From: an uncultured virus (IMG/VR IMGVR_UViG_3300008111_000114) | Lineage: Duplodnaviria > Heunggongvirae > Uroviricota > Caudoviricetes | Virus record (IMG/VR): IMGVR_UViG_3300008111_000114 | Reading direction: 5' to 3' (one strand) | Length of the DNA: 64,000 bases | In this document: positions 1-64,000 of the stretch, piece by piece | Layout: each line of letters begins with the position of its first letter | Numbering within the stretch: position 1 is the stretch's first letter | Position numbers and translations under genes: made by a program | The notes under the pieces: model-generated | What the model saw: the letters and a program-made list of their open reading frames with translations, nothing else | The model's database searches: none | Told to the model about the DNA's origin: nothing

Positions 1-1
1 T

Positions 2-835
2 GACGGGGACACAGATGTTTTAATCATCAGTGGATTCGCAAACCCTGAAATAAATGATGAAGGACACTATTCTTTTAGGGTTCTAGACAATTATGTAATG
101 ACAGACAAGAGCCTGAAGGCTGTTTGGAGTTACGCAATTGACGGCAACCCAATGACTTCTACAAATTATTACTCTGTTGTAACTCCATATCTCTCCATTT
201 CTGAGGCTTATTCCAGACTTCATGCTGGGCGTGAAGAAGGGGATCAAAACTACATTCATTTCCATGATATGCAGCAAGCTGAGAAGTTTGCTCGTTTTAT
301 GGTAGAAAACTATACAGGCGTAAAGTTTGGCAAGTATACCAAGACAATTACGGCCTATGGTCAGGATGCCGACGTACTTTACTTGGGGGAAAGAATTATT
401 TCCTATACAACAATTAAAGAGAACGGCAAGACAGTAATCGATACCGTAGCAAATACAAACAGCTTTAATTTCCCAGTAGAAATTACAGACACAAACCATT
501 CGTTGAGAATCGTTTCTCTTGGAGATGACATCAATGAGGGTGGCAAGCTGGATATTGTTTATCCGCTTCGTGGTAATTTTTACAACGGATATAGATACGA
601 TATTACTGGTGTATTCGGATGGAAGTTTGTGCCAGAAAAAGTTCAACAGGCAATGATCATGTTGATGAAAGACTATTTTGGTAAAGATAATATTTGGAGA
701 GCCAGATTTGTACAGAACGTATCTTATGGCGATACAGATATGGAATTTTCTAAACTAGCTTTCAGGGGGACAGGTAACTTCTACGCAGACAAACTCCTAG
801 ATGAGTTTAAGTCTACAAACATGGCGGTGATCTAA
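2..835 (+). CDS. Head-to-tail adaptor/connector protein (5' end likely outside window)
   Basis: The frame is open from position 2 through the ATG at 98. The C-terminal 'G.FGW..VP..V.QA...L' pattern is typical of gp6/gp15-like adaptors, and the gene precedes neck and tail genes. Confidence 0.6.
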   Translation, partial: DGDTDVLIISGFANPEINDEGHYSFRVLDNYVMTDKSLKAVWSYAIDGNPMTSTNYYSVVTPYLSISEAYSRLHAGREEGDQNYIHFHDMQQAEKFARFMVENYTGVKFGKYTKTITAYGQDADVLYLGERIISYTTIKENGKTVIDTVANTNSFNFPVEITDTNHSLRIVSLGDDINEGGKLDIVYPLRGNFYNGYRYDITGVFGWKFVPEKVQQAMIMLMKDYFGKDNIWRARFVQNVSYGDTDMEFSKLAFRGTGNFYADKLLDEFKSTNMAVI

Positions 836-1263
836 TGATTGGGTCATATTCTGTGGAAGCAAAATACGCCATGACTATGGACGTATACCGTGTACAAATT
901 GCTCAAAGCGCAACTGGGCAGGTAAAAAGAGAATGGATCTACGCAGAAACCGTTCCATGCCTAGCTAAATCAATTATATCTTCTGGTGTAAGAACACCAT
1001 CAAACGACAGAACAGTTGACGCCAGATACTTAATTGAAGAAATTATCAAGGTCATGACTCTTGATAAGCTTCCTAGAAACGCTAAGATAAGCAACATAAA
1101 AGATTTGCAGGGTAATGTTCTGTGGGAAGAAGCAGAAGTTCTTAATAGCCCACCTACAATATTTAATATCGTAGGATCTACTCCGATACTTGACGGCTTT
1201 GGACAGATACTAGAATACGAAAATACATTACAGAGGAGCGACATACAAGGTGCCTTCTCTTAA
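835..1263 (+). CDS. Putative head-closure (stopper) protein
   Basis: 142 aa and beta-rich; sits between adaptor and neck gene; TAATG overlap with the upstream stop. Confidence 0.5.
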   Translation: MIGSYSVEAKYAMTMDVYRVQIAQSATGQVKREWIYAETVPCLAKSIISSGVRTPSNDRTVDARYLIEEIIKVMTLDKLPRNAKISNIKDLQGNVLWEEAEVLNSPPTIFNIVGSTPILDGFGQILEYENTLQRSDIQGAFS

Positions 1264-1999
1264 AATAGATTCAAATGCTTTAGATGCCATGAGAAATGTT
1301 GGGGCATATGTCGAGGGTGTAGCAACAGCCACACGCTCATTTGATATAGATAAAGAAATCGGTCAAGCCATAACAACTATTGCCAAGGTATCTCTTGGAA
1401 AGTTTATAGACTCAGAAGCTAGACTTAGCCCAAAGGCTTTACACCATGTGTATGAGTGGAATCAAACTGGGAAGCCTCTAGGAAGATTGTGGAAAATTGA
1501 TGGAACATATAAGGCTGGATCTATTGTTTTGTCATCAGAGTTTAGACCGTCAAAAACATTTTCCCCAAATAAATATGGACCAAGAAGAAGTAAGTTTATA
1601 TTTAAAGCAGAGGTAATGGAAAAAGGTCAGCCAGTAAGAATTACAGCACGTAATGCACAAGCATTACATTTTTATTCTAAAGACGGGGACCCAGTATTTA
1701 TTCCAAGAGGTAAGTATGTAACAGTAAAGACTCCTGGTGGAAAAGAAGTAAAAGGGTCATACAGAAAAACAATGAATAGATTTTTAGCAAGCTCAAGACT
1801 CCTTGTAGATATACAAGAGTCTGGAATTATTGCTAGAATAGAAGCAGCGCAAGCAATGGCGGGAAGAGAAATGCCAGCGGCAGTATCTGGTAGAGTATCA
1901 ACTGGATCATTTAAGCGTATAGCAGAATCAAATGTATCTAAGCACATAAGACAAGTAACTAGAGCGTATCAATATGCGGACGAGGTAGCAAATGGCTGA
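1250..1999 (+). CDS. Putative neck/tail-completion protein
   Basis: 249-aa basic protein in canonical siphovirus order; function inferred from synteny. Confidence 0.45.
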   Translation: MPSLKIDSNALDAMRNVGAYVEGVATATRSFDIDKEIGQAITTIAKVSLGKFIDSEARLSPKALHHVYEWNQTGKPLGRLWKIDGTYKAGSIVLSSEFRPSKTFSPNKYGPRRSKFIFKAEVMEKGQPVRITARNAQALHFYSKDGDPVFIPRGKYVTVKTPGGKEVKGSYRKTMNRFLASSRLLVDIQESGIIARIEAAQAMAGREMPAAVSGRVSTGSFKRIAESNVSKHIRQVTRAYQYADEVANG

Positions 2000-2510
2000 T
2001 TATACTAAAACAGCAATATCAGATGTAATTGGTATTTTATGGAAAGAGCTAAAAGATAACGGGGCTTTAGTAGACACAGATTATCCAGTAGTTGGAGGGC
2101 AAAGATTAATGCCTATATTCCCAACACAAGAAGACGAAACAAAGAATTTAATATCAAATCCAAATGCTCCATACCTAGTATATGACTTTGACACAATGTC
2201 CTACGATGTAGAATGGGTAATATGTAAAGAAAGATTAACATTCAAGATATATGCTCCAGATTTTGACAAGGTTGTAGAAATCATGAATATCATGTTAGAC
2301 CTATTTAGAAGATTTGATGAATCAGCGGCTACGGTCAATGCCTACGTAAAGACGGTAAATCCGACCAGCCCATTTAGGTACAAATACTTTTCCCTGACAG
2401 AGGCAAACTCTCCAGATCCAGCCGACGAGTTGGCGGGACGCCTGGAGGCAGACATATCAATAGTCTACGCCTACACAAGGAATTTAAATACGGAAGGAAG
2501 ATTTGCGTAA
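1992..2510 (+). CDS. Putative tail terminator protein
   Basis: 172 aa, directly before the major tail protein; 'PYLVY' strand typical of terminators. Confidence 0.5.
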   Translation: MADYTKTAISDVIGILWKELKDNGALVDTDYPVVGGQRLMPIFPTQEDETKNLISNPNAPYLVYDFDTMSYDVEWVICKERLTFKIYAPDFDKVVEIMNIMLDLFRRFDESAATVNAYVKTVNPTSPFRYKYFSLTEANSPDPADELAGRLEADISIVYAYTRNLNTEGRFA

Positions 2511-2593
2511 TAACCCCAGTTCAAGTATTATTGGATTTGAGGAAATGCCGCAAAACTTATATCCTATAAAAAAGGAGGAGGTGAAAAATATAA

Positions 2594-3265
2594 ATGGCAA
2601 CAAACGTTCGTAATATTATTATCGGTGCAGCAAGAATTTTTATTTCTGCAAAGGACTCAACATCACCAGACTGGTCTGACTCATATCAGGATGGTCTAGA
2701 TCCATTCGCTGTTAGCCCACAACCAACAGGTTCATACGTCTCAGACGCAAATCTTGGATCAGGTAAGGTTTTGGACTCAACAAAGTGGAAGGACGTCGGA
2801 TTCACATCCGAAGGTCTTGAAGTTATGTATGAACCAACATACGGTGAAGTAGAAGTTGACCAGCAGCTCGACGTTGCGAAGCTCTTCAAGTCTTCACAGC
2901 GTGTTATGCTTCGTACAACTCTTACAGAAGGTACACTTCGTAACCTTATGGTGGTCTTTGGTGAAAAAGAATCAAATCTTAAGTCTTATGACAGCGTAGC
3001 TGACTCCCGTCTTGATCTCTCAGTAGGTGCTCTTAACGAAGAGCCAACAGAGCGTCAATTCATTGCAGTTGGAAACGCACCAACAACCGCCACAGGTGGA
3101 GACCGTGAGCGTATTTACTATGCTCGTCGTGTTCTTTCTGTTGAATCTTCAACACACTCATTGCGTCGTAACGAAGCTACAGTTTTCCCAGTGACATTCC
3201 GTCTCTTGGGTGACCCACGCTACTCAGACACATACGGAAGAATCGTTGATCGCTTGATCGGCTAA
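2594..3265 (+). CDS. Major tail (tube) protein
   Basis: Strong RBS (AGGAGGAGGT), highly biased codons, 'VGFTSEGLEV.YEP' and 'FPVTFRLL' motifs of actinophage tail tube proteins; followed by a terminator and the chaperone gene. Confidence 0.8.
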   Translation: MATNVRNIIIGAARIFISAKDSTSPDWSDSYQDGLDPFAVSPQPTGSYVSDANLGSGKVLDSTKWKDVGFTSEGLEVMYEPTYGEVEVDQQLDVAKLFKSSQRVMLRTTLTEGTLRNLMVVFGEKESNLKSYDSVADSRLDLSVGALNEEPTERQFIAVGNAPTTATGGDRERIYYARRVLSVESSTHSLRRNEATVFPVTFRLLGDPRYSDTYGRIVDRLIG

Positions 3266-3283
3266 ATTTAACCAAAATTGGCT

Positions 3284-3320
3284 AGACCCCCTCCAGAAAT
3301 GGCGGGGGTCTTGTCTTTTT
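3284..3320 (+). terminator. Intrinsic terminator after major tail gene
   Basis: AGACCCCC...GGGGGTCT stem followed by TGTCTTTTT. Confidence 0.7.
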
Positions 3321-3364
3321 ATATTATTGTTGCTATAATTATTAAGACTATTTAGGAGGTCACT

Positions 3365-3700
3365 TTGGCTACCCAGCTATACGATATTGTAGAAGTAGAA
3401 CTACAGGACGGCAGAAAGGTAACATTAAAACCGCTGCCAATTAAACGACTAAAGGAATTTATGAAGGTCGTTACAAAATTAGATACAGTAAAAGATGAAG
3501 AAGAAGCAATTGATATTTTTATCGAGGCTTGTGCAATCGCTTTGAAGAAAAGCTTGCCAGAACTAGCCGATAATAAAGAGGCTCTAGAGGAAGCTCTGGA
3601 CGTTCCGACTATTTGGAAAATTATGGAGGTCTGCGGAGGTATTAAGCTAGGCGACCCAAATTTAATAGCGGCAGCGGCCAAGATGAGTGGAACCAACTAA
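3365..3700 (+). CDS. Tail assembly chaperone (short, gpG-like form)
   Basis: 111 aa, TTG start with AGGAGGT RBS, between the major tail and tape measure genes. Confidence 0.8.
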   Translation: MATQLYDIVEVELQDGRKVTLKPLPIKRLKEFMKVVTKLDTVKDEEEAIDIFIEACAIALKKSLPELADNKEALEEALDVPTIWKIMEVCGGIKLGDPNLIAAAAKMSGTN

Positions 3701-4077
3701 CAAATAAAACCAAGTCTTCCACAACGTGGGAGAATCTTGATCTCGCTGCCTTAGAAAAACAAGCTTTCCTTCTTGGTATTTGGAAAAACTACGAGGAATT
3801 AGAAGAGAGTATTTCTCTCGTTGAACTTATTCATACTCTAGAAGAGGCGAATAAGAAAGAGTACGAGGACAAGAAGTTCCTTGCTGCCCTACAAGGGGTG
3901 GACTTGGATGAAGGAAATTCTTCAGGTGCTAAAACATTTGAAGATATTAGGAGGGAAGCACTGGGAGACGATCCTGCTACAAACGATGTGGCTAACCTTA
4001 AGGGATCACTTGCAAGACAAGAAGGCTTTGGTGTAGGCCAAGGTTTAATGTACGAAGAGTGGGACGCTAGGGCGTAA
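3365..4077 (+). CDS. Tail assembly chaperone long form (gpGT-like) via -1 programmed frameshift at 3655-3664
   Basis: Slippery C CCA AAT TTA is in frame at 3655-3664. The -1 frame is open from 3661 to TAA 4075-4077 (FNSGSGQDEW...GLMYEEWDARA) and is missing from the ORF track. Confidence 0.8.
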
Positions 4078-4106
4078 TAGGATCGAAAATCTGGGATAAT
4101 TAGCAT

Positions 4107-7100
4107 ATGGCCCAACAAGTTGTAATTAGCTTTAATGCGAATGCCAACTTTTCCGATTTAATCGGGGAAGTTCGTCGTGCAAACGCAGAAATTGCTACGC
4201 TTCAAACACAGCTTAATGGGCTTGGGTCTGCTTCATATGCCTCTTTAAACAACTTAAATTCACAGTTTATTGAGGGTATGCGTAATACCCGTTTATGGTC
4301 TTCGTCATTCGTAGACGTAACAAATGAAACAAGAGAATTTGGTCGGCACTTAGACCAAGGTAGATTGAAGCTAAAAGATTATTTCCGAGAATTTAATACA
4401 CAAGTTCGGGGCCAAAGAGGAATGATCAGAAGACTTGCTGAAGAGCAGGTCAAATTGCAGAGATCTATATTAACAACGACGGTTGGTCCACAGGGTGAAG
4501 CTAGAAACATTTTGTCAACACCCACAGGTCTAGATAGACTTGACCCATCAACAATGAAGGCTCTACGTGCAGAGCAGTTCAAAATTATTGGAAGATCCAT
4601 TCAAGGTGTCTCTACAGAGCTTATTAACTTAGGTAAAAACACCCAGTGGGCTGGCCGTCAGTTAACAGTTGGTTTAACAGTTCCCCTAACAATTTTTGCA
4701 TCAACAGCAGCAAATGCATTCCGTGAAACAGACAAGCAACTCACACGTTTGGCTAAGGTTTATGGAGATATAGGTGGGGCAACCACAACAGAGATTGAAA
4801 GAATAAAAACTCAGACAGCTAGTTTAGCTAAAGAGTTAGCATCATCTCTAGGTGCTGCAGCAAATGAAACTATAGGATTGGCTGCTGATATTGCAGCGAC
4901 TGGTAAAACAGGAAATGAGTTGTTAGAGTCTGTAGCAGAAACTACACGTCTTGCGATCCTTGGTGAAGTAGATAGACAAGAGGCTATGTCAGCAACTCTA
5001 TCTCTACAAAGCGCATTTAATTTAAATACTAAAGAGCTAGCAGAATCAATTAACTTCCTTAACGCAGTTGAAAACCAAACTTCTACATCTCTCAACGACC
5101 TTGTAGTAGCAATCCCTAAAGCAGGTCCTGTTGTCAGACAGCTCGGTGGAGACGTACAAGATCTAGCACTATTCCTTACCGCTATGCGTGAGGGTGGTAT
5201 TAACGCAGCAGAATCAGCTAACGCACTAAAGTCTGGTCTTGCTTCTATAATTAACCCAACAGAAAAAACTGTTGATGTTATGAGTAATTTTGGTGTGGAT
5301 ATCTTGAGCATAGTTAACTCAAATGCTGGAGATCTTGTAGGAACAGTATCTGCATTAAAGGATGCTCTAAATACACTTAACCCACTAGCTAGAGCACAAG
5401 CAATTGAGCAGCTATTCGGTAAGTTCCAGTTTGCTCGTATGTCAGCATTGTTTGATAACTTGGGCAGAAGTGGAAGCCAGACCTTGCAGGTTATGGAATT
5501 GATGGGGGCATCAACAGCAGACCTAGCAGCAATTGCTGAGCGAGAATTAACAACATTAACAGAGTCTGCATCAGGTAAGTTTGCTAGACAGATGGAAACA
5601 CTTAAGGCAAACCTAGCATTGGCTGGAGAAGGATTCCTTGGAATATTCTCAAAGGTTATTGGTGTAGTAAACAAGCTTATGGACGGATTTAATAATCTAC
5701 CAGACGGCGCAAAGACAGTGCTTACAATTATAGGTGCCATCGTTGGACTAGCTGGACCACTAATCATGCTTTCTGGTGTATTCCTTAACTTTATTGGATA
5801 CGTAGTAAAGTCTATTGGATTCTTGGGAAGACTATTTACAAGTACTAAGAAATTTGAATTACTAGATGAACAGATGATGGCGGTAAAGCTATCTGGAGAT
5901 AAGGCTGCTAATGCTATGTATAGCGAAGCAGATGCTGCAAAAGCAGCAGCAATGCAAATACAAAATCTTATCTCAAGAATGAGAGAGTTAGTAGAACTAC
6001 AAAATACTTATGCAGCAGGAGCAGAAGCAGCACCTGGCTTTGCAGGATCTAGATTTATGCCTTCACCAGAGTTTGGAACAGGCAGCGGAGTAAGACCTAC
6101 GGGAATTGAAAGATCACACTTGCTTAATAGAGCAAGACGTAGAGCAATCATGGGGGATGTTGGGCTAACAGACGAAGAATTGGTAAAGGTATCTGGAGTT
6201 TCTGGCGGAAGAAAGACAGCTGGCGTAGGAAATATTAATAACCCACTAGAAGCATTAAACGCTCCAGTTATTGCGGTACCAGCAGATAGTATTGCTGCAC
6301 AAATCCAAGGAGCTTTTGCAGAGAGTATGCCAAACACTATAGTTGCTCCAGGCACAACATTTGAGCAAAAGAGAGGCATGCTTTCAGATATTGCCGCAGG
6401 CGGAACAAACAAAGAAGCTCAAAAAATTATGGCTGCTGCTATGAGAGATCCAGAAAGATACAATGTTGGTATAGAACAGGTTTTCCAAACCAGCGAAGAG
6501 TATGCAAAGATTCAAGCAACACATGTTGCAAATATGACAGCTATTAATGATGCATACAAGGTAAGCGCAGTAGAGGGCGAAAAGTTTGCAAACCAAATGA
6601 AAGATGCTTGGACAAAAGAATTTGCTGCTACACAAGATCCAGCAGCTGCAGCAAGAGCAGCGGCACAGTTGGCTAGAGAAAGAATAGGAACTAGCTATGA
6701 TGATGTTATATCCACAACAAACGCAAGCATACTAAGAGCATTTGAAGATGGCGGTGCTGACTCTGCAGTTATTGAAGCAACAAAGAGAGAGGTTGCTGCT
6801 ATGCAGGGTGGCATACTAAAGAATGCAGCGGCAACAACAGTAGAAAGAACTGGAAGACTTTCATTAGCAATTGCACAGGCTTCTGCACAGATAGATGCAG
6901 TAATGAATGCAGAAGAGATTAAGGTTAAGACTGGAACTAAGAGTTTAGGAACTGCCACGGTAAGAATGGTAGATGGAGTTGTTCAGGTAATAACAGAATC
7001 TGGCAAGGTCTTGTCTGAAGATGCAGTAAAAAATCCACAAATAAAGGCTAAGATAGCAGAGCTTAAAGCTAAGAAGTCTCAACTAGAGCAGGAAAAAGTT

Positions 7101-9659
7101 AAAGAGATTCAAGAAATTATTAATATAGAGAACGCTGGCATATCAACATTAGCAGCGGATAGCCCAGCAGCTAAGGTAGGACTTCTTGGAAGAGCAAAGA
7201 ATGGTATGCGTGGAATGTTTACTGGAAGGGCTGGACTAGGTTCTTCTATGGCTATGATGGGCTTAGGAATGGCTACATCTATGGTTCCACAAACTGGTGG
7301 GGTTGGAAATATTGCAGGCGGAGCAATGATGGGTGCATCGATGGGTATGATGTTTGGTGCTCCAGGTGCAGCAGTAGGAGCAGCATTGGGTGCTTTAGTT
7401 CCTGCAATTAAGATGACTATAGATTATTTTAAGAAGTTGGCAGATATACAAGCATTAAGTATTAGACAATACCAGATAGATAAAGAGTATGCAAAAGCTG
7501 CTGGATTAAGCTTAAAGACAATTGGAGATATACAGTTAACACAAGTAACTGGTAAATCTGAAGAAGCGGCAAGCGCATTAGAGATACTAGCCCAAGCTGC
7601 ATTAGAAGCAGCAACTTCTACATCTACAGGTGCCTTGCGTGAAAAGACAAAGGGTGCGGACAGTTTTAAGGAAGTTCAAGATGAGTTCTTAAGCCAGTAT
7701 CTAAGTTATATTGCTGCAGGAGTATCTGAAGAGACTGCTAAGCAAATGATGGCTGCTATTCTTAAAGCTGCAGGCAAAGAAGGATTCGCTACAGATCTAA
7801 AGATGCTTCTTGCAGGAGAGTCTGGAGTAACTCAAACTGGAGCATTAAAGAGAAACTTAGAAAGAATTAAGGGTAGTGCTGGATCAGTTGTTGGAACTGA
7901 ATTCTCAGCATTATTGGGTCAAGCAGGACAGTTCGGTGTCGACCAGGGAATAGCTCAAAGAATGGCTATGTATGGAGAGGATGCTAGTGGCTTTGGTCCT
8001 GAAGCAGCTAAATACATAACAGATTTAACAACAGCCTATCAAAAATTAAATGCAGCACAAAGAGACAATGTATATTTTGGAACTGCTACAAAGCAAGCCA
8101 TTGAAGCTATAAATAATGCAATGGCTAACTCAGATGCTGCAACATTTGCAGAAGCAATGAAAGAAGTTGCTGGTTCTGGTCTTATTACTCAGGAAGTAGT
8201 TGATGGAGTAGCTGGATCAATCGAGGGATTAACAAGGACAGACAAAACGGTTCTTGAAGGTTTAAAGAAAAATGGTGTTGATTCAGAAGCTCAAATGCTA
8301 GCACTTAAGATGCGTATTGAGGGAATTATTCCTAGCCTAGAAGCAGTTAAGAATTTTGATGGAATGAGAATTCGTGCCTACTTTGAGTTGTATCAAGCAA
8401 ATCAAGCATTAGACAAAGCGAAGTCAGACTTGCAAGCATCGCTACAGGGAATGTTTGCTGGTGGAGCAGCAGGACCAAATAAAGATGCTCAGAAGAAAGC
8501 AATTCAAGCACAGATCGATGCGCTTGAAGAAATTGAGCGTAAAGAAAAGAATATTAATAAGATCAAGGAGCTTCAACTTAAGTACGAAGAAAAGCGTAGA
8601 AGCTTAGCGTTAGATTATCTAGGAGCATTAAGTTCTGGAGATATGGAAGGTGCTTTAAGAGCACAGCTAGAAATGCAAGCAGAGTCCGCTAGATTCTTAA
8701 AAGAAAAAGCAGAGACTGAAAAAGAAATTGCTAGAGACGACAAGAAAAAAGCACTTCAAGATAAGCTAAAAGCATTAGACAACGCTGCTGCTGGATCTGT
8801 AGCTAATGTAGCCAACAAAGCTAAAGATCTAGAAAAGAATATTAATGATGCTATACAGACTGTTCTTGGAGGATTCCAAAAGGATGGTAAGGTAACAGTA
8901 TCATTTAAAGAGTTTGTGGAGAGCGAAGCATTTAGAAACTTTGAGTCTAAATTCAAGGGTGCTCTTTCTGGAGACGCTTTGCAAAAAGCAATGGCAACAT
9001 TAAAAGCATCATTTAAGCAGTTAGAAGCAGATCTGGCTAATGTCGGAGGATTGACCGATGGTCCTGGTACATCAAAGAGCCCAAGAGATATTACAGTGGC
9101 GGCGGCAGCAGCTGGAATTACAAGTGCTGAAGGAAAAGACGGTGTTGCAACAGCACTTAGTGGAGACCAGAAACGAAAGCTACTCTCATATCTTGCTGGA
9201 CGTGGAGAGTCTTTTGTTGAAAATGAAATAGTAACCTTATTTGGTGAAAAGTATAGATATGATAAAGACAAAAATGACCTTATTAGAAATGATAAGAAGT
9301 GGATGGGCGGTAAGGTTCGTGGATATTATGGTGGCGGATTTATAACTGGTCCAGGAAATAGCGTTTCAGATAGCATTAATATTTCTGCATCAAATAATGA
9401 GTTTATGATGAATGCTAGAGCAGTATCGAAGTACGGCGTAGCAAATATGGAAAAGATAAACAATAGAACATTAGATCCACGAGCATTTGAGACTATGCGT
9501 AATGCTGGTTCATATAATGAGGGTGATGTTCGTGTTAATATTAATAATATAAATATTACAGATCCAGGCTGTTCACCAGAAGAAATTATTGCTAGAATTA
9601 AGAAGGACCTTGGTGCAGCCATCAAGAGAACCACTGACGATAGGAGGCTAAGCGTATGA
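4107..9659 (+). CDS. Tape measure protein
   Basis: 1850 aa, Ala/Gly-rich and helical, with a TP901-type core region, hydrophobic segments and a C-terminal 'GG.I.GPG...SDSI....SN.EF' motif. Confidence 0.92.
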   Translation: MAQQVVISFNANANFSDLIGEVRRANAEIATLQTQLNGLGSASYASLNNLNSQFIEGMRNTRLWSSSFVDVTNETREFGRHLDQGRLKLKDYFREFNTQVRGQRGMIRRLAEEQVKLQRSILTTTVGPQGEARNILSTPTGLDRLDPSTMKALRAEQFKIIGRSIQGVSTELINLGKNTQWAGRQLTVGLTVPLTIFASTAANAFRETDKQLTRLAKVYGDIGGATTTEIERIKTQTASLAKELASSLGAAANETIGLAADIAATGKTGNELLESVAETTRLAILGEVDRQEAMSATLSLQSAFNLNTKELAESINFLNAVENQTSTSLNDLVVAIPKAGPVVRQLGGDVQDLALFLTAMREGGINAAESANALKSGLASIINPTEKTVDVMSNFGVDILSIVNSNAGDLVGTVSALKDALNTLNPLARAQAIEQLFGKFQFARMSALFDNLGRSGSQTLQVMELMGASTADLAAIAERELTTLTESASGKFARQMETLKANLALAGEGFLGIFSKVIGVVNKLMDGFNNLPDGAKTVLTIIGAIVGLAGPLIMLSGVFLNFIGYVVKSIGFLGRLFTSTKKFELLDEQMMAVKLSGDKAANAMYSEADAAKAAAMQIQNLISRMRELVELQNTYAAGAEAAPGFAGSRFMPSPEFGTGSGVRPTGIERSHLLNRARRRAIMGDVGLTDEELVKVSGVSGGRKTAGVGNINNPLEALNAPVIAVPADSIAAQIQGAFAESMPNTIVAPGTTFEQKRGMLSDIAAGGTNKEAQKIMAAAMRDPERYNVGIEQVFQTSEEYAKIQATHVANMTAINDAYKVSAVEGEKFANQMKDAWTKEFAATQDPAAAARAAAQLARERIGTSYDDVISTTNASILRAFEDGGADSAVIEATKREVAAMQGGILKNAAATTVERTGRLSLAIAQASAQIDAVMNAEEIKVKTGTKSLGTATVRMVDGVVQVITESGKVLSEDAVKNPQIKAKIAELKAKKSQLEQEKVKEIQEIINIENAGISTLAADSPAAKVGLLGRAKNGMRGMFTGRAGLGSSMAMMGLGMATSMVPQTGGVGNIAGGAMMGASMGMMFGAPGAAVGAALGALVPAIKMTIDYFKKLADIQALSIRQYQIDKEYAKAAGLSLKTIGDIQLTQVTGKSEEAASALEILAQAALEAATSTSTGALREKTKGADSFKEVQDEFLSQYLSYIAAGVSEETAKQMMAAILKAAGKEGFATDLKMLLAGESGVTQTGALKRNLERIKGSAGSVVGTEFSALLGQAGQFGVDQGIAQRMAMYGEDASGFGPEAAKYITDLTTAYQKLNAAQRDNVYFGTATKQAIEAINNAMANSDAATFAEAMKEVAGSGLITQEVVDGVAGSIEGLTRTDKTVLEGLKKNGVDSEAQMLALKMRIEGIIPSLEAVKNFDGMRIRAYFELYQANQALDKAKSDLQASLQGMFAGGAAGPNKDAQKKAIQAQIDALEEIERKEKNINKIKELQLKYEEKRRSLALDYLGALSSGDMEGALRAQLEMQAESARFLKEKAETEKEIARDDKKKALQDKLKALDNAAAGSVANVANKAKDLEKNINDAIQTVLGGFQKDGKVTVSFKEFVESEAFRNFESKFKGALSGDALQKAMATLKASFKQLEADLANVGGLTDGPGTSKSPRDITVAAAAAGITSAEGKDGVATALSGDQKRKLLSYLAGRGESFVENEIVTLFGEKYRYDKDKNDLIRNDKKWMGGKVRGYYGGGFITGPGNSVSDSINISASNNEFMMNARAVSKYGVANMEKINNRTLDPRAFETMRNAGSYNEGDVRVNINNINITDPGCSPEEIIARIKKDLGAAIKRTTDDRRLSV

Positions 9660-10111
9660 CCTGGGTAGTAAACGGACTTAAAGATTCCCTTATTTATGTA
9701 AAGGGAGTTGGAGCAACTACATATACTAAGATAACTGATCATAACCGCAGGCCTCTGGGCATCAACATAGATGAGATATCAACATCACAAAGAACTGCTA
9801 ACGGAACTATGCGTAAAAACGTAATAGCCCAAAAGCACACATTTAACATTTCTTGGGAAGATGTCCCAAATACATCTACATATACTGTCGATGGCGGGTG
9901 GGGAGCAAGTCAGATATACGAGTTTTACAAGAATAACAAGCAGCCTTTTTATATTAAAATAGTACAAAAATTCAGTACAACAGGTACTGATGCATTTCAG
10001 GAGTTTTTAGTTAATTTCTCATCGTGTTCGTTTGATATAGTCAAGCGTAATCCAAGTGCGACTACACCATACATACGCATGAATATGAACATATCGCTAG
10101 AGGAGGTTTAA
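9656..10111 (+). CDS. Distal tail (Dit-like)/minor tail protein
   Basis: 151 aa, immediately after the tape measure gene; 'RTANGTMRK..IA.K..F.ISW' pattern. Confidence 0.6.
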   Translation: MTWVVNGLKDSLIYVKGVGATTYTKITDHNRRPLGINIDEISTSQRTANGTMRKNVIAQKHTFNISWEDVPNTSTYTVDGGWGASQIYEFYKNNKQPFYIKIVQKFSTTGTDAFQEFLVNFSSCSFDIVKRNPSATTPYIRMNMNISLEEV

Positions 10112-13100
10112 TGTTAAATTTCCCAGCTATTAAGACCAAGATTGACACGTCTCATAATATAGAGCCATCCCAGAAGGTGTGGCTTGAATGGAACTATAAT
10201 GCTACGGCAGGAATCCAAGAGATGGGTATTGATGACGTAAAGCTATATGAGTGGGACAATGATAAGTCTGAGTTAAAAGTTCTAGAGACATCTACGGTAT
10301 ACAACAAATATTACGAATCTCTGTACCCATTAACATCAGTAGTTAGTTTAGTAAGGCCTAGCGAATATGCTGTGCATAATAATCAAAAGGTGGGCGGAGT
10401 TGTAAAAGCAATTGCTGGATCTACCTCTGGTAATACAACATATAACCATAATGCCGCATCCAGAAACTACTTTGCATCAAAAGACGACGGGTATAAATAC
10501 TGGGCTCATATCCGTAAGGGTCAAGCATCTACTGCAGTAAACAAATCAATTTATGCAATATATGACAGAAGCATACAGGTAAATAAGATCGTTGTTAAGT
10601 TTGAGACATTCCACACAACTCCACAGGCATATAAGATTTTTGTAAGAGTTGCTGGATCATGGGTAGAAGCATATGCCTCTACGACCCCAATAACAAATGG
10701 TGGTCTTATCCTATACCGTGGTGCGACAGCTTGGAGCACTACCAAGCATACTGCACCAAGCATATCTACAAATACCCAGACCATAAGCGGTATAAAGGTA
10801 TTAGTAGAATCTGTAAATGTTGGATATGTTCCAGTTGAGATTATTGAAATGTCTCCTAGATTAGAGATTGATATTAGCGAAGATGTAGTGTCATGGTCTG
10901 TTAATAAGACTTTATATGAAGATCATGAAGTATTGCCAGTAGGAACAATCAGTTCAAATTCGGCAGAAATAAATTTTGATAACACATTTAATAACTTTAG
11001 CTATGAAAAGACTGATGCTAAGTATTATGGAATGATTGACAAGCGTGTAGGTGTAAGAATATATTCAGTTATTGATGGTATTGATATCCCGCAGTTTACA
11101 GGTTTTGTGGACTCATGGTCGATATCTGCAAATGATACTGCTACTGCAAGCTGTTATGACATGGCAAAAATACTTCAGCAAACACAAGCACCAGATATGG
11201 TTATTGGATTTAACTACTCTCTAAATAAACTTATGCGTACGGCCTTTGATGGTATTGGACTAAATGAGCTTATCCTAGATGCTAATGCTGATGATAAAGA
11301 TAGCGTACCAGTATTCTGGATGAATAAAGAACAAACATTCTGGGAAGCATTGCAACAACTTTGCATATCACACCAATGCGTTATTTATTTCGACGAATAT
11401 GGAAGACCAGTATTCAAGTCAAGAAAGTCTGTGTTAGATTCAGCAAGCGTAGAGCAAAAGCTAACCTATGCACAGGATGGAACCCTTGTGCCAAACATTA
11501 TTAGCGTAGGGCAATCTGCCAAACCACGTATTGGATCTTTAACCGTAAAGTATTCAAGAAGATCGTTTGAGACGCAAAATGATTTGCTTACAACATATAA
11601 CCTAGCAAGTTCTGGTAAGTCTAAAGAGTCTGTAATGTTTAGAGGATCTACTTACGCCACAGTTTTGTGGGCACCAGATAAGTCTTGGGTGCTAGGAGCG
11701 GTACCATTGGCATATGCTATATCTGCAACTGCCACAGAGATTGATATTCAAAAGCCAGAGCTATATCAGATACTAGAAAAGAACAAAGAGCCTGTATACA
11801 AGATGCTTTATGGTTTGCCTCAACTATCAGGATATTTTTACCTTAACGGAGAGATTATTTATTATGGTGCCACACAGTTTAAGATTACATATAAAGATGG
11901 TCGTGGAGAAGAGCTAAAGAATATTGCTACAATGGAAGAGTACCAGTCTTTGGTTAACTCTGATCCAGGAATTAATTTAATCATTCATAATGGTAAGTTA
12001 ACAAATGTTAAGCGTGGGCAGTTTATGACTACGGCTAAAGCACATAATCCAGTATCAGTAGATAATGGTGACTGGACGCTAAAGCAATTTAAAATTGGCG
12101 GGTCTGCCGCAGTAAAGAATTTATCAACCCCTAAGTTTGATATTGGCAATAGAGCACTTAAGTTAAGCACAGACAATGACTCTGGTGCTAGCTCATTAGA
12201 TAAGCTAAAGCAAGATGAAAGAAGAAGCCATATTCAACTAGGATCTGTTAATCTAAAGAAGAATAACTATAAGAGATTTGAGGCAAACATGATGTTTGTC
12301 AAGCAAGAACCTACAGAAAAGGTGGGGGATGTAGACAGCATCGGCGGTATATTCTTTGACTTCAATGAGTCTAACAAAACAGGATACTTTATTGAGTTAG
12401 GGTTAGAGGATACAACTTTATCTTATAAGAAGGCAGACAAGAACAAGAGCATAATGATTTACAAGGTCAAAGCTGATGGAACCATGGAAATACTTGGATC
12501 TACTGATGCTCCTGCTGGTCGTGCAAAAAGAGATGGTGCCGATACAATATTTAAAGACAGCGTTTCGTTTGTAGAAAAACAAAATTATGACATGCAGGTT
12601 GTTAGAATAAAGAGCGGCGGAACAAACTGGATTGATTTATACATAATGGGTCAACTAGTTCTTCAGGTAGAAGACAAGACACCTCTAGCTCCTACTACTA
12701 TGGCTGGATGTTTTGTGCGTGGAGACAGCACAGCATTCTTTTCTAAGTTTGCAGCATGGGGAGCAAACGACGAGTCAACTTTACAAGACGGATCATTCTT
12801 TGCAGATTCTATCCGTGGATTTATGACAGAGGTTATTGCTGCAGGAAGTATGGGCGTTCCAAGCAAAAATAGTTTAGAGAATGACTACGACTATTATGAG
12901 TTTTACCCACATATAAGAGAGATCAGAATTGCAGAGTTTGATTATACTCAACCTCCAGGATCTCCAATCAAGATTGCTGCTGGTGCATCTGTATCTCAAT
13001 ATGGGGCAACAATCCTAGAATCAAATTCGTTTAGAGCTAAGATTGCAGCGGCTAACGAGACTAATGAGCCATTAGATATATCAAGTTCATTCCCAGGAAC

Positions 13101-13488
13101 CGCAGCAGCGGGCTACCCTAAGTTGCTTGGGTATACGCTAAAGAAGTTTGAGCCAAAGGAGTATAAGACTACAGTATCTAAATCAAGCGGGGACGACTCG
13201 AAGTTTGAAATAGATAGCGAATGGATTCAGGCTGAGTCACAGGCAAAAGACATAGCCGAATTTATTAAGGCTAACTCAGCTATCGTAAAGGCTGGTAAGA
13301 CTAATGATCCTATTATTCTTGATGTAGAAATATTTACCAACCCTCTATTACAGCTGGGGGATACGGTAGACGTAGCATATCCAGATTTAGGCTTGTCTTA
13401 TTCATCACATTCCTTTATAATTACTAGTATAAGTCAATCTTTTAGTAGTGGAATATCTACCAATATAAGACTTCAGGAAGTAATATGA
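10111..13488 (+). CDS. Large minor tail/baseplate hub protein
   Basis: 1125 aa with a 'YFDEYGRPVF' hub motif and C-terminal 'NPLLQLGDTV.V....L.......IITSI' typical of Tal/hub proteins. Confidence 0.7.
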   Translation: MLNFPAIKTKIDTSHNIEPSQKVWLEWNYNATAGIQEMGIDDVKLYEWDNDKSELKVLETSTVYNKYYESLYPLTSVVSLVRPSEYAVHNNQKVGGVVKAIAGSTSGNTTYNHNAASRNYFASKDDGYKYWAHIRKGQASTAVNKSIYAIYDRSIQVNKIVVKFETFHTTPQAYKIFVRVAGSWVEAYASTTPITNGGLILYRGATAWSTTKHTAPSISTNTQTISGIKVLVESVNVGYVPVEIIEMSPRLEIDISEDVVSWSVNKTLYEDHEVLPVGTISSNSAEINFDNTFNNFSYEKTDAKYYGMIDKRVGVRIYSVIDGIDIPQFTGFVDSWSISANDTATASCYDMAKILQQTQAPDMVIGFNYSLNKLMRTAFDGIGLNELILDANADDKDSVPVFWMNKEQTFWEALQQLCISHQCVIYFDEYGRPVFKSRKSVLDSASVEQKLTYAQDGTLVPNIISVGQSAKPRIGSLTVKYSRRSFETQNDLLTTYNLASSGKSKESVMFRGSTYATVLWAPDKSWVLGAVPLAYAISATATEIDIQKPELYQILEKNKEPVYKMLYGLPQLSGYFYLNGEIIYYGATQFKITYKDGRGEELKNIATMEEYQSLVNSDPGINLIIHNGKLTNVKRGQFMTTAKAHNPVSVDNGDWTLKQFKIGGSAAVKNLSTPKFDIGNRALKLSTDNDSGASSLDKLKQDERRSHIQLGSVNLKKNNYKRFEANMMFVKQEPTEKVGDVDSIGGIFFDFNESNKTGYFIELGLEDTTLSYKKADKNKSIMIYKVKADGTMEILGSTDAPAGRAKRDGADTIFKDSVSFVEKQNYDMQVVRIKSGGTNWIDLYIMGQLVLQVEDKTPLAPTTMAGCFVRGDSTAFFSKFAAWGANDESTLQDGSFFADSIRGFMTEVIAAGSMGVPSKNSLENDYDYYEFYPHIREIRIAEFDYTQPPGSPIKIAAGASVSQYGATILESNSFRAKIAAANETNEPLDISSSFPGTAAAGYPKLLGYTLKKFEPKEYKTTVSKSSGDDSKFEIDSEWIQAESQAKDIAEFIKANSAIVKAGKTNDPIILDVEIFTNPLLQLGDTVDVAYPDLGLSYSSHSFIITSISQSFSSGISTNIRLQEVI

Positions 13489-13874
13489 CCAATAAAAAGA
13501 TAGCATACGGAAATAGAACGGTAAAGAGCGACGAAGAGCTCTTTGCCCCAGACGACCTAGACGTAGAAATTGTAGGCGGTAAGTCCCAGACAGACCCGTT
13601 TGGCTATCTAACAATAGAGTATGAAGGTGTAGAAGGTAATATCTTAACTGAGTCTGGCAAGACAAAGGGTAAGACTGGAAAATCTGGAGAGTTTGAAGAA
13701 GAAGAGGATGACGGAGAAGAGACAGAAGAAAAACTAGGATCCGTAACATCCGTACTATTTGAGCAAGAAGGTTCATTTACTGGGGATGGAACATACCTGG
13801 CAAATGTTACTGCAATTATATCTGATGTAAAAGGAGCTGACGACTATGACGTTGAATTTATCAAAATCTCTTAA
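13485..13874 (+). CDS. Acidic hypothetical protein, tail module
   Basis: 129 aa, overlaps both neighbours. Confidence 0.45.
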   Translation: MTNKKIAYGNRTVKSDEELFAPDDLDVEIVGGKSQTDPFGYLTIEYEGVEGNILTESGKTKGKTGKSGEFEEEEDDGEETEEKLGSVTSVLFEQEGSFTGDGTYLANVTAIISDVKGADDYDVEFIKIS

Positions 13875-14802
13875 AGGTGAGTATGTCTTTTATAGAGACG
13901 GAATTGAGGTTGCTCGCTCTAAAAATATTATTACTAATAATGGTAAAGAGCAAATAATTAATTATTTGTCTAGACAGAATTCTGAGTATGGTTCAAGAAT
14001 AGTGCTGGGCTGCGGGTCATCAACCCCAGCAGCAACAGATGAGTTTGTTGGTTTTGAAATGTTTCCAACACCCGTACAGTTTAAAACTGTAGACTACACA
14101 CAAACACCAACACAAGTAGTTTTTAGAACAACTCTTCCTTCTACATTTAAGGGTGTAGTTTACGAAGCTGGGTTATCTACAACTGGCGGAGTAAATCTTT
14201 CTGACCTAAACGATGTAAATGATAACCAGGAAATATTTGCAACATTTGATCAGGACTATGAGTCTTGGGAATTATCTGCTGGCGTTACATTTCACGCAAA
14301 TGATTTAGAGGGCACACCAAGATTACGAGTCGGTGATTCTGGTCTAGAATTTGTTGTTCCATCATCATCAGTAAAACAATCTACTTGGTATGGAGCAACC
14401 CCACTAGATTATTTAATTTCATCAGATAAAATTAAGATTGCTTTCCATGTATCTGGATCTATCCCAAGCTCAGTTGGAGTAAAAATGTCTGTGGATAGTT
14501 TGAACTATTTCCAGTACACAATACCTTCATCAAGCATATCTTTAGGATATAACATAGTAACAATAAATTTTGCACAACTATCTCGTGTAGGAGATCCAAA
14601 CATTGAGAACACTCAAGAGCTATCAGTAATAGTTTCTTCTGGTGCTTCCGCAACAACAGTAACAATGGATGCCATGAGATTTGATCAGTACTCAAATGTT
14701 GACAAGCCAGTTCTAGTTAGCAGATCATTACTTACAACACCGCTAGTAGTAGAAGGCGGGGTCCCATTTGATGTTGAGTATAGATTGGGGTTTAGTATTT
14801 AA
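13846..14802 (+). CDS. Minor tail/baseplate protein
   Basis: 318 aa; N-terminal 'KNIITNNGK..I..YL' and 'YEAGL' motifs seen in tail-fibre-collar/baseplate proteins. Confidence 0.55.
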   Translation: MTLNLSKSLKGEYVFYRDGIEVARSKNIITNNGKEQIINYLSRQNSEYGSRIVLGCGSSTPAATDEFVGFEMFPTPVQFKTVDYTQTPTQVVFRTTLPSTFKGVVYEAGLSTTGGVNLSDLNDVNDNQEIFATFDQDYESWELSAGVTFHANDLEGTPRLRVGDSGLEFVVPSSSVKQSTWYGATPLDYLISSDKIKIAFHVSGSIPSSVGVKMSVDSLNYFQYTIPSSSISLGYNIVTINFAQLSRVGDPNIENTQELSVIVSSGASATTVTMDAMRFDQYSNVDKPVLVSRSLLTTPLVVEGGVPFDVEYRLGFSI

Positions 14803-17675
14803 TGCCAGCTAAGAAAAAGATATCTGGACTAACACCAGGAACTTGGGCGTTTAGATTTAGACCTAAAGCTAATGATGGAAGAATAGGTGATTGGTCTGGA
14901 GCATTTAACTATACTGTTCTAGGAGATACAACTCCACCACCAGTACCTTCAAAGCCAACTGTAGAAGCTGTTATGGGCGGGGTATTTGTAAAGTGGGTAG
15001 AGTCTCTTTACCAAACACCTATAGATTTTAACAGAGTTGATGTTTATGTTTCAACAGGTGGAGCGTATACTAAATTTGGCTCCATTGCTACAATTAATGG
15101 CGGAATAACATATTCGGCTCCAGATGGGGTTACTGGTCCATTTACATTTAAATTTACTGGAGTAGATAGAAGCGGAAACGTATCTGCATTTTCAGAAGCA
15201 TCAAATTCAATTTCTGCACTATCCCTTGATATAGATACAACACCTCCATCAGTACCATCTGGACTTACAGTTTTAGCATACAATGACCCAGCAGATAAAA
15301 GTGGTGCAACTGGTTATGTGGACGTATCTTGGACTGGATCATCTTCTGCAGACTTGTTAGGTCATTATATTAGATATGGAAGATCAGCAACAGTTTGGGA
15401 TGCCTATGAGTTTATGGAAAAAGGCCAGACAACAAAAAGAATAACTAATTTAAGATCTGGAATAACATATTATTTTCAAATAAATGCTACGGATGGAAGT
15501 AACCCTAGTGCATATATACCAGCAACACCAGTAACAGCAACAGTTCCTGGTGATACAACTGGTCCAGCAGCACCCTCTGGATTGGTAGCAGTTGCTGGAT
15601 TCAATAATATTATTGCATACTGGAATAGAAATACTGAAGGCGACGTAGACCTTGGACGTGGAACATACCAGTTTCAACTTTCAACATCAAATACATTTTC
15701 TCCATTAACGCAAGATAGAACAATTACTGGTACTGTAGCTTCGTTTACTGGACTTACAACTGGAACAACATACTATGTTCGTGTTCGTGCTATTGATTCA
15801 TCTGGAAATATAGGAGCATGGTCTGCTGTAGCTACAGCAGTTCCTGGAAAAATTAATGCACAGACATCTATTACTGACGGAACTATTGTCGGAGACCTTA
15901 TAGCAGCAACTACAATTGTTGGTGACAAATTAATTACAAATACAATTGATGCTGATAGGCTTAAGACAAATACTGGAATTGTTGGAAAACTTTTTGTAGG
16001 GGATGACGCTGGTGCAAATAAGATTACAATTGACGGAACAGCAGCCCTCCCAGCTATATATTATGGTACTGGAACATACAACAATGCAAATACACCATTT
16101 TATTTTGATGCCTTGGGTAAGTTTAGCTTAAAGGATCAGCTAACATGGAATGGCTCTACGCTTTCGGTAAAGGGATCATTGAATGTTACACAAGCTTCTA
16201 CATTTACTGGGAATGTTACCTTAAGTAGTGGTGGAGATCTTTTATTAAATGGCGGGGCTATTAGAGCAACTGGGTCAACAGGAAGAGTAGAGATAGGAAG
16301 CCTTGGTGTATACGGATACAATGCAACTACTGGAGGAACTGCTTTAGTTAGGATTGATGCAAATACTGGGCAATTAATTGCTCAGGGTGGAACTATTGGT
16401 GGGTGGACAATTAATCCAAGCTCTTTAACAACTACAAATACAGCTGGGCAAACAGTAGGTTTATATTCTGATGGAAAGCTTTATATGGGGCCAAACTTCT
16501 CAGTTGGAGCCGACGGATCTGTAACGGTTAGTGGAATAATTACAGTTGTTGGAACTGGTTCAAACGTAGCTAAAACCTCAGACCTTGATGGAAAAGTTGG
16601 TAAGGCTGATGTTAAAAACCATTTAGGTGGTGAAAATACTACCACTATTAGTGGCGGTATTATTAATACTGGAACCATTAACCTTAATAATGTTAAGGTT
16701 AATACTGGAACAACTGGGTCAAGAATAGATATAGATTCTACTGGACTAAAGGCTTATGACGCTAATGGTCTAACAGTTTCAATTAATTCAAACGGAACAG
16801 CGCAGTTTAAAGGAACAATTACTGGCTCTACTGGAAATATTGGCGGATGGACTATTGGAACCGATACACTTACCTCTGCTACTGGCGGAACAGTTATTCG
16901 TGGTAATGGAAAGATTTATATTGGAACAGATGGAGACGATGCCTTAACTCTATCAGAGGGATCAAACATAGCAATGTTTGCTTCAACTGGATCTACTTCA
17001 ACAATTAACTTTTTTACATCATCAAGTCCATCTTTAGCAGACAGTAGGATTGAGCAGACATCAGGAGGCGACTGGGTTGTCAAGGGCTACTATGCTGGAA
17101 CATACAGAACTTCTCTTTTGGCAAGAACATATGTTGTTGAAGGTGCACTTGTGCAAGCATACAACAATTCCACCACACAAGGTCCTCTTTATGTAAGAAG
17201 AGATAATGGAACTCAGGCTCTGCTAAATACAGAACTTGGAACATCAACATCTATAATTCAGTTCCAAAAATCATTTGCTGGGGGAAGCACATACACTAAC
17301 GTTGGAAGAATTAACGTAGGTGGCACAACAACCACCCCGACGTTTGCGGCAGGATCAGACGAAAGACTTAAGAAGAATATTGAAGTATTTAATGACTACA
17401 GCTTCCTAGAAGATATTAAAAATATAAATACTTATAAATTCCACTCCTTGGAGGACCTTGATAGCAATAGAAAGATAATTGGATTTTTGGCTAAAGAGTT
17501 TTATCCTAAATATCCAGATATTGTCAGCGGCATACCAGATCAAGTAGATGATGACGGTAGCCCAATCTATATGGAAATAAATAGAGAAAACCTAATACCT
17601 CATCTATTTAATGCTGTTAAGTTTTTATCATTAAAGATTGAAGAACTAGAAGAAAAGGTGAATAATAATGTATGA
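14802..17675 (+). CDS. Tail fibre/receptor-binding protein with fibronectin-III repeats and C-terminal intramolecular chaperone (peptidase S74-like)
   Basis: Repeated 'DTTPP..PS', 'GL..GTTYY.RVRA.D.SGN' FN3 signatures, GxIGGWTI repeats, and 'SDERLKKNI...GFLAKE' autochaperone motif. Confidence 0.8.
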   Translation: MPAKKKISGLTPGTWAFRFRPKANDGRIGDWSGAFNYTVLGDTTPPPVPSKPTVEAVMGGVFVKWVESLYQTPIDFNRVDVYVSTGGAYTKFGSIATINGGITYSAPDGVTGPFTFKFTGVDRSGNVSAFSEASNSISALSLDIDTTPPSVPSGLTVLAYNDPADKSGATGYVDVSWTGSSSADLLGHYIRYGRSATVWDAYEFMEKGQTTKRITNLRSGITYYFQINATDGSNPSAYIPATPVTATVPGDTTGPAAPSGLVAVAGFNNIIAYWNRNTEGDVDLGRGTYQFQLSTSNTFSPLTQDRTITGTVASFTGLTTGTTYYVRVRAIDSSGNIGAWSAVATAVPGKINAQTSITDGTIVGDLIAATTIVGDKLITNTIDADRLKTNTGIVGKLFVGDDAGANKITIDGTAALPAIYYGTGTYNNANTPFYFDALGKFSLKDQLTWNGSTLSVKGSLNVTQASTFTGNVTLSSGGDLLLNGGAIRATGSTGRVEIGSLGVYGYNATTGGTALVRIDANTGQLIAQGGTIGGWTINPSSLTTTNTAGQTVGLYSDGKLYMGPNFSVGADGSVTVSGIITVVGTGSNVAKTSDLDGKVGKADVKNHLGGENTTTISGGIINTGTINLNNVKVNTGTTGSRIDIDSTGLKAYDANGLTVSINSNGTAQFKGTITGSTGNIGGWTIGTDTLTSATGGTVIRGNGKIYIGTDGDDALTLSEGSNIAMFASTGSTSTINFFTSSSPSLADSRIEQTSGGDWVVKGYYAGTYRTSLLARTYVVEGALVQAYNNSTTQGPLYVRRDNGTQALLNTELGTSTSIIQFQKSFAGGSTYTNVGRINVGGTTTTPTFAAGSDERLKKNIEVFNDYSFLEDIKNINTYKFHSLEDLDSNRKIIGFLAKEFYPKYPDIVSGIPDQVDDDGSPIYMEINRENLIPHLFNAVKFLSLKIEELEEKVNNNV

Positions 17676-17841
17676 TATAGGAAGAACTGAAGATCTATCA
17701 AAGTATACGGTCATAGATGAGGATGGTAATATCCTAGCAGTGTATAAATATAAGCTAAAGGCTAGGCATCACGCAGACGCACTGAATCGTGGAGAAGAGT
17801 ATGTCCCGAAGCCAGACTCCGACTATGAGTTTTTAGGCTAG
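17668..17841 (+). CDS. Small hypothetical protein (57 aa)
   Basis: ATG overlaps the tail-fibre stop; MYDIGRTEDL...DYEFLG; below the ORF-track cutoff. Confidence 0.5.
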   Translation: MYDIGRTEDLSKYTVIDEDGNILAVYKYKLKARHHADALNRGEEYVPKPDSDYEFLG

Positions 17842-17890
17842 ACAAACTTAATATATTAATATATAATGGTATAGAGAGAAAAGGAATAAT

Positions 17891-18052
17891 ATGACACAAA
17901 GCACATTAGAGCTAGTCGTTACCGCATTGCAACAGCGTATCGGAGAGATTGTCTCAAATTATGAGACACAAGTTGCTGTTCTTAGAGCAGAAATAACAAA
18001 ACTAACTGATGATAAGAAAAATGTGGAAAAAGAAACCACAGACAAAAACTAG
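17891..18052 (+). CDS. Small coiled-coil protein (53 aa)
   Basis: RBS AAGGA and an upstream TAGACA...TATAAT promoter; MTQSTLELVVTALQQRIGE... Confidence 0.55.
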   Translation: MTQSTLELVVTALQQRIGEIVSNYETQVAVLRAEITKLTDDKKNVEKETTDKN

Positions 18053-18428
18053 TATCCAGCCGCCTTTAGTTCCTACAGCATACCCTAGCGGTGTTGCTGT
18101 GTTTGATGGGGTTAATACTTATTTTATTAAGAATAATAAAAAGTACAGAATAATCTCTGAGAGGGCTGTAAAAAGCTGGGGGTTTAAGGTTTGGTATGGA
18201 AGTCCAGAGTCACTGTCAAAAATCGTTCTAGGGGGCATTCTAGCCTTTAGAGACGGCAGTGTGATCAAGGACGTATCAAATGGTAAAATATATTTAGTGG
18301 TAAACGGTTTAAAGCAGCATATAACTACCCCAGATTTCTTTACCAAGTTTGGCGTAGATCCTGAATATATTATTGAGGTAAGTGCTAAAGAAGCCGATTT
18401 ACATAAAAATGGGGAGCCTATAAATTGA
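18021..18428 (+). CDS. Hypothetical protein with internally repeated beta-rich module
   Basis: ORF track 18009-18428; two similar units ('TYFIKNNKKYRI' / 'IYLVVNGLKQHI'). Confidence 0.5.
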   Translation: MWKKKPQTKTSIQPPLVPTAYPSGVAVFDGVNTYFIKNNKKYRIISERAVKSWGFKVWYGSPESLSKIVLGGILAFRDGSVIKDVSNGKIYLVVNGLKQHITTPDFFTKFGVDPEYIIEVSAKEADLHKNGEPIN

Positions 18429-19024
18429 CGATTAATTACCTGAAGCCATTCGAGCCAGGAGAGCCTATTGACATTAATACGCTTAACAAGCTTATTCAAA
18501 ATGTTAACTTCTTGGCATCACAGATTGCTCAGATATATAGACTTCCTGCTGTTCAAGCACCTGTAGTAACAGTAAGCGGTGCTACTGGTAATACTTCTGG
18601 AACCCCAAATGTTGCTGGAAACAATGGCGACGGATCGGATGGATCTGGAGACCAGAAGTCTAAGGAACAGATTTCATTAAGTATAACTAAATCAGCAGAC
18701 TTTAGAAAGACAGGACAATCACAGTCATTTGAGGTTACTCAGGCTATGGTCGAATCTGTAACTAAGAAGTCAGTAAAAGGATTTACAATTCTTACATTAG
18801 ATATAGGAAACCTTATGTTTCATAAAAAGGGAGACTCGTCAACACGATACAAGGCCTCTGGTGCCAAGATGACGGGAATCAAAGCTTCTGGTAAAGTGGT
18901 TTCATATACACCAAACAAAGATACTGATTACAAGGCTGGAGTTAATGCTCCTCAGCAAATCAATACAAGTCCATACTTCAGGTTGTACTTCACCGCAGAC
19001 ATTCAGGTTGAAGTAACCTATTGA
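18425..19024 (+). CDS. Hypothetical protein (possibly virion-associated)
   Basis: 199-aa ORF overlapping the upstream gene. Confidence 0.45.
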   Translation: MTINYLKPFEPGEPIDINTLNKLIQNVNFLASQIAQIYRLPAVQAPVVTVSGATGNTSGTPNVAGNNGDGSDGSGDQKSKEQISLSITKSADFRKTGQSQSFEVTQAMVESVTKKSVKGFTILTLDIGNLMFHKKGDSSTRYKASGAKMTGIKASGKVVSYTPNKDTDYKAGVNAPQQINTSPYFRLYFTADIQVEVTY

Positions 19025-19025
19025 T

Positions 19026-19289
19026 ATGTATAGGCCAATTTCTAATTGGGCTAAGCGTAAACGTAAAAAACTAAATAAATATATTGTGATCTGGGTTCCA
19101 GAGCACCCTAAGTCCTTTGATGGCGGGTGGTACTATGAACACCGCCTAGTAGTAGAAAGAAACCTAGGAAGAGTCTTAAATGATTGGGAAACTATCCATC
19201 ATATAGATGAGAACACAGAGAATAATAGTTTAAACAATCTTTTTCCTTGCACAGAAAAAGAACATAGATACGCCCACAAAACTGCTTGA
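19026..19289 (+). CDS. Small HNH endonuclease
   Basis: 'YEHRLVVE..LGR.L...E.IHHIDEN..NN.L.NL' HNH motif. Confidence 0.8.
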   Translation: MYRPISNWAKRKRKKLNKYIVIWVPEHPKSFDGGWYYEHRLVVERNLGRVLNDWETIHHIDENTENNSLNNLFPCTEKEHRYAHKTA

Positions 19290-19315
19290 CAGGATACTCA
19301 GGGCACTAGTAGAAT
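19287..19315 (+). promoter_or_regulatory. Sigma-A-like promoter for the replication gene block
   Basis: TTGACA followed at canonical spacing by TAGAAT, upstream of the RBS of 19343. Confidence 0.6.
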
Positions 19316-19342
19316 AGTATATAAGAGCGAGAAAGGCTTTTA

Positions 19343-20143
19343 ATGAGCAACGATTTGAAATGGATGCTTTCATCCGACCAGCAGTTCCCATACCAAGATG
19401 ATAAGATGATTGAGCTATGGTTTAAAGTAATGAAATGGTTTAAGCCAGACGTAGTAGATTATCTTGGGGATACCGATGATCAGGCATGCTATAGCAAGTA
19501 TACAGAAGGCCGATCTGCCGAATTCTTAAACTTTCACAAGACAGATAGTAAAGATTTAATTGTTCCAATGATGCGCCATGAAGCAAAGGGCGCAAGAGAT
19601 TTTTATGTAAAGACTCGTGAGATGCTTCCAGATGCACAATTGTTTTCAGCACTAGGAAATCACGATGTAAGAATTTTTGATTACTTGGATAAGAAGCTTC
19701 CAGATTATGTTAATGAAGTAACTCCAGAAGCCCTGTGGTCATTAGACTCTTTGGGCTACGAGTATATTTATTATAACGAACTACCTAAGCGCAGATTTGG
19801 AGATATCCATGTTCACCATGGAATTTCAATTGCTGCAACGGGATCTGTTCGTAAAGACATGGAAGATCTACAAGTATCTCTAATCCGTGGACACTCACAC
19901 AGAATTGCATCACATCTTGTAACTTATGAATTAAGAAACAACGGAGATGGTGAAACACTTCGTGGCTACGAGATTGGTCACATGTGTGACGAAAAGGGTC
20001 CAGGAATGAAATACACACAGCACCATGACTGGCAAAAGGGGTTTGCAATTGCACATATTGTAAATGACTACCCACATATACAGATGATTCATGTTGCTCC
20101 AGACTATTCATGCGTAGTTGACGGTAAGGTATTCAAGCTATGA
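19343..20143 (+). CDS. Calcineurin-like metallophosphoesterase
   Basis: Motifs SD.Q, LGD..D, GNHD, HHG, GHSH. Confidence 0.85.
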   Translation: MSNDLKWMLSSDQQFPYQDDKMIELWFKVMKWFKPDVVDYLGDTDDQACYSKYTEGRSAEFLNFHKTDSKDLIVPMMRHEAKGARDFYVKTREMLPDAQLFSALGNHDVRIFDYLDKKLPDYVNEVTPEALWSLDSLGYEYIYYNELPKRRFGDIHVHHGISIAATGSVRKDMEDLQVSLIRGHSHRIASHLVTYELRNNGDGETLRGYEIGHMCDEKGPGMKYTQHHDWQKGFAIAHIVNDYPHIQMIHVAPDYSCVVDGKVFKL

Positions 20144-20331
20144 TGTCTTGCAAGAGATGCAAGGGTGGCAGAGTTTTTATAGACAGAGTGTACTCACAAT
20201 ATGACCACCTAGAGTTATATTGTTTAATGTGCGCTAAGCGTTGGGTTTTTCACAAACAAGGGAGTAAGTTCGCTTTATGGCTACTGAGAAAAGAAGCAGA
20301 AAGAGCACAGGCTTACGGTACTTTTTCCTAA
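20140..20331 (+). CDS. Small zinc-ribbon protein
   Basis: CxxC...CxxC, 63 aa. Confidence 0.55.
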   Translation: MMSCKRCKGGRVFIDRVYSQYDHLELYCLMCAKRWVFHKQGSKFALWLLRKEAERAQAYGTFS

Positions 20332-20792
20332 ACGGGGAGCTTCATAAGAAGCTTCACGTAAACAGATCATCAGATATGATGACTGCTTGGAATTATAACC
20401 AGAGTAAGCGTGTTGGTTATTCGTGGAGTGATGCTAAGAAAAGTCTTCAGCATGCATACACGATTAATGAGACTGCTGATTTATTAAATAGGCATCGTAA
20501 TCGTATATTAGAATATATTGATGAGGGGCATGTAAAGAAGCCTCAGATGTCCTACACCCTTGACGAAAAGCGCAAGCCTGTGAAATACTTTTTATCAGAA
20601 GATGATGTTATGGATGTGAGAGATTTCTTGTCCACACTTCATCGTGGTAGACCTAGAAAAGACGGATTGGTTACTTCCAAAGACGTTCCGACAAAACAAG
20701 AGCTGAGGGCTAAGATCAAAAATGAAACTATTCTTTATCAGCAGACTGAGGATGGAGATTATATACCCGTATGGAAGCAACCAGAGTGGTGA
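20277..20792 (+). CDS. Helix-turn-helix (MerR/excisionase-like) DNA-binding protein
   Basis: 'YTINETADLLNRHRNRILEYIDEG' HTH plus an RGRP AT-hook-like motif. Confidence 0.65.
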   Translation: MATEKRSRKSTGLRYFFLNGELHKKLHVNRSSDMMTAWNYNQSKRVGYSWSDAKKSLQHAYTINETADLLNRHRNRILEYIDEGHVKKPQMSYTLDEKRKPVKYFLSEDDVMDVRDFLSTLHRGRPRKDGLVTSKDVPTKQELRAKIKNETILYQQTEDGDYIPVWKQPEW

Positions 20793-20795
20793 CAA

Positions 20796-21071
20796 ATGAC
20801 AACTAAAAAAGCTGCGCCTAAAAAGAAAAAGAAGCAAGAAGTCCAAGAAGAAACAATGGATATACATCTTAATACTAATCTAGCATTTTCTAGAGCAGCA
20901 GTGTACTTAGAGGAAGCTGGGGAAGTTGCAGTTAATTCTAGAAACATTGAGGGAATGCTTACTGTGGCAAAAGGTTGGATGGAATTAGGCGATATGATGG
21001 ACACTGGACAGCAACCACCTAAACGTGCTAGACTAGGATTTGGAATACAAGAAGGGGAAGATAATGACTGA
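20796..21071 (+). CDS. Hypothetical protein
   Basis: 91-aa ORF in operon. Confidence 0.5.
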   Translation: MTTKKAAPKKKKKQEVQEETMDIHLNTNLAFSRAAVYLEEAGEVAVNSRNIEGMLTVAKGWMELGDMMDTGQQPPKRARLGFGIQEGEDND

Positions 21072-21276
21072 GGATACTAAAGTAACCGTAACACTAGGGT
21101 TTACAAAGAACCTTGGCAATTTCGAAAGCCTTCGTGTAGATATTGGAATACAAGACTACGTTCGTAAAGGTGAGACGGTTAGCGAGGCTACAGACAGAGT
21201 ATATAAGTTTGTAGAAGATAAGCTAACAGAGAAGTCTACAGAAATTGCTGAGGAGTTAAGTGGCAACAAAAAGTGA
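21064..21276 (+). CDS. Conserved-looking small phage protein
   Basis: 'VTLGFTKNLGNFESLRVDIG' motif; start at ATG 21064 with RBS. Confidence 0.55.
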   Translation: MTEDTKVTVTLGFTKNLGNFESLRVDIGIQDYVRKGETVSEATDRVYKFVEDKLTEKSTEIAEELSGNKK

Positions 21277-21613
21277 TCCTAAACTATCCTACAGCCTATT
21301 GTCTTTATACGAGCATCTGTACACAGAGAAGTATGGCAAGAAGCCTGTAGTAAACAGGTATAGAGAGAAGTGGGGAATGCACGATGTTATTGAATCTGTT
21401 GGATTCAATCGTGCCAAAGAGCTTCTAGAGTATTATTTTAGAACCAGTAAGAATGGGCACCCGCTCATGTGGTTCTTCAACAACTTTGACGTCATGGATA
21501 GAATGATGGATCAGAGGGCGGAAGATGATGAGCACCGTAAAAAGCTCAGAGGATTAACCAAGCAAATGGTTCAAGAAATGGAGCAGGATGAACACCGAAG
21601 CAGCAGTAATTAG
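21260..21613 (+). CDS. Hypothetical protein upstream of helicase (possible helicase loader/initiator partner)
   Basis: 117 aa, overlaps the dnaB start; function inferred from position only. Confidence 0.4.
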   Translation: MATKSDPKLSYSLLSLYEHLYTEKYGKKPVVNRYREKWGMHDVIESVGFNRAKELLEYYFRTSKNGHPLMWFFNNFDVMDRMMDQRAEDDEHRKKLRGLTKQMVQEMEQDEHRSSSN

Positions 21614-22802
21614 TGCAGTATGCAAAAACAAGGATATTAGTGTTCTCCTTGCAGATAACGTAGATGAAGTATTCCAGTCACATAAAGATGTCTGGGATGG
21701 ACTAAAGTCCTACTATTATAAGTTTAGGTCGGTACCTGACGTAGGTGTTCTACAGGATAAGTATAGAGACTTTGATCCTGTAGACACATCTGCTGAAACT
21801 GGTTTCTACCTAGAGCAAATGAAGTCTGAATTCTTGGGTAACAAGATTAAGACTGTACTATTGAATTCTGGAAGTTCTCTTAAAGAGAATGCTCCAGCTA
21901 GAGTTCTACAACAAATGCAGATGCAGTTGGCAGGACTAAGTAAGTTTACCAATAACGTAAGAGACTTGGATATCACAGATATTCAAGCAGCAACAGACCA
22001 CTATCTATCTGTTAGAGACCGCTCATTGGCCATGGGAGGCTCTCCAGGAATTCCTACAGGGTTTAAGGCTATAGATGCTGCATACCCTACTGGAATGGCT
22101 CCTGGGCACCTTATGGTCGTTATTGGTTGGCCAGGCCGTGGTAAAACATGGATGACCTCATATCTTGCATGCAAGGCGTGGGAACAAGGATTCAAACCAA
22201 TGATTATCTCATTGGAAATGTCTCCAGAAAACATGCGTGACCGTATTTATACGATGCTTGGATCTGGTATGTTTAGAGCTAGTCAGCTCCAGAAGGGTGA
22301 TATCAACTTAGATGATTTTAGCTCTTGGGCTACGACAAGCTTTAAAGATAAGCGTGGATTTATATTAGTATCGAACGAAGGCACTAATGAGGTTACTCCT
22401 GCCACGGTGCAGGGTAAGATTGACCAGCACAGACCTGACTTGGTTATTCTGGACTATCACCAGTTGTTTAATGACAACAAGCGTTCTAACTCAGAAGTTG
22501 AACGTAACCGTAATATCTCCCGTGAGTTCAAACTACTTGCGGTAACAAACAACATTCCTGTTATTGACATTACAGCAGCAACAGCGGATGATATATCGGA
22601 CCACGATGCTCCTCCTATGATGAGCCAAGTAGCGTGGTCAAAAGCAATTGAATATGATGCTGACATAGCTATGGCTGTTCACCGCCACCCAGATACTAAC
22701 ATGATCGAAGTGGTTTCAAGGAAGAACCGTCACGGCAGAGACTTTAGCTTCTTTTTGGACTGGGATATCGATAGGGGTATAATTAAAGAACTGTACGAGT
22801 AG
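21588..22802 (+). CDS. dnaB: DnaB-like replicative helicase
   Basis: Walker A GWPGRGKT, SLEMS, VILDYHQL, IEYDAD, KNRHG. Confidence 0.92.
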   Translation: MNTEAAVISAVCKNKDISVLLADNVDEVFQSHKDVWDGLKSYYYKFRSVPDVGVLQDKYRDFDPVDTSAETGFYLEQMKSEFLGNKIKTVLLNSGSSLKENAPARVLQQMQMQLAGLSKFTNNVRDLDITDIQAATDHYLSVRDRSLAMGGSPGIPTGFKAIDAAYPTGMAPGHLMVVIGWPGRGKTWMTSYLACKAWEQGFKPMIISLEMSPENMRDRIYTMLGSGMFRASQLQKGDINLDDFSSWATTSFKDKRGFILVSNEGTNEVTPATVQGKIDQHRPDLVILDYHQLFNDNKRSNSEVERNRNISREFKLLAVTNNIPVIDITAATADDISDHDAPPMMSQVAWSKAIEYDADIAMAVHRHPDTNMIEVVSRKNRHGRDFSFFLDWDIDRGIIKELYE

Positions 22803-22815
22803 ATAGGCTTACAGT

Positions 22816-23145
22816 TTGACCCACAAAAGAATAAAGCGGTTCCAGATTGATGGAATATTCAGAGACGATTCAGATATGATACGTCTCAGAGCCCAATACG
22901 AAAAAATGCTTATCCAGTCCATGCGTGGCGACGGGTATGTGCAAGTCCTTGACATAGACCCTGCCTTTTCGGTATCATATAATAACGACGAGAATATCTG
23001 GTCCTTCATGCTTACAATGCATGGAGTTTATGTAGGAAAGGTAAAGGCATGGCAAATAGAGGGGTGCTCCAACGGCAGGATGCTTCCACGCAGTATACCG
23101 AACGACAAATTAAGAAAGTCCTCAAAGCTGTCCAAGTCTCGCTAG
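22816..23145 (+). CDS. Hypothetical protein
   Basis: 109-aa ORF between helicase and primase. Confidence 0.5.
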   Translation: MTHKRIKRFQIDGIFRDDSDMIRLRAQYEKMLIQSMRGDGYVQVLDIDPAFSVSYNNDENIWSFMLTMHGVYVGKVKAWQIEGCSNGRMLPRSIPNDKLRKSSKLSKSR

Positions 23146-23990
23146 TATCAGAGACTGGAAATGACTTCTTATGTCTATGTCCAATTCACGGTAATAGAAA
23201 CACACCAAGCCTTTCAGTATCAAAGACTACTGGTTTATTCTTATGCTTTAACCCATCATGTGGGGCTAGCGGATCATTAATCGAGCTAGTTAAAACTGTT
23301 ACAAAGAGGAATGAGTTTGAGTCTCTTCGTCTTATATCTAAATGTGTAACAGATTCATTACAAGATTTCGATGAGCAGATCATCGAAGTATTAGAAGAGA
23401 AACCAGAGTTTGTTCAATTTGATCCACTCACCTTAGATAAGCTTTGGCAAGGAATGAATGATTTCCCAGAGGGTCGTGAGTATATGCACTCTCGTGGATT
23501 CAATGATGAAACTATCACATACTTCCAAGTTGGATATTCTAAGAATATGGATATGGTTACAGTACCAGTTCATGCTCCAGACGGAATGGCAATTGGAATT
23601 GTAGGTCGTGGAGTAAAAGAGAAGAAGTTTAAAAACTCTACTGGAGCTATGCGTATACATCAGGCTGGATACCCAAACGTAGTCGCTACGCTTGGAGGAC
23701 ATCTAAGCCCTAATAACTATGACTTGTTAAATAAATACTTTACCAAGATCATTATAGCTACAGATTTTGATGATAAAGCTACCCATAATGGAAAGAATCC
23801 TGGGCGGGACCTAGGCAATTCAATCGCTAATAGACTTAAGAATAAGGAAATCTTATGGGCTAGTTATGATTATCAAGTTGTGTATCCACATGGAGCTAAA
23901 GATATTGGCGATATGACGGATGCAGAAATAAAGCAATGCATTGAAAAAGCAGTACCAAACTATGAATATGCCTCTTGGGAAATCTACTAA
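23049..23990 (+). CDS. DnaG-like DNA primase (CHC2 zinc finger + TOPRIM), apparently with an internal in-frame deletion
   Basis: CPIH...CFNPSC zinc finger, ATLG, DFD, KDIGD motifs; the first TOPRIM strand and glutamate are missing near 23645. Confidence 0.8.
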   Translation: MANRGVLQRQDASTQYTERQIKKVLKAVQVSLVSETGNDFLCLCPIHGNRNTPSLSVSKTTGLFLCFNPSCGASGSLIELVKTVTKRNEFESLRLISKCVTDSLQDFDEQIIEVLEEKPEFVQFDPLTLDKLWQGMNDFPEGREYMHSRGFNDETITYFQVGYSKNMDMVTVPVHAPDGMAIGIVGRGVKEKKFKNSTGAMRIHQAGYPNVVATLGGHLSPNNYDLLNKYFTKIIIATDFDDKATHNGKNPGRDLGNSIANRLKNKEILWASYDYQVVYPHGAKDIGDMTDAEIKQCIEKAVPNYEYASWEIY

Positions 23991-24055
23991 GATGGTGTAT
24001 AATAGAAATACAGAGTCATTTACAGGCTCAAATATCGAAAAGGAAACATATTAAT

Positions 24056-24727
24056 ATGGCAATTGTAAAAGGTCTAAAAAGTATCAACTCCGTGCTAGAT
24101 AAGCAAGGAGACTCAGACGGGTCAAAGGCTCGTTGGGTAAAGCTAGGTGATGGAGAGAGCGTAAAGATTCGATTCCTCCAGGAGTTAGATCCAGATTCAC
24201 CAGATTATAGCGAAAAGGCTGGACTAGGTTTTATCGCAGCCGAACACACAAATCCAAAGAACTACAAGTCAAAGGCACTCTGCACATCAGACGATCAGGG
24301 TCGCTGCTTTGGTTGTGAGCAACATCGTAAAGACTATAAGGCAGGATGGAAGGCACGTTCACGCCTCTACATCAATGTCTTGGTTGACGACGGTAAGGAA
24401 GATCCTTATGTTGCAATTCTTTCACAGGGTACAAGCGGAAAGTCTATTACCCCAACACTAATTGAATACGCTGGAGAAATGGGAAGTATCTCAAATCTCA
24501 CATGGCGTCTTAAGCGTAGCGGTACAGGAACATCTACCGAATACGTAGCAATCTCCCTTGGACAAGACAAGGAAAAGTTTGATGCTTCAAAGTACGAACT
24601 ATTCGAATTGGAAAAGGTAGCAGTAAAGGAACTTACTTTTGAAGAGCAAGAGAAGTTCTACATGTTCGGGGAAACCGAAGATTCAACAGAGTCATCAGAG
24701 GGCTCATCAAGTAACGTAGAGTGGTAA
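24056..24727 (+). CDS. Single-stranded DNA-binding protein (gp32-like, Zn-binding)
   Basis: 'KL.DGESVKIRFL', Cys cluster, 'R.GTGTST.Y', acidic C-terminal tail; located between primase and polymerase. Confidence 0.7.
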   Translation: MAIVKGLKSINSVLDKQGDSDGSKARWVKLGDGESVKIRFLQELDPDSPDYSEKAGLGFIAAEHTNPKNYKSKALCTSDDQGRCFGCEQHRKDYKAGWKARSRLYINVLVDDGKEDPYVAILSQGTSGKSITPTLIEYAGEMGSISNLTWRLKRSGTGTSTEYVAISLGQDKEKFDASKYELFELEKVAVKELTFEEQEKFYMFGETEDSTESSEGSSSNVEW

Positions 24728-24731
24728 AAGT

Positions 24732-24753
24732 GGTGGGGGGTTCGCCCCCCACC
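24732..24753 (+). other. Very stable UUCG stem-loop between ssb and dnaE (mRNA stabiliser or partial terminator)
   Basis: GGTGGGGGG-TTCG-CCCCCCACC; no U-tract. Confidence 0.6.
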
Positions 24754-24772
24754 CCTTCCTTAGAAAGGGATT

Positions 24773-27700
24773 ATGTCTAACTTCACGCACCTACACGTGC
24801 ATTCACAGTATTCAGTAATGGATGGTTTAAATACACCATTAGAGTTAATGAATGCTGCAAAAAATCTAGGTCAAACAGCTATTGCAATTACAGATCATGG
24901 AACGCTGTCAAGCCACCGTGACATGCAAAAGGCTGCTATGGAAACGGGAATCAAGCCTATCCTTGGCGTAGAAGCATACATATCTGCTACCGATAGATTC
25001 GATAAGCGTGATACAAGTAAGCGTGACGACAACACATCAATTTTCAACCATATAATCCTGTTGGCTAAAAACAAAACAGGACTAAAGAATTTAAACAAGC
25101 TTTCAGAAATGGCATGGACAGAAGGCTACTATCACAAGCCACGCATTGACCGTGAGATATTAGCAGAGTATAAAGAAGGACTCATAATCCTATCTGGATG
25201 CATGAATGGCTTGATATCTAAAGCATTTGAAAGAAACGAAATAGCAGAAGCCAAGATGCTTGCTAAATGGTTTAAGAATACATTTGGTGATGCATTTTAT
25301 ATGGAAATTCAGCCACACAATCCAGTAGAGCTAAACAAGTTCTTACTAGAATTAGCAGACGAAGTTGGTATTAAGCCAGTTGTTACTGGTGACTGCCACT
25401 TCTCAACTAAAGAAGAGAGGGCATTGGAAGAAGCAATGCTTATTCTATCTACTTCCCCAAAGGCTAACAAAGAGGCGGACTTTGAGAAGTCACGTCAAAT
25501 GGATAACATATTTGATAGATATAACTACCTATACCCAGATAGAAAAATAAGCTTTGAACACCTAGATGTTTATGTAATGTCTAGAGAAGAAATTGAAGTG
25601 CAGATGCAGGCACAAGGAATTACACGTACAGATATCTATGACAATACTGTAGAGATTGCCAATTCTGTAGAAGAGTATGAGTTCCTTCAGGACCTAAACA
25701 TCCTGCCAAGACCAAAAGAAGATCCAGACAATACCGTAAGAGATATTTGCTGGAAGGCTATGGAAGAAATGAAACTTACCTCTAGCTGGCTTGGAAACGA
25801 TACCTACGAGCTAAGACTGGATGAAGAGTTAGAAGTTATTCGCAAGAAAGACTTCGCACCGTACTTCCTTGTCATTGCAGATATGATTAAGTGGGCTAAA
25901 GATAATAACATTATGGTTGGTCCTGGTCGTGGCTCTGCAGCAGGATCTTTGGTCTGTTACCTACTTGGTATCACAGATGTTGACCCAATTAAGTATGACT
26001 TGCTGTTCTTCCGATTTATTAATGAAGAGCGTAATGACTTCCCAGATATTGATACAGACTTTGAAGACCGTCGTCGTGGAGAAGTAAAGGAATATATTAG
26101 AAAGAAGTTTAAGAATGTTGCTTCTATCTCTACCTTTACATACTTCAAAGACAAGGGTGTTATCCGTGATGCTGCTCGTGTTTTTATGGTGCCACTAGGT
26201 GAAGTAAATAAAGCTCTAAAGGTTGTAGACACATTCGAAGACTTTGAAGAATCAGAGAATACTAAGTGGTTTAGAATGAAGTACCCAGAGGTTACAAAGC
26301 TAGCCCGTGAACTTCGTGGTCGAATTCGTTCCGTTGGTATGCATGCTGCTGGAGTTGTTGTGGCTAAGAAGGAACTTAGCAACTATGCCCCAATTGAAAC
26401 TCGTACAGATCCTAGCGATAAAGTAAGTGGTCGTGTACCAGTTGTTGCATATGATATGGATACAGTTGCAGACATTGGTCTTATCAAGCTTGACGTGTTG
26501 GGACTAAAAACTTTATCTGTTATATCAGATACACTAAAGATTGTAGAGAAGAGGCACAGTAAAAAGATTGTGCTGTCTGAACTAGCATTAGATGACAAAA
26601 AGGTTTATGAGATGTTGTCTCAGGGATTTACTAAAGGAGTATTCCAAGCAGAAGCCGTTCCTTATACAAACCTACTCATCAAGATGGGTGTAAGCGAATT
26701 CGAAGACCTAGCTGCTTCCAACGCCCTTGTTCGTCCAGGTGCTATGAATACTGTGGGTGCAAACTATATTAATCGTAAGAATTTGCATGAAGACGTCTCT
26801 TATATTCACCCAATAATGAAGCAGTTTACAGAGAATACATATGGTGTTATTATTTATCAAGAGCAGGTTATGCAGGCCTGCGTACACCTTGGCGGTATGT
26901 CTTGGGCAGAAGCTGACAAGGTTCGTAAGATTATTGGTAAGAAAAAAGATGCGAAGGAGTTTGATCAGTTCCGTGAAAAATTTGTTACTGGAGCAAGCAA
27001 TCATATTACAAAAGAGGCGGCAGAAGGCCTATGGCATTCTTTTGAAGCTCACGCTGGTTACTCTTTTAACCGTTCCCACGCTGTTGCTTATTCTCTGCTT
27101 TCATATTGGACTGCTTGGCTAAAGCTATACTATCCAACTGAGTTTATGTTCGCCATGCTTAAGAATGAAGGCGACAAGGATGCTCGTACAGACTACTTAA
27201 TTGAAGCTAAGCGTTTAGGTATTAAGATTTTGCTCCCACACGTAAATGAGTCTGAGTTAGATTTCAGTATTCAGGGGGATGCAATTAGATTTGGGTTAGC
27301 AGATGTAAAATATATTTCAGAGAATATTGGTAAAAAGATTATTGCCAATAGGCCCTACAAGAACTACGCTGATCTAAAGTCAAAGGCTGGTGCCAAAAAT
27401 AGCGGTATCAACAGTCGTGCACTAGATGCTCTTAATGCAATTGGTGGTGCGGCATTTGAAGATAACCCAAGAAGCGGTAGAGAGAAAGACAGTCTTTACG
27501 AATACTTAAACATACCTAAGTTTGATATTAGCGGAATTACTCCACATATTAAATCTCAGGTTAGTGTACTGGAAGATTTCGCTGAGCTTGGTACATTTGT
27601 ATTCATGGCTATGGTTAAATCTATTAAGCGTGGTACTGGATGGTCTCGTGTAGAGATTGTTGATGAAACAGCCTCCATTGGTGTATTCGATAGCGAAACT

Positions 27701-28066
27701 ACTGCAATTGAGACTGGTCAAATGTACTTCTTTCTGGTTGGAGATAACCGTATTCATAGGTATGTTGAGATTGATAAGGTGGTCAAAGAGGACCGCTCAG
27801 ACCCATTTGTTAACTATCTATACTCCACAAAGTTTGATTTGAAGGAAGATAACTACTATGTTATTGACTTTACAAACTACAAAACAAAAGCTGGCAAGTT
27901 AATGGCCCACACTATCATTACAGATGCTAATAAGAAATTAATTAGATCTATTGTATTCCCTCATGGGTATGCACGAGCTCTGGGAAAAATGAAGCCAGGG
28001 TCAAAGGTTGAACTAACCTTTACAAATACAGACGATGGAACCATCGTAGTTAAGGATATAAAATGA
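24773..28066 (+). CDS. dnaE: DNA polymerase III alpha subunit
   Basis: PHP motif HLHVHS..S..DG, ITDHG, GPGRGSAAGSL, PDIDTD, K.D.LGL, YSFNRSHAVAY. Confidence 0.96.
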   Translation: MSNFTHLHVHSQYSVMDGLNTPLELMNAAKNLGQTAIAITDHGTLSSHRDMQKAAMETGIKPILGVEAYISATDRFDKRDTSKRDDNTSIFNHIILLAKNKTGLKNLNKLSEMAWTEGYYHKPRIDREILAEYKEGLIILSGCMNGLISKAFERNEIAEAKMLAKWFKNTFGDAFYMEIQPHNPVELNKFLLELADEVGIKPVVTGDCHFSTKEERALEEAMLILSTSPKANKEADFEKSRQMDNIFDRYNYLYPDRKISFEHLDVYVMSREEIEVQMQAQGITRTDIYDNTVEIANSVEEYEFLQDLNILPRPKEDPDNTVRDICWKAMEEMKLTSSWLGNDTYELRLDEELEVIRKKDFAPYFLVIADMIKWAKDNNIMVGPGRGSAAGSLVCYLLGITDVDPIKYDLLFFRFINEERNDFPDIDTDFEDRRRGEVKEYIRKKFKNVASISTFTYFKDKGVIRDAARVFMVPLGEVNKALKVVDTFEDFEESENTKWFRMKYPEVTKLARELRGRIRSVGMHAAGVVVAKKELSNYAPIETRTDPSDKVSGRVPVVAYDMDTVADIGLIKLDVLGLKTLSVISDTLKIVEKRHSKKIVLSELALDDKKVYEMLSQGFTKGVFQAEAVPYTNLLIKMGVSEFEDLAASNALVRPGAMNTVGANYINRKNLHEDVSYIHPIMKQFTENTYGVIIYQEQVMQACVHLGGMSWAEADKVRKIIGKKKDAKEFDQFREKFVTGASNHITKEAAEGLWHSFEAHAGYSFNRSHAVAYSLLSYWTAWLKLYYPTEFMFAMLKNEGDKDARTDYLIEAKRLGIKILLPHVNESELDFSIQGDAIRFGLADVKYISENIGKKIIANRPYKNYADLKSKAGAKNSGINSRALDALNAIGGAAFEDNPRSGREKDSLYEYLNIPKFDISGITPHIKSQVSVLEDFAELGTFVFMAMVKSIKRGTGWSRVEIVDETASIGVFDSETTAIETGQMYFFLVGDNRIHRYVEIDKVVKEDRSDPFVNYLYSTKFDLKEDNYYVIDFTNYKTKAGKLMAHTIITDANKKLIRSIVFPHGYARALGKMKPGSKVELTFTNTDDGTIVVKDIK

Positions 28067-28299
28067 CACAAGAAGAAGGATTGGAAATCAATCTAGTACG
28101 ACTACTGCTTGCATCAATTCAAAGCAATGGCAATGTCTCTGTTAAGATAGAGGATTATATGTCACCTGAGTTAGACAAGAAGAGTTTATTTATAGAAGTA
28201 AATGAAGAAGAAAAGACATTTATTATTTCATTAGTAGAGGGAGATCAAAATGAGTCTGGACCTGATGGCGAGACAAGTACACCTGATAGCGAAGAGTAA
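28063..28299 (+). CDS. Hypothetical acidic protein
   Basis: 78-aa ORF overlapping the dnaE stop. Confidence 0.5.
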   Translation: MTQEEGLEINLVRLLLASIQSNGNVSVKIEDYMSPELDKKSLFIEVNEEEKTFIISLVEGDQNESGPDGETSTPDSEE

Positions 28300-28570
28300 A
28301 GGTTTTTGGGACGGGGAAGTTACATACGACAAGATTGGAAACAAGCTTGCGCTAGTACATTCTGAAGTAACAGAAGTCCTTGAGGCTATTAGAAAAGATC
28401 AAGGGCAGGAAAAGGTTGTTGAAGAGATGGCAGATATCATTATTAGATTAGTTGATCTTTATCAGGCAATGGTAAATACAGGGCAGATTAAAGACTCCCT
28501 AGACTTTATTTTGGATAAAAAGATTATGAAAAATATGGAGAGGCCAGCACTTCACGGAAACAAGTTTTAA
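28250..28570 (+). CDS. MazG-like NTP pyrophosphohydrolase
   Basis: 'LALVHSEVTEVLEAIRK......EEMADIIIRLVD' all-alpha NTP-PPase motif. Confidence 0.8.
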   Translation: MSLDLMARQVHLIAKSKGFWDGEVTYDKIGNKLALVHSEVTEVLEAIRKDQGQEKVVEEMADIIIRLVDLYQAMVNTGQIKDSLDFILDKKIMKNMERPALHGNKF

Positions 28571-28741
28571 TGCTATAATAGTATAAAATGAATGGTTACT
28601 TCTTATTCGGAACCAATAACGAAGTAATCCTTGTCCTAAAATCTGGACAAGAAGAGGACATACTTAATATCATTAGAAAACTTGCGACAATGCGTAGCAA
28701 GGACATGAAGGCATTTGCCTCACAATTAGAAGAGAGTTTTT

Positions 28742-29743
28742 ATGAGCGTAGTTACAGAAATACTATCCAAGCTGGACCCAAAGACAAGACAAAGAGTGCA
28801 AACAGCACTAGAGGTAGAAACACCAAAGCAAAAGACGCCAAGCATCGGACTGAACATGGCGTTAAAGGGGGGTCTAGGTCATGGAAGACAGATCCTCATT
28901 TGGGGGAATAAGTCAGCAGGTAAATCATCATTCTGTTTACAGATGATTGCTGAGGCACAAAAAGAAGGAAAGACTTGTGCTTGGATTGATGCAGAAGCAT
29001 CTTATTCTGCAGACTGGGCTGAAAAACTTGGAGTTAATTCAGAAGAATTAATTTACTCTCCAGCAAAAACTATTAACGATATGGTAGATGTTGCGACGCA
29101 ACTGATGGAGGCAGGAGTTGATATCATTGTCGTTGACTCTATATCAGCACTGCTTCCAGCAATCTATTTTGAAAAAGATAGCACTGAGCTAAAGAAATTA
29201 GAAGACACCAAGCAGATTGGTGCAGAAGCAAAGGATATGACACATGCAGTCAAAATGCTCAACTACGCAAACAAGAACACATTACTTGTTCTCATCTCAC
29301 AACAACGAAATCAGTTTGGATCTATGCATGCTTCGCACATCCCCACAGGTGGAATGGCTGTCAAGTTCTTCTCTTCCACTGTCGTTAAGCTCTGGTCGTC
29401 TGAAGCTGAGGCTAATGCTATTAAGGCTGGCGTTAAAGTTGGCGACAAGATTATCGAACAAAGAGTCGGAAGACCAGTTAACTGGATTATTGATTACAAC
29501 AAACTCGGCCCCCCTAATCTTTCAGGACAGTATGACTTCTACTTTCAGGGGGAGAATCTAGGAGTAGATCAAGTCGGAGAAGTCCTTGATGTTTCTGAGC
29601 AATTTGGAATCATAGAAAAGGGCGGTGCTTGGTATACAGTAAACGGAGAGCGTTTCCAAGGACGTGCTAAGGCAGTACAATACCTTAGAGATAATGCAGA
29701 TGTTGTAGAGAAGCTAAAGGCTGAAATATATGCCAAGGCTTGA
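28742..29743 (+). CDS. recA: RecA/UvsX-like recombinase
   Basis: Walker A GNKSAGKS, WIDAE, IVVDSI, TGG.A.KF..S, KGGAWY. Confidence 0.92.
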   Translation: MSVVTEILSKLDPKTRQRVQTALEVETPKQKTPSIGLNMALKGGLGHGRQILIWGNKSAGKSSFCLQMIAEAQKEGKTCAWIDAEASYSADWAEKLGVNSEELIYSPAKTINDMVDVATQLMEAGVDIIVVDSISALLPAIYFEKDSTELKKLEDTKQIGAEAKDMTHAVKMLNYANKNTLLVLISQQRNQFGSMHASHIPTGGMAVKFFSSTVVKLWSSEAEANAIKAGVKVGDKIIEQRVGRPVNWIIDYNKLGPPNLSGQYDFYFQGENLGVDQVGEVLDVSEQFGIIEKGGAWYTVNGERFQGRAKAVQYLRDNADVVEKLKAEIYAKA

Positions 29744-29915
29744 AGATTTCATGCTGAAAAAGAATCCATCTGGGTCAGCATATAAGACAGTTGTCGAAGG
29801 AACTTTTAGTTGTACAGAATGTGATGAAGTAGTAAAAAAAGCATCCTGGGACGAAAGAACTGGCGAACTAGAGTGGAAGTGCACACAAGATCACGTATCG
29901 AAAGCGAGGATGTAA
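29730..29915 (+). CDS. Small Zn-binding protein
   Basis: CxxC...CxxxH, 61 aa. Confidence 0.5.
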   Translation: MPRLEDFMLKKNPSGSAYKTVVEGTFSCTECDEVVKKASWDERTGELEWKCTQDHVSKARM

Positions 29916-30220
29916 TGTCTGAGCGTGGAGAGATAAAGCGTGACGGGGCTAAGGCTCAAAAGAATTCTGGGCGGGGCCAGTACCAAAAGGGCGATGCCAA
30001 ATGGTATTCCTTTGTAGTAGATTACAAAGAAGCTGCTAGATCATTTACCATGAACCAAGAGATCTGGGCTAAGATATGCACAGATACATTCAAGGTAAAC
30101 AGAAACATGCACCCATGCTTAAAGATTATTATTGGAGAAGATTCAAAGGTCAGACTAGGTATTGTTGAGTGGGCCATGCTAGAAGAACTCATTACGTTTT
30201 GGGAGGAAAATCATAAATGA
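29915..30220 (+). CDS. PD-(D/E)xK nuclease, Holliday-junction-resolvase-like
   Basis: 'NSGRG..QKGD......VDYK' motif. Confidence 0.6.
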   Translation: MSERGEIKRDGAKAQKNSGRGQYQKGDAKWYSFVVDYKEAARSFTMNQEIWAKICTDTFKVNRNMHPCLKIIIGEDSKVRLGIVEWAMLEELITFWEENHK

Positions 30221-30338
30221 CACAAGCCTTGTGGTTCTTTTTTGGTTTAGGTTTAGGTCTTGCATTAGACTGGGTTTTGGTTATGCATATGTTAAAGCCA
30301 ATTAAAAAAAGATTAAATAGTTTAGAGGAGAATATCAA

Positions 30339-30497
30339 ATGAAAGAAATGCTTATGACTACTACAGTTGGAGCAATTACAGGGGCTATATTTAGTGCATT
30401 CAAGCTTCCTATTCCCGCTCCTCCAGTATTTGCTGGATTGATGGGTATTGTTGGTTTATGGATTGGTTATGCTCTAGTTCAGAAGGTTTTCCTATGA
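30339..30497 (+). CDS. XapX-domain (DUF1427-like) small membrane protein
   Basis: 52 aa, not in the ORF track: MKEMLMTTTVGAITGAIFSAFKLPIPAPPVFAGLMGIVGLWIGYALVQKVFL; two hydrophobic helices around P.PAPP; GAGGAG RBS. Confidence 0.7.
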   Translation: MKEMLMTTTVGAITGAIFSAFKLPIPAPPVFAGLMGIVGLWIGYALVQKVFL

Positions 30498-30808
30498 GCG
30501 AAAACATACTGGAGAAGATTAGTGAAGTTACTGAGTTCAATGATCTAAAAGAGTTTATGAAGGATCCAGAGTTGGATACTGCTCTAGATGCTATAATTAA
30601 GGTAGTAACAAAACCAGACATCCCGCCAGCAGCGGCGTCAGTGCTAATAATTAAGTTACAAGCGATATCAGCAAAGCTTTCTATCCTTGCTAGATATTAC
30701 ACAACTATGGAAAAAGGAGAAGTCGCCAGCAAAAAGAAGAACGTGTACTACACGGTTGCCGATTCAATCGACAAGCTTGTGGCCGCTCTTAAGTATGGTG
30801 TTAAATAA
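30494..30808 (+). CDS. Hypothetical helical protein
   Basis: Starts MSENILEK at the ATG overlapping the XapX stop. Confidence 0.55.
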   Translation: MSENILEKISEVTEFNDLKEFMKDPELDTALDAIIKVVTKPDIPPAAASVLIIKLQAISAKLSILARYYTTMEKGEVASKKKNVYYTVADSIDKLVAALKYGVK

Positions 30809-31575
30809 TGGCTAGAGATTTAGTAACAAATTTAAAGTTTAAAAAGATAACAAGCGGGTTTGACCCAGACAAGTTAGCTAAGATGCTTACTGATGGGTAT
30901 ATTGGAAACAGTAATAACCCTAAGTATATGAAGAAAACAACATTCTCTCCATCTACTATTGGATACGGTCATGGTAACTGTGCTAGATACTGGTACATTG
31001 CTTTCGAGGGTACAGAGTTTGAAAATACATTCGATGCAATTGCTATTGCTAATATGTCTAATGGAACTGCAGCGCATGAAAGAATTCAGGAGATATTTAA
31101 GTCTACTGGATTAGTTAAGCAAATTGAGCAGGAGATTCTTAAAGAGGATCCACCAGTCAAGGGGTTTGCTGACGTAATTCTAGACTGGGAAGGCAATGAA
31201 GTAGTAGGAGAAATTAAGACTACTAGCGATAATGCTTTCTTATTTAGACAGAATTCCATGAAGCCATCAGATAACCACAGGCTACAGATTTTGATTTACA
31301 TGGATGTTCGTGGGGCAGAAGAAGGTTTCTTGCTGTATGAGAATAAAGATAACCAGCAAATGCTAGTTATACCAGTAAAGATGAACGAAGCAAACAGAGA
31401 GTTTTTAGATAGATGCTATGACTGGATGCGTGAAGTACGAAAGGCTTGGGAAGACAAAGACTTGCCAGCTAGACCTTTTAGAAAGAATAATAAGATTTGT
31501 TTAGATTGTCCAGTCAAAAATACATGTTTTGATATGGAGGATACTGAAAAATTAATACCAGTTCTGAAACTCTAA
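30808..31575 (+). CDS. Cas4-like PD-(D/E)xK exonuclease
   Basis: FSPS....C.R.W, G...H, G..D.......EIKT, H..Q...Y, C-terminal CxxCxxxxxC. Confidence 0.8.
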   Translation: MARDLVTNLKFKKITSGFDPDKLAKMLTDGYIGNSNNPKYMKKTTFSPSTIGYGHGNCARYWYIAFEGTEFENTFDAIAIANMSNGTAAHERIQEIFKSTGLVKQIEQEILKEDPPVKGFADVILDWEGNEVVGEIKTTSDNAFLFRQNSMKPSDNHRLQILIYMDVRGAEEGFLLYENKDNQQMLVIPVKMNEANREFLDRCYDWMREVRKAWEDKDLPARPFRKNNKICLDCPVKNTCFDMEDTEKLIPVLKL

Positions 31576-31836
31576 TATGTGCATACGACGAGTGTAACCA
31601 AGAGTTTACTAAGGCTACGCACAATCAGAAGTATTGCTCAGATGAATGTTGCAGACTTGCAACAAACAAGAGGACCATGGAGCGTTACTATGAGCGTAGA
31701 GCTATTAAGCTTGGGTCTGTTCGGCATTGTCAGATATGCAAAACAAAATTAAGTAGGTACAACTATACGTCGCTATGTGTTACATGCGACAAGAATGACG
31801 AAGATAAGCAACGTAAAGAATTGCTGGAGATGTTAA

Positions 31837-32403
31837 ATGGGATTAGCGGATCTGATTAAGCCAAAGGCTCAAAGAGTAATTGGTATTGATGCTTCTACAA
31901 ACTCTGTAGCTTTTGCAATCATTGATGATGGTAAGCTTGCTATGCATGGCAAGATAGATATTCGTGGTAACGATATCTATGAGAAGATCTACGATGCTCG
32001 CAAAAAGGTTAAGGCTATGAAGAAGCATTTGCGGTCCGACTATATTGCAATTGAGGGTGCTGTATTTGTACAGTCCCCTGATGTTGTGATTAAACTTTCT
32101 TATGTCTATGGATCAATAATTAGCCAGCTAATGAGCGACGGGACTAGGGTAGTGACCGTAATCCCTACTACATGGCAGAACTATATTGGTAATAAGACAT
32201 TTAAGAAGGAAGATAAGCTTAAGTTAAAAGCAGAATTTCCAGGTAAGTCAGATACTTGGTACTCGAATAAGATAAGGGAGATTAGGAAGCAGAGGACATT
32301 AGACTTCGTGAATGATAAGTTTAAGATTCATTTAGAAGATAATGATGTGGGAGATGCAATTGGTATCGCCTACTATGCCTACAATAACCTAACATCACGA
32401 TGA
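31837..32403 (+). CDS. RuvC-like Holliday junction resolvase
   Basis: IGIDAS, IAIE, D..DAIGIA catalytic motifs. Confidence 0.8.
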   Translation: MGLADLIKPKAQRVIGIDASTNSVAFAIIDDGKLAMHGKIDIRGNDIYEKIYDARKKVKAMKKHLRSDYIAIEGAVFVQSPDVVIKLSYVYGSIISQLMSDGTRVVTVIPTTWQNYIGNKTFKKEDKLKLKAEFPGKSDTWYSNKIREIRKQRTLDFVNDKFKIHLEDNDVGDAIGIAYYAYNNLTSR

Positions 32404-32555
32404 AGCTATACGAATCTAAAGATTGGCTATACAGAAGGTATGTGGTCCAAAGAAAGACCATTACTGAGATCGCAAAAGAGGCGGGATGCAGTCATATGAC
32501 AATCCAACGCTACCTTGAAAAGTATGGTCTAATCAAGAATCAAAGGAAATTTTAG
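32400..32555 (+). CDS. Small HTH DNA-binding protein (51 aa)
   Basis: MKLYESKDWLYRRYVVQRKTITEIAKEAGCSHMTIQRYLEKYGL; ATGA overlap with the upstream stop. Confidence 0.65.
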   Translation: MKLYESKDWLYRRYVVQRKTITEIAKEAGCSHMTIQRYLEKYGLIKNQRKF

Positions 32556-32607
32556 ATTTACAAGGCCGTATAAATACGGTATACTATAAGAGTCAGGGAG
32601 AAAATAA

Positions 32608-33162
32608 ATGATTATTGGACTAAGTGGATATGCTCAGTCTGGCAAAGATACAATTGCCGAAATGCTAACAATGAACTATGGGTTTAAGAGACTAGCTTTT
32701 GCAGATAACATTCGCAAGGCTATCATCAAGCTCAACCCAATTCTTAACGATGGTTCTAGGATTTCTGAGAGCGTAAAGAAGATTGGGTGGGAGCCAACAA
32801 AGGCTATATCTGAAACACGCAGACTCTTGCAGGTATTCGGTACAGAAATTGGAAGAGAGATGTTCGGTGAAGATTTCTGGGTAAAGCAAGTATTGAAGCA
32901 GATCGAAGAAGATGAAATCTACGACCACTTTGTGATTACAGATGTTCGTTTCCCAAACGAAGCTAATCTAATTAAGCTAAAGGGTGGGGAAGTATGGAGA
33001 GTAAACCGTGGGGCTAATAAGCCTATCAACTCTCATTCATCAGAATCAGCAATGGACGACTACAAGTTTGATAGAATAATCTCTAATGAGTCTACAATTC
33101 AAAGCTTGGAGTCAGAAGTTTTTAAGTTGATGAGGAGTTACAATGCCATCCTATCAGTATGA
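32608..33162 (+). CDS. Deoxynucleoside monophosphate kinase
   Basis: IIGLSGYAQSGKDT, RRLLQVFGTE, VITDVRFPNE, H.SE. Confidence 0.9.
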   Translation: MIIGLSGYAQSGKDTIAEMLTMNYGFKRLAFADNIRKAIIKLNPILNDGSRISESVKKIGWEPTKAISETRRLLQVFGTEIGREMFGEDFWVKQVLKQIEEDEIYDHFVITDVRFPNEANLIKLKGGEVWRVNRGANKPINSHSSESAMDDYKFDRIISNESTIQSLESEVFKLMRSYNAILSV

Positions 33163-33394
33163 GTGTAAGAAGTGTGAAGTGCAATACACAAAGTTTAGAA
33201 GTATTAAGGAAGAAGATCCAGGATATGATTGTGATACCTGTGGAGAAAAACTAGTTAGATGGTATGGTATTCAGGGTACTAAAACACAGAAGCGTTTGCC
33301 AGAAGGCGATGACTTTATTGAATCACAGATGGACTTTTACGCTACAGATACTTGGCAAGAGCACTATGCTAACTGGGATGTGAGACCAGACTAA
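33143..33394 (+). CDS. FmdB-family zinc ribbon protein
   Basis: MP.Y.Y.C..C...C..CG pattern. Confidence 0.7.
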   Translation: MPSYQYECKKCEVQYTKFRSIKEEDPGYDCDTCGEKLVRWYGIQGTKTQKRLPEGDDFIESQMDFYATDTWQEHYANWDVRPD

Positions 33395-33579
33395 TGCCAA
33401 CTTATGAATACATTTGCCAGACATGCAAGGGCATGAAGGATGTTATTCGTGGATTTAATGATCCAGAAGAACCAGTTGAATGCGATCAATGTGGAGACAC
33501 AATGAAGCGTGTATACGGCGTTCCTGGAATTCAATTTAAGGGTTCTGGCTTTTATAAGACAGATCACGGGAGCAAATAA
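33394..33579 (+). CDS. FmdB-family zinc ribbon protein
   Basis: MPTYEY.C..C...C..CG..M.RV......FKGSGFY.TD. Confidence 0.85.
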   Translation: MPTYEYICQTCKGMKDVIRGFNDPEEPVECDQCGDTMKRVYGVPGIQFKGSGFYKTDHGSK

Positions 33580-34106
33580 TGGAAATAGAAAAGCCTTTTG
33601 ACCAAATGAATAAGGTCGTGGAGATGAGTCTTAAAGGCTATAATCCTGGGCAAATTGCAAAAGAATTAGAGTTAAAAAGAGCAGATGTTATAAGAACTTT
33701 AGAAGAGTGGAAGTCTTATGCACAAAATGATAAGACAATTCAAGAACGTGCCAGAGAAGCACTGACTGCTTCAGATCAGCACTACAGCATGCTAATTAAC
33801 AAAGCATGGGAAACCGTAGAGCAGGCAGACCTTGCTGCAGACTACAGAACTAAGGTTGGTGCTATCAAGCTTGTTGCTGAGATTCAAGGAAAGCAGATGG
33901 AGATGCTACAAAAGGCTGGGCTACTTGATAACACTGAAATGGGTGCAAGAATAGCTGAGGCGGAAGAAAAGCAAGAAGTCCTCATGGGTATTCTTCGTGA
34001 TGTAACTTCTAAATGCGATAAGTGTCAGAGAGAAGTTAAGCAAAGACTCTCTCGCATATCTGGTGTAGTAGAGCCAGTTGAGGTAGTACAAGTAAACAAT
34101 GGCTGA
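33579..34106 (+). CDS. Probable terminase small subunit
   Basis: N-terminal HTH, helical body, overlaps the large-subunit start. Confidence 0.55.
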   Translation: MEIEKPFDQMNKVVEMSLKGYNPGQIAKELELKRADVIRTLEEWKSYAQNDKTIQERAREALTASDQHYSMLINKAWETVEQADLAADYRTKVGAIKLVAEIQGKQMEMLQKAGLLDNTEMGARIAEAEEKQEVLMGILRDVTSKCDKCQREVKQRLSRISGVVEPVEVVQVNNG

Positions 34107-35892
34107 TTTTAGCGACTTTCTTAATATACTAGAGGGCGAGGAGTTTGAAGAACAGCCCGTAGAGATTGAAGAGTTTGTTACATCTACTAACTACTTAGGT
34201 CTACCACCTCTATCTCAAAACCAATACACAATGATCAAGGCAATGACTCAGGTGTATAAGAAAGATACATTAGTAAGATGGCTGGGAGAAGAAGAAGGGG
34301 AAAAGAGATGGAAGCAAACCTGTAACGAGGTTATCTTTCAGCTAGGTAAGGGTTCTGGTAAGGACTATACATCAACAATTGCTGCAGCATATATAACATA
34401 TTTGCTATTATGCTTAAAAGATCCAGCAGTGTATTATGGAAAACCTCCAGGAGATTCTATCGATATTCTTAATATCGCTATCAACGCAGTACAGGCAAAC
34501 AACGTTTTCTTTAAAGGGTTCAAGCAGAGAATCGAAAAGTCTCCGTGGTTTATTGGAAAGTATAATCCGAAGGCTGGTTCTATTGAGTTTGATAAGAGTA
34601 TTACCGTGCACTCTGGACACTCAGAGCGAGAAGCTTGGGAAGGCTATAACGTACTCGTAGTGGTACTCGATGAGATCTCTGGCTTTGCCCTTGAAAGCAC
34701 TACTGGGCATGATCAGGCTAAGACCGCTCAATCTATTTATGATATGTACCGTGCATCTCTTACATCACGTTTCCCTGACTTTGGTAAGTTAATTCTACTT
34801 TCATTCCCACGTTTTAAGAATGACTTTATTCAACAGAAGTATGAAGAATCTATCGCTAGCAAAGAGACGGTAATAAAGACACACGAGTTTATACTTAATC
34901 CAGATCTTCCAGAGGATGAGCCAGGAAATAAGTTTAGTATTAGTTGGGAAGAAGACCATATAGTTGCTTACAAAGTTCCAAAGACATACGCCCTGAAGAG
35001 ACCTACATGGGAAATCAATCCAACCAGAAGCATAGAAGATTTTAAGATTGACTTTTATAAGAATGCGGAAGACGCATTATCAAGATTTGCTTGTATGCCA
35101 CCAGAAGCAGTAGATGCTTTCTTTAAGTCCAGAGAGAAGATAGAGACAGCATTTAACAACCCCAATCTAGCAGTAGATTCTTCTGGTAGGTATGCAGAAT
35201 GGTTCAGGCCGATAGATGATAAGGAATACTTTATTCACGTAGACCTTGCTCAAAAGCATGACCATTGTGCAGTTTCGTTAGCTCATGTTGAAAAGTGGGT
35301 TAATATGAAAGTAGGAAATGAGTACGCTCAGTCGGCACCTGTAGTTGTAGTAGATGCAGTTAGGTTCTGGACGCCTACTGCTTCTAAAAGCGTAGACTTT
35401 ACAGATGTAAAGGACTACATACTATCTTTAAGACAGCGTGGGTTTAATATCAAGCTAACTACATTTGACCGATGGAACTCACACGACATGATGCAACAAC
35501 TTCGTGGTTACGGAATGAATACAGAGTTGTTGTCTGTTGCTAAGAAACATTACGAAGATATGGCAATGATCATTGCAGAAGAAAGAGTGAAGGGTCCTAG
35601 AATAGATCTTTTAATTGATGAATTACTTCAGCTAAGAATCATGAGAGATAGAGTTGACCACCCTAGAAAGGGATCAAAAGACTTAGCGGATGCTGTGTGT
35701 GGGTCAATCTATAATGCTATTGTTCATTCGAAGCGGGAGAAAAACAGGGAAGTTGAGATACATACTTATGGTGAATTAATAAGAGACAACTACCTTGAAG
35801 AAGAAAAGAATAGAATAGATAATTTAATTAGACCTCCTAGGCGCATGCCACAGGAGTTGGCTGAAGCCCTAGACAATATGGAAGTAATTTAG
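34099..35892 (+). CDS. terL: Terminase large subunit
   Basis: Walker A GKGSGKD, Walker B VVVLDE, RNase-H-like HVDLA...D, KDLADA. Confidence 0.9.
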   Translation: MADFSDFLNILEGEEFEEQPVEIEEFVTSTNYLGLPPLSQNQYTMIKAMTQVYKKDTLVRWLGEEEGEKRWKQTCNEVIFQLGKGSGKDYTSTIAAAYITYLLLCLKDPAVYYGKPPGDSIDILNIAINAVQANNVFFKGFKQRIEKSPWFIGKYNPKAGSIEFDKSITVHSGHSEREAWEGYNVLVVVLDEISGFALESTTGHDQAKTAQSIYDMYRASLTSRFPDFGKLILLSFPRFKNDFIQQKYEESIASKETVIKTHEFILNPDLPEDEPGNKFSISWEEDHIVAYKVPKTYALKRPTWEINPTRSIEDFKIDFYKNAEDALSRFACMPPEAVDAFFKSREKIETAFNNPNLAVDSSGRYAEWFRPIDDKEYFIHVDLAQKHDHCAVSLAHVEKWVNMKVGNEYAQSAPVVVVDAVRFWTPTASKSVDFTDVKDYILSLRQRGFNIKLTTFDRWNSHDMMQQLRGYGMNTELLSVAKKHYEDMAMIIAEERVKGPRIDLLIDELLQLRIMRDRVDHPRKGSKDLADAVCGSIYNAIVHSKREKNREVEIHTYGELIRDNYLEEEKNRIDNLIRPPRRMPQELAEALDNMEVI

Positions 35893-35941
35893 TACGCAAT
35901 CTCCTGTATAATTAACTTGTCAGACATCCTGACATGGGAGA

Positions 35942-37979
35942 TTGGAAATTTATAAATTCGCTAGAATAACAACAGTGTTTTTACTAGCCTTTTCGTGGCT
36001 ATTTATGGCTGACGCAAAAGGCACTATGTCGCCCCTAGAGCAAGCATGGGCGGATATACAAGAACTAGACGAAGATGTAAATCAGCTAACTGATAAAGAA
36101 GCCACCCAAGATCTTATAGACATAGCCCATACAAAATATAATGAAGCATATGCGGCAAAGCAATCCTTGGACTCAGCAACAACAACTCTTGAGCAGGCTA
36201 CAACTGCAGAGTCTCAAGCCATACAAGCTAAAAACAACGCTATTGCGGCAGTAGATAATCAAACCCCAATAGTTGCCAATGCTCTATCAGAAAAGAATGC
36301 TGCACAAGATGCCCTAGATGTAGCCAATATTAATCTTCAAACAACACAATCGGTAATTCAAAGTGCTGGTGGCGAAGGACTTCAGTACACTGTTTATCAT
36401 TTGACAAGGGTATTTCCTAATATAGCAGTTCCAGACTCAGTAATATGCTCTGGCACATGGAACTCAAACTCTATGCAGCTTCCAGTTTGCGGATACTATG
36501 AGAAACTCTATGCAGCTTCCAGTTTGCGGATACTATGAGAATATTATTGTTAAATTTACTGGAAAAATTACAGTTCCCTCAGACTGGGACTCAGTGTATT
36601 TTGCGGGGTATACAGACGATGGATTTAGGATGTATGTAGACGGCAACCTTGCAGTTAACAACTGGGTTGAGCAAGGTGTTAGATGGAGTGCATACTCTCC
36701 AATATATGATGTTAGTCAAGATAAAACTTTAGATGTAGAGATATGGTGGTATAACGGTGGAGGTCCTGGATCCTACCATCTTGGATGGTCAATTCCAGGT
36801 GGATGGACTGGAGCAGGTTGCGCCTATACTGGTGGATGGGGCGTAGGATTTAGTTGCGATCTTGGAACATTCTCTTCTGGTCCTGGAGCCACACAGGAAC
36901 AAATTAATGCATATAACGCTGCAGTAACAGCAAAGGCAACGGCACAGGCAGATTATAACAATAAACTTGCTACATATAATACAGAAAATTCTAAGCTTCA
37001 GCAGTACACACAAACCAAAGATGCTGCAGACATATCGGCAACAAATGCCATATCAGCTAAATCAACAGCGCAATCTAACTATAACTCAGCACAACTTGAC
37101 TATAACTTAAAGATAGTTGCAGTTCAAAATGCTATAGATGATGCTCAAGAAAGCTTACAAGAACAATTACAATTTGAGAATGAACAAAGAGTTGCGGCTG
37201 CTATTGCACAAGCAATGGCTAATCAGCCACAACCACAGCCATCTGATGAGCCACAGCCAAGCCCAGAACCAAGTCCAGAGCCATCTGATGAGCCTACCAC
37301 TGAGCCAGAAGAAGAGCCAACTACAGAGCCAACTCCTGAGCAAACTGAACCAGAAGAGCCCAATCCTTCTCCAAGTTCCGATACCACAGAAGAGGAGAAT
37401 GTAGATCCAACCCCAGAACCTGAGACTTCTCCAGAACCTGAGACAGAGCCTTCACCTCTGCCAGAGGATACAGATCCAACTCCAGAGCCTGAACCAACTC
37501 AAGATCCTTCTGAAAATGTGGATAAAACAGAAAATACTCCAATCGATAACGCTACCGCAAACTTGATTGCTGATCTTACCAATTCTAACACATTGACTAA
37601 ATTAACTCCAGAGCAGGCGGCGGTAGTATCCAAAGCTTTGGGTGTTGCGCCAGAAGAATTAAAATTAGTTGCTGAGCTTGCTAAGTCTGATGAAAATGTT
37701 GCAGAAGCATTAGAAGAATTTGGTGACAGAGCAAATGAAAACTTAGATGCACCTATGCCATACACACTTGCAGATGCTGTTACGGAAGTACAAACAGAAG
37801 CATTTTTGGCAGACCCACTAGGTGCAGTATTGAATATAGACCCACTAGAACTCCTATCTAATTTCTCTGAGTTAGGTATGGATATGACAGACGATCAGAG
37901 AGAAAAAGCGCAAGAAGTAATTATCCCAGTAGTACTTGTTTCTAACATAGTATCTGCGGTAGTTGGAATGAGGAGGTAA
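35942..37979 (+). pseudogene. Secreted/membrane PA14-domain protein with coiled coils and Pro/Glu linker, split by a 37-bp tandem duplication
   Basis: ORFs 35942-36538 and 36498-37979 join in frame if one copy of 36466-36502/36503-36539 is removed; N-terminal signal-like segment and 'TDDGFRMYVDG....NNW...WWYNGGG' PA14 motif. Confidence 0.7.
36466..36539. repeat. Perfect 37-bp tandem duplication
   Basis: AAACTCTATGCAGCTTCCAGTTTGCGGATACTATGAG x2. Confidence 0.95.
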
Positions 37980-37980
37980 T

Positions 37981-38187
37981 ATGAAGATAATCAAGAAAGT
38001 CGTAAAGGGCTTCTTTACATGGCTTAAGGATGCAGGAGTTGAAGTGATTGCCCAGGCTTTCACCCTCCTCGGCTTCTTTATCGCATGGCTTACTCTGACG
38101 GGATCCGCCAGAGATATCGTCGGTTTAGCAGTATTGGCTACTACAGCAATATGGTTAATAACTATTCCGATGAGAAAGGAGGACTAA
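37981..38187 (+). CDS. Small two-TM membrane protein
   Basis: Two hydrophobic segments, GAGGAGG RBS. Confidence 0.6.
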   Translation: MKIIKKVVKGFFTWLKDAGVEVIAQAFTLLGFFIAWLTLTGSARDIVGLAVLATTAIWLITIPMRKED

Positions 38188-38188
38188 T

Positions 38189-38506
38189 ATGGCAAAGAGA
38201 AAAGAGATTGACATAACCGTTACAGACCCAGCCACAGGCGAAGAAGTAATTGGTTCATCAGCCGTAACTAATATTTGGAATATCCTCATGAGAATTGTAG
38301 CAGTGTTCGCTGCTTCAGGACTTTCAGTTATTGGTGCAGGTTCGTTGGTCGGAATCGATACAATGAAGGCTGTTATTCTTGCAGGTACTCTTGGAGTAGC
38401 AACTGTAGTCGAAAGACTAGCACGAGCATTCCTAGATGATGGTAAGCTTTCTGCTTCAGAAATCAATTCAGCATTCGCTAAAATTGATAAGAACGCACAG
38501 GAGTAG
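38189..38506 (+). CDS. Membrane protein, holin-like
   Basis: Two hydrophobic helices and a charged C-terminus 'FLDDGKLS..EIN.AF'. Confidence 0.5.
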   Translation: MAKRKEIDITVTDPATGEEVIGSSAVTNIWNILMRIVAVFAASGLSVIGAGSLVGIDTMKAVILAGTLGVATVVERLARAFLDDGKLSASEINSAFAKIDKNAQE

Positions 38507-38545
38507 ACAAACACATTATAGGCGTGTATAGTTATATATACGCCA

Positions 38546-38622
38546 GCGGTGTTAGCTCAGTTGGTTAGAGCCCCCGACTCATAATCGGGTCGTCGTAGGT
38601 TCAAGTCCTACACACCGCACCA
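38546..38622 (+). tRNA. tRNA-Met (or Ile2), anticodon CAT
   Basis: Cloverleaf GCGGTGT/ACACCGC, anticodon arm CCCGA-CTCATAA-TCGGG, encoded CCA. Confidence 0.92.
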
Positions 38623-38700
38623 CCCCATATGGCCTACTTAGGATGGATAGTTACACATCTCCCAAAATCCTGCCTGTGCAGCAGGGATTGCCATATGGGG
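38623..38700 (+). ncRNA. Candidate three-way-junction RNA abutting tRNA 3' end
   Basis: 11-bp closing stem CCCCATATGGC/GCCATATGGGG with two internal hairpins. Confidence 0.45.
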
Positions 38701-38737
38701 CCCTTTTTGGTACAATTGTTTAAGGAAGCGAGGGGCA

Positions 38738-38977
38738 GTGGAAGGAATAAGCTTTAACCTTAGTGGTTATCAAGATGAAGACGGGTCAATAAATATGACC
38801 CTTGAAGCTAATGACACTATTAAGATTGATATAAGATATTCAGATCCAATGCTAATGCAGGCAGTCCTATTTAACTTGCCACACATTCTCGCAGATATGT
38901 TGGATGAAGCTTTTGAAGAATCATTTAATTACAACATTGACGAAGAACTAAGAAAAATTTTGGAGGAGGGAAAATAA
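38738..38977 (+). CDS. Hypothetical acidic protein
   Basis: 79 aa, GTG start with RBS. Confidence 0.5.
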   Translation: MEGISFNLSGYQDEDGSINMTLEANDTIKIDIRYSDPMLMQAVLFNLPHILADMLDEAFEESFNYNIDEELRKILEEGK

Positions 38978-39122
38978 TGGCCAAGAAATCATCTGGTTCA
39001 TATTTTAAGCATATTAAGTTTAACCCTACCCAAATTAAAAATGGATGGATTGTCCGTATGAGAAAAGACGGAACCATTAAGGCTTACATAGAAAAATATG
39101 AGCCTGGAAAGAAGAAAAAGTA

Positions 39123-39566
39123 ATGCCATATAGCATAGGTGGAAAAGGAACAAGCGGTTGTTCAGGTTACCCTGTAGTAAAAGAAGACGGGGAAGTTATG
39201 GGTTGCCATCAAACAAGAGAAGACGCATTAGCTCAACAAAGAGCCCTGTATGCATCTGAAGCAAAGAAGTCTATGGACACAGATCAAAATCCAATTACTG
39301 GTGAAGAAAGAGAGTCAATCTCAGAAGACACTGATCCAGGATTTAAATGGAATGGTCTATTTAATCCAGTAATCACAAAGGCCAAGAAGCCTGATTATGA
39401 TCGAATGATCAAGCCACGCAAGGGCGAACCAGCAAATAAAGAACTGTATGCTAGAATAGTTGCCGAGGCTAAGCGTAAATTTGACGTTTATCCATCAGCA
39501 GTAGCAAATGCTTGGGTAGTCCAAGAATATAAGCGTCGTGGTGGAAAATATAAATCTGGCAAATAA
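39123..39566 (+). CDS. Hypothetical two-module phage protein
   Basis: N-terminal 'GYPVVK..GEVMGCH.T...A..Q..ALYA' and C-terminal 'YPSA.ANAWVVQEYKRRGGKY' modules. Confidence 0.55.
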   Translation: MPYSIGGKGTSGCSGYPVVKEDGEVMGCHQTREDALAQQRALYASEAKKSMDTDQNPITGEERESISEDTDPGFKWNGLFNPVITKAKKPDYDRMIKPRKGEPANKELYARIVAEAKRKFDVYPSAVANAWVVQEYKRRGGKYKSGK

Positions 39567-39623
39567 CGCCAAAAAGCCTTGACTAGAGCCCAGACTACTT
39601 GATATAGTAGTTATGTGGCATTT

Positions 39624-39696
39624 TGGGGATTAGCTCAGCAGGCAGAGCGAGGCACTGTTAATGCCTATGTCCCTGGTTCGAATCCAGGATTCCCAG
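39624..39696 (+). tRNA. tRNA-Asn, anticodon GTT
   Basis: Anticodon arm AGGCA-CTGTTAA-TGCCT, T-arm CCTGG-TTCGAAT-CCAGG; TTGACT/TATAGT promoter upstream. Confidence 0.9.
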
Positions 39697-39756
39697 CGGT
39701 ATATCCAAAAGGATATGTCCAAAAATCTATATAGAGAAAAGGATATAAAAAACTAT

Positions 39757-40851
39757 ATGAAGAAACTATCAATTCTAGTTGCATCAGTCCTAGGTTTTGC
39801 TACGCTTGTAGCAGCACCAGCTAATGCAGCTCCAATGACAGTTGCAACATCAACAGGTGCTGTATCAGGTGGAACTACCACTTGGACTACAGTAACCACA
39901 GGTACATCAACAAGCAATGCTATTGCTCGTCCAGTCCCAGAAGATAACGTAATTGACGACAGCGATGTTGTTCGTTTCGTTGCTACTGTAGACACAGGAA
40001 CAGCAGTAACAGTAACTGCTACAAACGCAACAATTGTTGCCGCTACAAGCACACTTGCAGCACCAGTAACAGCATCATCAGGATCAGCATCCTTGACAAT
40101 TGCTACAGGTACAGGAACAACTGCTACCTTCTATGTCTATACAAAGACAACGGCAATTGGAACAGTTGTTGTTAACAATCAGGGAACAACCCTTACATAT
40201 TATGTTCAGGGAACAGCAGGTAAGGTCAACACAGTTGCTCTTACAGGTAATGATTCTGGTTCAACTTCAAGCGTTGTAACAGTAACAGCAACAGCGACAG
40301 ACGTATTCGGAAACAAGATTTCTGGAAGAGCTTTGTCAGCACTCGTTGTAAACGGTACAGTTGATACAACAACTGCAGTAACAGGCTCAACACTAGCAGA
40401 CTTCGGCACCAAGGAGTTCAAGGTTACACTTCCAACAACTGGAACAACTACCCTTGTTATCTCTGCAGCAGCAGGAGAAATTGCATCTACAGTAGCAGGT
40501 TTCAACACAGTAACCTCTTCTGCAGTTAAGTCAATCACAGTCCGTGATTTGGCTGGCGAACTAGCAGCAGTATCTGCTGCTCGTGATGCAGCAGTTGCAG
40601 CAAAGAATGTAGCGGAAGCAGCACTTGCTAAGGCAAATGCAGACGCTGCAGCAGCAGCAACTAAGGCTGCAGCAGACCTAAAGGCTGCTACAGACTCTGC
40701 AACAGCAACAGTCCTTGCTAAGGATACAGAAATTGCTAAGCTAAAGGCAGACAATGCTAAGGCTCTTGCCGATCTAAAGAAGGCTTTCAATGCACTCGCT
40801 AAGAAGTGGAATGCAAAGAATCCAAAGGCAAAAGTAACTCTAGTTAAGTAA
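39757..40851 (+). CDS. Secreted Thr/Ala/Val-rich surface (S-layer/Ig-like) protein with C-terminal coiled coil
   Basis: Signal peptide MKKLSILVASVLGFATLVAAPANA, beta-rich body, highly biased codons; true start is the ATG at 39757 after AAGGA. Confidence 0.65.
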   Translation: MKKLSILVASVLGFATLVAAPANAAPMTVATSTGAVSGGTTTWTTVTTGTSTSNAIARPVPEDNVIDDSDVVRFVATVDTGTAVTVTATNATIVAATSTLAAPVTASSGSASLTIATGTGTTATFYVYTKTTAIGTVVVNNQGTTLTYYVQGTAGKVNTVALTGNDSGSTSSVVTVTATATDVFGNKISGRALSALVVNGTVDTTTAVTGSTLADFGTKEFKVTLPTTGTTTLVISAAAGEIASTVAGFNTVTSSAVKSITVRDLAGELAAVSAARDAAVAAKNVAEAALAKANADAAAAATKAAADLKAATDSATATVLAKDTEIAKLKADNAKALADLKKAFNALAKKWNAKNPKAKVTLVK

Positions 40852-40892
40852 TCTTAACAACACATGGGGCTGTGTATAACTGTCCCCACCAA

Positions 40893-40969
40893 GGTTCCAT
40901 AGCTCAATTGGTTAGAGCACCACTCTGTCGAAGTGGGGGTTACGAGTTCAAGTCTCGTTGGGATCGCCA
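40893..40969 (+). tRNA. tRNA-Asp, anticodon GTC
   Basis: Anticodon arm CCACT-CTGTCGA-AGTGG, encoded CCA. Confidence 0.9.
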
Positions 40970-41020
40970 GGGAGGTCAAGAGTTCCACCACCACACCGCT
41001 CTTGACTTCCCCCTCTTTTA
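40970..41020 (+). terminator. Hairpin/terminator after tRNA-Asp
   Basis: GGGAGGTCAAGAG...CTCTTGACTTCCC followed by CTCTTTT. Confidence 0.6.
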
Positions 41021-41061
41021 TAGTCTATACTTAATATATACCTACTAGAGAAAGATATAGA

Positions 41062-41547
41062 ATGCAAACATTCTTGCCGTATTCAGACTACGAAGCATCA
41101 GCACAAACTCTTGATAATAAGAGATTAAATAAACAAATACTAGAAGGCTACCAGATACTTAAGGTGCTTTCAGGCGCATCTCCATCTGGAGCATGGCGTA
41201 ATCATCCAGCAGTTCTTATGTGGGAACGATCTGAGGTAGAACTTCACCGATACATACAGCATATGATTTATGAAGCTAACTGGCGGGGTATCAAGACAGA
41301 CAAGAATGCTAGTAACATTAGGAATCTAAAGCGTGAGCATGGTCACAAGTGGGGTAATGAGATTCCATTTTGGCAAGAGAGCGAAGTTACTCTCATGTGT
41401 ATTGTAACAACACATAAAGTTAATCTATTTAAAAAAGATCCTCTTTATTATGCTAAGTTCCAACCAGAACTTTACAGTCCATACAACGTTACTTGCTGTG
41501 ACAAATGCCAATACTACTGGGCTACACACCCACTAAGGAATAAGTAA
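41062..41547 (+). CDS. Pyrimidine-dimer DNA glycosylase (endonuclease V-like)
   Basis: MQTFLPY...SA..LD.KRL.KQ..E..QIL...W.NHPAV.MW motif. Confidence 0.85.
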   Translation: MQTFLPYSDYEASAQTLDNKRLNKQILEGYQILKVLSGASPSGAWRNHPAVLMWERSEVELHRYIQHMIYEANWRGIKTDKNASNIRNLKREHGHKWGNEIPFWQESEVTLMCIVTTHKVNLFKKDPLYYAKFQPELYSPYNVTCCDKCQYYWATHPLRNK

Positions 41548-41774
41548 TGCAAGAAATTAAATTAACAACAGAGCAGGCAGAACAACTACAAGCCTTTGTT
41601 ACTGATCATAGGAACGCATGCTATATGCATTTATATGATGAAGAAGATGTAAGAGAAGGCTGGGAGCCATATGATTTGTATGATGGTTGTGACGTGTGTG
41701 ATACACGAGAGCAACTTATGGCAACATTTGATTGGCTTAAGTCTAACGGATTAGTTGATGTTTATGTTGAATAA
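41547..41774 (+). CDS. Hypothetical protein
   Basis: 75-aa ORF with H...C and CxxC. Confidence 0.5.
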   Translation: MQEIKLTTEQAEQLQAFVTDHRNACYMHLYDEEDVREGWEPYDLYDGCDVCDTREQLMATFDWLKSNGLVDVYVE

Positions 41775-41775
41775 T

Positions 41776-41849
41776 GCCTTTGTAGCTCAGTCGGATAGAG
41801 CAGGGGACTTCTAAGCCCAAGGTCGCAGGTTCGATTCCTGCCAAAGGCG
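41776..41849 (+). tRNA. tRNA-Arg, anticodon TCT
   Basis: Acceptor GCCTTTG/CAAAGGC, loop CTTCTAA; anticodon stem has two mismatches. Confidence 0.8.
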
Positions 41850-41853
41850 CAAT

Positions 41854-41927
41854 GCGGGTGTTGCATAATGGTAGTGCCTCTGCCTTCCAAGCAGATAGTG
41901 CCAGTTCGATTCTGGTCACCCGCTCCA
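41854..41927 (+). tRNA. tRNA-Gly, anticodon TCC
   Basis: Acceptor GCGGGTG/CACCCGC, arm TCTGC-CTTCCAA-GCAGA, encoded CCA. Confidence 0.92.
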
Positions 41928-41928
41928 A

Positions 41929-42000
41929 GGCTCCATCGTCTATCGGTTAGGACTCCAGATTTTCAATCTGGCAAGACGGGTTCGATTCCCGTTGGGGCTA
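41929..42000 (+). tRNA. tRNA-Glu, anticodon TTC
   Basis: Arm CCAGA-TTTTCAA-TCTGG, T-arm ACGGG-TTCGATT-CCCGT. Confidence 0.9.
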
Positions 42001-42001
42001 C

Positions 42002-42073
42002 GCCTCCCTAGCTCAGTGGTAGAGCATCCGCCTTGTAAGCGGAAGGTCGTCAGTTCAATCCTGACGGGGGGCT
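42002..42073 (+). tRNA. tRNA-Thr, anticodon TGT
   Basis: Arm TCCGC-CTTGTAA-GCGGA, acceptor GCCTCCC/GGGGGGC. Confidence 0.92.
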
Positions 42074-42100
42074 CGCAGTAAAACAAATAAAGGAGATATA

Positions 42101-42421
42101 GTGGAAGAAGAAGATATGCAGAAAGAAGAAGAGGCTTACTTTGCCTACCTTCTTGATGTGGGTGCTATTGAAATTCAGGGTGTGGCTCCAAGCGGAGAAT
42201 TAATGTTTAGGCCAAATCCAGAAAAGATGAAAGAGTATGCACCAGAAATGTATGACATGATGCAGTCTGAGATCGAAGAAGGCCTACTAGAGCTTTACAA
42301 AGAGGGCTTGGTTGAGATGGAATACGACGATAACCTTGAAGCTAAGTTCAGAATGACTGACAAGGCCAAGGAAGAAATGGCTAGGTTTGGGTTTTTTGCC
42401 CTAGACGAAGACCAGCAATAA
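42101..42421 (+). CDS. Hypothetical acidic protein
   Basis: 106 aa, GTG start, AAGGAG RBS. Confidence 0.55.
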   Translation: MEEEDMQKEEEAYFAYLLDVGAIEIQGVAPSGELMFRPNPEKMKEYAPEMYDMMQSEIEEGLLELYKEGLVEMEYDDNLEAKFRMTDKAKEEMARFGFFALDEDQQ

Positions 42422-42463
42422 TGGTATAATAATATATAGTAAATTTACTATAAGGAGAGAATA

Positions 42464-43168
42464 ATGGCAGAAGGACATACACCAACTAGTGGCATGAAAT
42501 CAGCAGCCCGTCGTGCTTTGCAATGGAAAAAAGAAGGCAAGCGGGGCGGCACAAGAGTTGGATTAACTCGTGCTAATCAGATCGTTAATGGTACTGCTCT
42601 AAGCGATAGTACTGTTATGCGTATGTATTCTTTCTTTAGTCGTCATGAAGTAGATAAGAAAGCTACTGGATTTAGCAGTGGCGAAGAAGGATTCCCTAGC
42701 CCAGGCCGTGTTGCTTGGGATCTATGGGGTGGAGACGCAGGGTTTTCCTGGTCTCGTCAAAAAGCAGCATCTATCAAGAATAAGAGGACAAATAAGATGA
42801 GTTCCATTTGGGATGGGGCGTTCCTAGGCACACTAGGAAAAGAACAAGTAGAGGCAGCTAACGCAGAAGCATTAGTTGATCTTGAAGAAGAAAACGACGA
42901 ACCACTAGAGCCAGAAATTGTAACAGAATCTTCTGCTCCCGCTGAAACTCCTGCACCAGTTGCAGAAACACCAGCAGAACCAGTGGTAGAAACTCCTGCA
43001 GAAAATGTTGTAACAGCAGAATCTGCAGCACCAGCACCAGCCGAAACAGTTGCACCAGCAGAAGAACCTGCTGCACCAGCAGAAGAACCTGCTGCACCAG
43101 CAGAAGAACCTGCTGCACCTGCAGAAGCTCCTGCTGAAGAAGCACCAGCTACAGAACAAACAGCATAG
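42464..43168 (+). CDS. Phage protein with conserved-looking N-terminal domain and Pro/Ala/Glu-rich disordered tail
   Basis: 'RMYSFFSRHEVDK...VAWDLWGGDAG' domain; tail includes APAEEPA repeats. Confidence 0.6.
   Translation: MAEGHTPTSGMKSAARRALQWKKEGKRGGTRVGLTRANQIVNGTALSDSTVMRMYSFFSRHEVDKKATGFSSGEEGFPSPGRVAWDLWGGDAGFSWSRQKAASIKNKRTNKMSSIWDGAFLGTLGKEQVEAANAEALVDLEEENDEPLEPEIVTESSAPAETPAPVAETPAEPVVETPAENVVTAESAAPAPAETVAPAEEPAAPAEEPAAPAEEPAAPAEAPAEEAPATEQTA
43052..43135 (+). repeat. In-frame 21-bp tandem repeat (3 perfect + 1 degenerate)
   Basis: GCACCAGCAGAAGAACCTGCT units encoding APAEEPA. Confidence 0.9.
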
Positions 43169-43175
43169 GTGTTCA

Positions 43176-43550
43176 ATGAAGCTGTGGGTTACTGGATCCC
43201 AAGATTGGGATAACGATATGATATTGGCCAGAGCAATTACCTTAGCAATCCAAGAAATGTCAGAAGATGATAGTCAAATTCATTTCTTACATTTGGATCG
43301 TGAGGGCGCAGAGCAAATGGCTGGTTCTTATGTTGCTAAGACTAAAGCTTTCTTAACTGGAAAAGGATTTAAGGTATCTGAATTTATACCTAATAAGTCC
43401 GCAACTCTAGAAGAACGCATTCAGAAGGTCTTAGACCAGTCCCCAGACTTTATGCTTTTGTTCAACAAAGGCGCAGACTACAAGGCGGGTAAGATCCGTG
43501 AATCAGCACAATCAAATAAAATCAGAGTAATAGAGTACAAAAACGCTTGA
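43176..43550 (+). CDS. SLOG-like (DUF2493-type) protein, divergent
   Basis: 'MKLWVTGSQDW.N', 'H....GAE.MA', 'PD..L.F' pattern. Confidence 0.5.
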   Translation: MKLWVTGSQDWDNDMILARAITLAIQEMSEDDSQIHFLHLDREGAEQMAGSYVAKTKAFLTGKGFKVSEFIPNKSATLEERIQKVLDQSPDFMLLFNKGADYKAGKIRESAQSNKIRVIEYKNA

Positions 43551-43719
43551 CATATACCCTATAAATTTGATATTATATATATATGTTTAAGCAAATACTA
43601 GAGACATTAAAAGAGATATCCTCAACACTAAAGCAGATTGAGCGTTGTCTTAGATATATTGTAGGCTATATTGCTCAAATAGAAAAGTCCGAACAAACAA
43701 CTATGAGAAAGAACGGTTA

Positions 43720-43953
43720 ATGGCTGAATACAAATTCAGAATGTTAAATCTAAATCAGGCGGAAAAATTTGTTAGAACAACCCCGAATGCCTGGTGGGAA
43801 AATTACGATCTAATCGTATGGACTCCTACACACACAGGATGGTCGAAGAAAAATGGTAGATTTCATGATGGCCAATGGGGAACTGCAAAGCGAATCGTCG
43901 TAAACAACGACGGACTTTGGAAAGTACCTACCAGTGTCGGAAATATTAAATAA
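43720..43953 (+). CDS. Hypothetical Trp-rich protein
   Basis: 77-aa ORF. Confidence 0.5.
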   Translation: MAEYKFRMLNLNQAEKFVRTTPNAWWENYDLIVWTPTHTGWSKKNGRFHDGQWGTAKRIVVNNDGLWKVPTSVGNIK

Positions 43954-44257
43954 ACTAGGTTTAGATAAAAAGAACTTTAGATGGCAGGACCTTGCAGCTT
44001 GCAATGGAATGCCTACAGATTACTTCTTCGATAAGTACGAAGAAGATCCAATACATGCGTCAACCATTGACTCTATGTGTTTATCATGTCCAGTAATAAA
44101 GTATTGTCATCAAACTGGAATAGATGGTAACGAAGTAGGGGTATGGGGCGGAATATATTTAAATAGCGGTAAAGTAGACCGTGCTCGAAACATGCATAAG
44201 TCACAGGAGGACTGGAGACTTGTACTAGAAAAACTTGGGGTATATCGTGTTGTATAG
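43934..44257 (+). CDS. whiB: WhiB-family transcription factor
   Basis: W...AAC...FF...C..CPV...C......GVWGG. Confidence 0.85.
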   Translation: MSEILNKLGLDKKNFRWQDLAACNGMPTDYFFDKYEEDPIHASTIDSMCLSCPVIKYCHQTGIDGNEVGVWGGIYLNSGKVDRARNMHKSQEDWRLVLEKLGVYRVV

Positions 44258-44891
44258 CAAAGAAGTGCAGAAGGCTATAAGAGAGATTAAAACACCTTAC
44301 CCTAAACTCAAGGTTTCTGTTGTGGAATATCCAGGGATGCTCTCGTTGAGAATCTATGAATCAAACATAACAGAATTTAGTCCAATGGAACATATAACTA
44401 TCATGGAGTATTTACACACCATGAAGGCAGTAATAGAGTCATTTGGAATCAAATGCGATCTTGAAGGGGCGGAAGGAATATGAGCGACGGCGATTTTATA
44501 TATATCCATTCAGAGGGAATATATGGAGAGCTTGTATCCTATGGGGCACATGTCTCAAAGGTTAGATATATTAAAGACAAAACAATGTTCGAAACATATG
44601 TAGAGAACGATGATTTTGATATCGTAGAAGAAATAAGATACCCAGAGTTCTGGGAAGAAGAGGAAGAATAAATGCTTTGCTACTCTTGCGGTAAACAAAA
44701 GCACAGGCTGACACCAACAAAGTCTGCCTTATTTGATATTAATCTTATCATGTGTGATGCCTGCATTAACGAAAAGTTTGAGCCACGCTGGACAATTATT
44801 CTAGCGGGTAGACAATATGGGCCTGACAAGGTTAGAGATTATATAGTTAAACGTAAATATCACGGTAAAGATATTAGTGCTACAGAGATTA

Positions 44892-45236
44892 TTATTTAGA
44901 AAATTCTGATGTAATCTTATGAATTTCTTTGCGAAGCTTAACATTCTCCGCAAGAAGTTTGTCATTCTGTACTTTGAGTTCATGGATCTCACCCTGCAAA
45001 AGAAGGTTTTCTTCAACAAGTTTATCAATCTCACACTTTAGGAGTTCATTAGTGGATTTAATCTCATCCATTCCAGTACGTAATTCTTCCATAACACGAA
45101 GAAGAGTTTCAACGGTGGTGTTTGCAGCCTCCGAAATTACTCCTGTAACGTCAGCCTTCTGTTGGGGCTTAGTCAATAAATATGTGATAAAGCTTCCCAA
45201 TATACCCAGTAGGGCCACCGCAATCGTACTTTCCAT
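44892..45236 (-). CDS. Membrane-anchored coiled-coil protein
   Basis: N-terminal hydrophobic helix and long heptad repeat; has its own TATAAT and RBS. Confidence 0.6.
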   Translation of the reverse strand: MESTIAVALLGILGSFITYLLTKPQQKADVTGVISEAANTTVETLLRVMEELRTGMDEIKSTNELLKCEIDKLVEENLLLQGEIHELKVQNDKLLAENVKLRKEIHKITSEFSK

Positions 45237-45350
45237 ACCTAAAATGTCTCCTTATTTAATTGTAAATGGATTTATATCTAATTATAACAGGGTTGTTGAC
45301 CTGAAGAAAAATCTACGGTATTATAGATTGAGGGCGAAGGGGGCCAAAAT

Positions 45351-45887
45351 ATGACCTGCGTTGTGGGAGTAATTAGTAACGGAAAAGTGCACATGGCTTG
45401 TGACAGTGCTGCAAGCGATTCAGACATTGGATCAGTTCATAAGCGCAAAGATGCCAAAGTTTTCATGGTAGATGATTACATAATTGGTTTCTCTAACAGC
45501 TTTAGGATGGGTCAATTGCTTCAATATGACTTCTATCCACCAATTCCTAACAAAAGAAATCTAGAAAAGACAATGTGCATCGACTTTGTTGACGCAATTC
45601 AGAAGTGTCTTGTGAAGAATAATTTCATCATTGATAAAGATGATGACAACATCTCTGATTTGATCATCGGAGTTCACGGTAGATTATTTGTAATGGATAC
45701 TGACTTTAACATGGGTGAATACTACGATAAGTATTTTGCTATCGGAAGCGGATACCAATTTGCTCTTGGAAGCTTGCACTCAACCAAGCATATCAAGAAC
45801 CCACGTACACGCCTGACAAAGGCTCTTGAAGCCTCTGCAGAATACACAATGGGCGTAGAGCCACCGTTCCTTTATCTAAGCGAATGA
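45351..45887 (+). CDS. HslV/proteasome-beta-like Ntn hydrolase
   Basis: N-terminal M-T-C, D-S, K-V-F and 'AIGSG..FALGSL' motifs. Confidence 0.75.
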   Translation: MTCVVGVISNGKVHMACDSAASDSDIGSVHKRKDAKVFMVDDYIIGFSNSFRMGQLLQYDFYPPIPNKRNLEKTMCIDFVDAIQKCLVKNNFIIDKDDDNISDLIIGVHGRLFVMDTDFNMGEYYDKYFAIGSGYQFALGSLHSTKHIKNPRTRLTKALEASAEYTMGVEPPFLYLSE

Positions 45888-46218
45888 GAGATGATATAAC
45901 TAAGCATCTGACCAACATGTTGGGTGCAATAGAAGAATTACTAGCGGTATACAACCAGATACCAGAATCTAAGAAGTTAGAGATGGATACCAGACTAGAA
46001 GAAAAATTAAACAACCTGCAAAACATAATCAAATGGAGTAAAAATGGATAACGAAGACTTAAGTATTATCGCAGCGGAAGTGTCTAAAAAGCTATTCCAC
46101 ACCCTTTATAACGGTAAGGATATGGATCTTGTAGAGGCGGATACAAAGATGGCCTATTGTGCCTCAGTAACCGACTTTGTACTAAAGACGTTCAAAGAAG
46201 AGATAGAGAAGGCATTAA

Positions 46219-46503
46219 ATGAACAAGAATCAAATTGAAGAGTTAGTATCCAGTAACGAAAAGGTTTTGTTGCATTTTACAGCAGACTGGTGCCAGCCAT
46301 GTAAGCGTATGCAGCCAAACATAGAAGCATTTTTGCAGGAACAGCCTGACATCAAGTATGTAAAGATTGACGTAGATGATAACGGAACTCTAGCAATCGA
46401 CATGGATGTTAAGTCTGTGCCTACCCTTATGGCATATACAAACGGTGAAGTAAAGAAGAACATCGGCGCATTGCCACTACCAGAGATCAGAAAGTTGTTC
46501 TAA
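46219..46503 (+). CDS. trxA: Thioredoxin
   Basis: FTADWCQPCK, IDVD, V.SVPTL. Confidence 0.9.
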   Translation: MNKNQIEELVSSNEKVLLHFTADWCQPCKRMQPNIEAFLQEQPDIKYVKIDVDDNGTLAIDMDVKSVPTLMAYTNGEVKKNIGALPLPEIRKLF

Positions 46504-48024
46504 TGTCTGACATTCCATTGCCACCACCATTTGGGCTACCCAACATTGTGCTTGCTGCAGCGGAAGCACATCCAATCAACACAGAGTTTGACGAGCTTCT
46601 TGTAAACTTTCTGAGAAATTATTCAGAAGATCTTAATACCATGCCAGCAATTATGGAGTTGGGAAAGTCTAACAAAGCTATCTTACTTTTATGCAATCAA
46701 ATACTTAGCGACTATCCAGACACCGCAGAGTACGAATCTAGCCCAATGATGGTCACAGATGCCATGGGGCGGGAGAAGTTCTGGGAAGACGCTGGTAGAC
46801 CTAATGATTGAAAAGATCATCATATTCTACCTAATCTTGGCAGTATGGTGGAACACAAACCGCTGGATGACAGCAAACAAAATAATTAAAGATTTAAAGA
46901 ACCAGAGAGACAAATATAAGCAAGCTTGGACGGAGGGTAAGGATGTCATTGTTTGGGAAAAGACTGAAGAAGTTCGCAGTAGTAAGTAGCATACTTGCAG
47001 CATTTGGGGGAGCTATGTACTACGTCGTAATGTCTATTGCAGACGCATTCAAAGAAGTCGACTTCGATTTCTCAGAAGAAGAAGACGACGATTATCAAAT
47101 TTGACGAACTAGATAGGCGTACAGAGATATGCTTAGAGTGTCCATTATTCATGTTGAAGGATGGAAGGTGTAGACAATCTGGTGAATATCTAGTACAATA
47201 TATATATAACAGTTGTCCACTAGAGAAATGGTAGATATGGCTAGCAATAGAATAGTAGTATGCCCAACGTGCAAGCGTGACATAGAGGTTCGATCTGGAT
47301 TTGCACACATGACTTTAAATAATCATATAACAAAGGAGCACAAGTAATGGACGTTACATACCTACACCCATTGTGGTTGCTAGCAGGTTTTGCTGCTGGT
47401 TGGATTGTATGCTTCATTCAAATGAAATATGGCAAAAAGTAGAAAGCTAGCAAGCGGTGGAGAGGTTCCAGAGCTTGACGATGTTGTTGAATTAACTATT
47501 CATACAAAGGCTCCAGCTAAATGGGTGCTTATTGATATGGAGAATGGAAGAATGTACCAAGGCTCACAGAGGGGCATTGGCTATGGGAAATGGATATGGA
47601 TAAATGGACCTACAAGCAGCGGAGACGTCACATCTTCGGGATCCACGAGACCAGATAACCTACAAGAAAACTGATTGGCAGTGCCCTTGCAACGGCTGTA
47701 AAAAAGCGGCTAAGCGAGAGCGGGAAAGAATAGCAGACCTGTTACATAGCTCAGGCTATGAAGAGGCTGCATCATTTATTATGAAAGAGGAAAAATGAAG
47801 TTAAAAGTATTTGCAGGTAAATGGGATTCATGGGGCTTTGAAGTCTCATACTGCCATTGGTACAAGGGCTTGACTATAGGATTCATACATTGGTATGTAG
47901 GATTTGAAATCTGGACCAAGGAAGACATTGCAATTGCAGCCAAGCATGAAAAGACAATTGCAGATATCATTGCTGAAGTAAAGAATGATAGACCTAAGAA
48001 GAAAGCACCAGCTAAGAAAAAGAA

Positions 48025-48447
48025 ATGAGTTTTCAGTCAGAATCTAAAAAGTCTGGTGATGATTTTGAAGGGTTAGTCTTACAAGATCTAAATGACTTGG
48101 GATTCATTGATGTTGAAAAAAATGTTTTTATTCCAGGTGCTGGGATAGAAATAGATTTCTACGCAAACGAGCAATATGTTGAAGCGAAGGGAGGATATGA
48201 GGGAGACAAAAAACGGCCAGGGGCCAAGAGAACAGACAGTGTAAAGAAGGCTATAGCCAATGGTGCTCTGCTAAAAGCAGTAAAGCCAGAAGCTTATTAC
48301 ATAGTTTATTTCTCATCTAAGCCCAGACCTGGAGGATCTTCAGATCAAATGATTAGTACTGCTTTAAGTTCTAAGATCATAGATGAAGTAAGATATATAG
48401 AGGTCGAAAGTGAGCCGAATTATGATGATCAACTCCCTTTGTTTTAA
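48025..48447 (+). CDS. PD-(D/E)xK restriction-endonuclease-like protein
   Basis: 'G..FE......EIDF....YVEAKG' motif. Confidence 0.65.
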   Translation: MSFQSESKKSGDDFEGLVLQDLNDLGFIDVEKNVFIPGAGIEIDFYANEQYVEAKGGYEGDKKRPGAKRTDSVKKAIANGALLKAVKPEAYYIVYFSSKPRPGGSSDQMISTALSSKIIDEVRYIEVESEPNYDDQLPLF

Positions 48448-48786
48448 TGGATAAGTTTATATTTAAGTGTAAGTCTTGTAAGACCATCATGGTTATAGAG
48501 ACGGGATTGCCAGAAAAAGTACACATGGTTCCACCATGCCTATGCGGTAAATCTAGAATGGAATGGCTAGGGTCAGAAGAATACAAGTACGGCACACAAA
48601 AACCACAGGTCAACGACCTTATAGAAAGCCAGGAGTTTTTTGAAGAATGAGCCTAAAGGGTAGGTGCCACGATTGCTTAAAGCAGTTCCCACAGAACCTA
48701 ATGCAGATTGTGGCGGTAGAAGAAAAGATATTCTTTGTATGCGGTAAATGCTTCAAAGATTACGAAAACAGCAAAGGAGGAAAGAA

Positions 48787-49170
48787 ATGATATTTCACAA
48801 ACACCTATTGGTAAATGCCAAAGTGCATAACCCAATAAAGACTGAGCAAGAAGGCATCGACTTTCTTACCAATCTAGTCAATCAGATTGATATGAAGATT
48901 ATTAAGGGGCCTTTTGCAAGCTATGTGGATAAGGACGGAAACAAGGGTTTAACGGCTGTCGTCATGATAGAGACTAGCCATATTGCCTTCCATATCTGGG
49001 ATGAGGCAGACCCATCCTTGGTACAGTTCGATCTATACACATGCGGCAAGCTAGAACTGGATAAAGTTCTATCTATATTTAAAGAGACATTTAATGTCCA
49101 AACTCTAGAATTTGTTTTGTTCGATAGAGAAAACGGGTTCGTAGAAGAAGCTTCAGGAATAGAGTCGTAA
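48787..49170 (+). CDS. speD: S-adenosylmethionine decarboxylase proenzyme
   Basis: H.L.., GLTAVV.IETSHIA.H.W.E......DLYTCG. Confidence 0.85.
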   Translation: MIFHKHLLVNAKVHNPIKTEQEGIDFLTNLVNQIDMKIIKGPFASYVDKDGNKGLTAVVMIETSHIAFHIWDEADPSLVQFDLYTCGKLELDKVLSIFKETFNVQTLEFVLFDRENGFVEEASGIES

Positions 49171-49318
49171 TGTCACAAGATAACCTGTTCAAGATACAGG
49201 AGATGCCCAGATGGAAAGCCAATGTATTAAGAACGGTTGCATGGATAATAGGATTTAGGAAAGAATATCCATATGTCATTACACTTAATGTAGACTTAGA
49301 TAAAATAAGGGCCGAAAA

Positions 49319-49519
49319 GTGAACGCCGAACTAGAAGGTATCCCCACACCGATATGCCCGATGTGCGGCTCACAGCATTTTAAAATGGTCGTAATGTTCG
49401 ACCCAGAAACTTATGAAATCGCTGGATACGGGCTAAAAGAGTGTGAATGTTATTCTTGCGGGTGTAAGGTGACACCACCTACACCCCTTGATTTACCAGA
49501 AGATAGGAGGTTAATATGA
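49319..49519 (+). CDS. Small Zn-finger protein
   Basis: CP.CGS...C..CG...T.PTPLD. Confidence 0.55.
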   Translation: MNAELEGIPTPICPMCGSQHFKMVVMFDPETYEIAGYGLKECECYSCGCKVTPPTPLDLPEDRRLI

Positions 49520-50046
49520 AATCATTCTGGCAATCGCTAGATAAAAATAATGCCGCTGATGCAATTCTTACAGGATATAAGGGTGCATTTAAGGATATGC
49601 CAGTATATGCTGAGGTCCTAGATTTAGCCACAGGTGGCTCATACGCACTAGATTTTGGATGCGGGGTAGGCAGAAACACCCTAGCCCTATCTAAGAGATA
49701 CGATAAGGTTATAGGGTTTGATTTGCCCAATATGATCGAACTTGTGCCAGATGAGAATAAGGCTTCCAATATTACCTATAGCTCAGAATGGGCGGAGGTA
49801 AAAGAGATATCCTTTGATACAGTATTAGCTAGCCTAGTATTTCAACATATTCACGATGATGAACTGCATGAATATCTTAAGGATCTAAAGACTAATAAAC
49901 TTGTTTTACATAGTAGACTATGGATGGATGATACCAATACTCAGGTATTAGATATCGTCAATAAATACTTTAGCGTGGTATCGATAGATTATGTTAGGGA
50001 TCCTAACAATCCAATCGATGATCACTTTATAGGTATCTTTTCATGA
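49516..50046 (+). CDS. Class I SAM-dependent methyltransferase
   Basis: ALDFGCGVGR motif I, FD.V....VFQHI. Confidence 0.85.
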   Translation: MKSFWQSLDKNNAADAILTGYKGAFKDMPVYAEVLDLATGGSYALDFGCGVGRNTLALSKRYDKVIGFDLPNMIELVPDENKASNITYSSEWAEVKEISFDTVLASLVFQHIHDDELHEYLKDLKTNKLVLHSRLWMDDTNTQVLDIVNKYFSVVSIDYVRDPNNPIDDHFIGIFS

Positions 50047-50337
50047 TCGAGCTATTCTTTGCATGCTTATATGCCCTGTTTTTATTATATCTATGGAATA
50101 GAGAATCCAAGAAACCAATTGTGGATAACTCAGATCCTAGGGTCGTTCATATTATCTATCCCAAAGGTCGGCGGGTTAGCAAAGAGATGATGAATCCCCA
50201 TATAGGAGGATATAAACCTAAAGAACAAGAGGTAGGTTTTGCTACAGGCAAATGGTCAGATGATGATGACTACAAAGGTCCAATAACACCTTTTATAGGA
50301 CCAATAAGGTAAAAGCTTTTATTTCCCCCCGCTCCAC

Positions 50338-50414
50338 TTATCCACAATATTATGCACATCCTGTGGATAACTATGTGGATATCCTGTGGATAACTACTAT
50401 AAATCTGTGGATAA
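50338..50414. promoter_or_regulatory. Cluster of DnaA boxes followed by AT-rich tract (candidate origin or DnaA-titration locus)
   Basis: TTATCCACA 50338; TGTGGATAA 50362, 50385, 50406; one-mismatch boxes 50350, 50374. Confidence 0.75.
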
Positions 50415-50772
50415 CTATAGTATATACAGGGCAATATAGATTTAAACAGTGCTATATAGTATAAGATAAATTATATGGGTATTGGAACGACTATCATAAC
50501 CCGTTCGTAATGTCAATAGCTTTTATATAACAAATTTATAAAAATTGATCATAATATAATCAGGGCATATAATGCGTATACCAAATATGATCGATAATGT
50601 CAATATAATGCCAATATATTCTCATTATATGAGATTTATATGGCATAAATTTTGACCATATTCTGGGATATTTTAATGTATTTTAATCTTATTTTACATT
50701 ATTTTATAGTATTTTATATATATTATATGGATTATTCTGGGATTTTATGATATGCTTCGTAAAGGAGGTTAT

Positions 50773-50922
50773 ATGAGCAAGGATAATGTAGTTACTTCTG
50801 ATTCCGCCGCCCCGAAGCGGGGACCACAGAAGAATAATAAGTTTGGTAGAGATTTTAAAGGCGGGAAGTCTAAAGGATCTACTAATACTAGAAGAGTAAA
50901 TAAACCACAGAAGAAAGGATAA
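50773..50922 (+). CDS. Small Lys/Arg/Gly-rich peptide (49 aa)
   Basis: AAAGGAGG RBS, MSKDNVVTSDSAAPKRGPQKNNKFGRDFKGGKSKGSTNTRRVNKPQKKG. Confidence 0.5.
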   Translation: MSKDNVVTSDSAAPKRGPQKNNKFGRDFKGGKSKGSTNTRRVNKPQKKG

Positions 50923-51137
50923 TAAGCAGAATATAGCTCTTGACAGTTTCTGTCATATCTGCTAAACTTCTGCGATTTTTTGAGTATCGTCGTAATGTCT
51001 TATTAGATATTTAGAGATATGATTCTCAAAATATTCTGGCATTTTTTATAGATCTTCGTAATGGTAGATATTTTTATAAGTTTAGGGCCTTACGGGACAG
51101 TTTATCCTTCACATGTCCCAGGTGAGGTTAGCGTATG

Positions 51138-51491
51138 CTAAGCTTTTGTTAATATACTGCCATGATAATTTACAAACTCATCAAAGGAATGCCATTCCTC
51201 CCCGCTCCCAACGGTCAGGTCTGTAAAGTCAATTGTGATTGGTGTATCCATAAACCCTTGGTCTGACGGGTCGCAGCCATAAATCCCGAATCCAGTTTCA
51301 TCCAGAATGCTATCCTGCATTAAATAACTAATTGCCATACGGGTGCCATATGATGGGTCTTGCCATCTTGGTCTTGCGTGATTTAGCGCAGCGGCTAAAT
51401 CGGAATATAATGAGTCTTCTCCCCAATGGCTGTATAACGCCACTGCATGGTCCTCATCTGTTTTAAATACGAACGTACATCTTGCTCCCAC
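51138..51491 (-). CDS. Hypothetical phage protein
   Basis: 'MGAR....F.......LYSHWG' pattern; 117 aa. Confidence 0.55.
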   Translation of the reverse strand: MGARCTFVFKTDEDHAVALYSHWGEDSLYSDLAAALNHARPRWQDPSYGTRMAISYLMQDSILDETGFGIYGCDPSDQGFMDTPITIDFTDLTVGSGEEWHSFDEFVNYHGSILTKA

Positions 51492-51502
51492 ACCTTGCTC
51501 CT

Positions 51503-51751
51503 TTACTTGTTGGTTATATTAAAATCATACTCTACATTGCCCATAAATGTCCACCACTTTTCGTTATCCCAATGGCTCATCATAGCCATCTCAGAATAAT
51601 CAAATGTATAGCCATTTACTTGTTCTACAAGATTGTTTCTCTTATAGAATTGAAACCACCACTCAGTCTTATCCCCGTGCTCTTTGGTATAGTCAGAGAA
51701 CCCGTTAGGGAAGTCCTGCTTGGCTTTGCTGATATAGTCGTTTAGTTCCAT
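51503..51751 (-). CDS. Hypothetical protein, probably leaderless
   Basis: TTGACG-17-TATATT ends 6 nt before the ATG. Confidence 0.55.
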   Translation of the reverse strand: MELNDYISKAKQDFPNGFSDYTKEHGDKTEWWFQFYKRNNLVEQVNGYTFDYSEMAMMSHWDNEKWWTFMGNVEYDFNITNK

Positions 51752-51890
51752 ATATTAAATATAGCAGATGGCTGCTGTTCCGTCAACACCCCCAGGACGG
51801 GCTTTATTTAACAACTTGGTCGGCACCTGATAGCTGCACCATCTGTTAATCATTTATGATCCTATCTATTATACCAAAAACCAGGGCAGA

Positions 51891-52196
51891 TTACAATTCC
51901 AGCGTCATCTGATTGTCTACCCACGTTTCGCCTTCCATATGAGACCTAATCTCATGACACATCTTCGCTACTCTGAAGTGCTTGGTATCAACCATGCCTC
52001 GTCTGTAATACTCAGACATCTCCTCAATCCAAGCCCACAATGTATCCCAAAACTGTTCTTGAATACGTGGGGACTTGTTGCCCATATGCCAAGCAAAGTT
52101 TAGTTTGCTAAATCTGACATCAGATAAGTAGTCTTCCACAATGGTAGCCAACTTACCCTCGTCTATGTCTTTATCGCCTATTGCCATTATCCACAC
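51891..52196 (-). CDS. Hypothetical protein
   Basis: 101-aa ORF. Confidence 0.5.
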   Translation of the reverse strand: MWIMAIGDKDIDEGKLATIVEDYLSDVRFSKLNFAWHMGNKSPRIQEQFWDTLWAWIEEMSEYYRRGMVDTKHFRVAKMCHEIRSHMEGETWVDNQMTLEL

Positions 52197-52264
52197 CTTT
52201 CCTCATTCGATTGTAACATAAGAGGGGGGAGGCAGGCAAGTAGCCTCCCCCACTCATCCCCATG

Positions 52265-52894
52265 TTATCGCTCAGTTACATCTGTATTACCGTCATATGA
52301 GTCAATAGTTAGATTCTCAGAGATATGAGAGTCAATATCAAAGTCCTCGAATTCAGCCAATGGGACCTCAACTTCACCACGAACTGTAATGCTTGCTTCA
52401 AACGTTACAGTCTTTACAGGGTTGTGGCCAAGGATATCGCAGAGCTCCACGAGAACATCTGATAGTTCAGTGTTAGGATTAAACCAGTGGTCTTCAGTCA
52501 GACAGTCAATTACTTTATTAACCTGAGACTGCAGATTATTTAAACGGTCTGTTGTACGGCGGGCCTGCTCCAGAGTCCATTCAAGGTCATTTACCTTAAG
52601 GGTAGGATAAGTTGTCTCGCCATTTTCAATCTTCTTGTACGTGACAAGAACGTTTGCATCATAGGTCATGGGGACCTGATTTGTTGTTTCCATGGGTTGT
52701 TGCCTTTCTATAGTTGGGTTATCTTCAATTGTACTAGAGACCAGTGACATCTGTCTACCACAGGGGCACTTCATTTGGACTACCCCAGAAGGAAAGCCAA
52801 AACGATCACTAGTAGTTATCTCCACCAAGGTATCACATTCGTCTGGGTCGCAGACAAATGTGTGCTTGGTTGATGTATATGCTGGGTCAAACAT
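52265..52894 (-). CDS. Hypothetical protein with N-terminal Zn ribbon; internal promoter/RBS suggests a second start at 52693
   Basis: CxxxxC...CPCG; internal TGTCAC-N10-TACAAT and GAAAGG before ATG 52693. Confidence 0.5.
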   Translation of the reverse strand: MFDPAYTSTKHTFVCDPDECDTLVEITTSDRFGFPSGVVQMKCPCGRQMSLVSSTIEDNPTIERQQPMETTNQVPMTYDANVLVTYKKIENGETTYPTLKVNDLEWTLEQARRTTDRLNNLQSQVNKVIDCLTEDHWFNPNTELSDVLVELCDILGHNPVKTVTFEASITVRGEVEVPLAEFEDFDIDSHISENLTIDSYDGNTDVTER

Positions 52895-53666
52895 TGATTT
52901 TGTCCCGACGATACTCAGGAACAAATTCTTCAGTCAGGTACTGCTTATGCTCCTCGCATTCAGCAACTAACTCTAGGTCTGCCTCACCCATATAATGACA
53001 TGCATTGCAGATTTCTCCACAGTCATTGTCGCAGTACTCTAATGTATTTATCTCATCACAGTCACGACATTTGTTATCGTACTCTTCAAGTTCCGTTACA
53101 TTGCCACGAAGAATTTCATACTCTCCGCCCCAACCTGTCTCTTCTTCAAATGAGAGAGTAAGTAAGGAGTTAGGAACCATGTTGGATAGCGTAACTAATA
53201 CTGATACGGCAGGAGACCACGCAGTATTGTACTTATATACCAGCCATTGGTCCTCACCATTAGATGTGTGCTCTAACAGTTCGGTGTCAGGATACTCGTC
53301 GTTATCTTGCACGGCCACATCCCACTTAGTTCCCCAATGGGTTGTGTTCCAGTTGTACCAGTCTTTTTGAGTCATTGCATGCTTGACTTCTTTAGCAAAC
53401 CACTCTGGGTCATTTGTATCAATGCCTAGGCGAGATGGTTGCTGAACATACTCTTCCATTGTGATACCGTCTTCCAATGGGGAATGGATATTCCAGAATG
53501 CGAAGACAGGGGCAGAGTAATGAGTTTCTTTTACTTCCATCTGCATAGTCTCACGATTCCAAGAATCATGAAGAACGGTAAATGGAGTATTTAGTTTATC
53601 TTTGATATAGTCAATCTCAGACTTAGGGCCTTGGATTGTCAATGTGTTGTAACACCAATTTGGCAT
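52887..53666 (-). CDS. DUF1281/YubB-like ferredoxin-fold protein
   Basis: MPNWC.N.L.I.G...WY.WN...WGTKWD...TAWSP motifs. Confidence 0.7.
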   Translation of the reverse strand: MPNWCYNTLTIQGPKSEIDYIKDKLNTPFTVLHDSWNRETMQMEVKETHYSAPVFAFWNIHSPLEDGITMEEYVQQPSRLGIDTNDPEWFAKEVKHAMTQKDWYNWNTTHWGTKWDVAVQDNDEYPDTELLEHTSNGEDQWLVYKYNTAWSPAVSVLVTLSNMVPNSLLTLSFEEETGWGGEYEILRGNVTELEEYDNKCRDCDEINTLEYCDNDCGEICNACHYMGEADLELVAECEEHKQYLTEEFVPEYRRDKINV

Positions 53667-53693
53667 GGGGGTAACCTTTCTTTAGTTGCCGAT

Positions 53694-53816
53694 TTACTTG
53701 GTAAAGACTGTGCCTTGTGCTTCAGCCTTGCTAATCAATTCTACTTGCTCTTTAGAAAAACGTCCACGCTTTCCGACTTTTTGTCCAAGAGAAACTAGAT
53801 ATTCACGCTTTGTCAT
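53694..53816 (-). CDS. Stand-alone Lsr2-like DNA-binding domain (40 aa)
   Basis: MTKREYLVSLGQKVGKRGRFSKEQVELISKAEAQGTVFTK; helix-RGR-helix; AAAGGAGG RBS and TTGACA promoter. Confidence 0.55.
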   Translation of the reverse strand: MTKREYLVSLGQKVGKRGRFSKEQVELISKAEAQGTVFTK

Positions 53817-53868
53817 TTGACCCTCCTTTCGTTCCATATATTAATTATTGCAAAAACAGGGCGGATTG

Positions 53869-54060
53869 TCAAGAAATTTTGGAGGACTCGTCAATAATTT
53901 CGTAAGCCCAGTTAGTTAATGATTCCTTATTTGAATTGAAATGGTGACCGCAAAACATTAGTTCACCCGTAATACCCTTGCACAAGAATAAAGCTTGGGC
54001 AGAGCAACGATCACATCTATCATTATTTGTTAATACATATTCCAGGGTTGTTTCAGTCAT
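53869..54060 (-). CDS. Small Zn-binding actinobacterial-type protein
   Basis: DRCDRC.AQA...L.FCGHH. Confidence 0.6.
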   Translation of the reverse strand: MTETTLEYVLTNNDRCDRCSAQALFLCKGITGELMFCGHHFNSNKESLTNWAYEIIDESSKIS

Positions 54061-54141
54061 ATCTTAATCATACAGTATTCCAGGGCATTTTTCAACTCCT
54101 ACGTAATGTCCAAATTTTGAGACAGACCCGACCCGCTAGCT

Positions 54142-55847
54142 TTACGTAAGCATTTGTCTTTCTTCCCACTCTGCTAATGTTCGCACAACAAAATCTTTGC
54201 CAAGACTGTAACAGAACTGAACTGCTTCTAGCAAATCTGTTGATGTAAATAGCGGGGGATTCATTACATCTTCTTCATGTAAAGAATAAACCTCAAACTC
54301 ATCTATACCACCAGGGGAAACTGAGTATTCTACTTCCAAGATCTCTAACATTGGTTTGTGATACATTTATTCCTTTTCCTCGTCATTTAGCCAGCCGTCA
54401 TTATCTAATGCGACTAGGAAATCGTTGTCCCTCATCCAATCACGGATTGTTTCATCAATGATTTCATCTCCTAGGTCCATGCTTATGCCAATGCCGTCTG
54501 CATCTTCCCAAAATTTATCAAAGATTTGTTTTAATGTTATGCCGCTAGGCACAGCCTCGTCAACATAGTCATTCTCAGCAAGGTCATCATACTGATTGTT
54601 TTCATAAATGTTTCGGAGCACATCAAATGTCCAAACCCACACCAAGGACGGGAAGACAGGGAGAACTGTAATCTTATCTACAATCTCATTTAAATCACGA
54701 TACACGTCATCCCTACGAGTTGCTTCCTGTAAATCAATTGTCATTACGTGCTCCAATCGCAAATGATAGGTCATATGTTAGTTTGTATAGGCTAGTATAT
54801 GCGTCTGATATACCCTCCCAGTATTTGCGTTCCATAGATTCCATAGCGTCTGAATAATCATTCTCTTCTTCAATACGCTTGGCTTCCTCTAATTGTGCTT
54901 CTGCAACCAGCATGAGGTTCTTTAGTTCCCCGTGCATGATGTCTAAACCATTTACGCCATGGTCCACCATACGTTGTAGGTGTGGTTCAAGTGTCTCTAA
55001 TTCAATCATTATTCAATCATACCCTTCGCTACTGACATTAGGTGACGGGTAGCAATAATCTGTCCATTAAGACTAATCATCTCAATATCCAAATGCTCCC
55101 AATCCTTAGAGGCAGGGTCGAGTTTTTCCATTTCATCTTCTACCTGCTCAGCGTCTTGCATAAGACTAATGAGATGTAGATTCATATATTCTAGTAATTT
55201 ATTCATATATCTATCCTAGCAGTAGGGGCGGACAATTTCAATTAGGGTAGGTGTGATTTAGGCCACAAATATTTTATACAGGATAAATATAACTATGGCA
55301 CTTATTCCTAGAAATCCTAGGACACCTTTTCCAACAAGTTCTCTAAACTCTTTACTCATATTATCTCCTAACAAAACGGGCACGGAATAGCAACGAGTTC
55401 GTCTTTGCCATTGTAAAAGTAGTACTTACCATTGTAGCATTGCTTACACTGCTTATGTCTAGTCAAAATACCCCTCCGCCCATAAGCCCTGGAGAAAACT
55501 AACAGTATCCTCTAGATCTGATCTGAGCTGAGTCTTGTCCATTAAATCGGACGGGTGTCTAAGATAGAATAACTTAGCATCATGTACAGCATTAATCATC
55601 CTATCTAAGTCTTCCTGTTGATATCCTAGCATAGGTAATACTCATCTTTCTCTGTATAGCCATAGTATTCATTATAAGATTGTTTGACACTATCAGGTGC
55701 AAATTGTAAGAATTGCCATTCCGCATATTCTACACCCTCATCTAGGTTAGTGTTATTCCATTGTTCAAACAGGTGCTCTTCAATATCAACCTGAATTGCT
55801 CCCATGATATGTTCCCCAAGACTATCTGTGAACATTTCTACAGCCAT
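54142..55847 (-). other. Run of short acidic hypothetical genes (54142-54366, 54367-54744, 54734-55009, 55009-55206, 55460-55633, 55626-55847)
   Basis: Tightly packed, often overlapping, same-strand ORFs. Confidence 0.55.
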
Positions 55848-56044
55848 TTCTTTTTCCTTTCTTGCGGTGTGAGACCACCGAATATACCGAACTCTACTTT
55901 TTCATCAATAGCAAACTTGAGACACTCACCCTTTACAGAGCACGAACCACAAATTTGTATTGCTCTATCCATTTTACCTTTTGCCTGCGAGAAAAACAAG
56001 TCGTGTTGTTCTGCGCTACAACTGGCTTCTAATTGCCAACTCAT
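55838..56044 (-). CDS. whiB: WhiB-family transcription factor (short)
   Basis: W...ASC....DLFF.......AI.IC..C.V...CL.FA......GIFGG.T..ER. Confidence 0.9.
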   Translation of the reverse strand: MSWQLEASCSAEQHDLFFSQAKGKMDRAIQICGSCSVKGECLKFAIDEKVEFGIFGGLTPQERKKKWL

Positions 56045-56205
56045 AATTTACCTTTCTATCCTTTACTACTATCCTACACCACGGCACTGACATTCTGCAA
56101 ATTCCAGGGCATTTTCATATACGTACGTAATGATAAAATAAACAGTCAGACCCGCCCCTTTTTTCTGATTTTGTCAAATCGAAATGCGATCAGCTAAAAA
56201 TAAAA

Positions 56206-56232
56206 CAGGGGCGCATTTCTGCGCCCCCGTGT
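56206..56232. terminator. Intrinsic terminator after DUF932 gene
   Basis: GGGGCGCA-TTTC-TGCGCCCC with T-rich tail on the - strand. Confidence 0.65.
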
Positions 56233-56242
56233 TAGCAATTTT

Positions 56243-57274
56243 TTAGATTGCTAAAACCGCTTTGAGAATTTTATTTTTCTCAGCGGTGATAACAGGGTCA
56301 AACCCTGAAGCAGAAGCGGAAAGAGATTCCGTATTACCCTTGCGAGCAGAACGGAAATAATCCAAACGCTCAGTTAGAGCATTTAGCGCACCCCACTTTG
56401 TGCCTTTGATACCAGCGTTAGTTGGTGAGTTATGATAAAGTTCGTCAATTAGAACGACTTTATTTTCCCACTTCTTTAGCGCACCCTTAGCGTCTTTTTC
56501 AGGCTTTGGGTAAAGGTTGCGGATAAGGTCAGAGAATTGCTTATCGTTGATTTGAGATTCAAACAGACCATTAGCCTGCTTAGAAAACTCATCGAAATAA
56601 GCAACAGATAGACCAAGAGCCTCACGAGCAGCGAGAATCTTTCCATCTGCGGTCTGCGTGTGGCGAATCTTGAAAGATTGCTTAGCAGATTTCATCGCTA
56701 GGTTTAGCGTATTTTGGCAACGAACACGAACAGGTGTAATTGCTGCCTGAACAGCAACAGAGCCGTCGTGTGATGTCCAAACGATTAGATACAATTTTGT
56801 TGTATCTGCTACGCCTTTAGGGTCAATGACTAGTTGATTAGGCAACGCCCAAGAGCCATAGACAATGCGACCTTGCTTTAGAGAGCCAGCAGAATCAACT
56901 TTCACATCGGGATTTCCGTCGTGTAGATTTTCTGCGAATGAAAATAGTTCTTCATTCTGAACGACTTTATAGCGTGAGCCTACAACAGACAACACATCGG
57001 TATTGCCAGCGGTGTATGGGTTATCACGAACAACAAGGAATGAATCAGTAATGAAATTGTGATGAGGCGCAAGTGGCGCAACATCTTCAAGACGAACATT
57101 CCAATTAGAGAGTTTAGCACCCTCCATAATTTCAGAGATTGAAACATCTCCAGATTCTGAATCAAAAACCTTATTGGCAAAAGAGTGCCAAGCGGGATTT
57201 GAACGGGATTCAACAAGAGCAAACGACACATCGCCGTTTTCTACTTCTTGCTTATGAGCGAGATTTGTAGCCAT
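56243..57274 (-). CDS. DUF932-family phage/plasmid protein
   Basis: PAWH, V...Y..VQN.E.F.F, AGSL..GR.V, SHDGS......TPVRV.C.NTL, IRHT, GT.WGA.NA.TE..D. Confidence 0.85.
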   Translation of the reverse strand: MATNLAHKQEVENGDVSFALVESRSNPAWHSFANKVFDSESGDVSISEIMEGAKLSNWNVRLEDVAPLAPHHNFITDSFLVVRDNPYTAGNTDVLSVVGSRYKVVQNEELFSFAENLHDGNPDVKVDSAGSLKQGRIVYGSWALPNQLVIDPKGVADTTKLYLIVWTSHDGSVAVQAAITPVRVRCQNTLNLAMKSAKQSFKIRHTQTADGKILAAREALGLSVAYFDEFSKQANGLFESQINDKQFSDLIRNLYPKPEKDAKGALKKWENKVVLIDELYHNSPTNAGIKGTKWGALNALTERLDYFRSARKGNTESLSASASGFDPVITAEKNKILKAVLAI

Positions 57275-57482
57275 TTTTATTTCCTTTCTATTGGATACTT
57301 ATCAAGTCTAGCACACATAGGTGGGCTATGTCTAGTTAGATTGGCAAACTAGGGCAATTCGGACATTTTTCAGTGGGCAAAATCACATCGTCGTAACTTG
57401 ACAAACGGAGTTTTGCGGGGCGGGCCTGCAGCGGGCCCTGGAAAGAAAGGTAACCAGGGCCCGTGCATTCATTTACTGTACG

Positions 57483-57645
57483 TGTGCTGCAGCTCCATGA
57501 GTCGGTCCCATGGACGGGAAGTCGGGATGGTGAACAGATCGTGCCATTAATTTAGTTGTGTGCACCGTTGACACCATCCCGAAGATTAGGTGGGAATTCT
57601 TACTTACGACATATGGCGAGAACATTCCCGAAACTGCCACTGTGT
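57483..57645 (-). ncRNA. Candidate multi-stem structured RNA
   Basis: Three hairpins enclosed by a basal stem; G-U wobbles favour the - strand; followed by a long GC hairpin at 57426-57466. Confidence 0.55.
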
Positions 57646-57655
57646 CGATTAGCAA

Positions 57656-57838
57656 TTAGCCAATTTTTACCATTGCCCAGCGAAGTTGGTTATTAGGTGT
57701 GCGAAGAGCAATCTTAGTTAGATTTGGTCTAACTGAAACAATCTCCTCCAAGCGACCTGTGATACCTGACTTGCCTGTGGTGAATACATCACCCTTGCGA
57801 TAGAAACTATCGCTGTTATTTCCGAATACTGGGGACAT
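57656..57838 (-). CDS. Small beta-barrel (SH3/KOW-like) protein, paralogue A
   Basis: 60 aa with RBS and promoter; similar to 58451-58600. Confidence 0.6.
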   Translation of the reverse strand: MSPVFGNNSDSFYRKGDVFTTGKSGITGRLEEIVSVRPNLTKIALRTPNNQLRWAMVKIG

Positions 57839-57920
57839 TCGTTTTTCCTTTCGTTTGTTTGCTTACTATTTAGTTTATCAGATGTGTTGGGGGGAGGTCA
57901 AATACCCCTCCCCCACATTT

Positions 57921-58343
57921 TTACAAGTATCGGGCGATAGCGTTGTAAGTAGAAGTAGAAACTACTTCCTCATCGGTCATCTTGAGAATACGAATTGCGT
58001 TCTCAATTTCCTCTACCATCTCATTGTAAGAGTGGCGGTGGATTTGCTCAAAATCACGCTCAGGTTGCTTAGGAAAATCCTTTTCCTCAACAATCAAATC
58101 AAAATCAACATTGAGAGTGTTGTTCCAATGACGATAGTTCGTGCGAACATTTTGAGCCTTAGCGATTTGCGCTGTGGCAAACTTAGCAATTTCTTTGTTC
58201 CATTTCTCAACGGACTTCTGATACTTTGCCTCGTTCTCATCTTGCTTAGCATAATCATTTTTGATTTCTGCTAACTTAGTTTCCAAAGCCTTGATAACTT
58301 TGGGTGTTGCGATTTTTACATTTATCGCTTTTCCTCTTGCCAT
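57921..58343 (-). CDS. Hypothetical helical phage protein
   Basis: 140 aa, RBS GAAAGGAA, own promoter and downstream hairpin 57884-57919. Confidence 0.6.
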   Translation of the reverse strand: MARGKAINVKIATPKVIKALETKLAEIKNDYAKQDENEAKYQKSVEKWNKEIAKFATAQIAKAQNVRTNYRHWNNTLNVDFDLIVEEKDFPKQPERDFEQIHRHSYNEMVEEIENAIRILKMTDEEVVSTSTYNAIARYL

Positions 58344-58450
58344 TTTGTTTCCTTTCTTAGTTGGTATTACTATTCTATCAGACCTTACCGACAGAATAAA
58401 GTTGGTGAGCAGTTTTGATTGACTTGCTCAGGTCAGTTTCATCTGATAAA

Positions 58451-58600
58451 CTACTTGATAGTAGTCCAGCGAGTTTCGCCCTCTACATCAAGACGAACAC
58501 GCACCGAGCCAGATGGGTTCTTTACGACTTCCTTTACAACGCCAGAAACTTTGCTCTGAGCGGTTGTAATGGTTTCACCGATTTTTGGTGTCTTAGCCAT
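58451..58600 (-). CDS. Small beta-barrel protein, paralogue B (49 aa)
   Basis: MAKTPKIGETITTAQSKVSGVVKEVVKNPSGSVRVRLDVEGETRWTTIK; not in the ORF track. Confidence 0.65.
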   Translation of the reverse strand: MAKTPKIGETITTAQSKVSGVVKEVVKNPSGSVRVRLDVEGETRWTTIK

Positions 58601-58688
58601 TTTTGCTTCCTTTCGTTTGTTGGTAATAATAGTTTAGCATTTCAGACCGACAGAGCGCAAATCCAAATACGGACAAATCGGACATTTT

Positions 58689-59498
58689 CTAAAAAACTTT
58701 TGTGGGAAAAATCACAGTGTCGTAATTTGACAAACGCCTTGCGGCGGGGTGGGCCTCAGCTCTTACGGTACAAGATATAAACAATTTAGTTGCGCTAAAT
58801 CTAATGTCAGCCTTACCATAAACACAAAGACCACACGATACACACGCAGAGCCTGCTTGTGAAATTAATGGAATACGTTTTGCATTTTCAGGGCACTTTG
58901 CACCAACCTTGCCAGTTAATTCTTTCATTTTGTTTTCGGTTAACGCAAACGTTTTGCCTAAGTATGCCAGGCGCACACCATGATTAATTTTTAAGTCTTC
59001 CGCAATGGATACGTTTTCGTCGTCGGTAGAGAAATAAAGAGATAGGTTAGGGATACCCTTAAGCAATTCCGCCGCAGACTTTACACGAGTGTAGACCCAA
59101 AATTGAATGTCGGGATGACGGCGAACAATTTCAGCCCATGCGATTGTATAAGTATCGTTAAAGAAATCTCCGTCCCAATGGATACGGAATAATTGTTTTG
59201 CATTACGCTTTACACAGTCAGCCTTGAAATCAATAATCATTTCATCAAGAAGAGACACCATAGTGTCATAGTCAGCGTCTTTTAGTAATTCCCAATTGTG
59301 AAGAAGAGTGGCCTTTACTCCCTTGTAGATTTTTTCGAGTTTTCCTGCATAGCAAACGCTTTCACAAACACTAGTGGCACCAGGACACGAGAAATTTTTT
59401 CCAGCAGGTAGACCGAAAGTGTTGGCGATTGTTGGGGTTTTTCCATTTGGGGAGACTGCATTTGCAACCTTTCTATCATTAGAGCGTTTTAGTTTCAT
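58689..59498 (-). CDS. Gp88-like Fe-S (radical-SAM-related) phage protein
   Basis: CP.A...C...CYA, RIH..GDF, W.YTR, C..C..C motifs. Confidence 0.7.
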   Translation of the reverse strand: MKLKRSNDRKVANAVSPNGKTPTIANTFGLPAGKNFSCPGATSVCESVCYAGKLEKIYKGVKATLLHNWELLKDADYDTMVSLLDEMIIDFKADCVKRNAKQLFRIHWDGDFFNDTYTIAWAEIVRRHPDIQFWVYTRVKSAAELLKGIPNLSLYFSTDDENVSIAEDLKINHGVRLAYLGKTFALTENKMKELTGKVGAKCPENAKRIPLISQAGSACVSCGLCVYGKADIRFSATKLFISCTVRAEAHPAARRLSNYDTVIFPTKVF

Positions 59499-59737
59499 GG
59501 GGCACCTTTCTTTCTTTATTCTATTCTACACCATAGGGGCGACATTTATGCTTGCGCTTGCGAGAATACGCCTTTTTATTTTTTACAGGCGTGGCTGCAT
59601 TACTACGGCGTAACTCCATAAGTCGCCGTAATTCCTCAGCATTTTTTTTCGTTCTCATAATAAACTAGTCTAGCATAACCCACTGACATTCCACAAAATT
59701 TCGGCGTTTCTACGTAAAGCTCATAAATCGGACATTA

Positions 59738-62700
59738 CAGGCCCGCCGCTGTCGGGCGTGTCGTGTCAAGTCGACACGCCGCAGCAATTATGAATTAGAT
59801 CACAATTCGCTTTCGATTACCCATTCCCACAAGTGGTGAGCGTCAATAATCGCATTCGCTGGCGCAGTAATTTTATTTCTCCAAGTTACTCCGTCTGGTA
59901 ATGAAATTTCTTTATCGTGTTCACCTGAATTGTATGCGTCAAGTGCTTCGATACAAACGGGCACCATTGAATGGGGAACGGGCGGGTAATGATTAGAACG
60001 CAATTGAATAGTAATCGCAGTCTCCAAATCTAAATCAGGAAACAAATCCTTATCCGCTAATTCCGTTGATAGATTACTTCCCATTTACTTCTCCATTTCG
60101 ATAGAAATTCTTTGTATACATTTTACCCATTGGGTCTGACAAGTTATAGGTTGCGTATTCTTTAGCATCGCCAAAATCTACGCATTTATTCCAAGCATCT
60201 ACGGCTTCAAGCATATCGGTATAGCGATACGCACCAAATAGTTTTCCGTCATAGGAAACTGTAAGAGAGTAGTTATATTCCATTAGTCTTTCCATTCTAG
60301 CGCAAGGCAAGCGCATTTAGTTATCTTTAGTGTATCGCCACGCATTTCTACTGTGGCAAGGGTATCGCATTTATCGCATAAGAACAATTCCATTAGAACA
60401 CCACTTCCATTCCTTCTAGAACAAGATTGTGAGGATTACACTCACAATACTCAAAATCATAGTCCCCGTCTGGAGAAACCCAACCTGTAAATCCTTTGCC
60501 GTAGCAAGTATCGCAAGCGAGTATATTTTCAATAAGTCTTTTTATAGCAGACATTTTATTTCCTTTCTTTATGAATAAAGTCTATCAGAACCCACCGACA
60601 TTTAGTAGTCGGTTATTCTGACGGCTACTGTTGCCCATTGGTCATTTAGACGACCCGTTGGGCGATAGCGAATAGCGAAGGCTTCATAGCCTTCGGGTGG
60701 ATAGACATCTTCACGCTTTTCTGCGTGGTTGATAATACCTCCGTTGAAACGGCGGGATAGGGATTGTGGGGCATAGTAAGTATCTACTAGCAAATCAACT
60801 ATGGAATATGCTCTCATTAGTTTTTCCTTTCTTTATACCTACAATTTTACACGACCCGACTGACATTTCTCTACTTACTAGCGAGTAATTCCAAATAGTA
60901 AGACGCTCAGCCGTGTGAGAAATCTCACAAGATCTGGCTGTCAAGTCGACACGCCGTAAATTTCAAAAAAATTCTGGCAATTCCACGTAATCGTACATAA
61001 TGCGTAAAACGGACATTTCGGGCAGGCCCGCCGCTGTCGGGCGTGTCGCAATTAGTTGAAAGTTGAACTATTCTTTTTTTAGATCAGCTTTGAAATCTTT
61101 TATTGCTAAAACTAAAAGTGGAATTGTTACACCCGCCAAAATTATTTGAACGAGTGTTGTTAGAATTCTATTTGTTGTCATTTTTTATTCTCCTAAAACT
61201 TCTTTAGAAATATTTTCAATTTCATTTATTTCTGAAATCATTTCGTGCATTTGAGTTTCAGATAAAATTGCGTGGCTAACCAAAGTTGCAGTTAGCGCAG
61301 AAAGAGTTGCGGAATATTCAAATAACATTCTCGCCATTGTGTCATTATCAACATCATTTCGCATTTGAAAAATAGCAGCAGCCATCTGCATTACTTGTTC
61401 ATCTTGAAACGCTTCTTGAGTTGCGTCTTGAATTTTTAGAGCGGTGCTTATCATTACTTATTCTCCTCAACATCTAGAACTTCGAAAGCGTCAAACTTGA
61501 TTAGTTCGCTATCAGGCAAATAGCGGAGAGATTTATTCAGGGCAAAGATAGCGGATAAATCGGTGTCGGCTTCCACGACATAGGAGATTAGAATATTTTT
61601 TTTCATTAGTTATTTTCCATTTCTTGTTGTAGCATTTTGATAATTTTCTTAGCATTCTTTTCAGAAATAAAAACCGACATTGTGCCGATTTGACGAGCCA
61701 TTGAAGTTGTAGAGTTTAGAGAACTATTAGGAAACTTTTTTTCCTCAAGTTTCCTAAATAAATCTCCGATTTCGTTTAGTGTTGAGAGTTCCATTATTTC
61801 TTACGACCTTTCAATACTCCACGAATTGAAAGCACATCACAATCAAACTTTACAGAGATACCGACAGGGAGAGTGTCGGGATAAGTTGATACGAATTGAG
61901 CAACCGCACCTTTAGAGGGCAGGGATAGAGTTTTTACAGAACCATTGAAGGTTTCTAGTCTTACTTGATAAGTCATTTTGACTTCCTTTCTTTAGGTAAT
62001 AATTGTAGCATTGGGGGCTGACATTTTGGGGATTTCCCGCCGTGTCGGGGTGTGATTTGTATCACACGATTACTCGTGGATACAATTGGACTCGATTTCG
62101 TGTCCAAATTCCTCTACGAGTTCCTCGTAGATTTCATCAAGATAATCAAGATAATCTGACATTACTTTCTCCTTTCTTAGAGATTACAGGCAACGCCTGT
62201 GCTATGAACACCTTGTTCATAGTGGTTTTTTTCTATACAATTTTTTTGTAAATCGTGAAAGATTTTACAACGCATTTCGTGATAGTTTATGAAATCTTTA
62301 TGAACGACTTTATCGCAAGTCTGGCAGAAGTGCCATTTATGATTATCCTTACGGATAACCTTGTTATCTATTACATCATAGCGGTCTATGAATTTTTTAG
62401 AGTGTGAGCAATCGTTTGCTTTACACTTATTTACTTTAGTGTTAGTCATTTTATTACCTAACCTTTCTTTTTGTTATGCCACTATTCTAGCAGGGGGGTC
62501 TGACATTTTCGGGGGTATAAATCGGTCAAATCGGACATTGTGAGCCACATCACATATGACCTACATCACATTGTGATCGAAATCACAAAAATTTCCAGCG
62601 ATTTCACGGCGTGTCGTATTGACAAAAAGTTATCCACAGGGAAACATTACCACGAGGAATTTCAATGTGGCACTTGAAGCATAACATTTTTACTTCTGCT

Positions 62701-63194
62701 TTAGTTAGCAGAGCAATTTCCAAATCTAGTTTAGTAGAAGCGGAAGCATTTTCTAATGATACCCAACCAGCACCATTTTCATTCATTTCAAAAATTTCTA
62801 AGTTAGCCATTTTTACAACACCCAACTTTCTTGAGTGTATGCTAACCACTCACCAAGGGTCATTATTCCCTTGTATTCATTACACTTACCGCAGAAAACT
62901 TCTCCTGCGTAGTCTGAGCAAAACACGCAAACAATCAAGTTTGCTTCATCAACGGAAACATTTTCCAATGTTATTTCTTTTATTAGTGTAGTCATTTTCT
63001 GACCTACCTTTCTTGTCGAGAACCTTTCTCAACCTTCTATACCTAGAAGTCTAACATAGACCACTGACATTTTGACCCGTTTTTCGGGCGTGTCGCAAAA
63101 CTATTTTTGTGATTTACACCACATTTCTGGGGGCTTTTCAAATCGTCTTAAATCGGACATTTCGGACACAGGCCCGCCGCTGTCGGGCGTGTCG
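59738..63194. repeat. Dispersed perfect 26-bp repeat x3
   Basis: CAGGCCCGCCGCTGTCGGGCGTGTCG at 59738, 61023, 63169. Confidence 0.95.
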
Positions 63195-63445
63195 CAGCTT
63201 TTGTCAAGGCGACACGCCGATCAGTTTTGTGAGTTATCTCACCAGCCTTTTTTGACTGCCTCAAAAAATCGAGGGCGGGAAAATCTAGGATTATCCTTTG
63301 CGAAATAGTCAGAGAAATCTCCAGCCATTTCCAAAATCAAATCGGGATTTTCTGGATAAGCCTGATTCAAAATATCAGCAGCGGTTATATAGTCTTTTCT
63401 AGTCATCATTTTACTTATTACGCTTTCTAAATAGTTTGATATCAT
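59800..63445 (-). other. Modular array of short hypothetical genes, most with their own promoter/RBS (e.g. 59800-60084, 60074-60283, 60602-60817, 61185-61454, 61606-61794, 61794-61976, 62177-62449, 62604-62810, 62813-62995, 63239-63445)
   Basis: ORF track plus GAAAGG-type RBSs and repeated intergenic motifs. Confidence 0.6.
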
Positions 63446-63840
63446 TACGCTTTAGAATTTTATTTACAAAATAAATTACAACAACGGAGCCAAGAAATCC
63501 CCATGTGAAATCTAGAGCAATAAAATCAGAATAGAAGCCGAAGCCCCATTTTGAGAATTCTATTTGAATTTCCATTTTATTAGTTATCCTTTCCGTTAGT
63601 TTGTTCGACCTTACGCATATGCGCTACGACATTCTTAGAAACTTTTTGTAGTTCAGTTACAAAAATGTTCATTTCTTCAGGTGAAGAAGCGGTGAAGCCA
63701 GTGCCTAGAAGTTGAGCACCATCCCAGATTGAGTATGTGATTTTCATTTATTTATTTCCTATTCTTTTAGTTTGTTATGTCTTTAGACTACACTACGGGG
63801 GCGACATTTTCAAGCCGCCACGCCGTAGCGTTTGTGTGAT

Positions 63841-63999
63841 TTAGTTCACACTAACCGCTATTGTGCGGAATGAATTACGGAATGAGTTCGGATTGCGAAC
63901 CTCTACAAGATACGCCTCAGCGTTTTCATACCATACGGCATGAGGATGCTTTTCGGCGGATACAATTTCACCCGTTAGGGTTTTAGAGCGATAGGTTTT
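63841..63999 (-). CDS. Partial hypothetical protein, paralogue of 60602-60817
   Basis: ...KTYRSKTLTGEIVSAEKHPHAVWYENAEAYLVEVRNPNSFRNSFRTIAVSVN*; shares G.I..AEK...EA(F/Y)...R...T(V/I)AV. Confidence 0.55.
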   Translation of the reverse strand, partial: KTYRSKTLTGEIVSAEKHPHAVWYENAEAYLVEVRNPNSFRNSFRTIAVSVN

Positions 64000-64000
64000 T

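Follow-up and report, generated by a model that had tools for sequence, protein, structure and literature searches.

Which factor reads a run of minus-strand promoters that carry a TGTCRG box in place of a -35 element in the DNA of an uncultured phage? An original prediction, made from the sequence alone, had taken them for RecA-NDp promoters activated by the host regulator PafBC. We searched the whole 64-kb stretch of DNA (the window) for TGTCRG-N10-TANNNT and found 13 exact matches against 1.06 expected (mean of 100 shuffles, of which none reached 13 and the highest gave 5). Eleven of the 13 lay on the minus strand between 55016 and 63069. Exact minus-strand sites numbered 11 at N10, 0 at N9 and 2 at N11, in agreement with the invariant spacing that had been claimed. 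The nine exact sites originally listed (P2 to P6, P8 and P10 to P12 in Table 1) were all recovered, and the four listed with one mismatch in the box (P1, P9, P13 and P15) were also real and kept the N10 spacing, P15 being the least certain. The search added two exact sites, P7 and P14, each within the 3' end of the preceding ORF and with the next start codon directly downstream. GTC was kept in all 15 sites (11 exact and four one-mismatch), and the TGTCRGTG extension was present at four, the number given originally.

Each promoter had been said to precede a ribosome binding site or a leaderless ATG, and this held: a GAAAGG- or AGGA-type Shine-Dalgarno sequence with an ATG followed 12 of the 15 sites, two were leaderless with the ATG six bases past the -10 (P13 and P14), and P8 was nearly leaderless. 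Downstream of the doubtful P15, a GAAAGG Shine-Dalgarno sequence precedes an in-frame ATG at 52693. The identities assigned to whiB and GP88 agreed with Pfam. The statement that the plus-strand block holds no such site was nearly correct: two exact plus-strand matches exist, but both are inside coding sequence. We rejected both as promoters; the match at 5440 falls within the tape-measure gene and that at 43935 within the opening codons of a whiB-like ORF. The plus-strand block uses canonical -35/-10 promoters.

Table 1. Promoters predicted from sequence (P1 to P15) and other repeated elements in the window
Feature	Coordinates	Strand	Box and -10, or element	CRP-type palindrome centre	Context or positions
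P1	63785..63806	-	TGTCGC (one mismatch), -10 TAGTCT	-64.5	ORFs 63747-63580 onward
P2	63048..63069	-	TGTCAGTGG...TAGACT	-74.5	
P3	62484..62505	-	TGTCAGACC...TAGAAT	-69.5, -85.5, -102.5 (three in tandem)	
P4	62002..62023	-	TGTCAGCCC...TACAAT	-63.5	first of ORF run 61976-61185
P5	60844..60865	-	TGTCAGTCG...TAAAAT	-84.5	
P6	60579..60600	-	TGTCGGTGG...TAGACT		
P7	60120..60141	-	TGTCAGACC...TAAAAT		within 3' end of ORF 60074-60316, upstream of ORF 59800-60084
P8	59667..59688	-	TGTCAGTGG...TAGACT		ORF 59521-59658, nearly leaderless
P9	59523..59544	-	TGTCGC (one mismatch), -10 TAGAAT		upstream of GP88 (58689-59498)
P10	58631..58652	-	TGTCGGTCT...TAAACT	-84.5	
P11	58372..58393	-	TGTCGGTAA...TAGAAT		
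P12	56071..56092	-	TGTCAGTGC...TAGGAT		upstream of whiB (55838-56044)
P13	55213..55234	-	TGTCCG (one mismatch), -10 TAGGAT	-53.5	leaderless ATG 55206
P14	55016..55037	-	TGTCAGTAG...TATGAT		leaderless ATG 55009
P15 (doubtful)	52728..52749	-	TGTCAC (one mismatch)		internal to ORF 52265-52924
Boxes without own -10 (n=6)	57356..63161	-	AATGTCCGNTTT		57356, 58675, 59725, 61006, 62528, 63150
GC-rich inverted word	59755..63218		GGCGTGTCG / CGACACGCC		8 copies vs 0.05 expected
CRP/GlxR-type palindromes (n=11)	55252..63850				55252, 58701, 59789, 60914, 62051, 62539, 62555, 62572, 63108, 63228, 63835

The pattern recurred in 160 related metagenomic phage loci (2.6 Mb), where the gene strand carried 2164 sites and the opposite strand 3; spacings other than N10 gave 10 to 185 sites. 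When every hexamer was counted at every spacing upstream of TANNNT in these relatives, TGTCAG at spacing 10 was the top hexamer (1552 vs 1). Five large relatives (four complete and one 85% complete) had 14-19 gene-strand sites each, nearly all inside one 10-12 kb block, and 0-3 on the other strand; a reversed-pattern control also gave 0-3 sites. By these counts TGTCRG-N10-TANNNT is a conserved and special class of predicted promoter in this phage family. The array was absent from the cultured Streptomyces phages BillNye, Mandalore and Pepperwood and from mycobacteriophage D29, which had 0-4 sites, the control level, and megablast found no match to the block among GenBank phages. The hosts of these cultured phages do have RecA-NDp promoters.

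We compared the phage promoters with the PafBC promoter consensus, which the sections of PMC8635444 considered here give as tGTCgg(N10)tA(N3)T; the box occupies -28 to -23, and a -35 element is lacking. The same sections describe contacts of PafB R46 and R50 with the GTC and report the GTC core at recA as strictly conserved across actinobacteria. The phage box lies at -28 to -23 counted from the predicted start site (11 exact and four one-mismatch gene-strand sites). In a logo built on 1446 unique sites the -35 region held no information, and in a sigma-70 scan 3 of the 15 window sites reached 9 of 12. The logo also had an extended -10 (TGn; T 68%, G 82%), a preference for A at box position 5 (75%), AA upstream of the box and TGG or ACC downstream. 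Among 1000 promoter candidates picked without using the box, on the criterion of TGnTAnnnT followed by a Shine-Dalgarno sequence and a start codon, 646 had an exact box at N10. Thirty-four boxes of this set had a single mismatch, at position 1 (11), 3 (2), 5 (7) or 6 (14), so that the G and C of GTC, the bases that PafB reads (a guanine on each strand), were altered in 0 of 34 and the T in 2. Both the logo and the box-independent set indicated that the box was better conserved than TGn. The comparison with related phages that had been proposed thus gave a logo that fits the PafBC consensus, though stricter and A-preferring at position 5, and the PafBC-type reading stood in its structural part (consensus, box position, no -35 and the G and C of GTC spared). 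Since the box is stricter, with A at position 5 and an AA flank, its reader may be of somewhat different specificity.

A search for TGTGA-N6-TCACA with at most one mismatch found 12 palindromes in the window where 2.66 were expected, and 11 of the 12 lay in the promoter block. A palindrome occurred within 110 nt of 7 of the 15 window promoters and in 758 of 1457 promoter contexts of relatives; after clustering, a palindrome was present in 513 of 1027 clusters and the best-fitting period was 10.25 bp (R 0.645). Of 763 exact palindromes, 612 lay at most 120 nt upstream of a box. Their centres in the relatives peaked at -54.5, -64.5, -74.5, -84.5/-85.5 and -95.5 from the predicted start, which places the peaks on one helix face in steps of ~10 bp; a secondary peak at -69.5 was out of phase. 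This phasing in whole helical turns suggests a CRP-type dimeric regulator, probably the host's, that likely helps or gates the promoters. With an extended -10 and phased CRP-type sites in half of the promoters, the wiring appears more complex than originally described.

Further elements were found in the block. The AATGTCCGNTTT-type search gave 8 matches in the window against 1.29 expected; besides the six boxes in Table 1, a seventh gene-strand match at 61670 was TGTCGG and one more was on the plus strand. In the relatives, TGTCCG boxes without a -10 were commoner on the gene strand (320) than on the opposite strand (102), with preferred offsets of -32 and -105. At cassette boundaries, pairs of GGCGTGTCG and CGACACGCC form hairpins whose loop contains TTGACA. 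A possible further class of promoter, GCCCTG-N6-10-TANNNT, was rejected as weak (5 vs 2.09 expected, equaled by 5 of 100 shuffles); it recurred in the closest relative only. No LexA SOS box (TCGAAC-N4-GTTCGA, at most two mismatches) was present in the window, and Rfam gave nothing above threshold over 50000-64000. Assembled contigs from four RNA-library runs cover 44001-64000, carry no start-site information and may include DNA carry-over. One 13.7-kb RNA-library contig spans both strand blocks, again with possible DNA carry-over.

The reader of the box could be encoded by the phage or by its host. It had been suggested that a WYL- or PafBC-like gene be sought elsewhere in the phage, and none was detected: WYL, HTH_Crp_2 and Sigma70_r2 were all absent from the five large relatives, four of which are complete, and HTH_11 was present below threshold only. 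The transcription-factor families in the window were limited to WhiB and one weak small HTH, and 74 further ORFs of one complete relative had no transcription-factor family. Dozens of small ORFs had no family at all. The phage has two WhiB-like genes, and the WhiB family binds sigma region 4. These two genes, the nearest Atlas cluster of WhiB, which maps to Actinomycetota (phylum level), and relatives of the phage that include Streptomyces and Mycobacterium phages suggest an actinobacterial host; the nearest Atlas clusters of SpeD were viral. When the phage RecA was compared with genome contigs, the matches listed were phage-like contigs in unrelated MAGs and distant RecA genes. PafBC is described in the literature considered as constitutively present. 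According to the part of PMC8223512 considered, the Pup-proteasome locus occurs in all Actinobacteria with pafBC tightly associated with it, and RecA-NDp extends past mycobacteria.

We weighed three alternatives to a host PafBC. The best surviving of them, which we nevertheless regard as unlikely, is a phage-encoded or virion-delivered factor of no recognizable family, one that would work in the manner of PafBC or T4 MotA/AsiA and would make these middle promoters of the phage's own programme. Such a factor might be hidden among the small ORFs without a family or be one of the two WhiB-like proteins, it could be expressed first from the canonical plus-strand promoters, and it would account for a box that is stricter than the host consensus and has flanks of its own. 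Against it, no WYL, CRP-type HTH or sigma domain was detected in the five large relatives, with HTH_11 below threshold only, and it would have to be by coincidence that an unrelated protein shared with PafB its box, its N10 spacing and its invariant G and C.

An extended -10 can act without a -35 element, so SigA holoenzyme alone might suffice, with TGTCRG serving as an operator through which PafBC or another protein shuts the genes off, or as a decoy that draws PafBC from the host regulon. The TGn of most sites, the 15-20 high-quality boxes per genome and the strand bias of the extra upstream TGTCCG boxes that lack a -10 (320 vs 102) are compatible with this idea, and the part of PMC12848934 considered mentions an effect of PafBC on phage resistance (citing Rafique 2025). 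We think it quite improbable, since a strict N10 suits an activator that bridges to RNA polymerase and is more than an operator would require, TGn is less conserved than the box, and the phage builds -35 promoters elsewhere, so that the omission of the -35 here looks deliberate. That another host factor or an alternative sigma recognizes TGTCRG at -26 is very unlikely. In its favor, the host is placed at phylum level (Actinomycetota), other WYL activators such as SiwR act at -26 and the motif is not in use among the cultured Streptomyces relatives. Against it, SiwR reads GGA at that position, which leaves GTC specific to PafBC, the -10 is of the housekeeping type, and the GTC core at recA is reported as strictly conserved across actinobacteria in the sections of PMC8635444 noted above.

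An uncultured freshwater actinobacteriophage therefore probably borrows the PafBC switch of its host for a block of small genes, as judged from promoter sequence. On balance, and with modest confidence, we favor a model in which host SigA RNA polymerase and PafBC read the array with a CRP-type co-input and place ~30 genes under a single-stranded DNA (ssDNA) alarm. The predicted promoter would consist of TGTCRG at about -28 to -23, ten bases and a -10 usually with TGn, with no -35. It would most likely be read by the housekeeping RNA polymerase (SigA) of the host, joined by the host activator PafBC. PafBC would be turned on by ssDNA and take up a position between the DNA and sigma region 4 ("sigma adaptation"). 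The CRP/GlxR-type palindrome in about half of the promoters would bind a cAMP-receptor-type dimer, probably the host's, that likely helps or gates them. In this way ~30 small genes, whiB, GP88 and the gene for a DUF932 protein among them, would be tied to the host ssDNA alarm, with the host nutritional state perhaps a second input to the block. Binding by PafBC and CRP is our inference, as are the origin of the ssDNA (from incoming DNA ends, phage replication or UV) and the time at which the genes are expressed. Since canonical -35/-10 promoters serve the plus-strand block, it is just as plausible that the PafBC-type block forms a delayed class, switched on by ssDNA that phage replication produces, as that it is the early class originally predicted.

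A more elaborate version, to which we assign a low probability, would combine a two-input gate on swappable cassettes, with PafBC sensing ssDNA and the CRP-type protein sensing cAMP, with titration of PafBC by phage DNA. The 15-20 strong boxes per genome copy and the TGTCCG boxes without a -10 would then soak up PafBC, and replicating phage DNA would blunt the host DNA-damage and defence response.

So far PafBC "sigma adaptation" is known solely from the response of hosts to DNA damage, and in the papers considered the WYL regulators linked to phages were defence-system repressors, as far as the parts of them that we considered go. Literature searches found no published description of such promoters in a phage, as the original prediction had supposed. 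If the favored model is right, an abundant lake-phage family with 11-20 PafBC promoters per genome would be the first phage use of PafBC, and a phage exploiting the ssDNA alarm would be a new angle on WYL regulators. With its many natural variants, this set of promoters would also help to dissect how PafBC recognizes its sites. The phage promoters are amenable to the in vitro transcription assay published for M. smegmatis (PMC11804915), and the phased CRP-type sites represent a second, testable host input.

The closest known counterparts are the PafBC/RecA-NDp promoters of the recA P1 type in Mycobacterium and other Actinobacteria, which, in the sections of PMC8635444 and PMC11804915 considered, share the box, the N10, the housekeeping -10, the lack of a -35 and the G and C; a GTG extension is also frequent after the phage box. 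The phage promoters differ from them in forming phage-borne arrays of 11-20 before small unassigned genes and not before repair genes, in their stricter box with A at position 5 and common extended -10, and in the phased CRP-type sites of half of them. The SiwR promoter of M. smegmatis likewise uses a WYL activator through a -26 element, but in the part of PMC10693628 considered SiwR reads a GGA triplet and controls a single operon, unlike the phage array. In T4 middle promoters (MotA box and AsiA, "sigma appropriation") a box for a sigma region 4 adaptor also replaces the -35, as outlined in the sections of PMC8635444 considered; the T4 adaptor, however, is phage-encoded and remodels sigma, whereas no recognizable adaptor was detected in the present phage or the relatives searched, and its box is of the host PafBC type. 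The upstream sites resemble those of class I CRP promoters (E. coli lac type) and of actinobacterial Crp/GlxR in their 16-bp palindrome, TGTGAtnTAnaTCACA, set in steps of ~10 bp on one face. Class I CRP sites in E. coli are centred at -61.5, -71.5, -82.5 and -92.5, whereas the phage centres run from -54.5 to -95.5 from the predicted start, and a -26 box replaces the -35 element.

We scanned the window for TGTCRG-N10-TANNNT and found 13 exact matches against 1.06 expected, a number that was reached in 0 of 100 shuffles. Eleven were minus-strand sites, spread from 55016 to 63069; these included all nine exact sites of the original prediction and two further ones, at 55016 and 60120. The + strand block had been described as free of the motif, and two exact + strand matches do exist, but both fall within coding sequence and were ruled out as promoters. 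The four predicted one-mismatch sites were recovered with their spacing unchanged (63806, 59544, 55234 and 52749), the last of them doubtful because it falls within an ORF. The spacing was as invariant as predicted, with 11 minus-strand exact sites at N10, none at N9 and two at N11. Downstream, a GAAAGG/AGGA Shine-Dalgarno sequence followed by ATG was present at 12 of 15 window sites, while two were leaderless and one near-leaderless, again as predicted. The GTC triplet was kept in all 15, and a sigma-70 scan detected a -35-like hexamer at just three. The observation of a promoter array in the window was confirmed.

The window belongs to a phage with a GC content of ~40%. The + strand block, from 1 to about 50.3 kb, encodes tail genes, DnaB, primase, a DnaE-type polymerase, RecA, terminase, seven tRNAs and a second whiB-like gene, and the minus-strand block (50.4-64 kb) is made of small ORFs. 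The polymerase was 59% identical to those of Stanwilliamsviridae (Streptomyces phages), and GP88 was matched by 394 records, 283 from Mycobacterium phages and 101 from Streptomyces phages. GenBank phages gave no match at the nucleotide level; metagenome runs of 16 studies, from freshwater and lakes, contained near-identical DNA. Since the set of RecA, exonuclease, resolvase, glycosylase and peptidase genes makes or processes ssDNA and damaged DNA, it would bear on a PafBC signal. RecA proteins 75-85% identical to that of the window phage were encoded on contigs L161-L163, one of them 109,918 bp long. The MAGs that contain these contigs are labelled Bacteroidia and cyanobacterium; the contigs appear to be of phage origin and mis-binned into genomes to which they are unrelated.

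Coordinates of features in the window
Feature	Position	Strand or block	Basis or remark
WhiB	55838-56044	minus block	Pfam
DUF932 protein	56243-57274	minus block	Pfam
GP88	58689-59498	minus block	Pfam
DUF7455	53869-54060	minus block	Pfam
RecA	28742-29743
Cas4-like PD-(D/E)XK exonuclease	30808-31575
RuvC-like resolvase	31837-32403
Pyrimidine-dimer glycosylase	41062-41547
Proteasome/HslV-like peptidase	45351-45887
Canonical promoters, TTGACA/TTGACT-N17/18-TATNNT	22949-22978, 39579-39608, 43547-43576	+	intergenic gaps, replication and structural block
GGCGTGTCG word and complement	59755-59780, 60947-61048, 62608, 63087-63218		9-bp hairpins, TTGACA in loop
Intrinsic terminator	56205-56230	minus	11-bp stem, 8 GC pairs, T-tail
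GC-rich non-coding stretch, ~360 bases	57290-57655	minus	between DUF932 promoter and ORF 57656-57838
DnaA-box cluster	50338-50414 (also 50120)		six words in 77 bp
GCCCTG(G)-N6-10-TATNNT promoter-like sites	50414-54086	minus	downstream of PafBC-type block

Conservation was assessed in 159 related IMG/VR loci (35-42% GC) retrieved with GP88 and DUF932 and counted together with locus L001. Across these 160 loci the gene strand carried 2164 copies of the motif at N10 and the opposite strand three; other spacings gave 10-185 matches. A ranking of all hexamers by their counts ahead of TANNNT, over spacings from 4 to 21, put TGTCAG first, at spacing 10 (1552 vs 1). Five large relatives (four complete, one 85% complete) carried 14-19 gene-strand sites apiece, nearly all inside a single 10-12 kb block, against 0-3 on the opposite strand and 0-3 for a reversed-pattern control. 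At least 160 IMG/VR stretches contained the stricter 17-base motif. The logo of 1446 unique sites, aAATGTC-A(75%)-GTgg-N4-T(68%)-G(82%)-n-TAtAAT, indicated an extended -10 and no signal at -35. To avoid circularity, box-independent candidates were selected by TGnTAnnnT, Shine-Dalgarno and start codon alone (1000 on the gene strand, 54 on the opposite strand); an exact box at N10 was found in 646 of the 1000. The PafBC-type sites are a real, conserved promoter class. Streptomyces phages BillNye, Mandalore and Pepperwood and phage D29 had 0-4 sites, the control level, which counts against the PafBC reading.

A novel phage-encoded factor possibly reads the box, since many small phage ORFs belong to no family. 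Among the window's 110 ORFs, the transcription-factor families recognised by Pfam scanning were limited to two WhiB proteins and a weak HTH of 51 aa, with no WYL/PafBC-like gene; WYL, HTH_Crp_2 and Sigma70_r2 went undetected in the five relatives, where HTH_11 matched only below threshold, and 74 further ORFs of a complete relative (G003) contained no transcription-factor family. SigA could also act alone, through the extended -10 of the logo, a point that likewise counts against the PafBC reading.

The window contained 12 copies of the CRP-type palindrome TGTGA-N6-TCACA (<=1 mismatch; 2.66 expected), 11 of them at 55252-63850, and 7 of 15 window promoters had one inside 110 nt. The relatives carried it in 758 of 1457 promoter contexts, centered, relative to the predicted start, at -54.5, -64.5, -74.5, -84.5/-85.5 and -95.5, and with a minor peak at -69.5. 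Of 763 exact palindromes (logo, TGTGAtnTAnaTCACA), 612 lay <=120 nt upstream of a box. The phasing survived clustering of 1435 contexts at 25% mismatch into 1027 clusters (palindrome in 513; best period 10.25 bp). Two other elements were enriched in the window, AATGTCCGNTTT boxes (8 vs 1.29 expected) and an inverted, GC-rich word, GGCGTGTCG (8 vs 0.05), the latter found in 496 of 1456 upstream contexts of relatives. Its hairpins, located at cassette boundaries, are followed by GCCCGACAGCGGCGGGC and a AATGTCCGATTT box.

With canonical promoters in gaps of the + block, the phage uses ordinary housekeeping promoters there, which weakens the predicted 'early' label for the PafBC-type block; ssDNA arising from phage replication might switch this block on as a delayed class. 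GCCCTG(G) sites, also seen at 86641-88878 in the closest relative (G002), were rejected as a second promoter class, being statistically weak and common only to that relative. The terminator, the strongest in the block, directly follows the DUF932 gene and parts it from the whiB promoter. Where the two gene blocks converge, the DnaA-box cluster (four exact TTATCCACA, two one-mismatch) may be a phage origin or DnaA-binding site; such words were weakly enriched window-wide (34 vs 20 expected). The GC-rich stretch had no Rfam match, and in each of the four RNA-library runs the summed depth of contigs peaked in bin 57341-58007; the stretch may represent a conserved RNA, or just sequence common to many related phages.

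In the openly accessible literature on PafBC, RecA-NDp promoters and sigma adaptation with phages, we found no description of PafBC-type phage promoters, in agreement with the original prediction. No literature joining Nanopelagicales with PafBC was found. A 2025 study, as cited in PMC12848934, ties pafBC to mycobacteriophage resistance. PafBC is described as constitutively present and activated by 10-12-nt ssDNA. Its in vivo motif is reported as tGTCgg(N10)tA(N3)T, with the 5' part at -23 to -28 and no -35; R46 and R50 of PafB read both guanines in the GTC triplet, which at recA is strictly conserved across actinobacteria (PMC8635444). Among the 34 single-mismatch boxes of the box-independent phage candidates, changes fell at positions 1 (11), 3 (2), 5 (7) and 6 (14), and the G and C of GTC were never altered. 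The mycobacterial WYL activator SiwR also works at -26 and is reported to read GGA (PMC10693628), so GTC points specifically to PafBC. The phage box is stricter and more A-rich than the mycobacterial consensus, which counts against this reading. On every feature open to a test in sequence (box, N10, absence of a -35, G and C of GTC), the phage promoter class agrees with PafBC-type promoters, and we infer on good grounds that it would have a functional link with PafBC, as well as with a CRP-type regulator.
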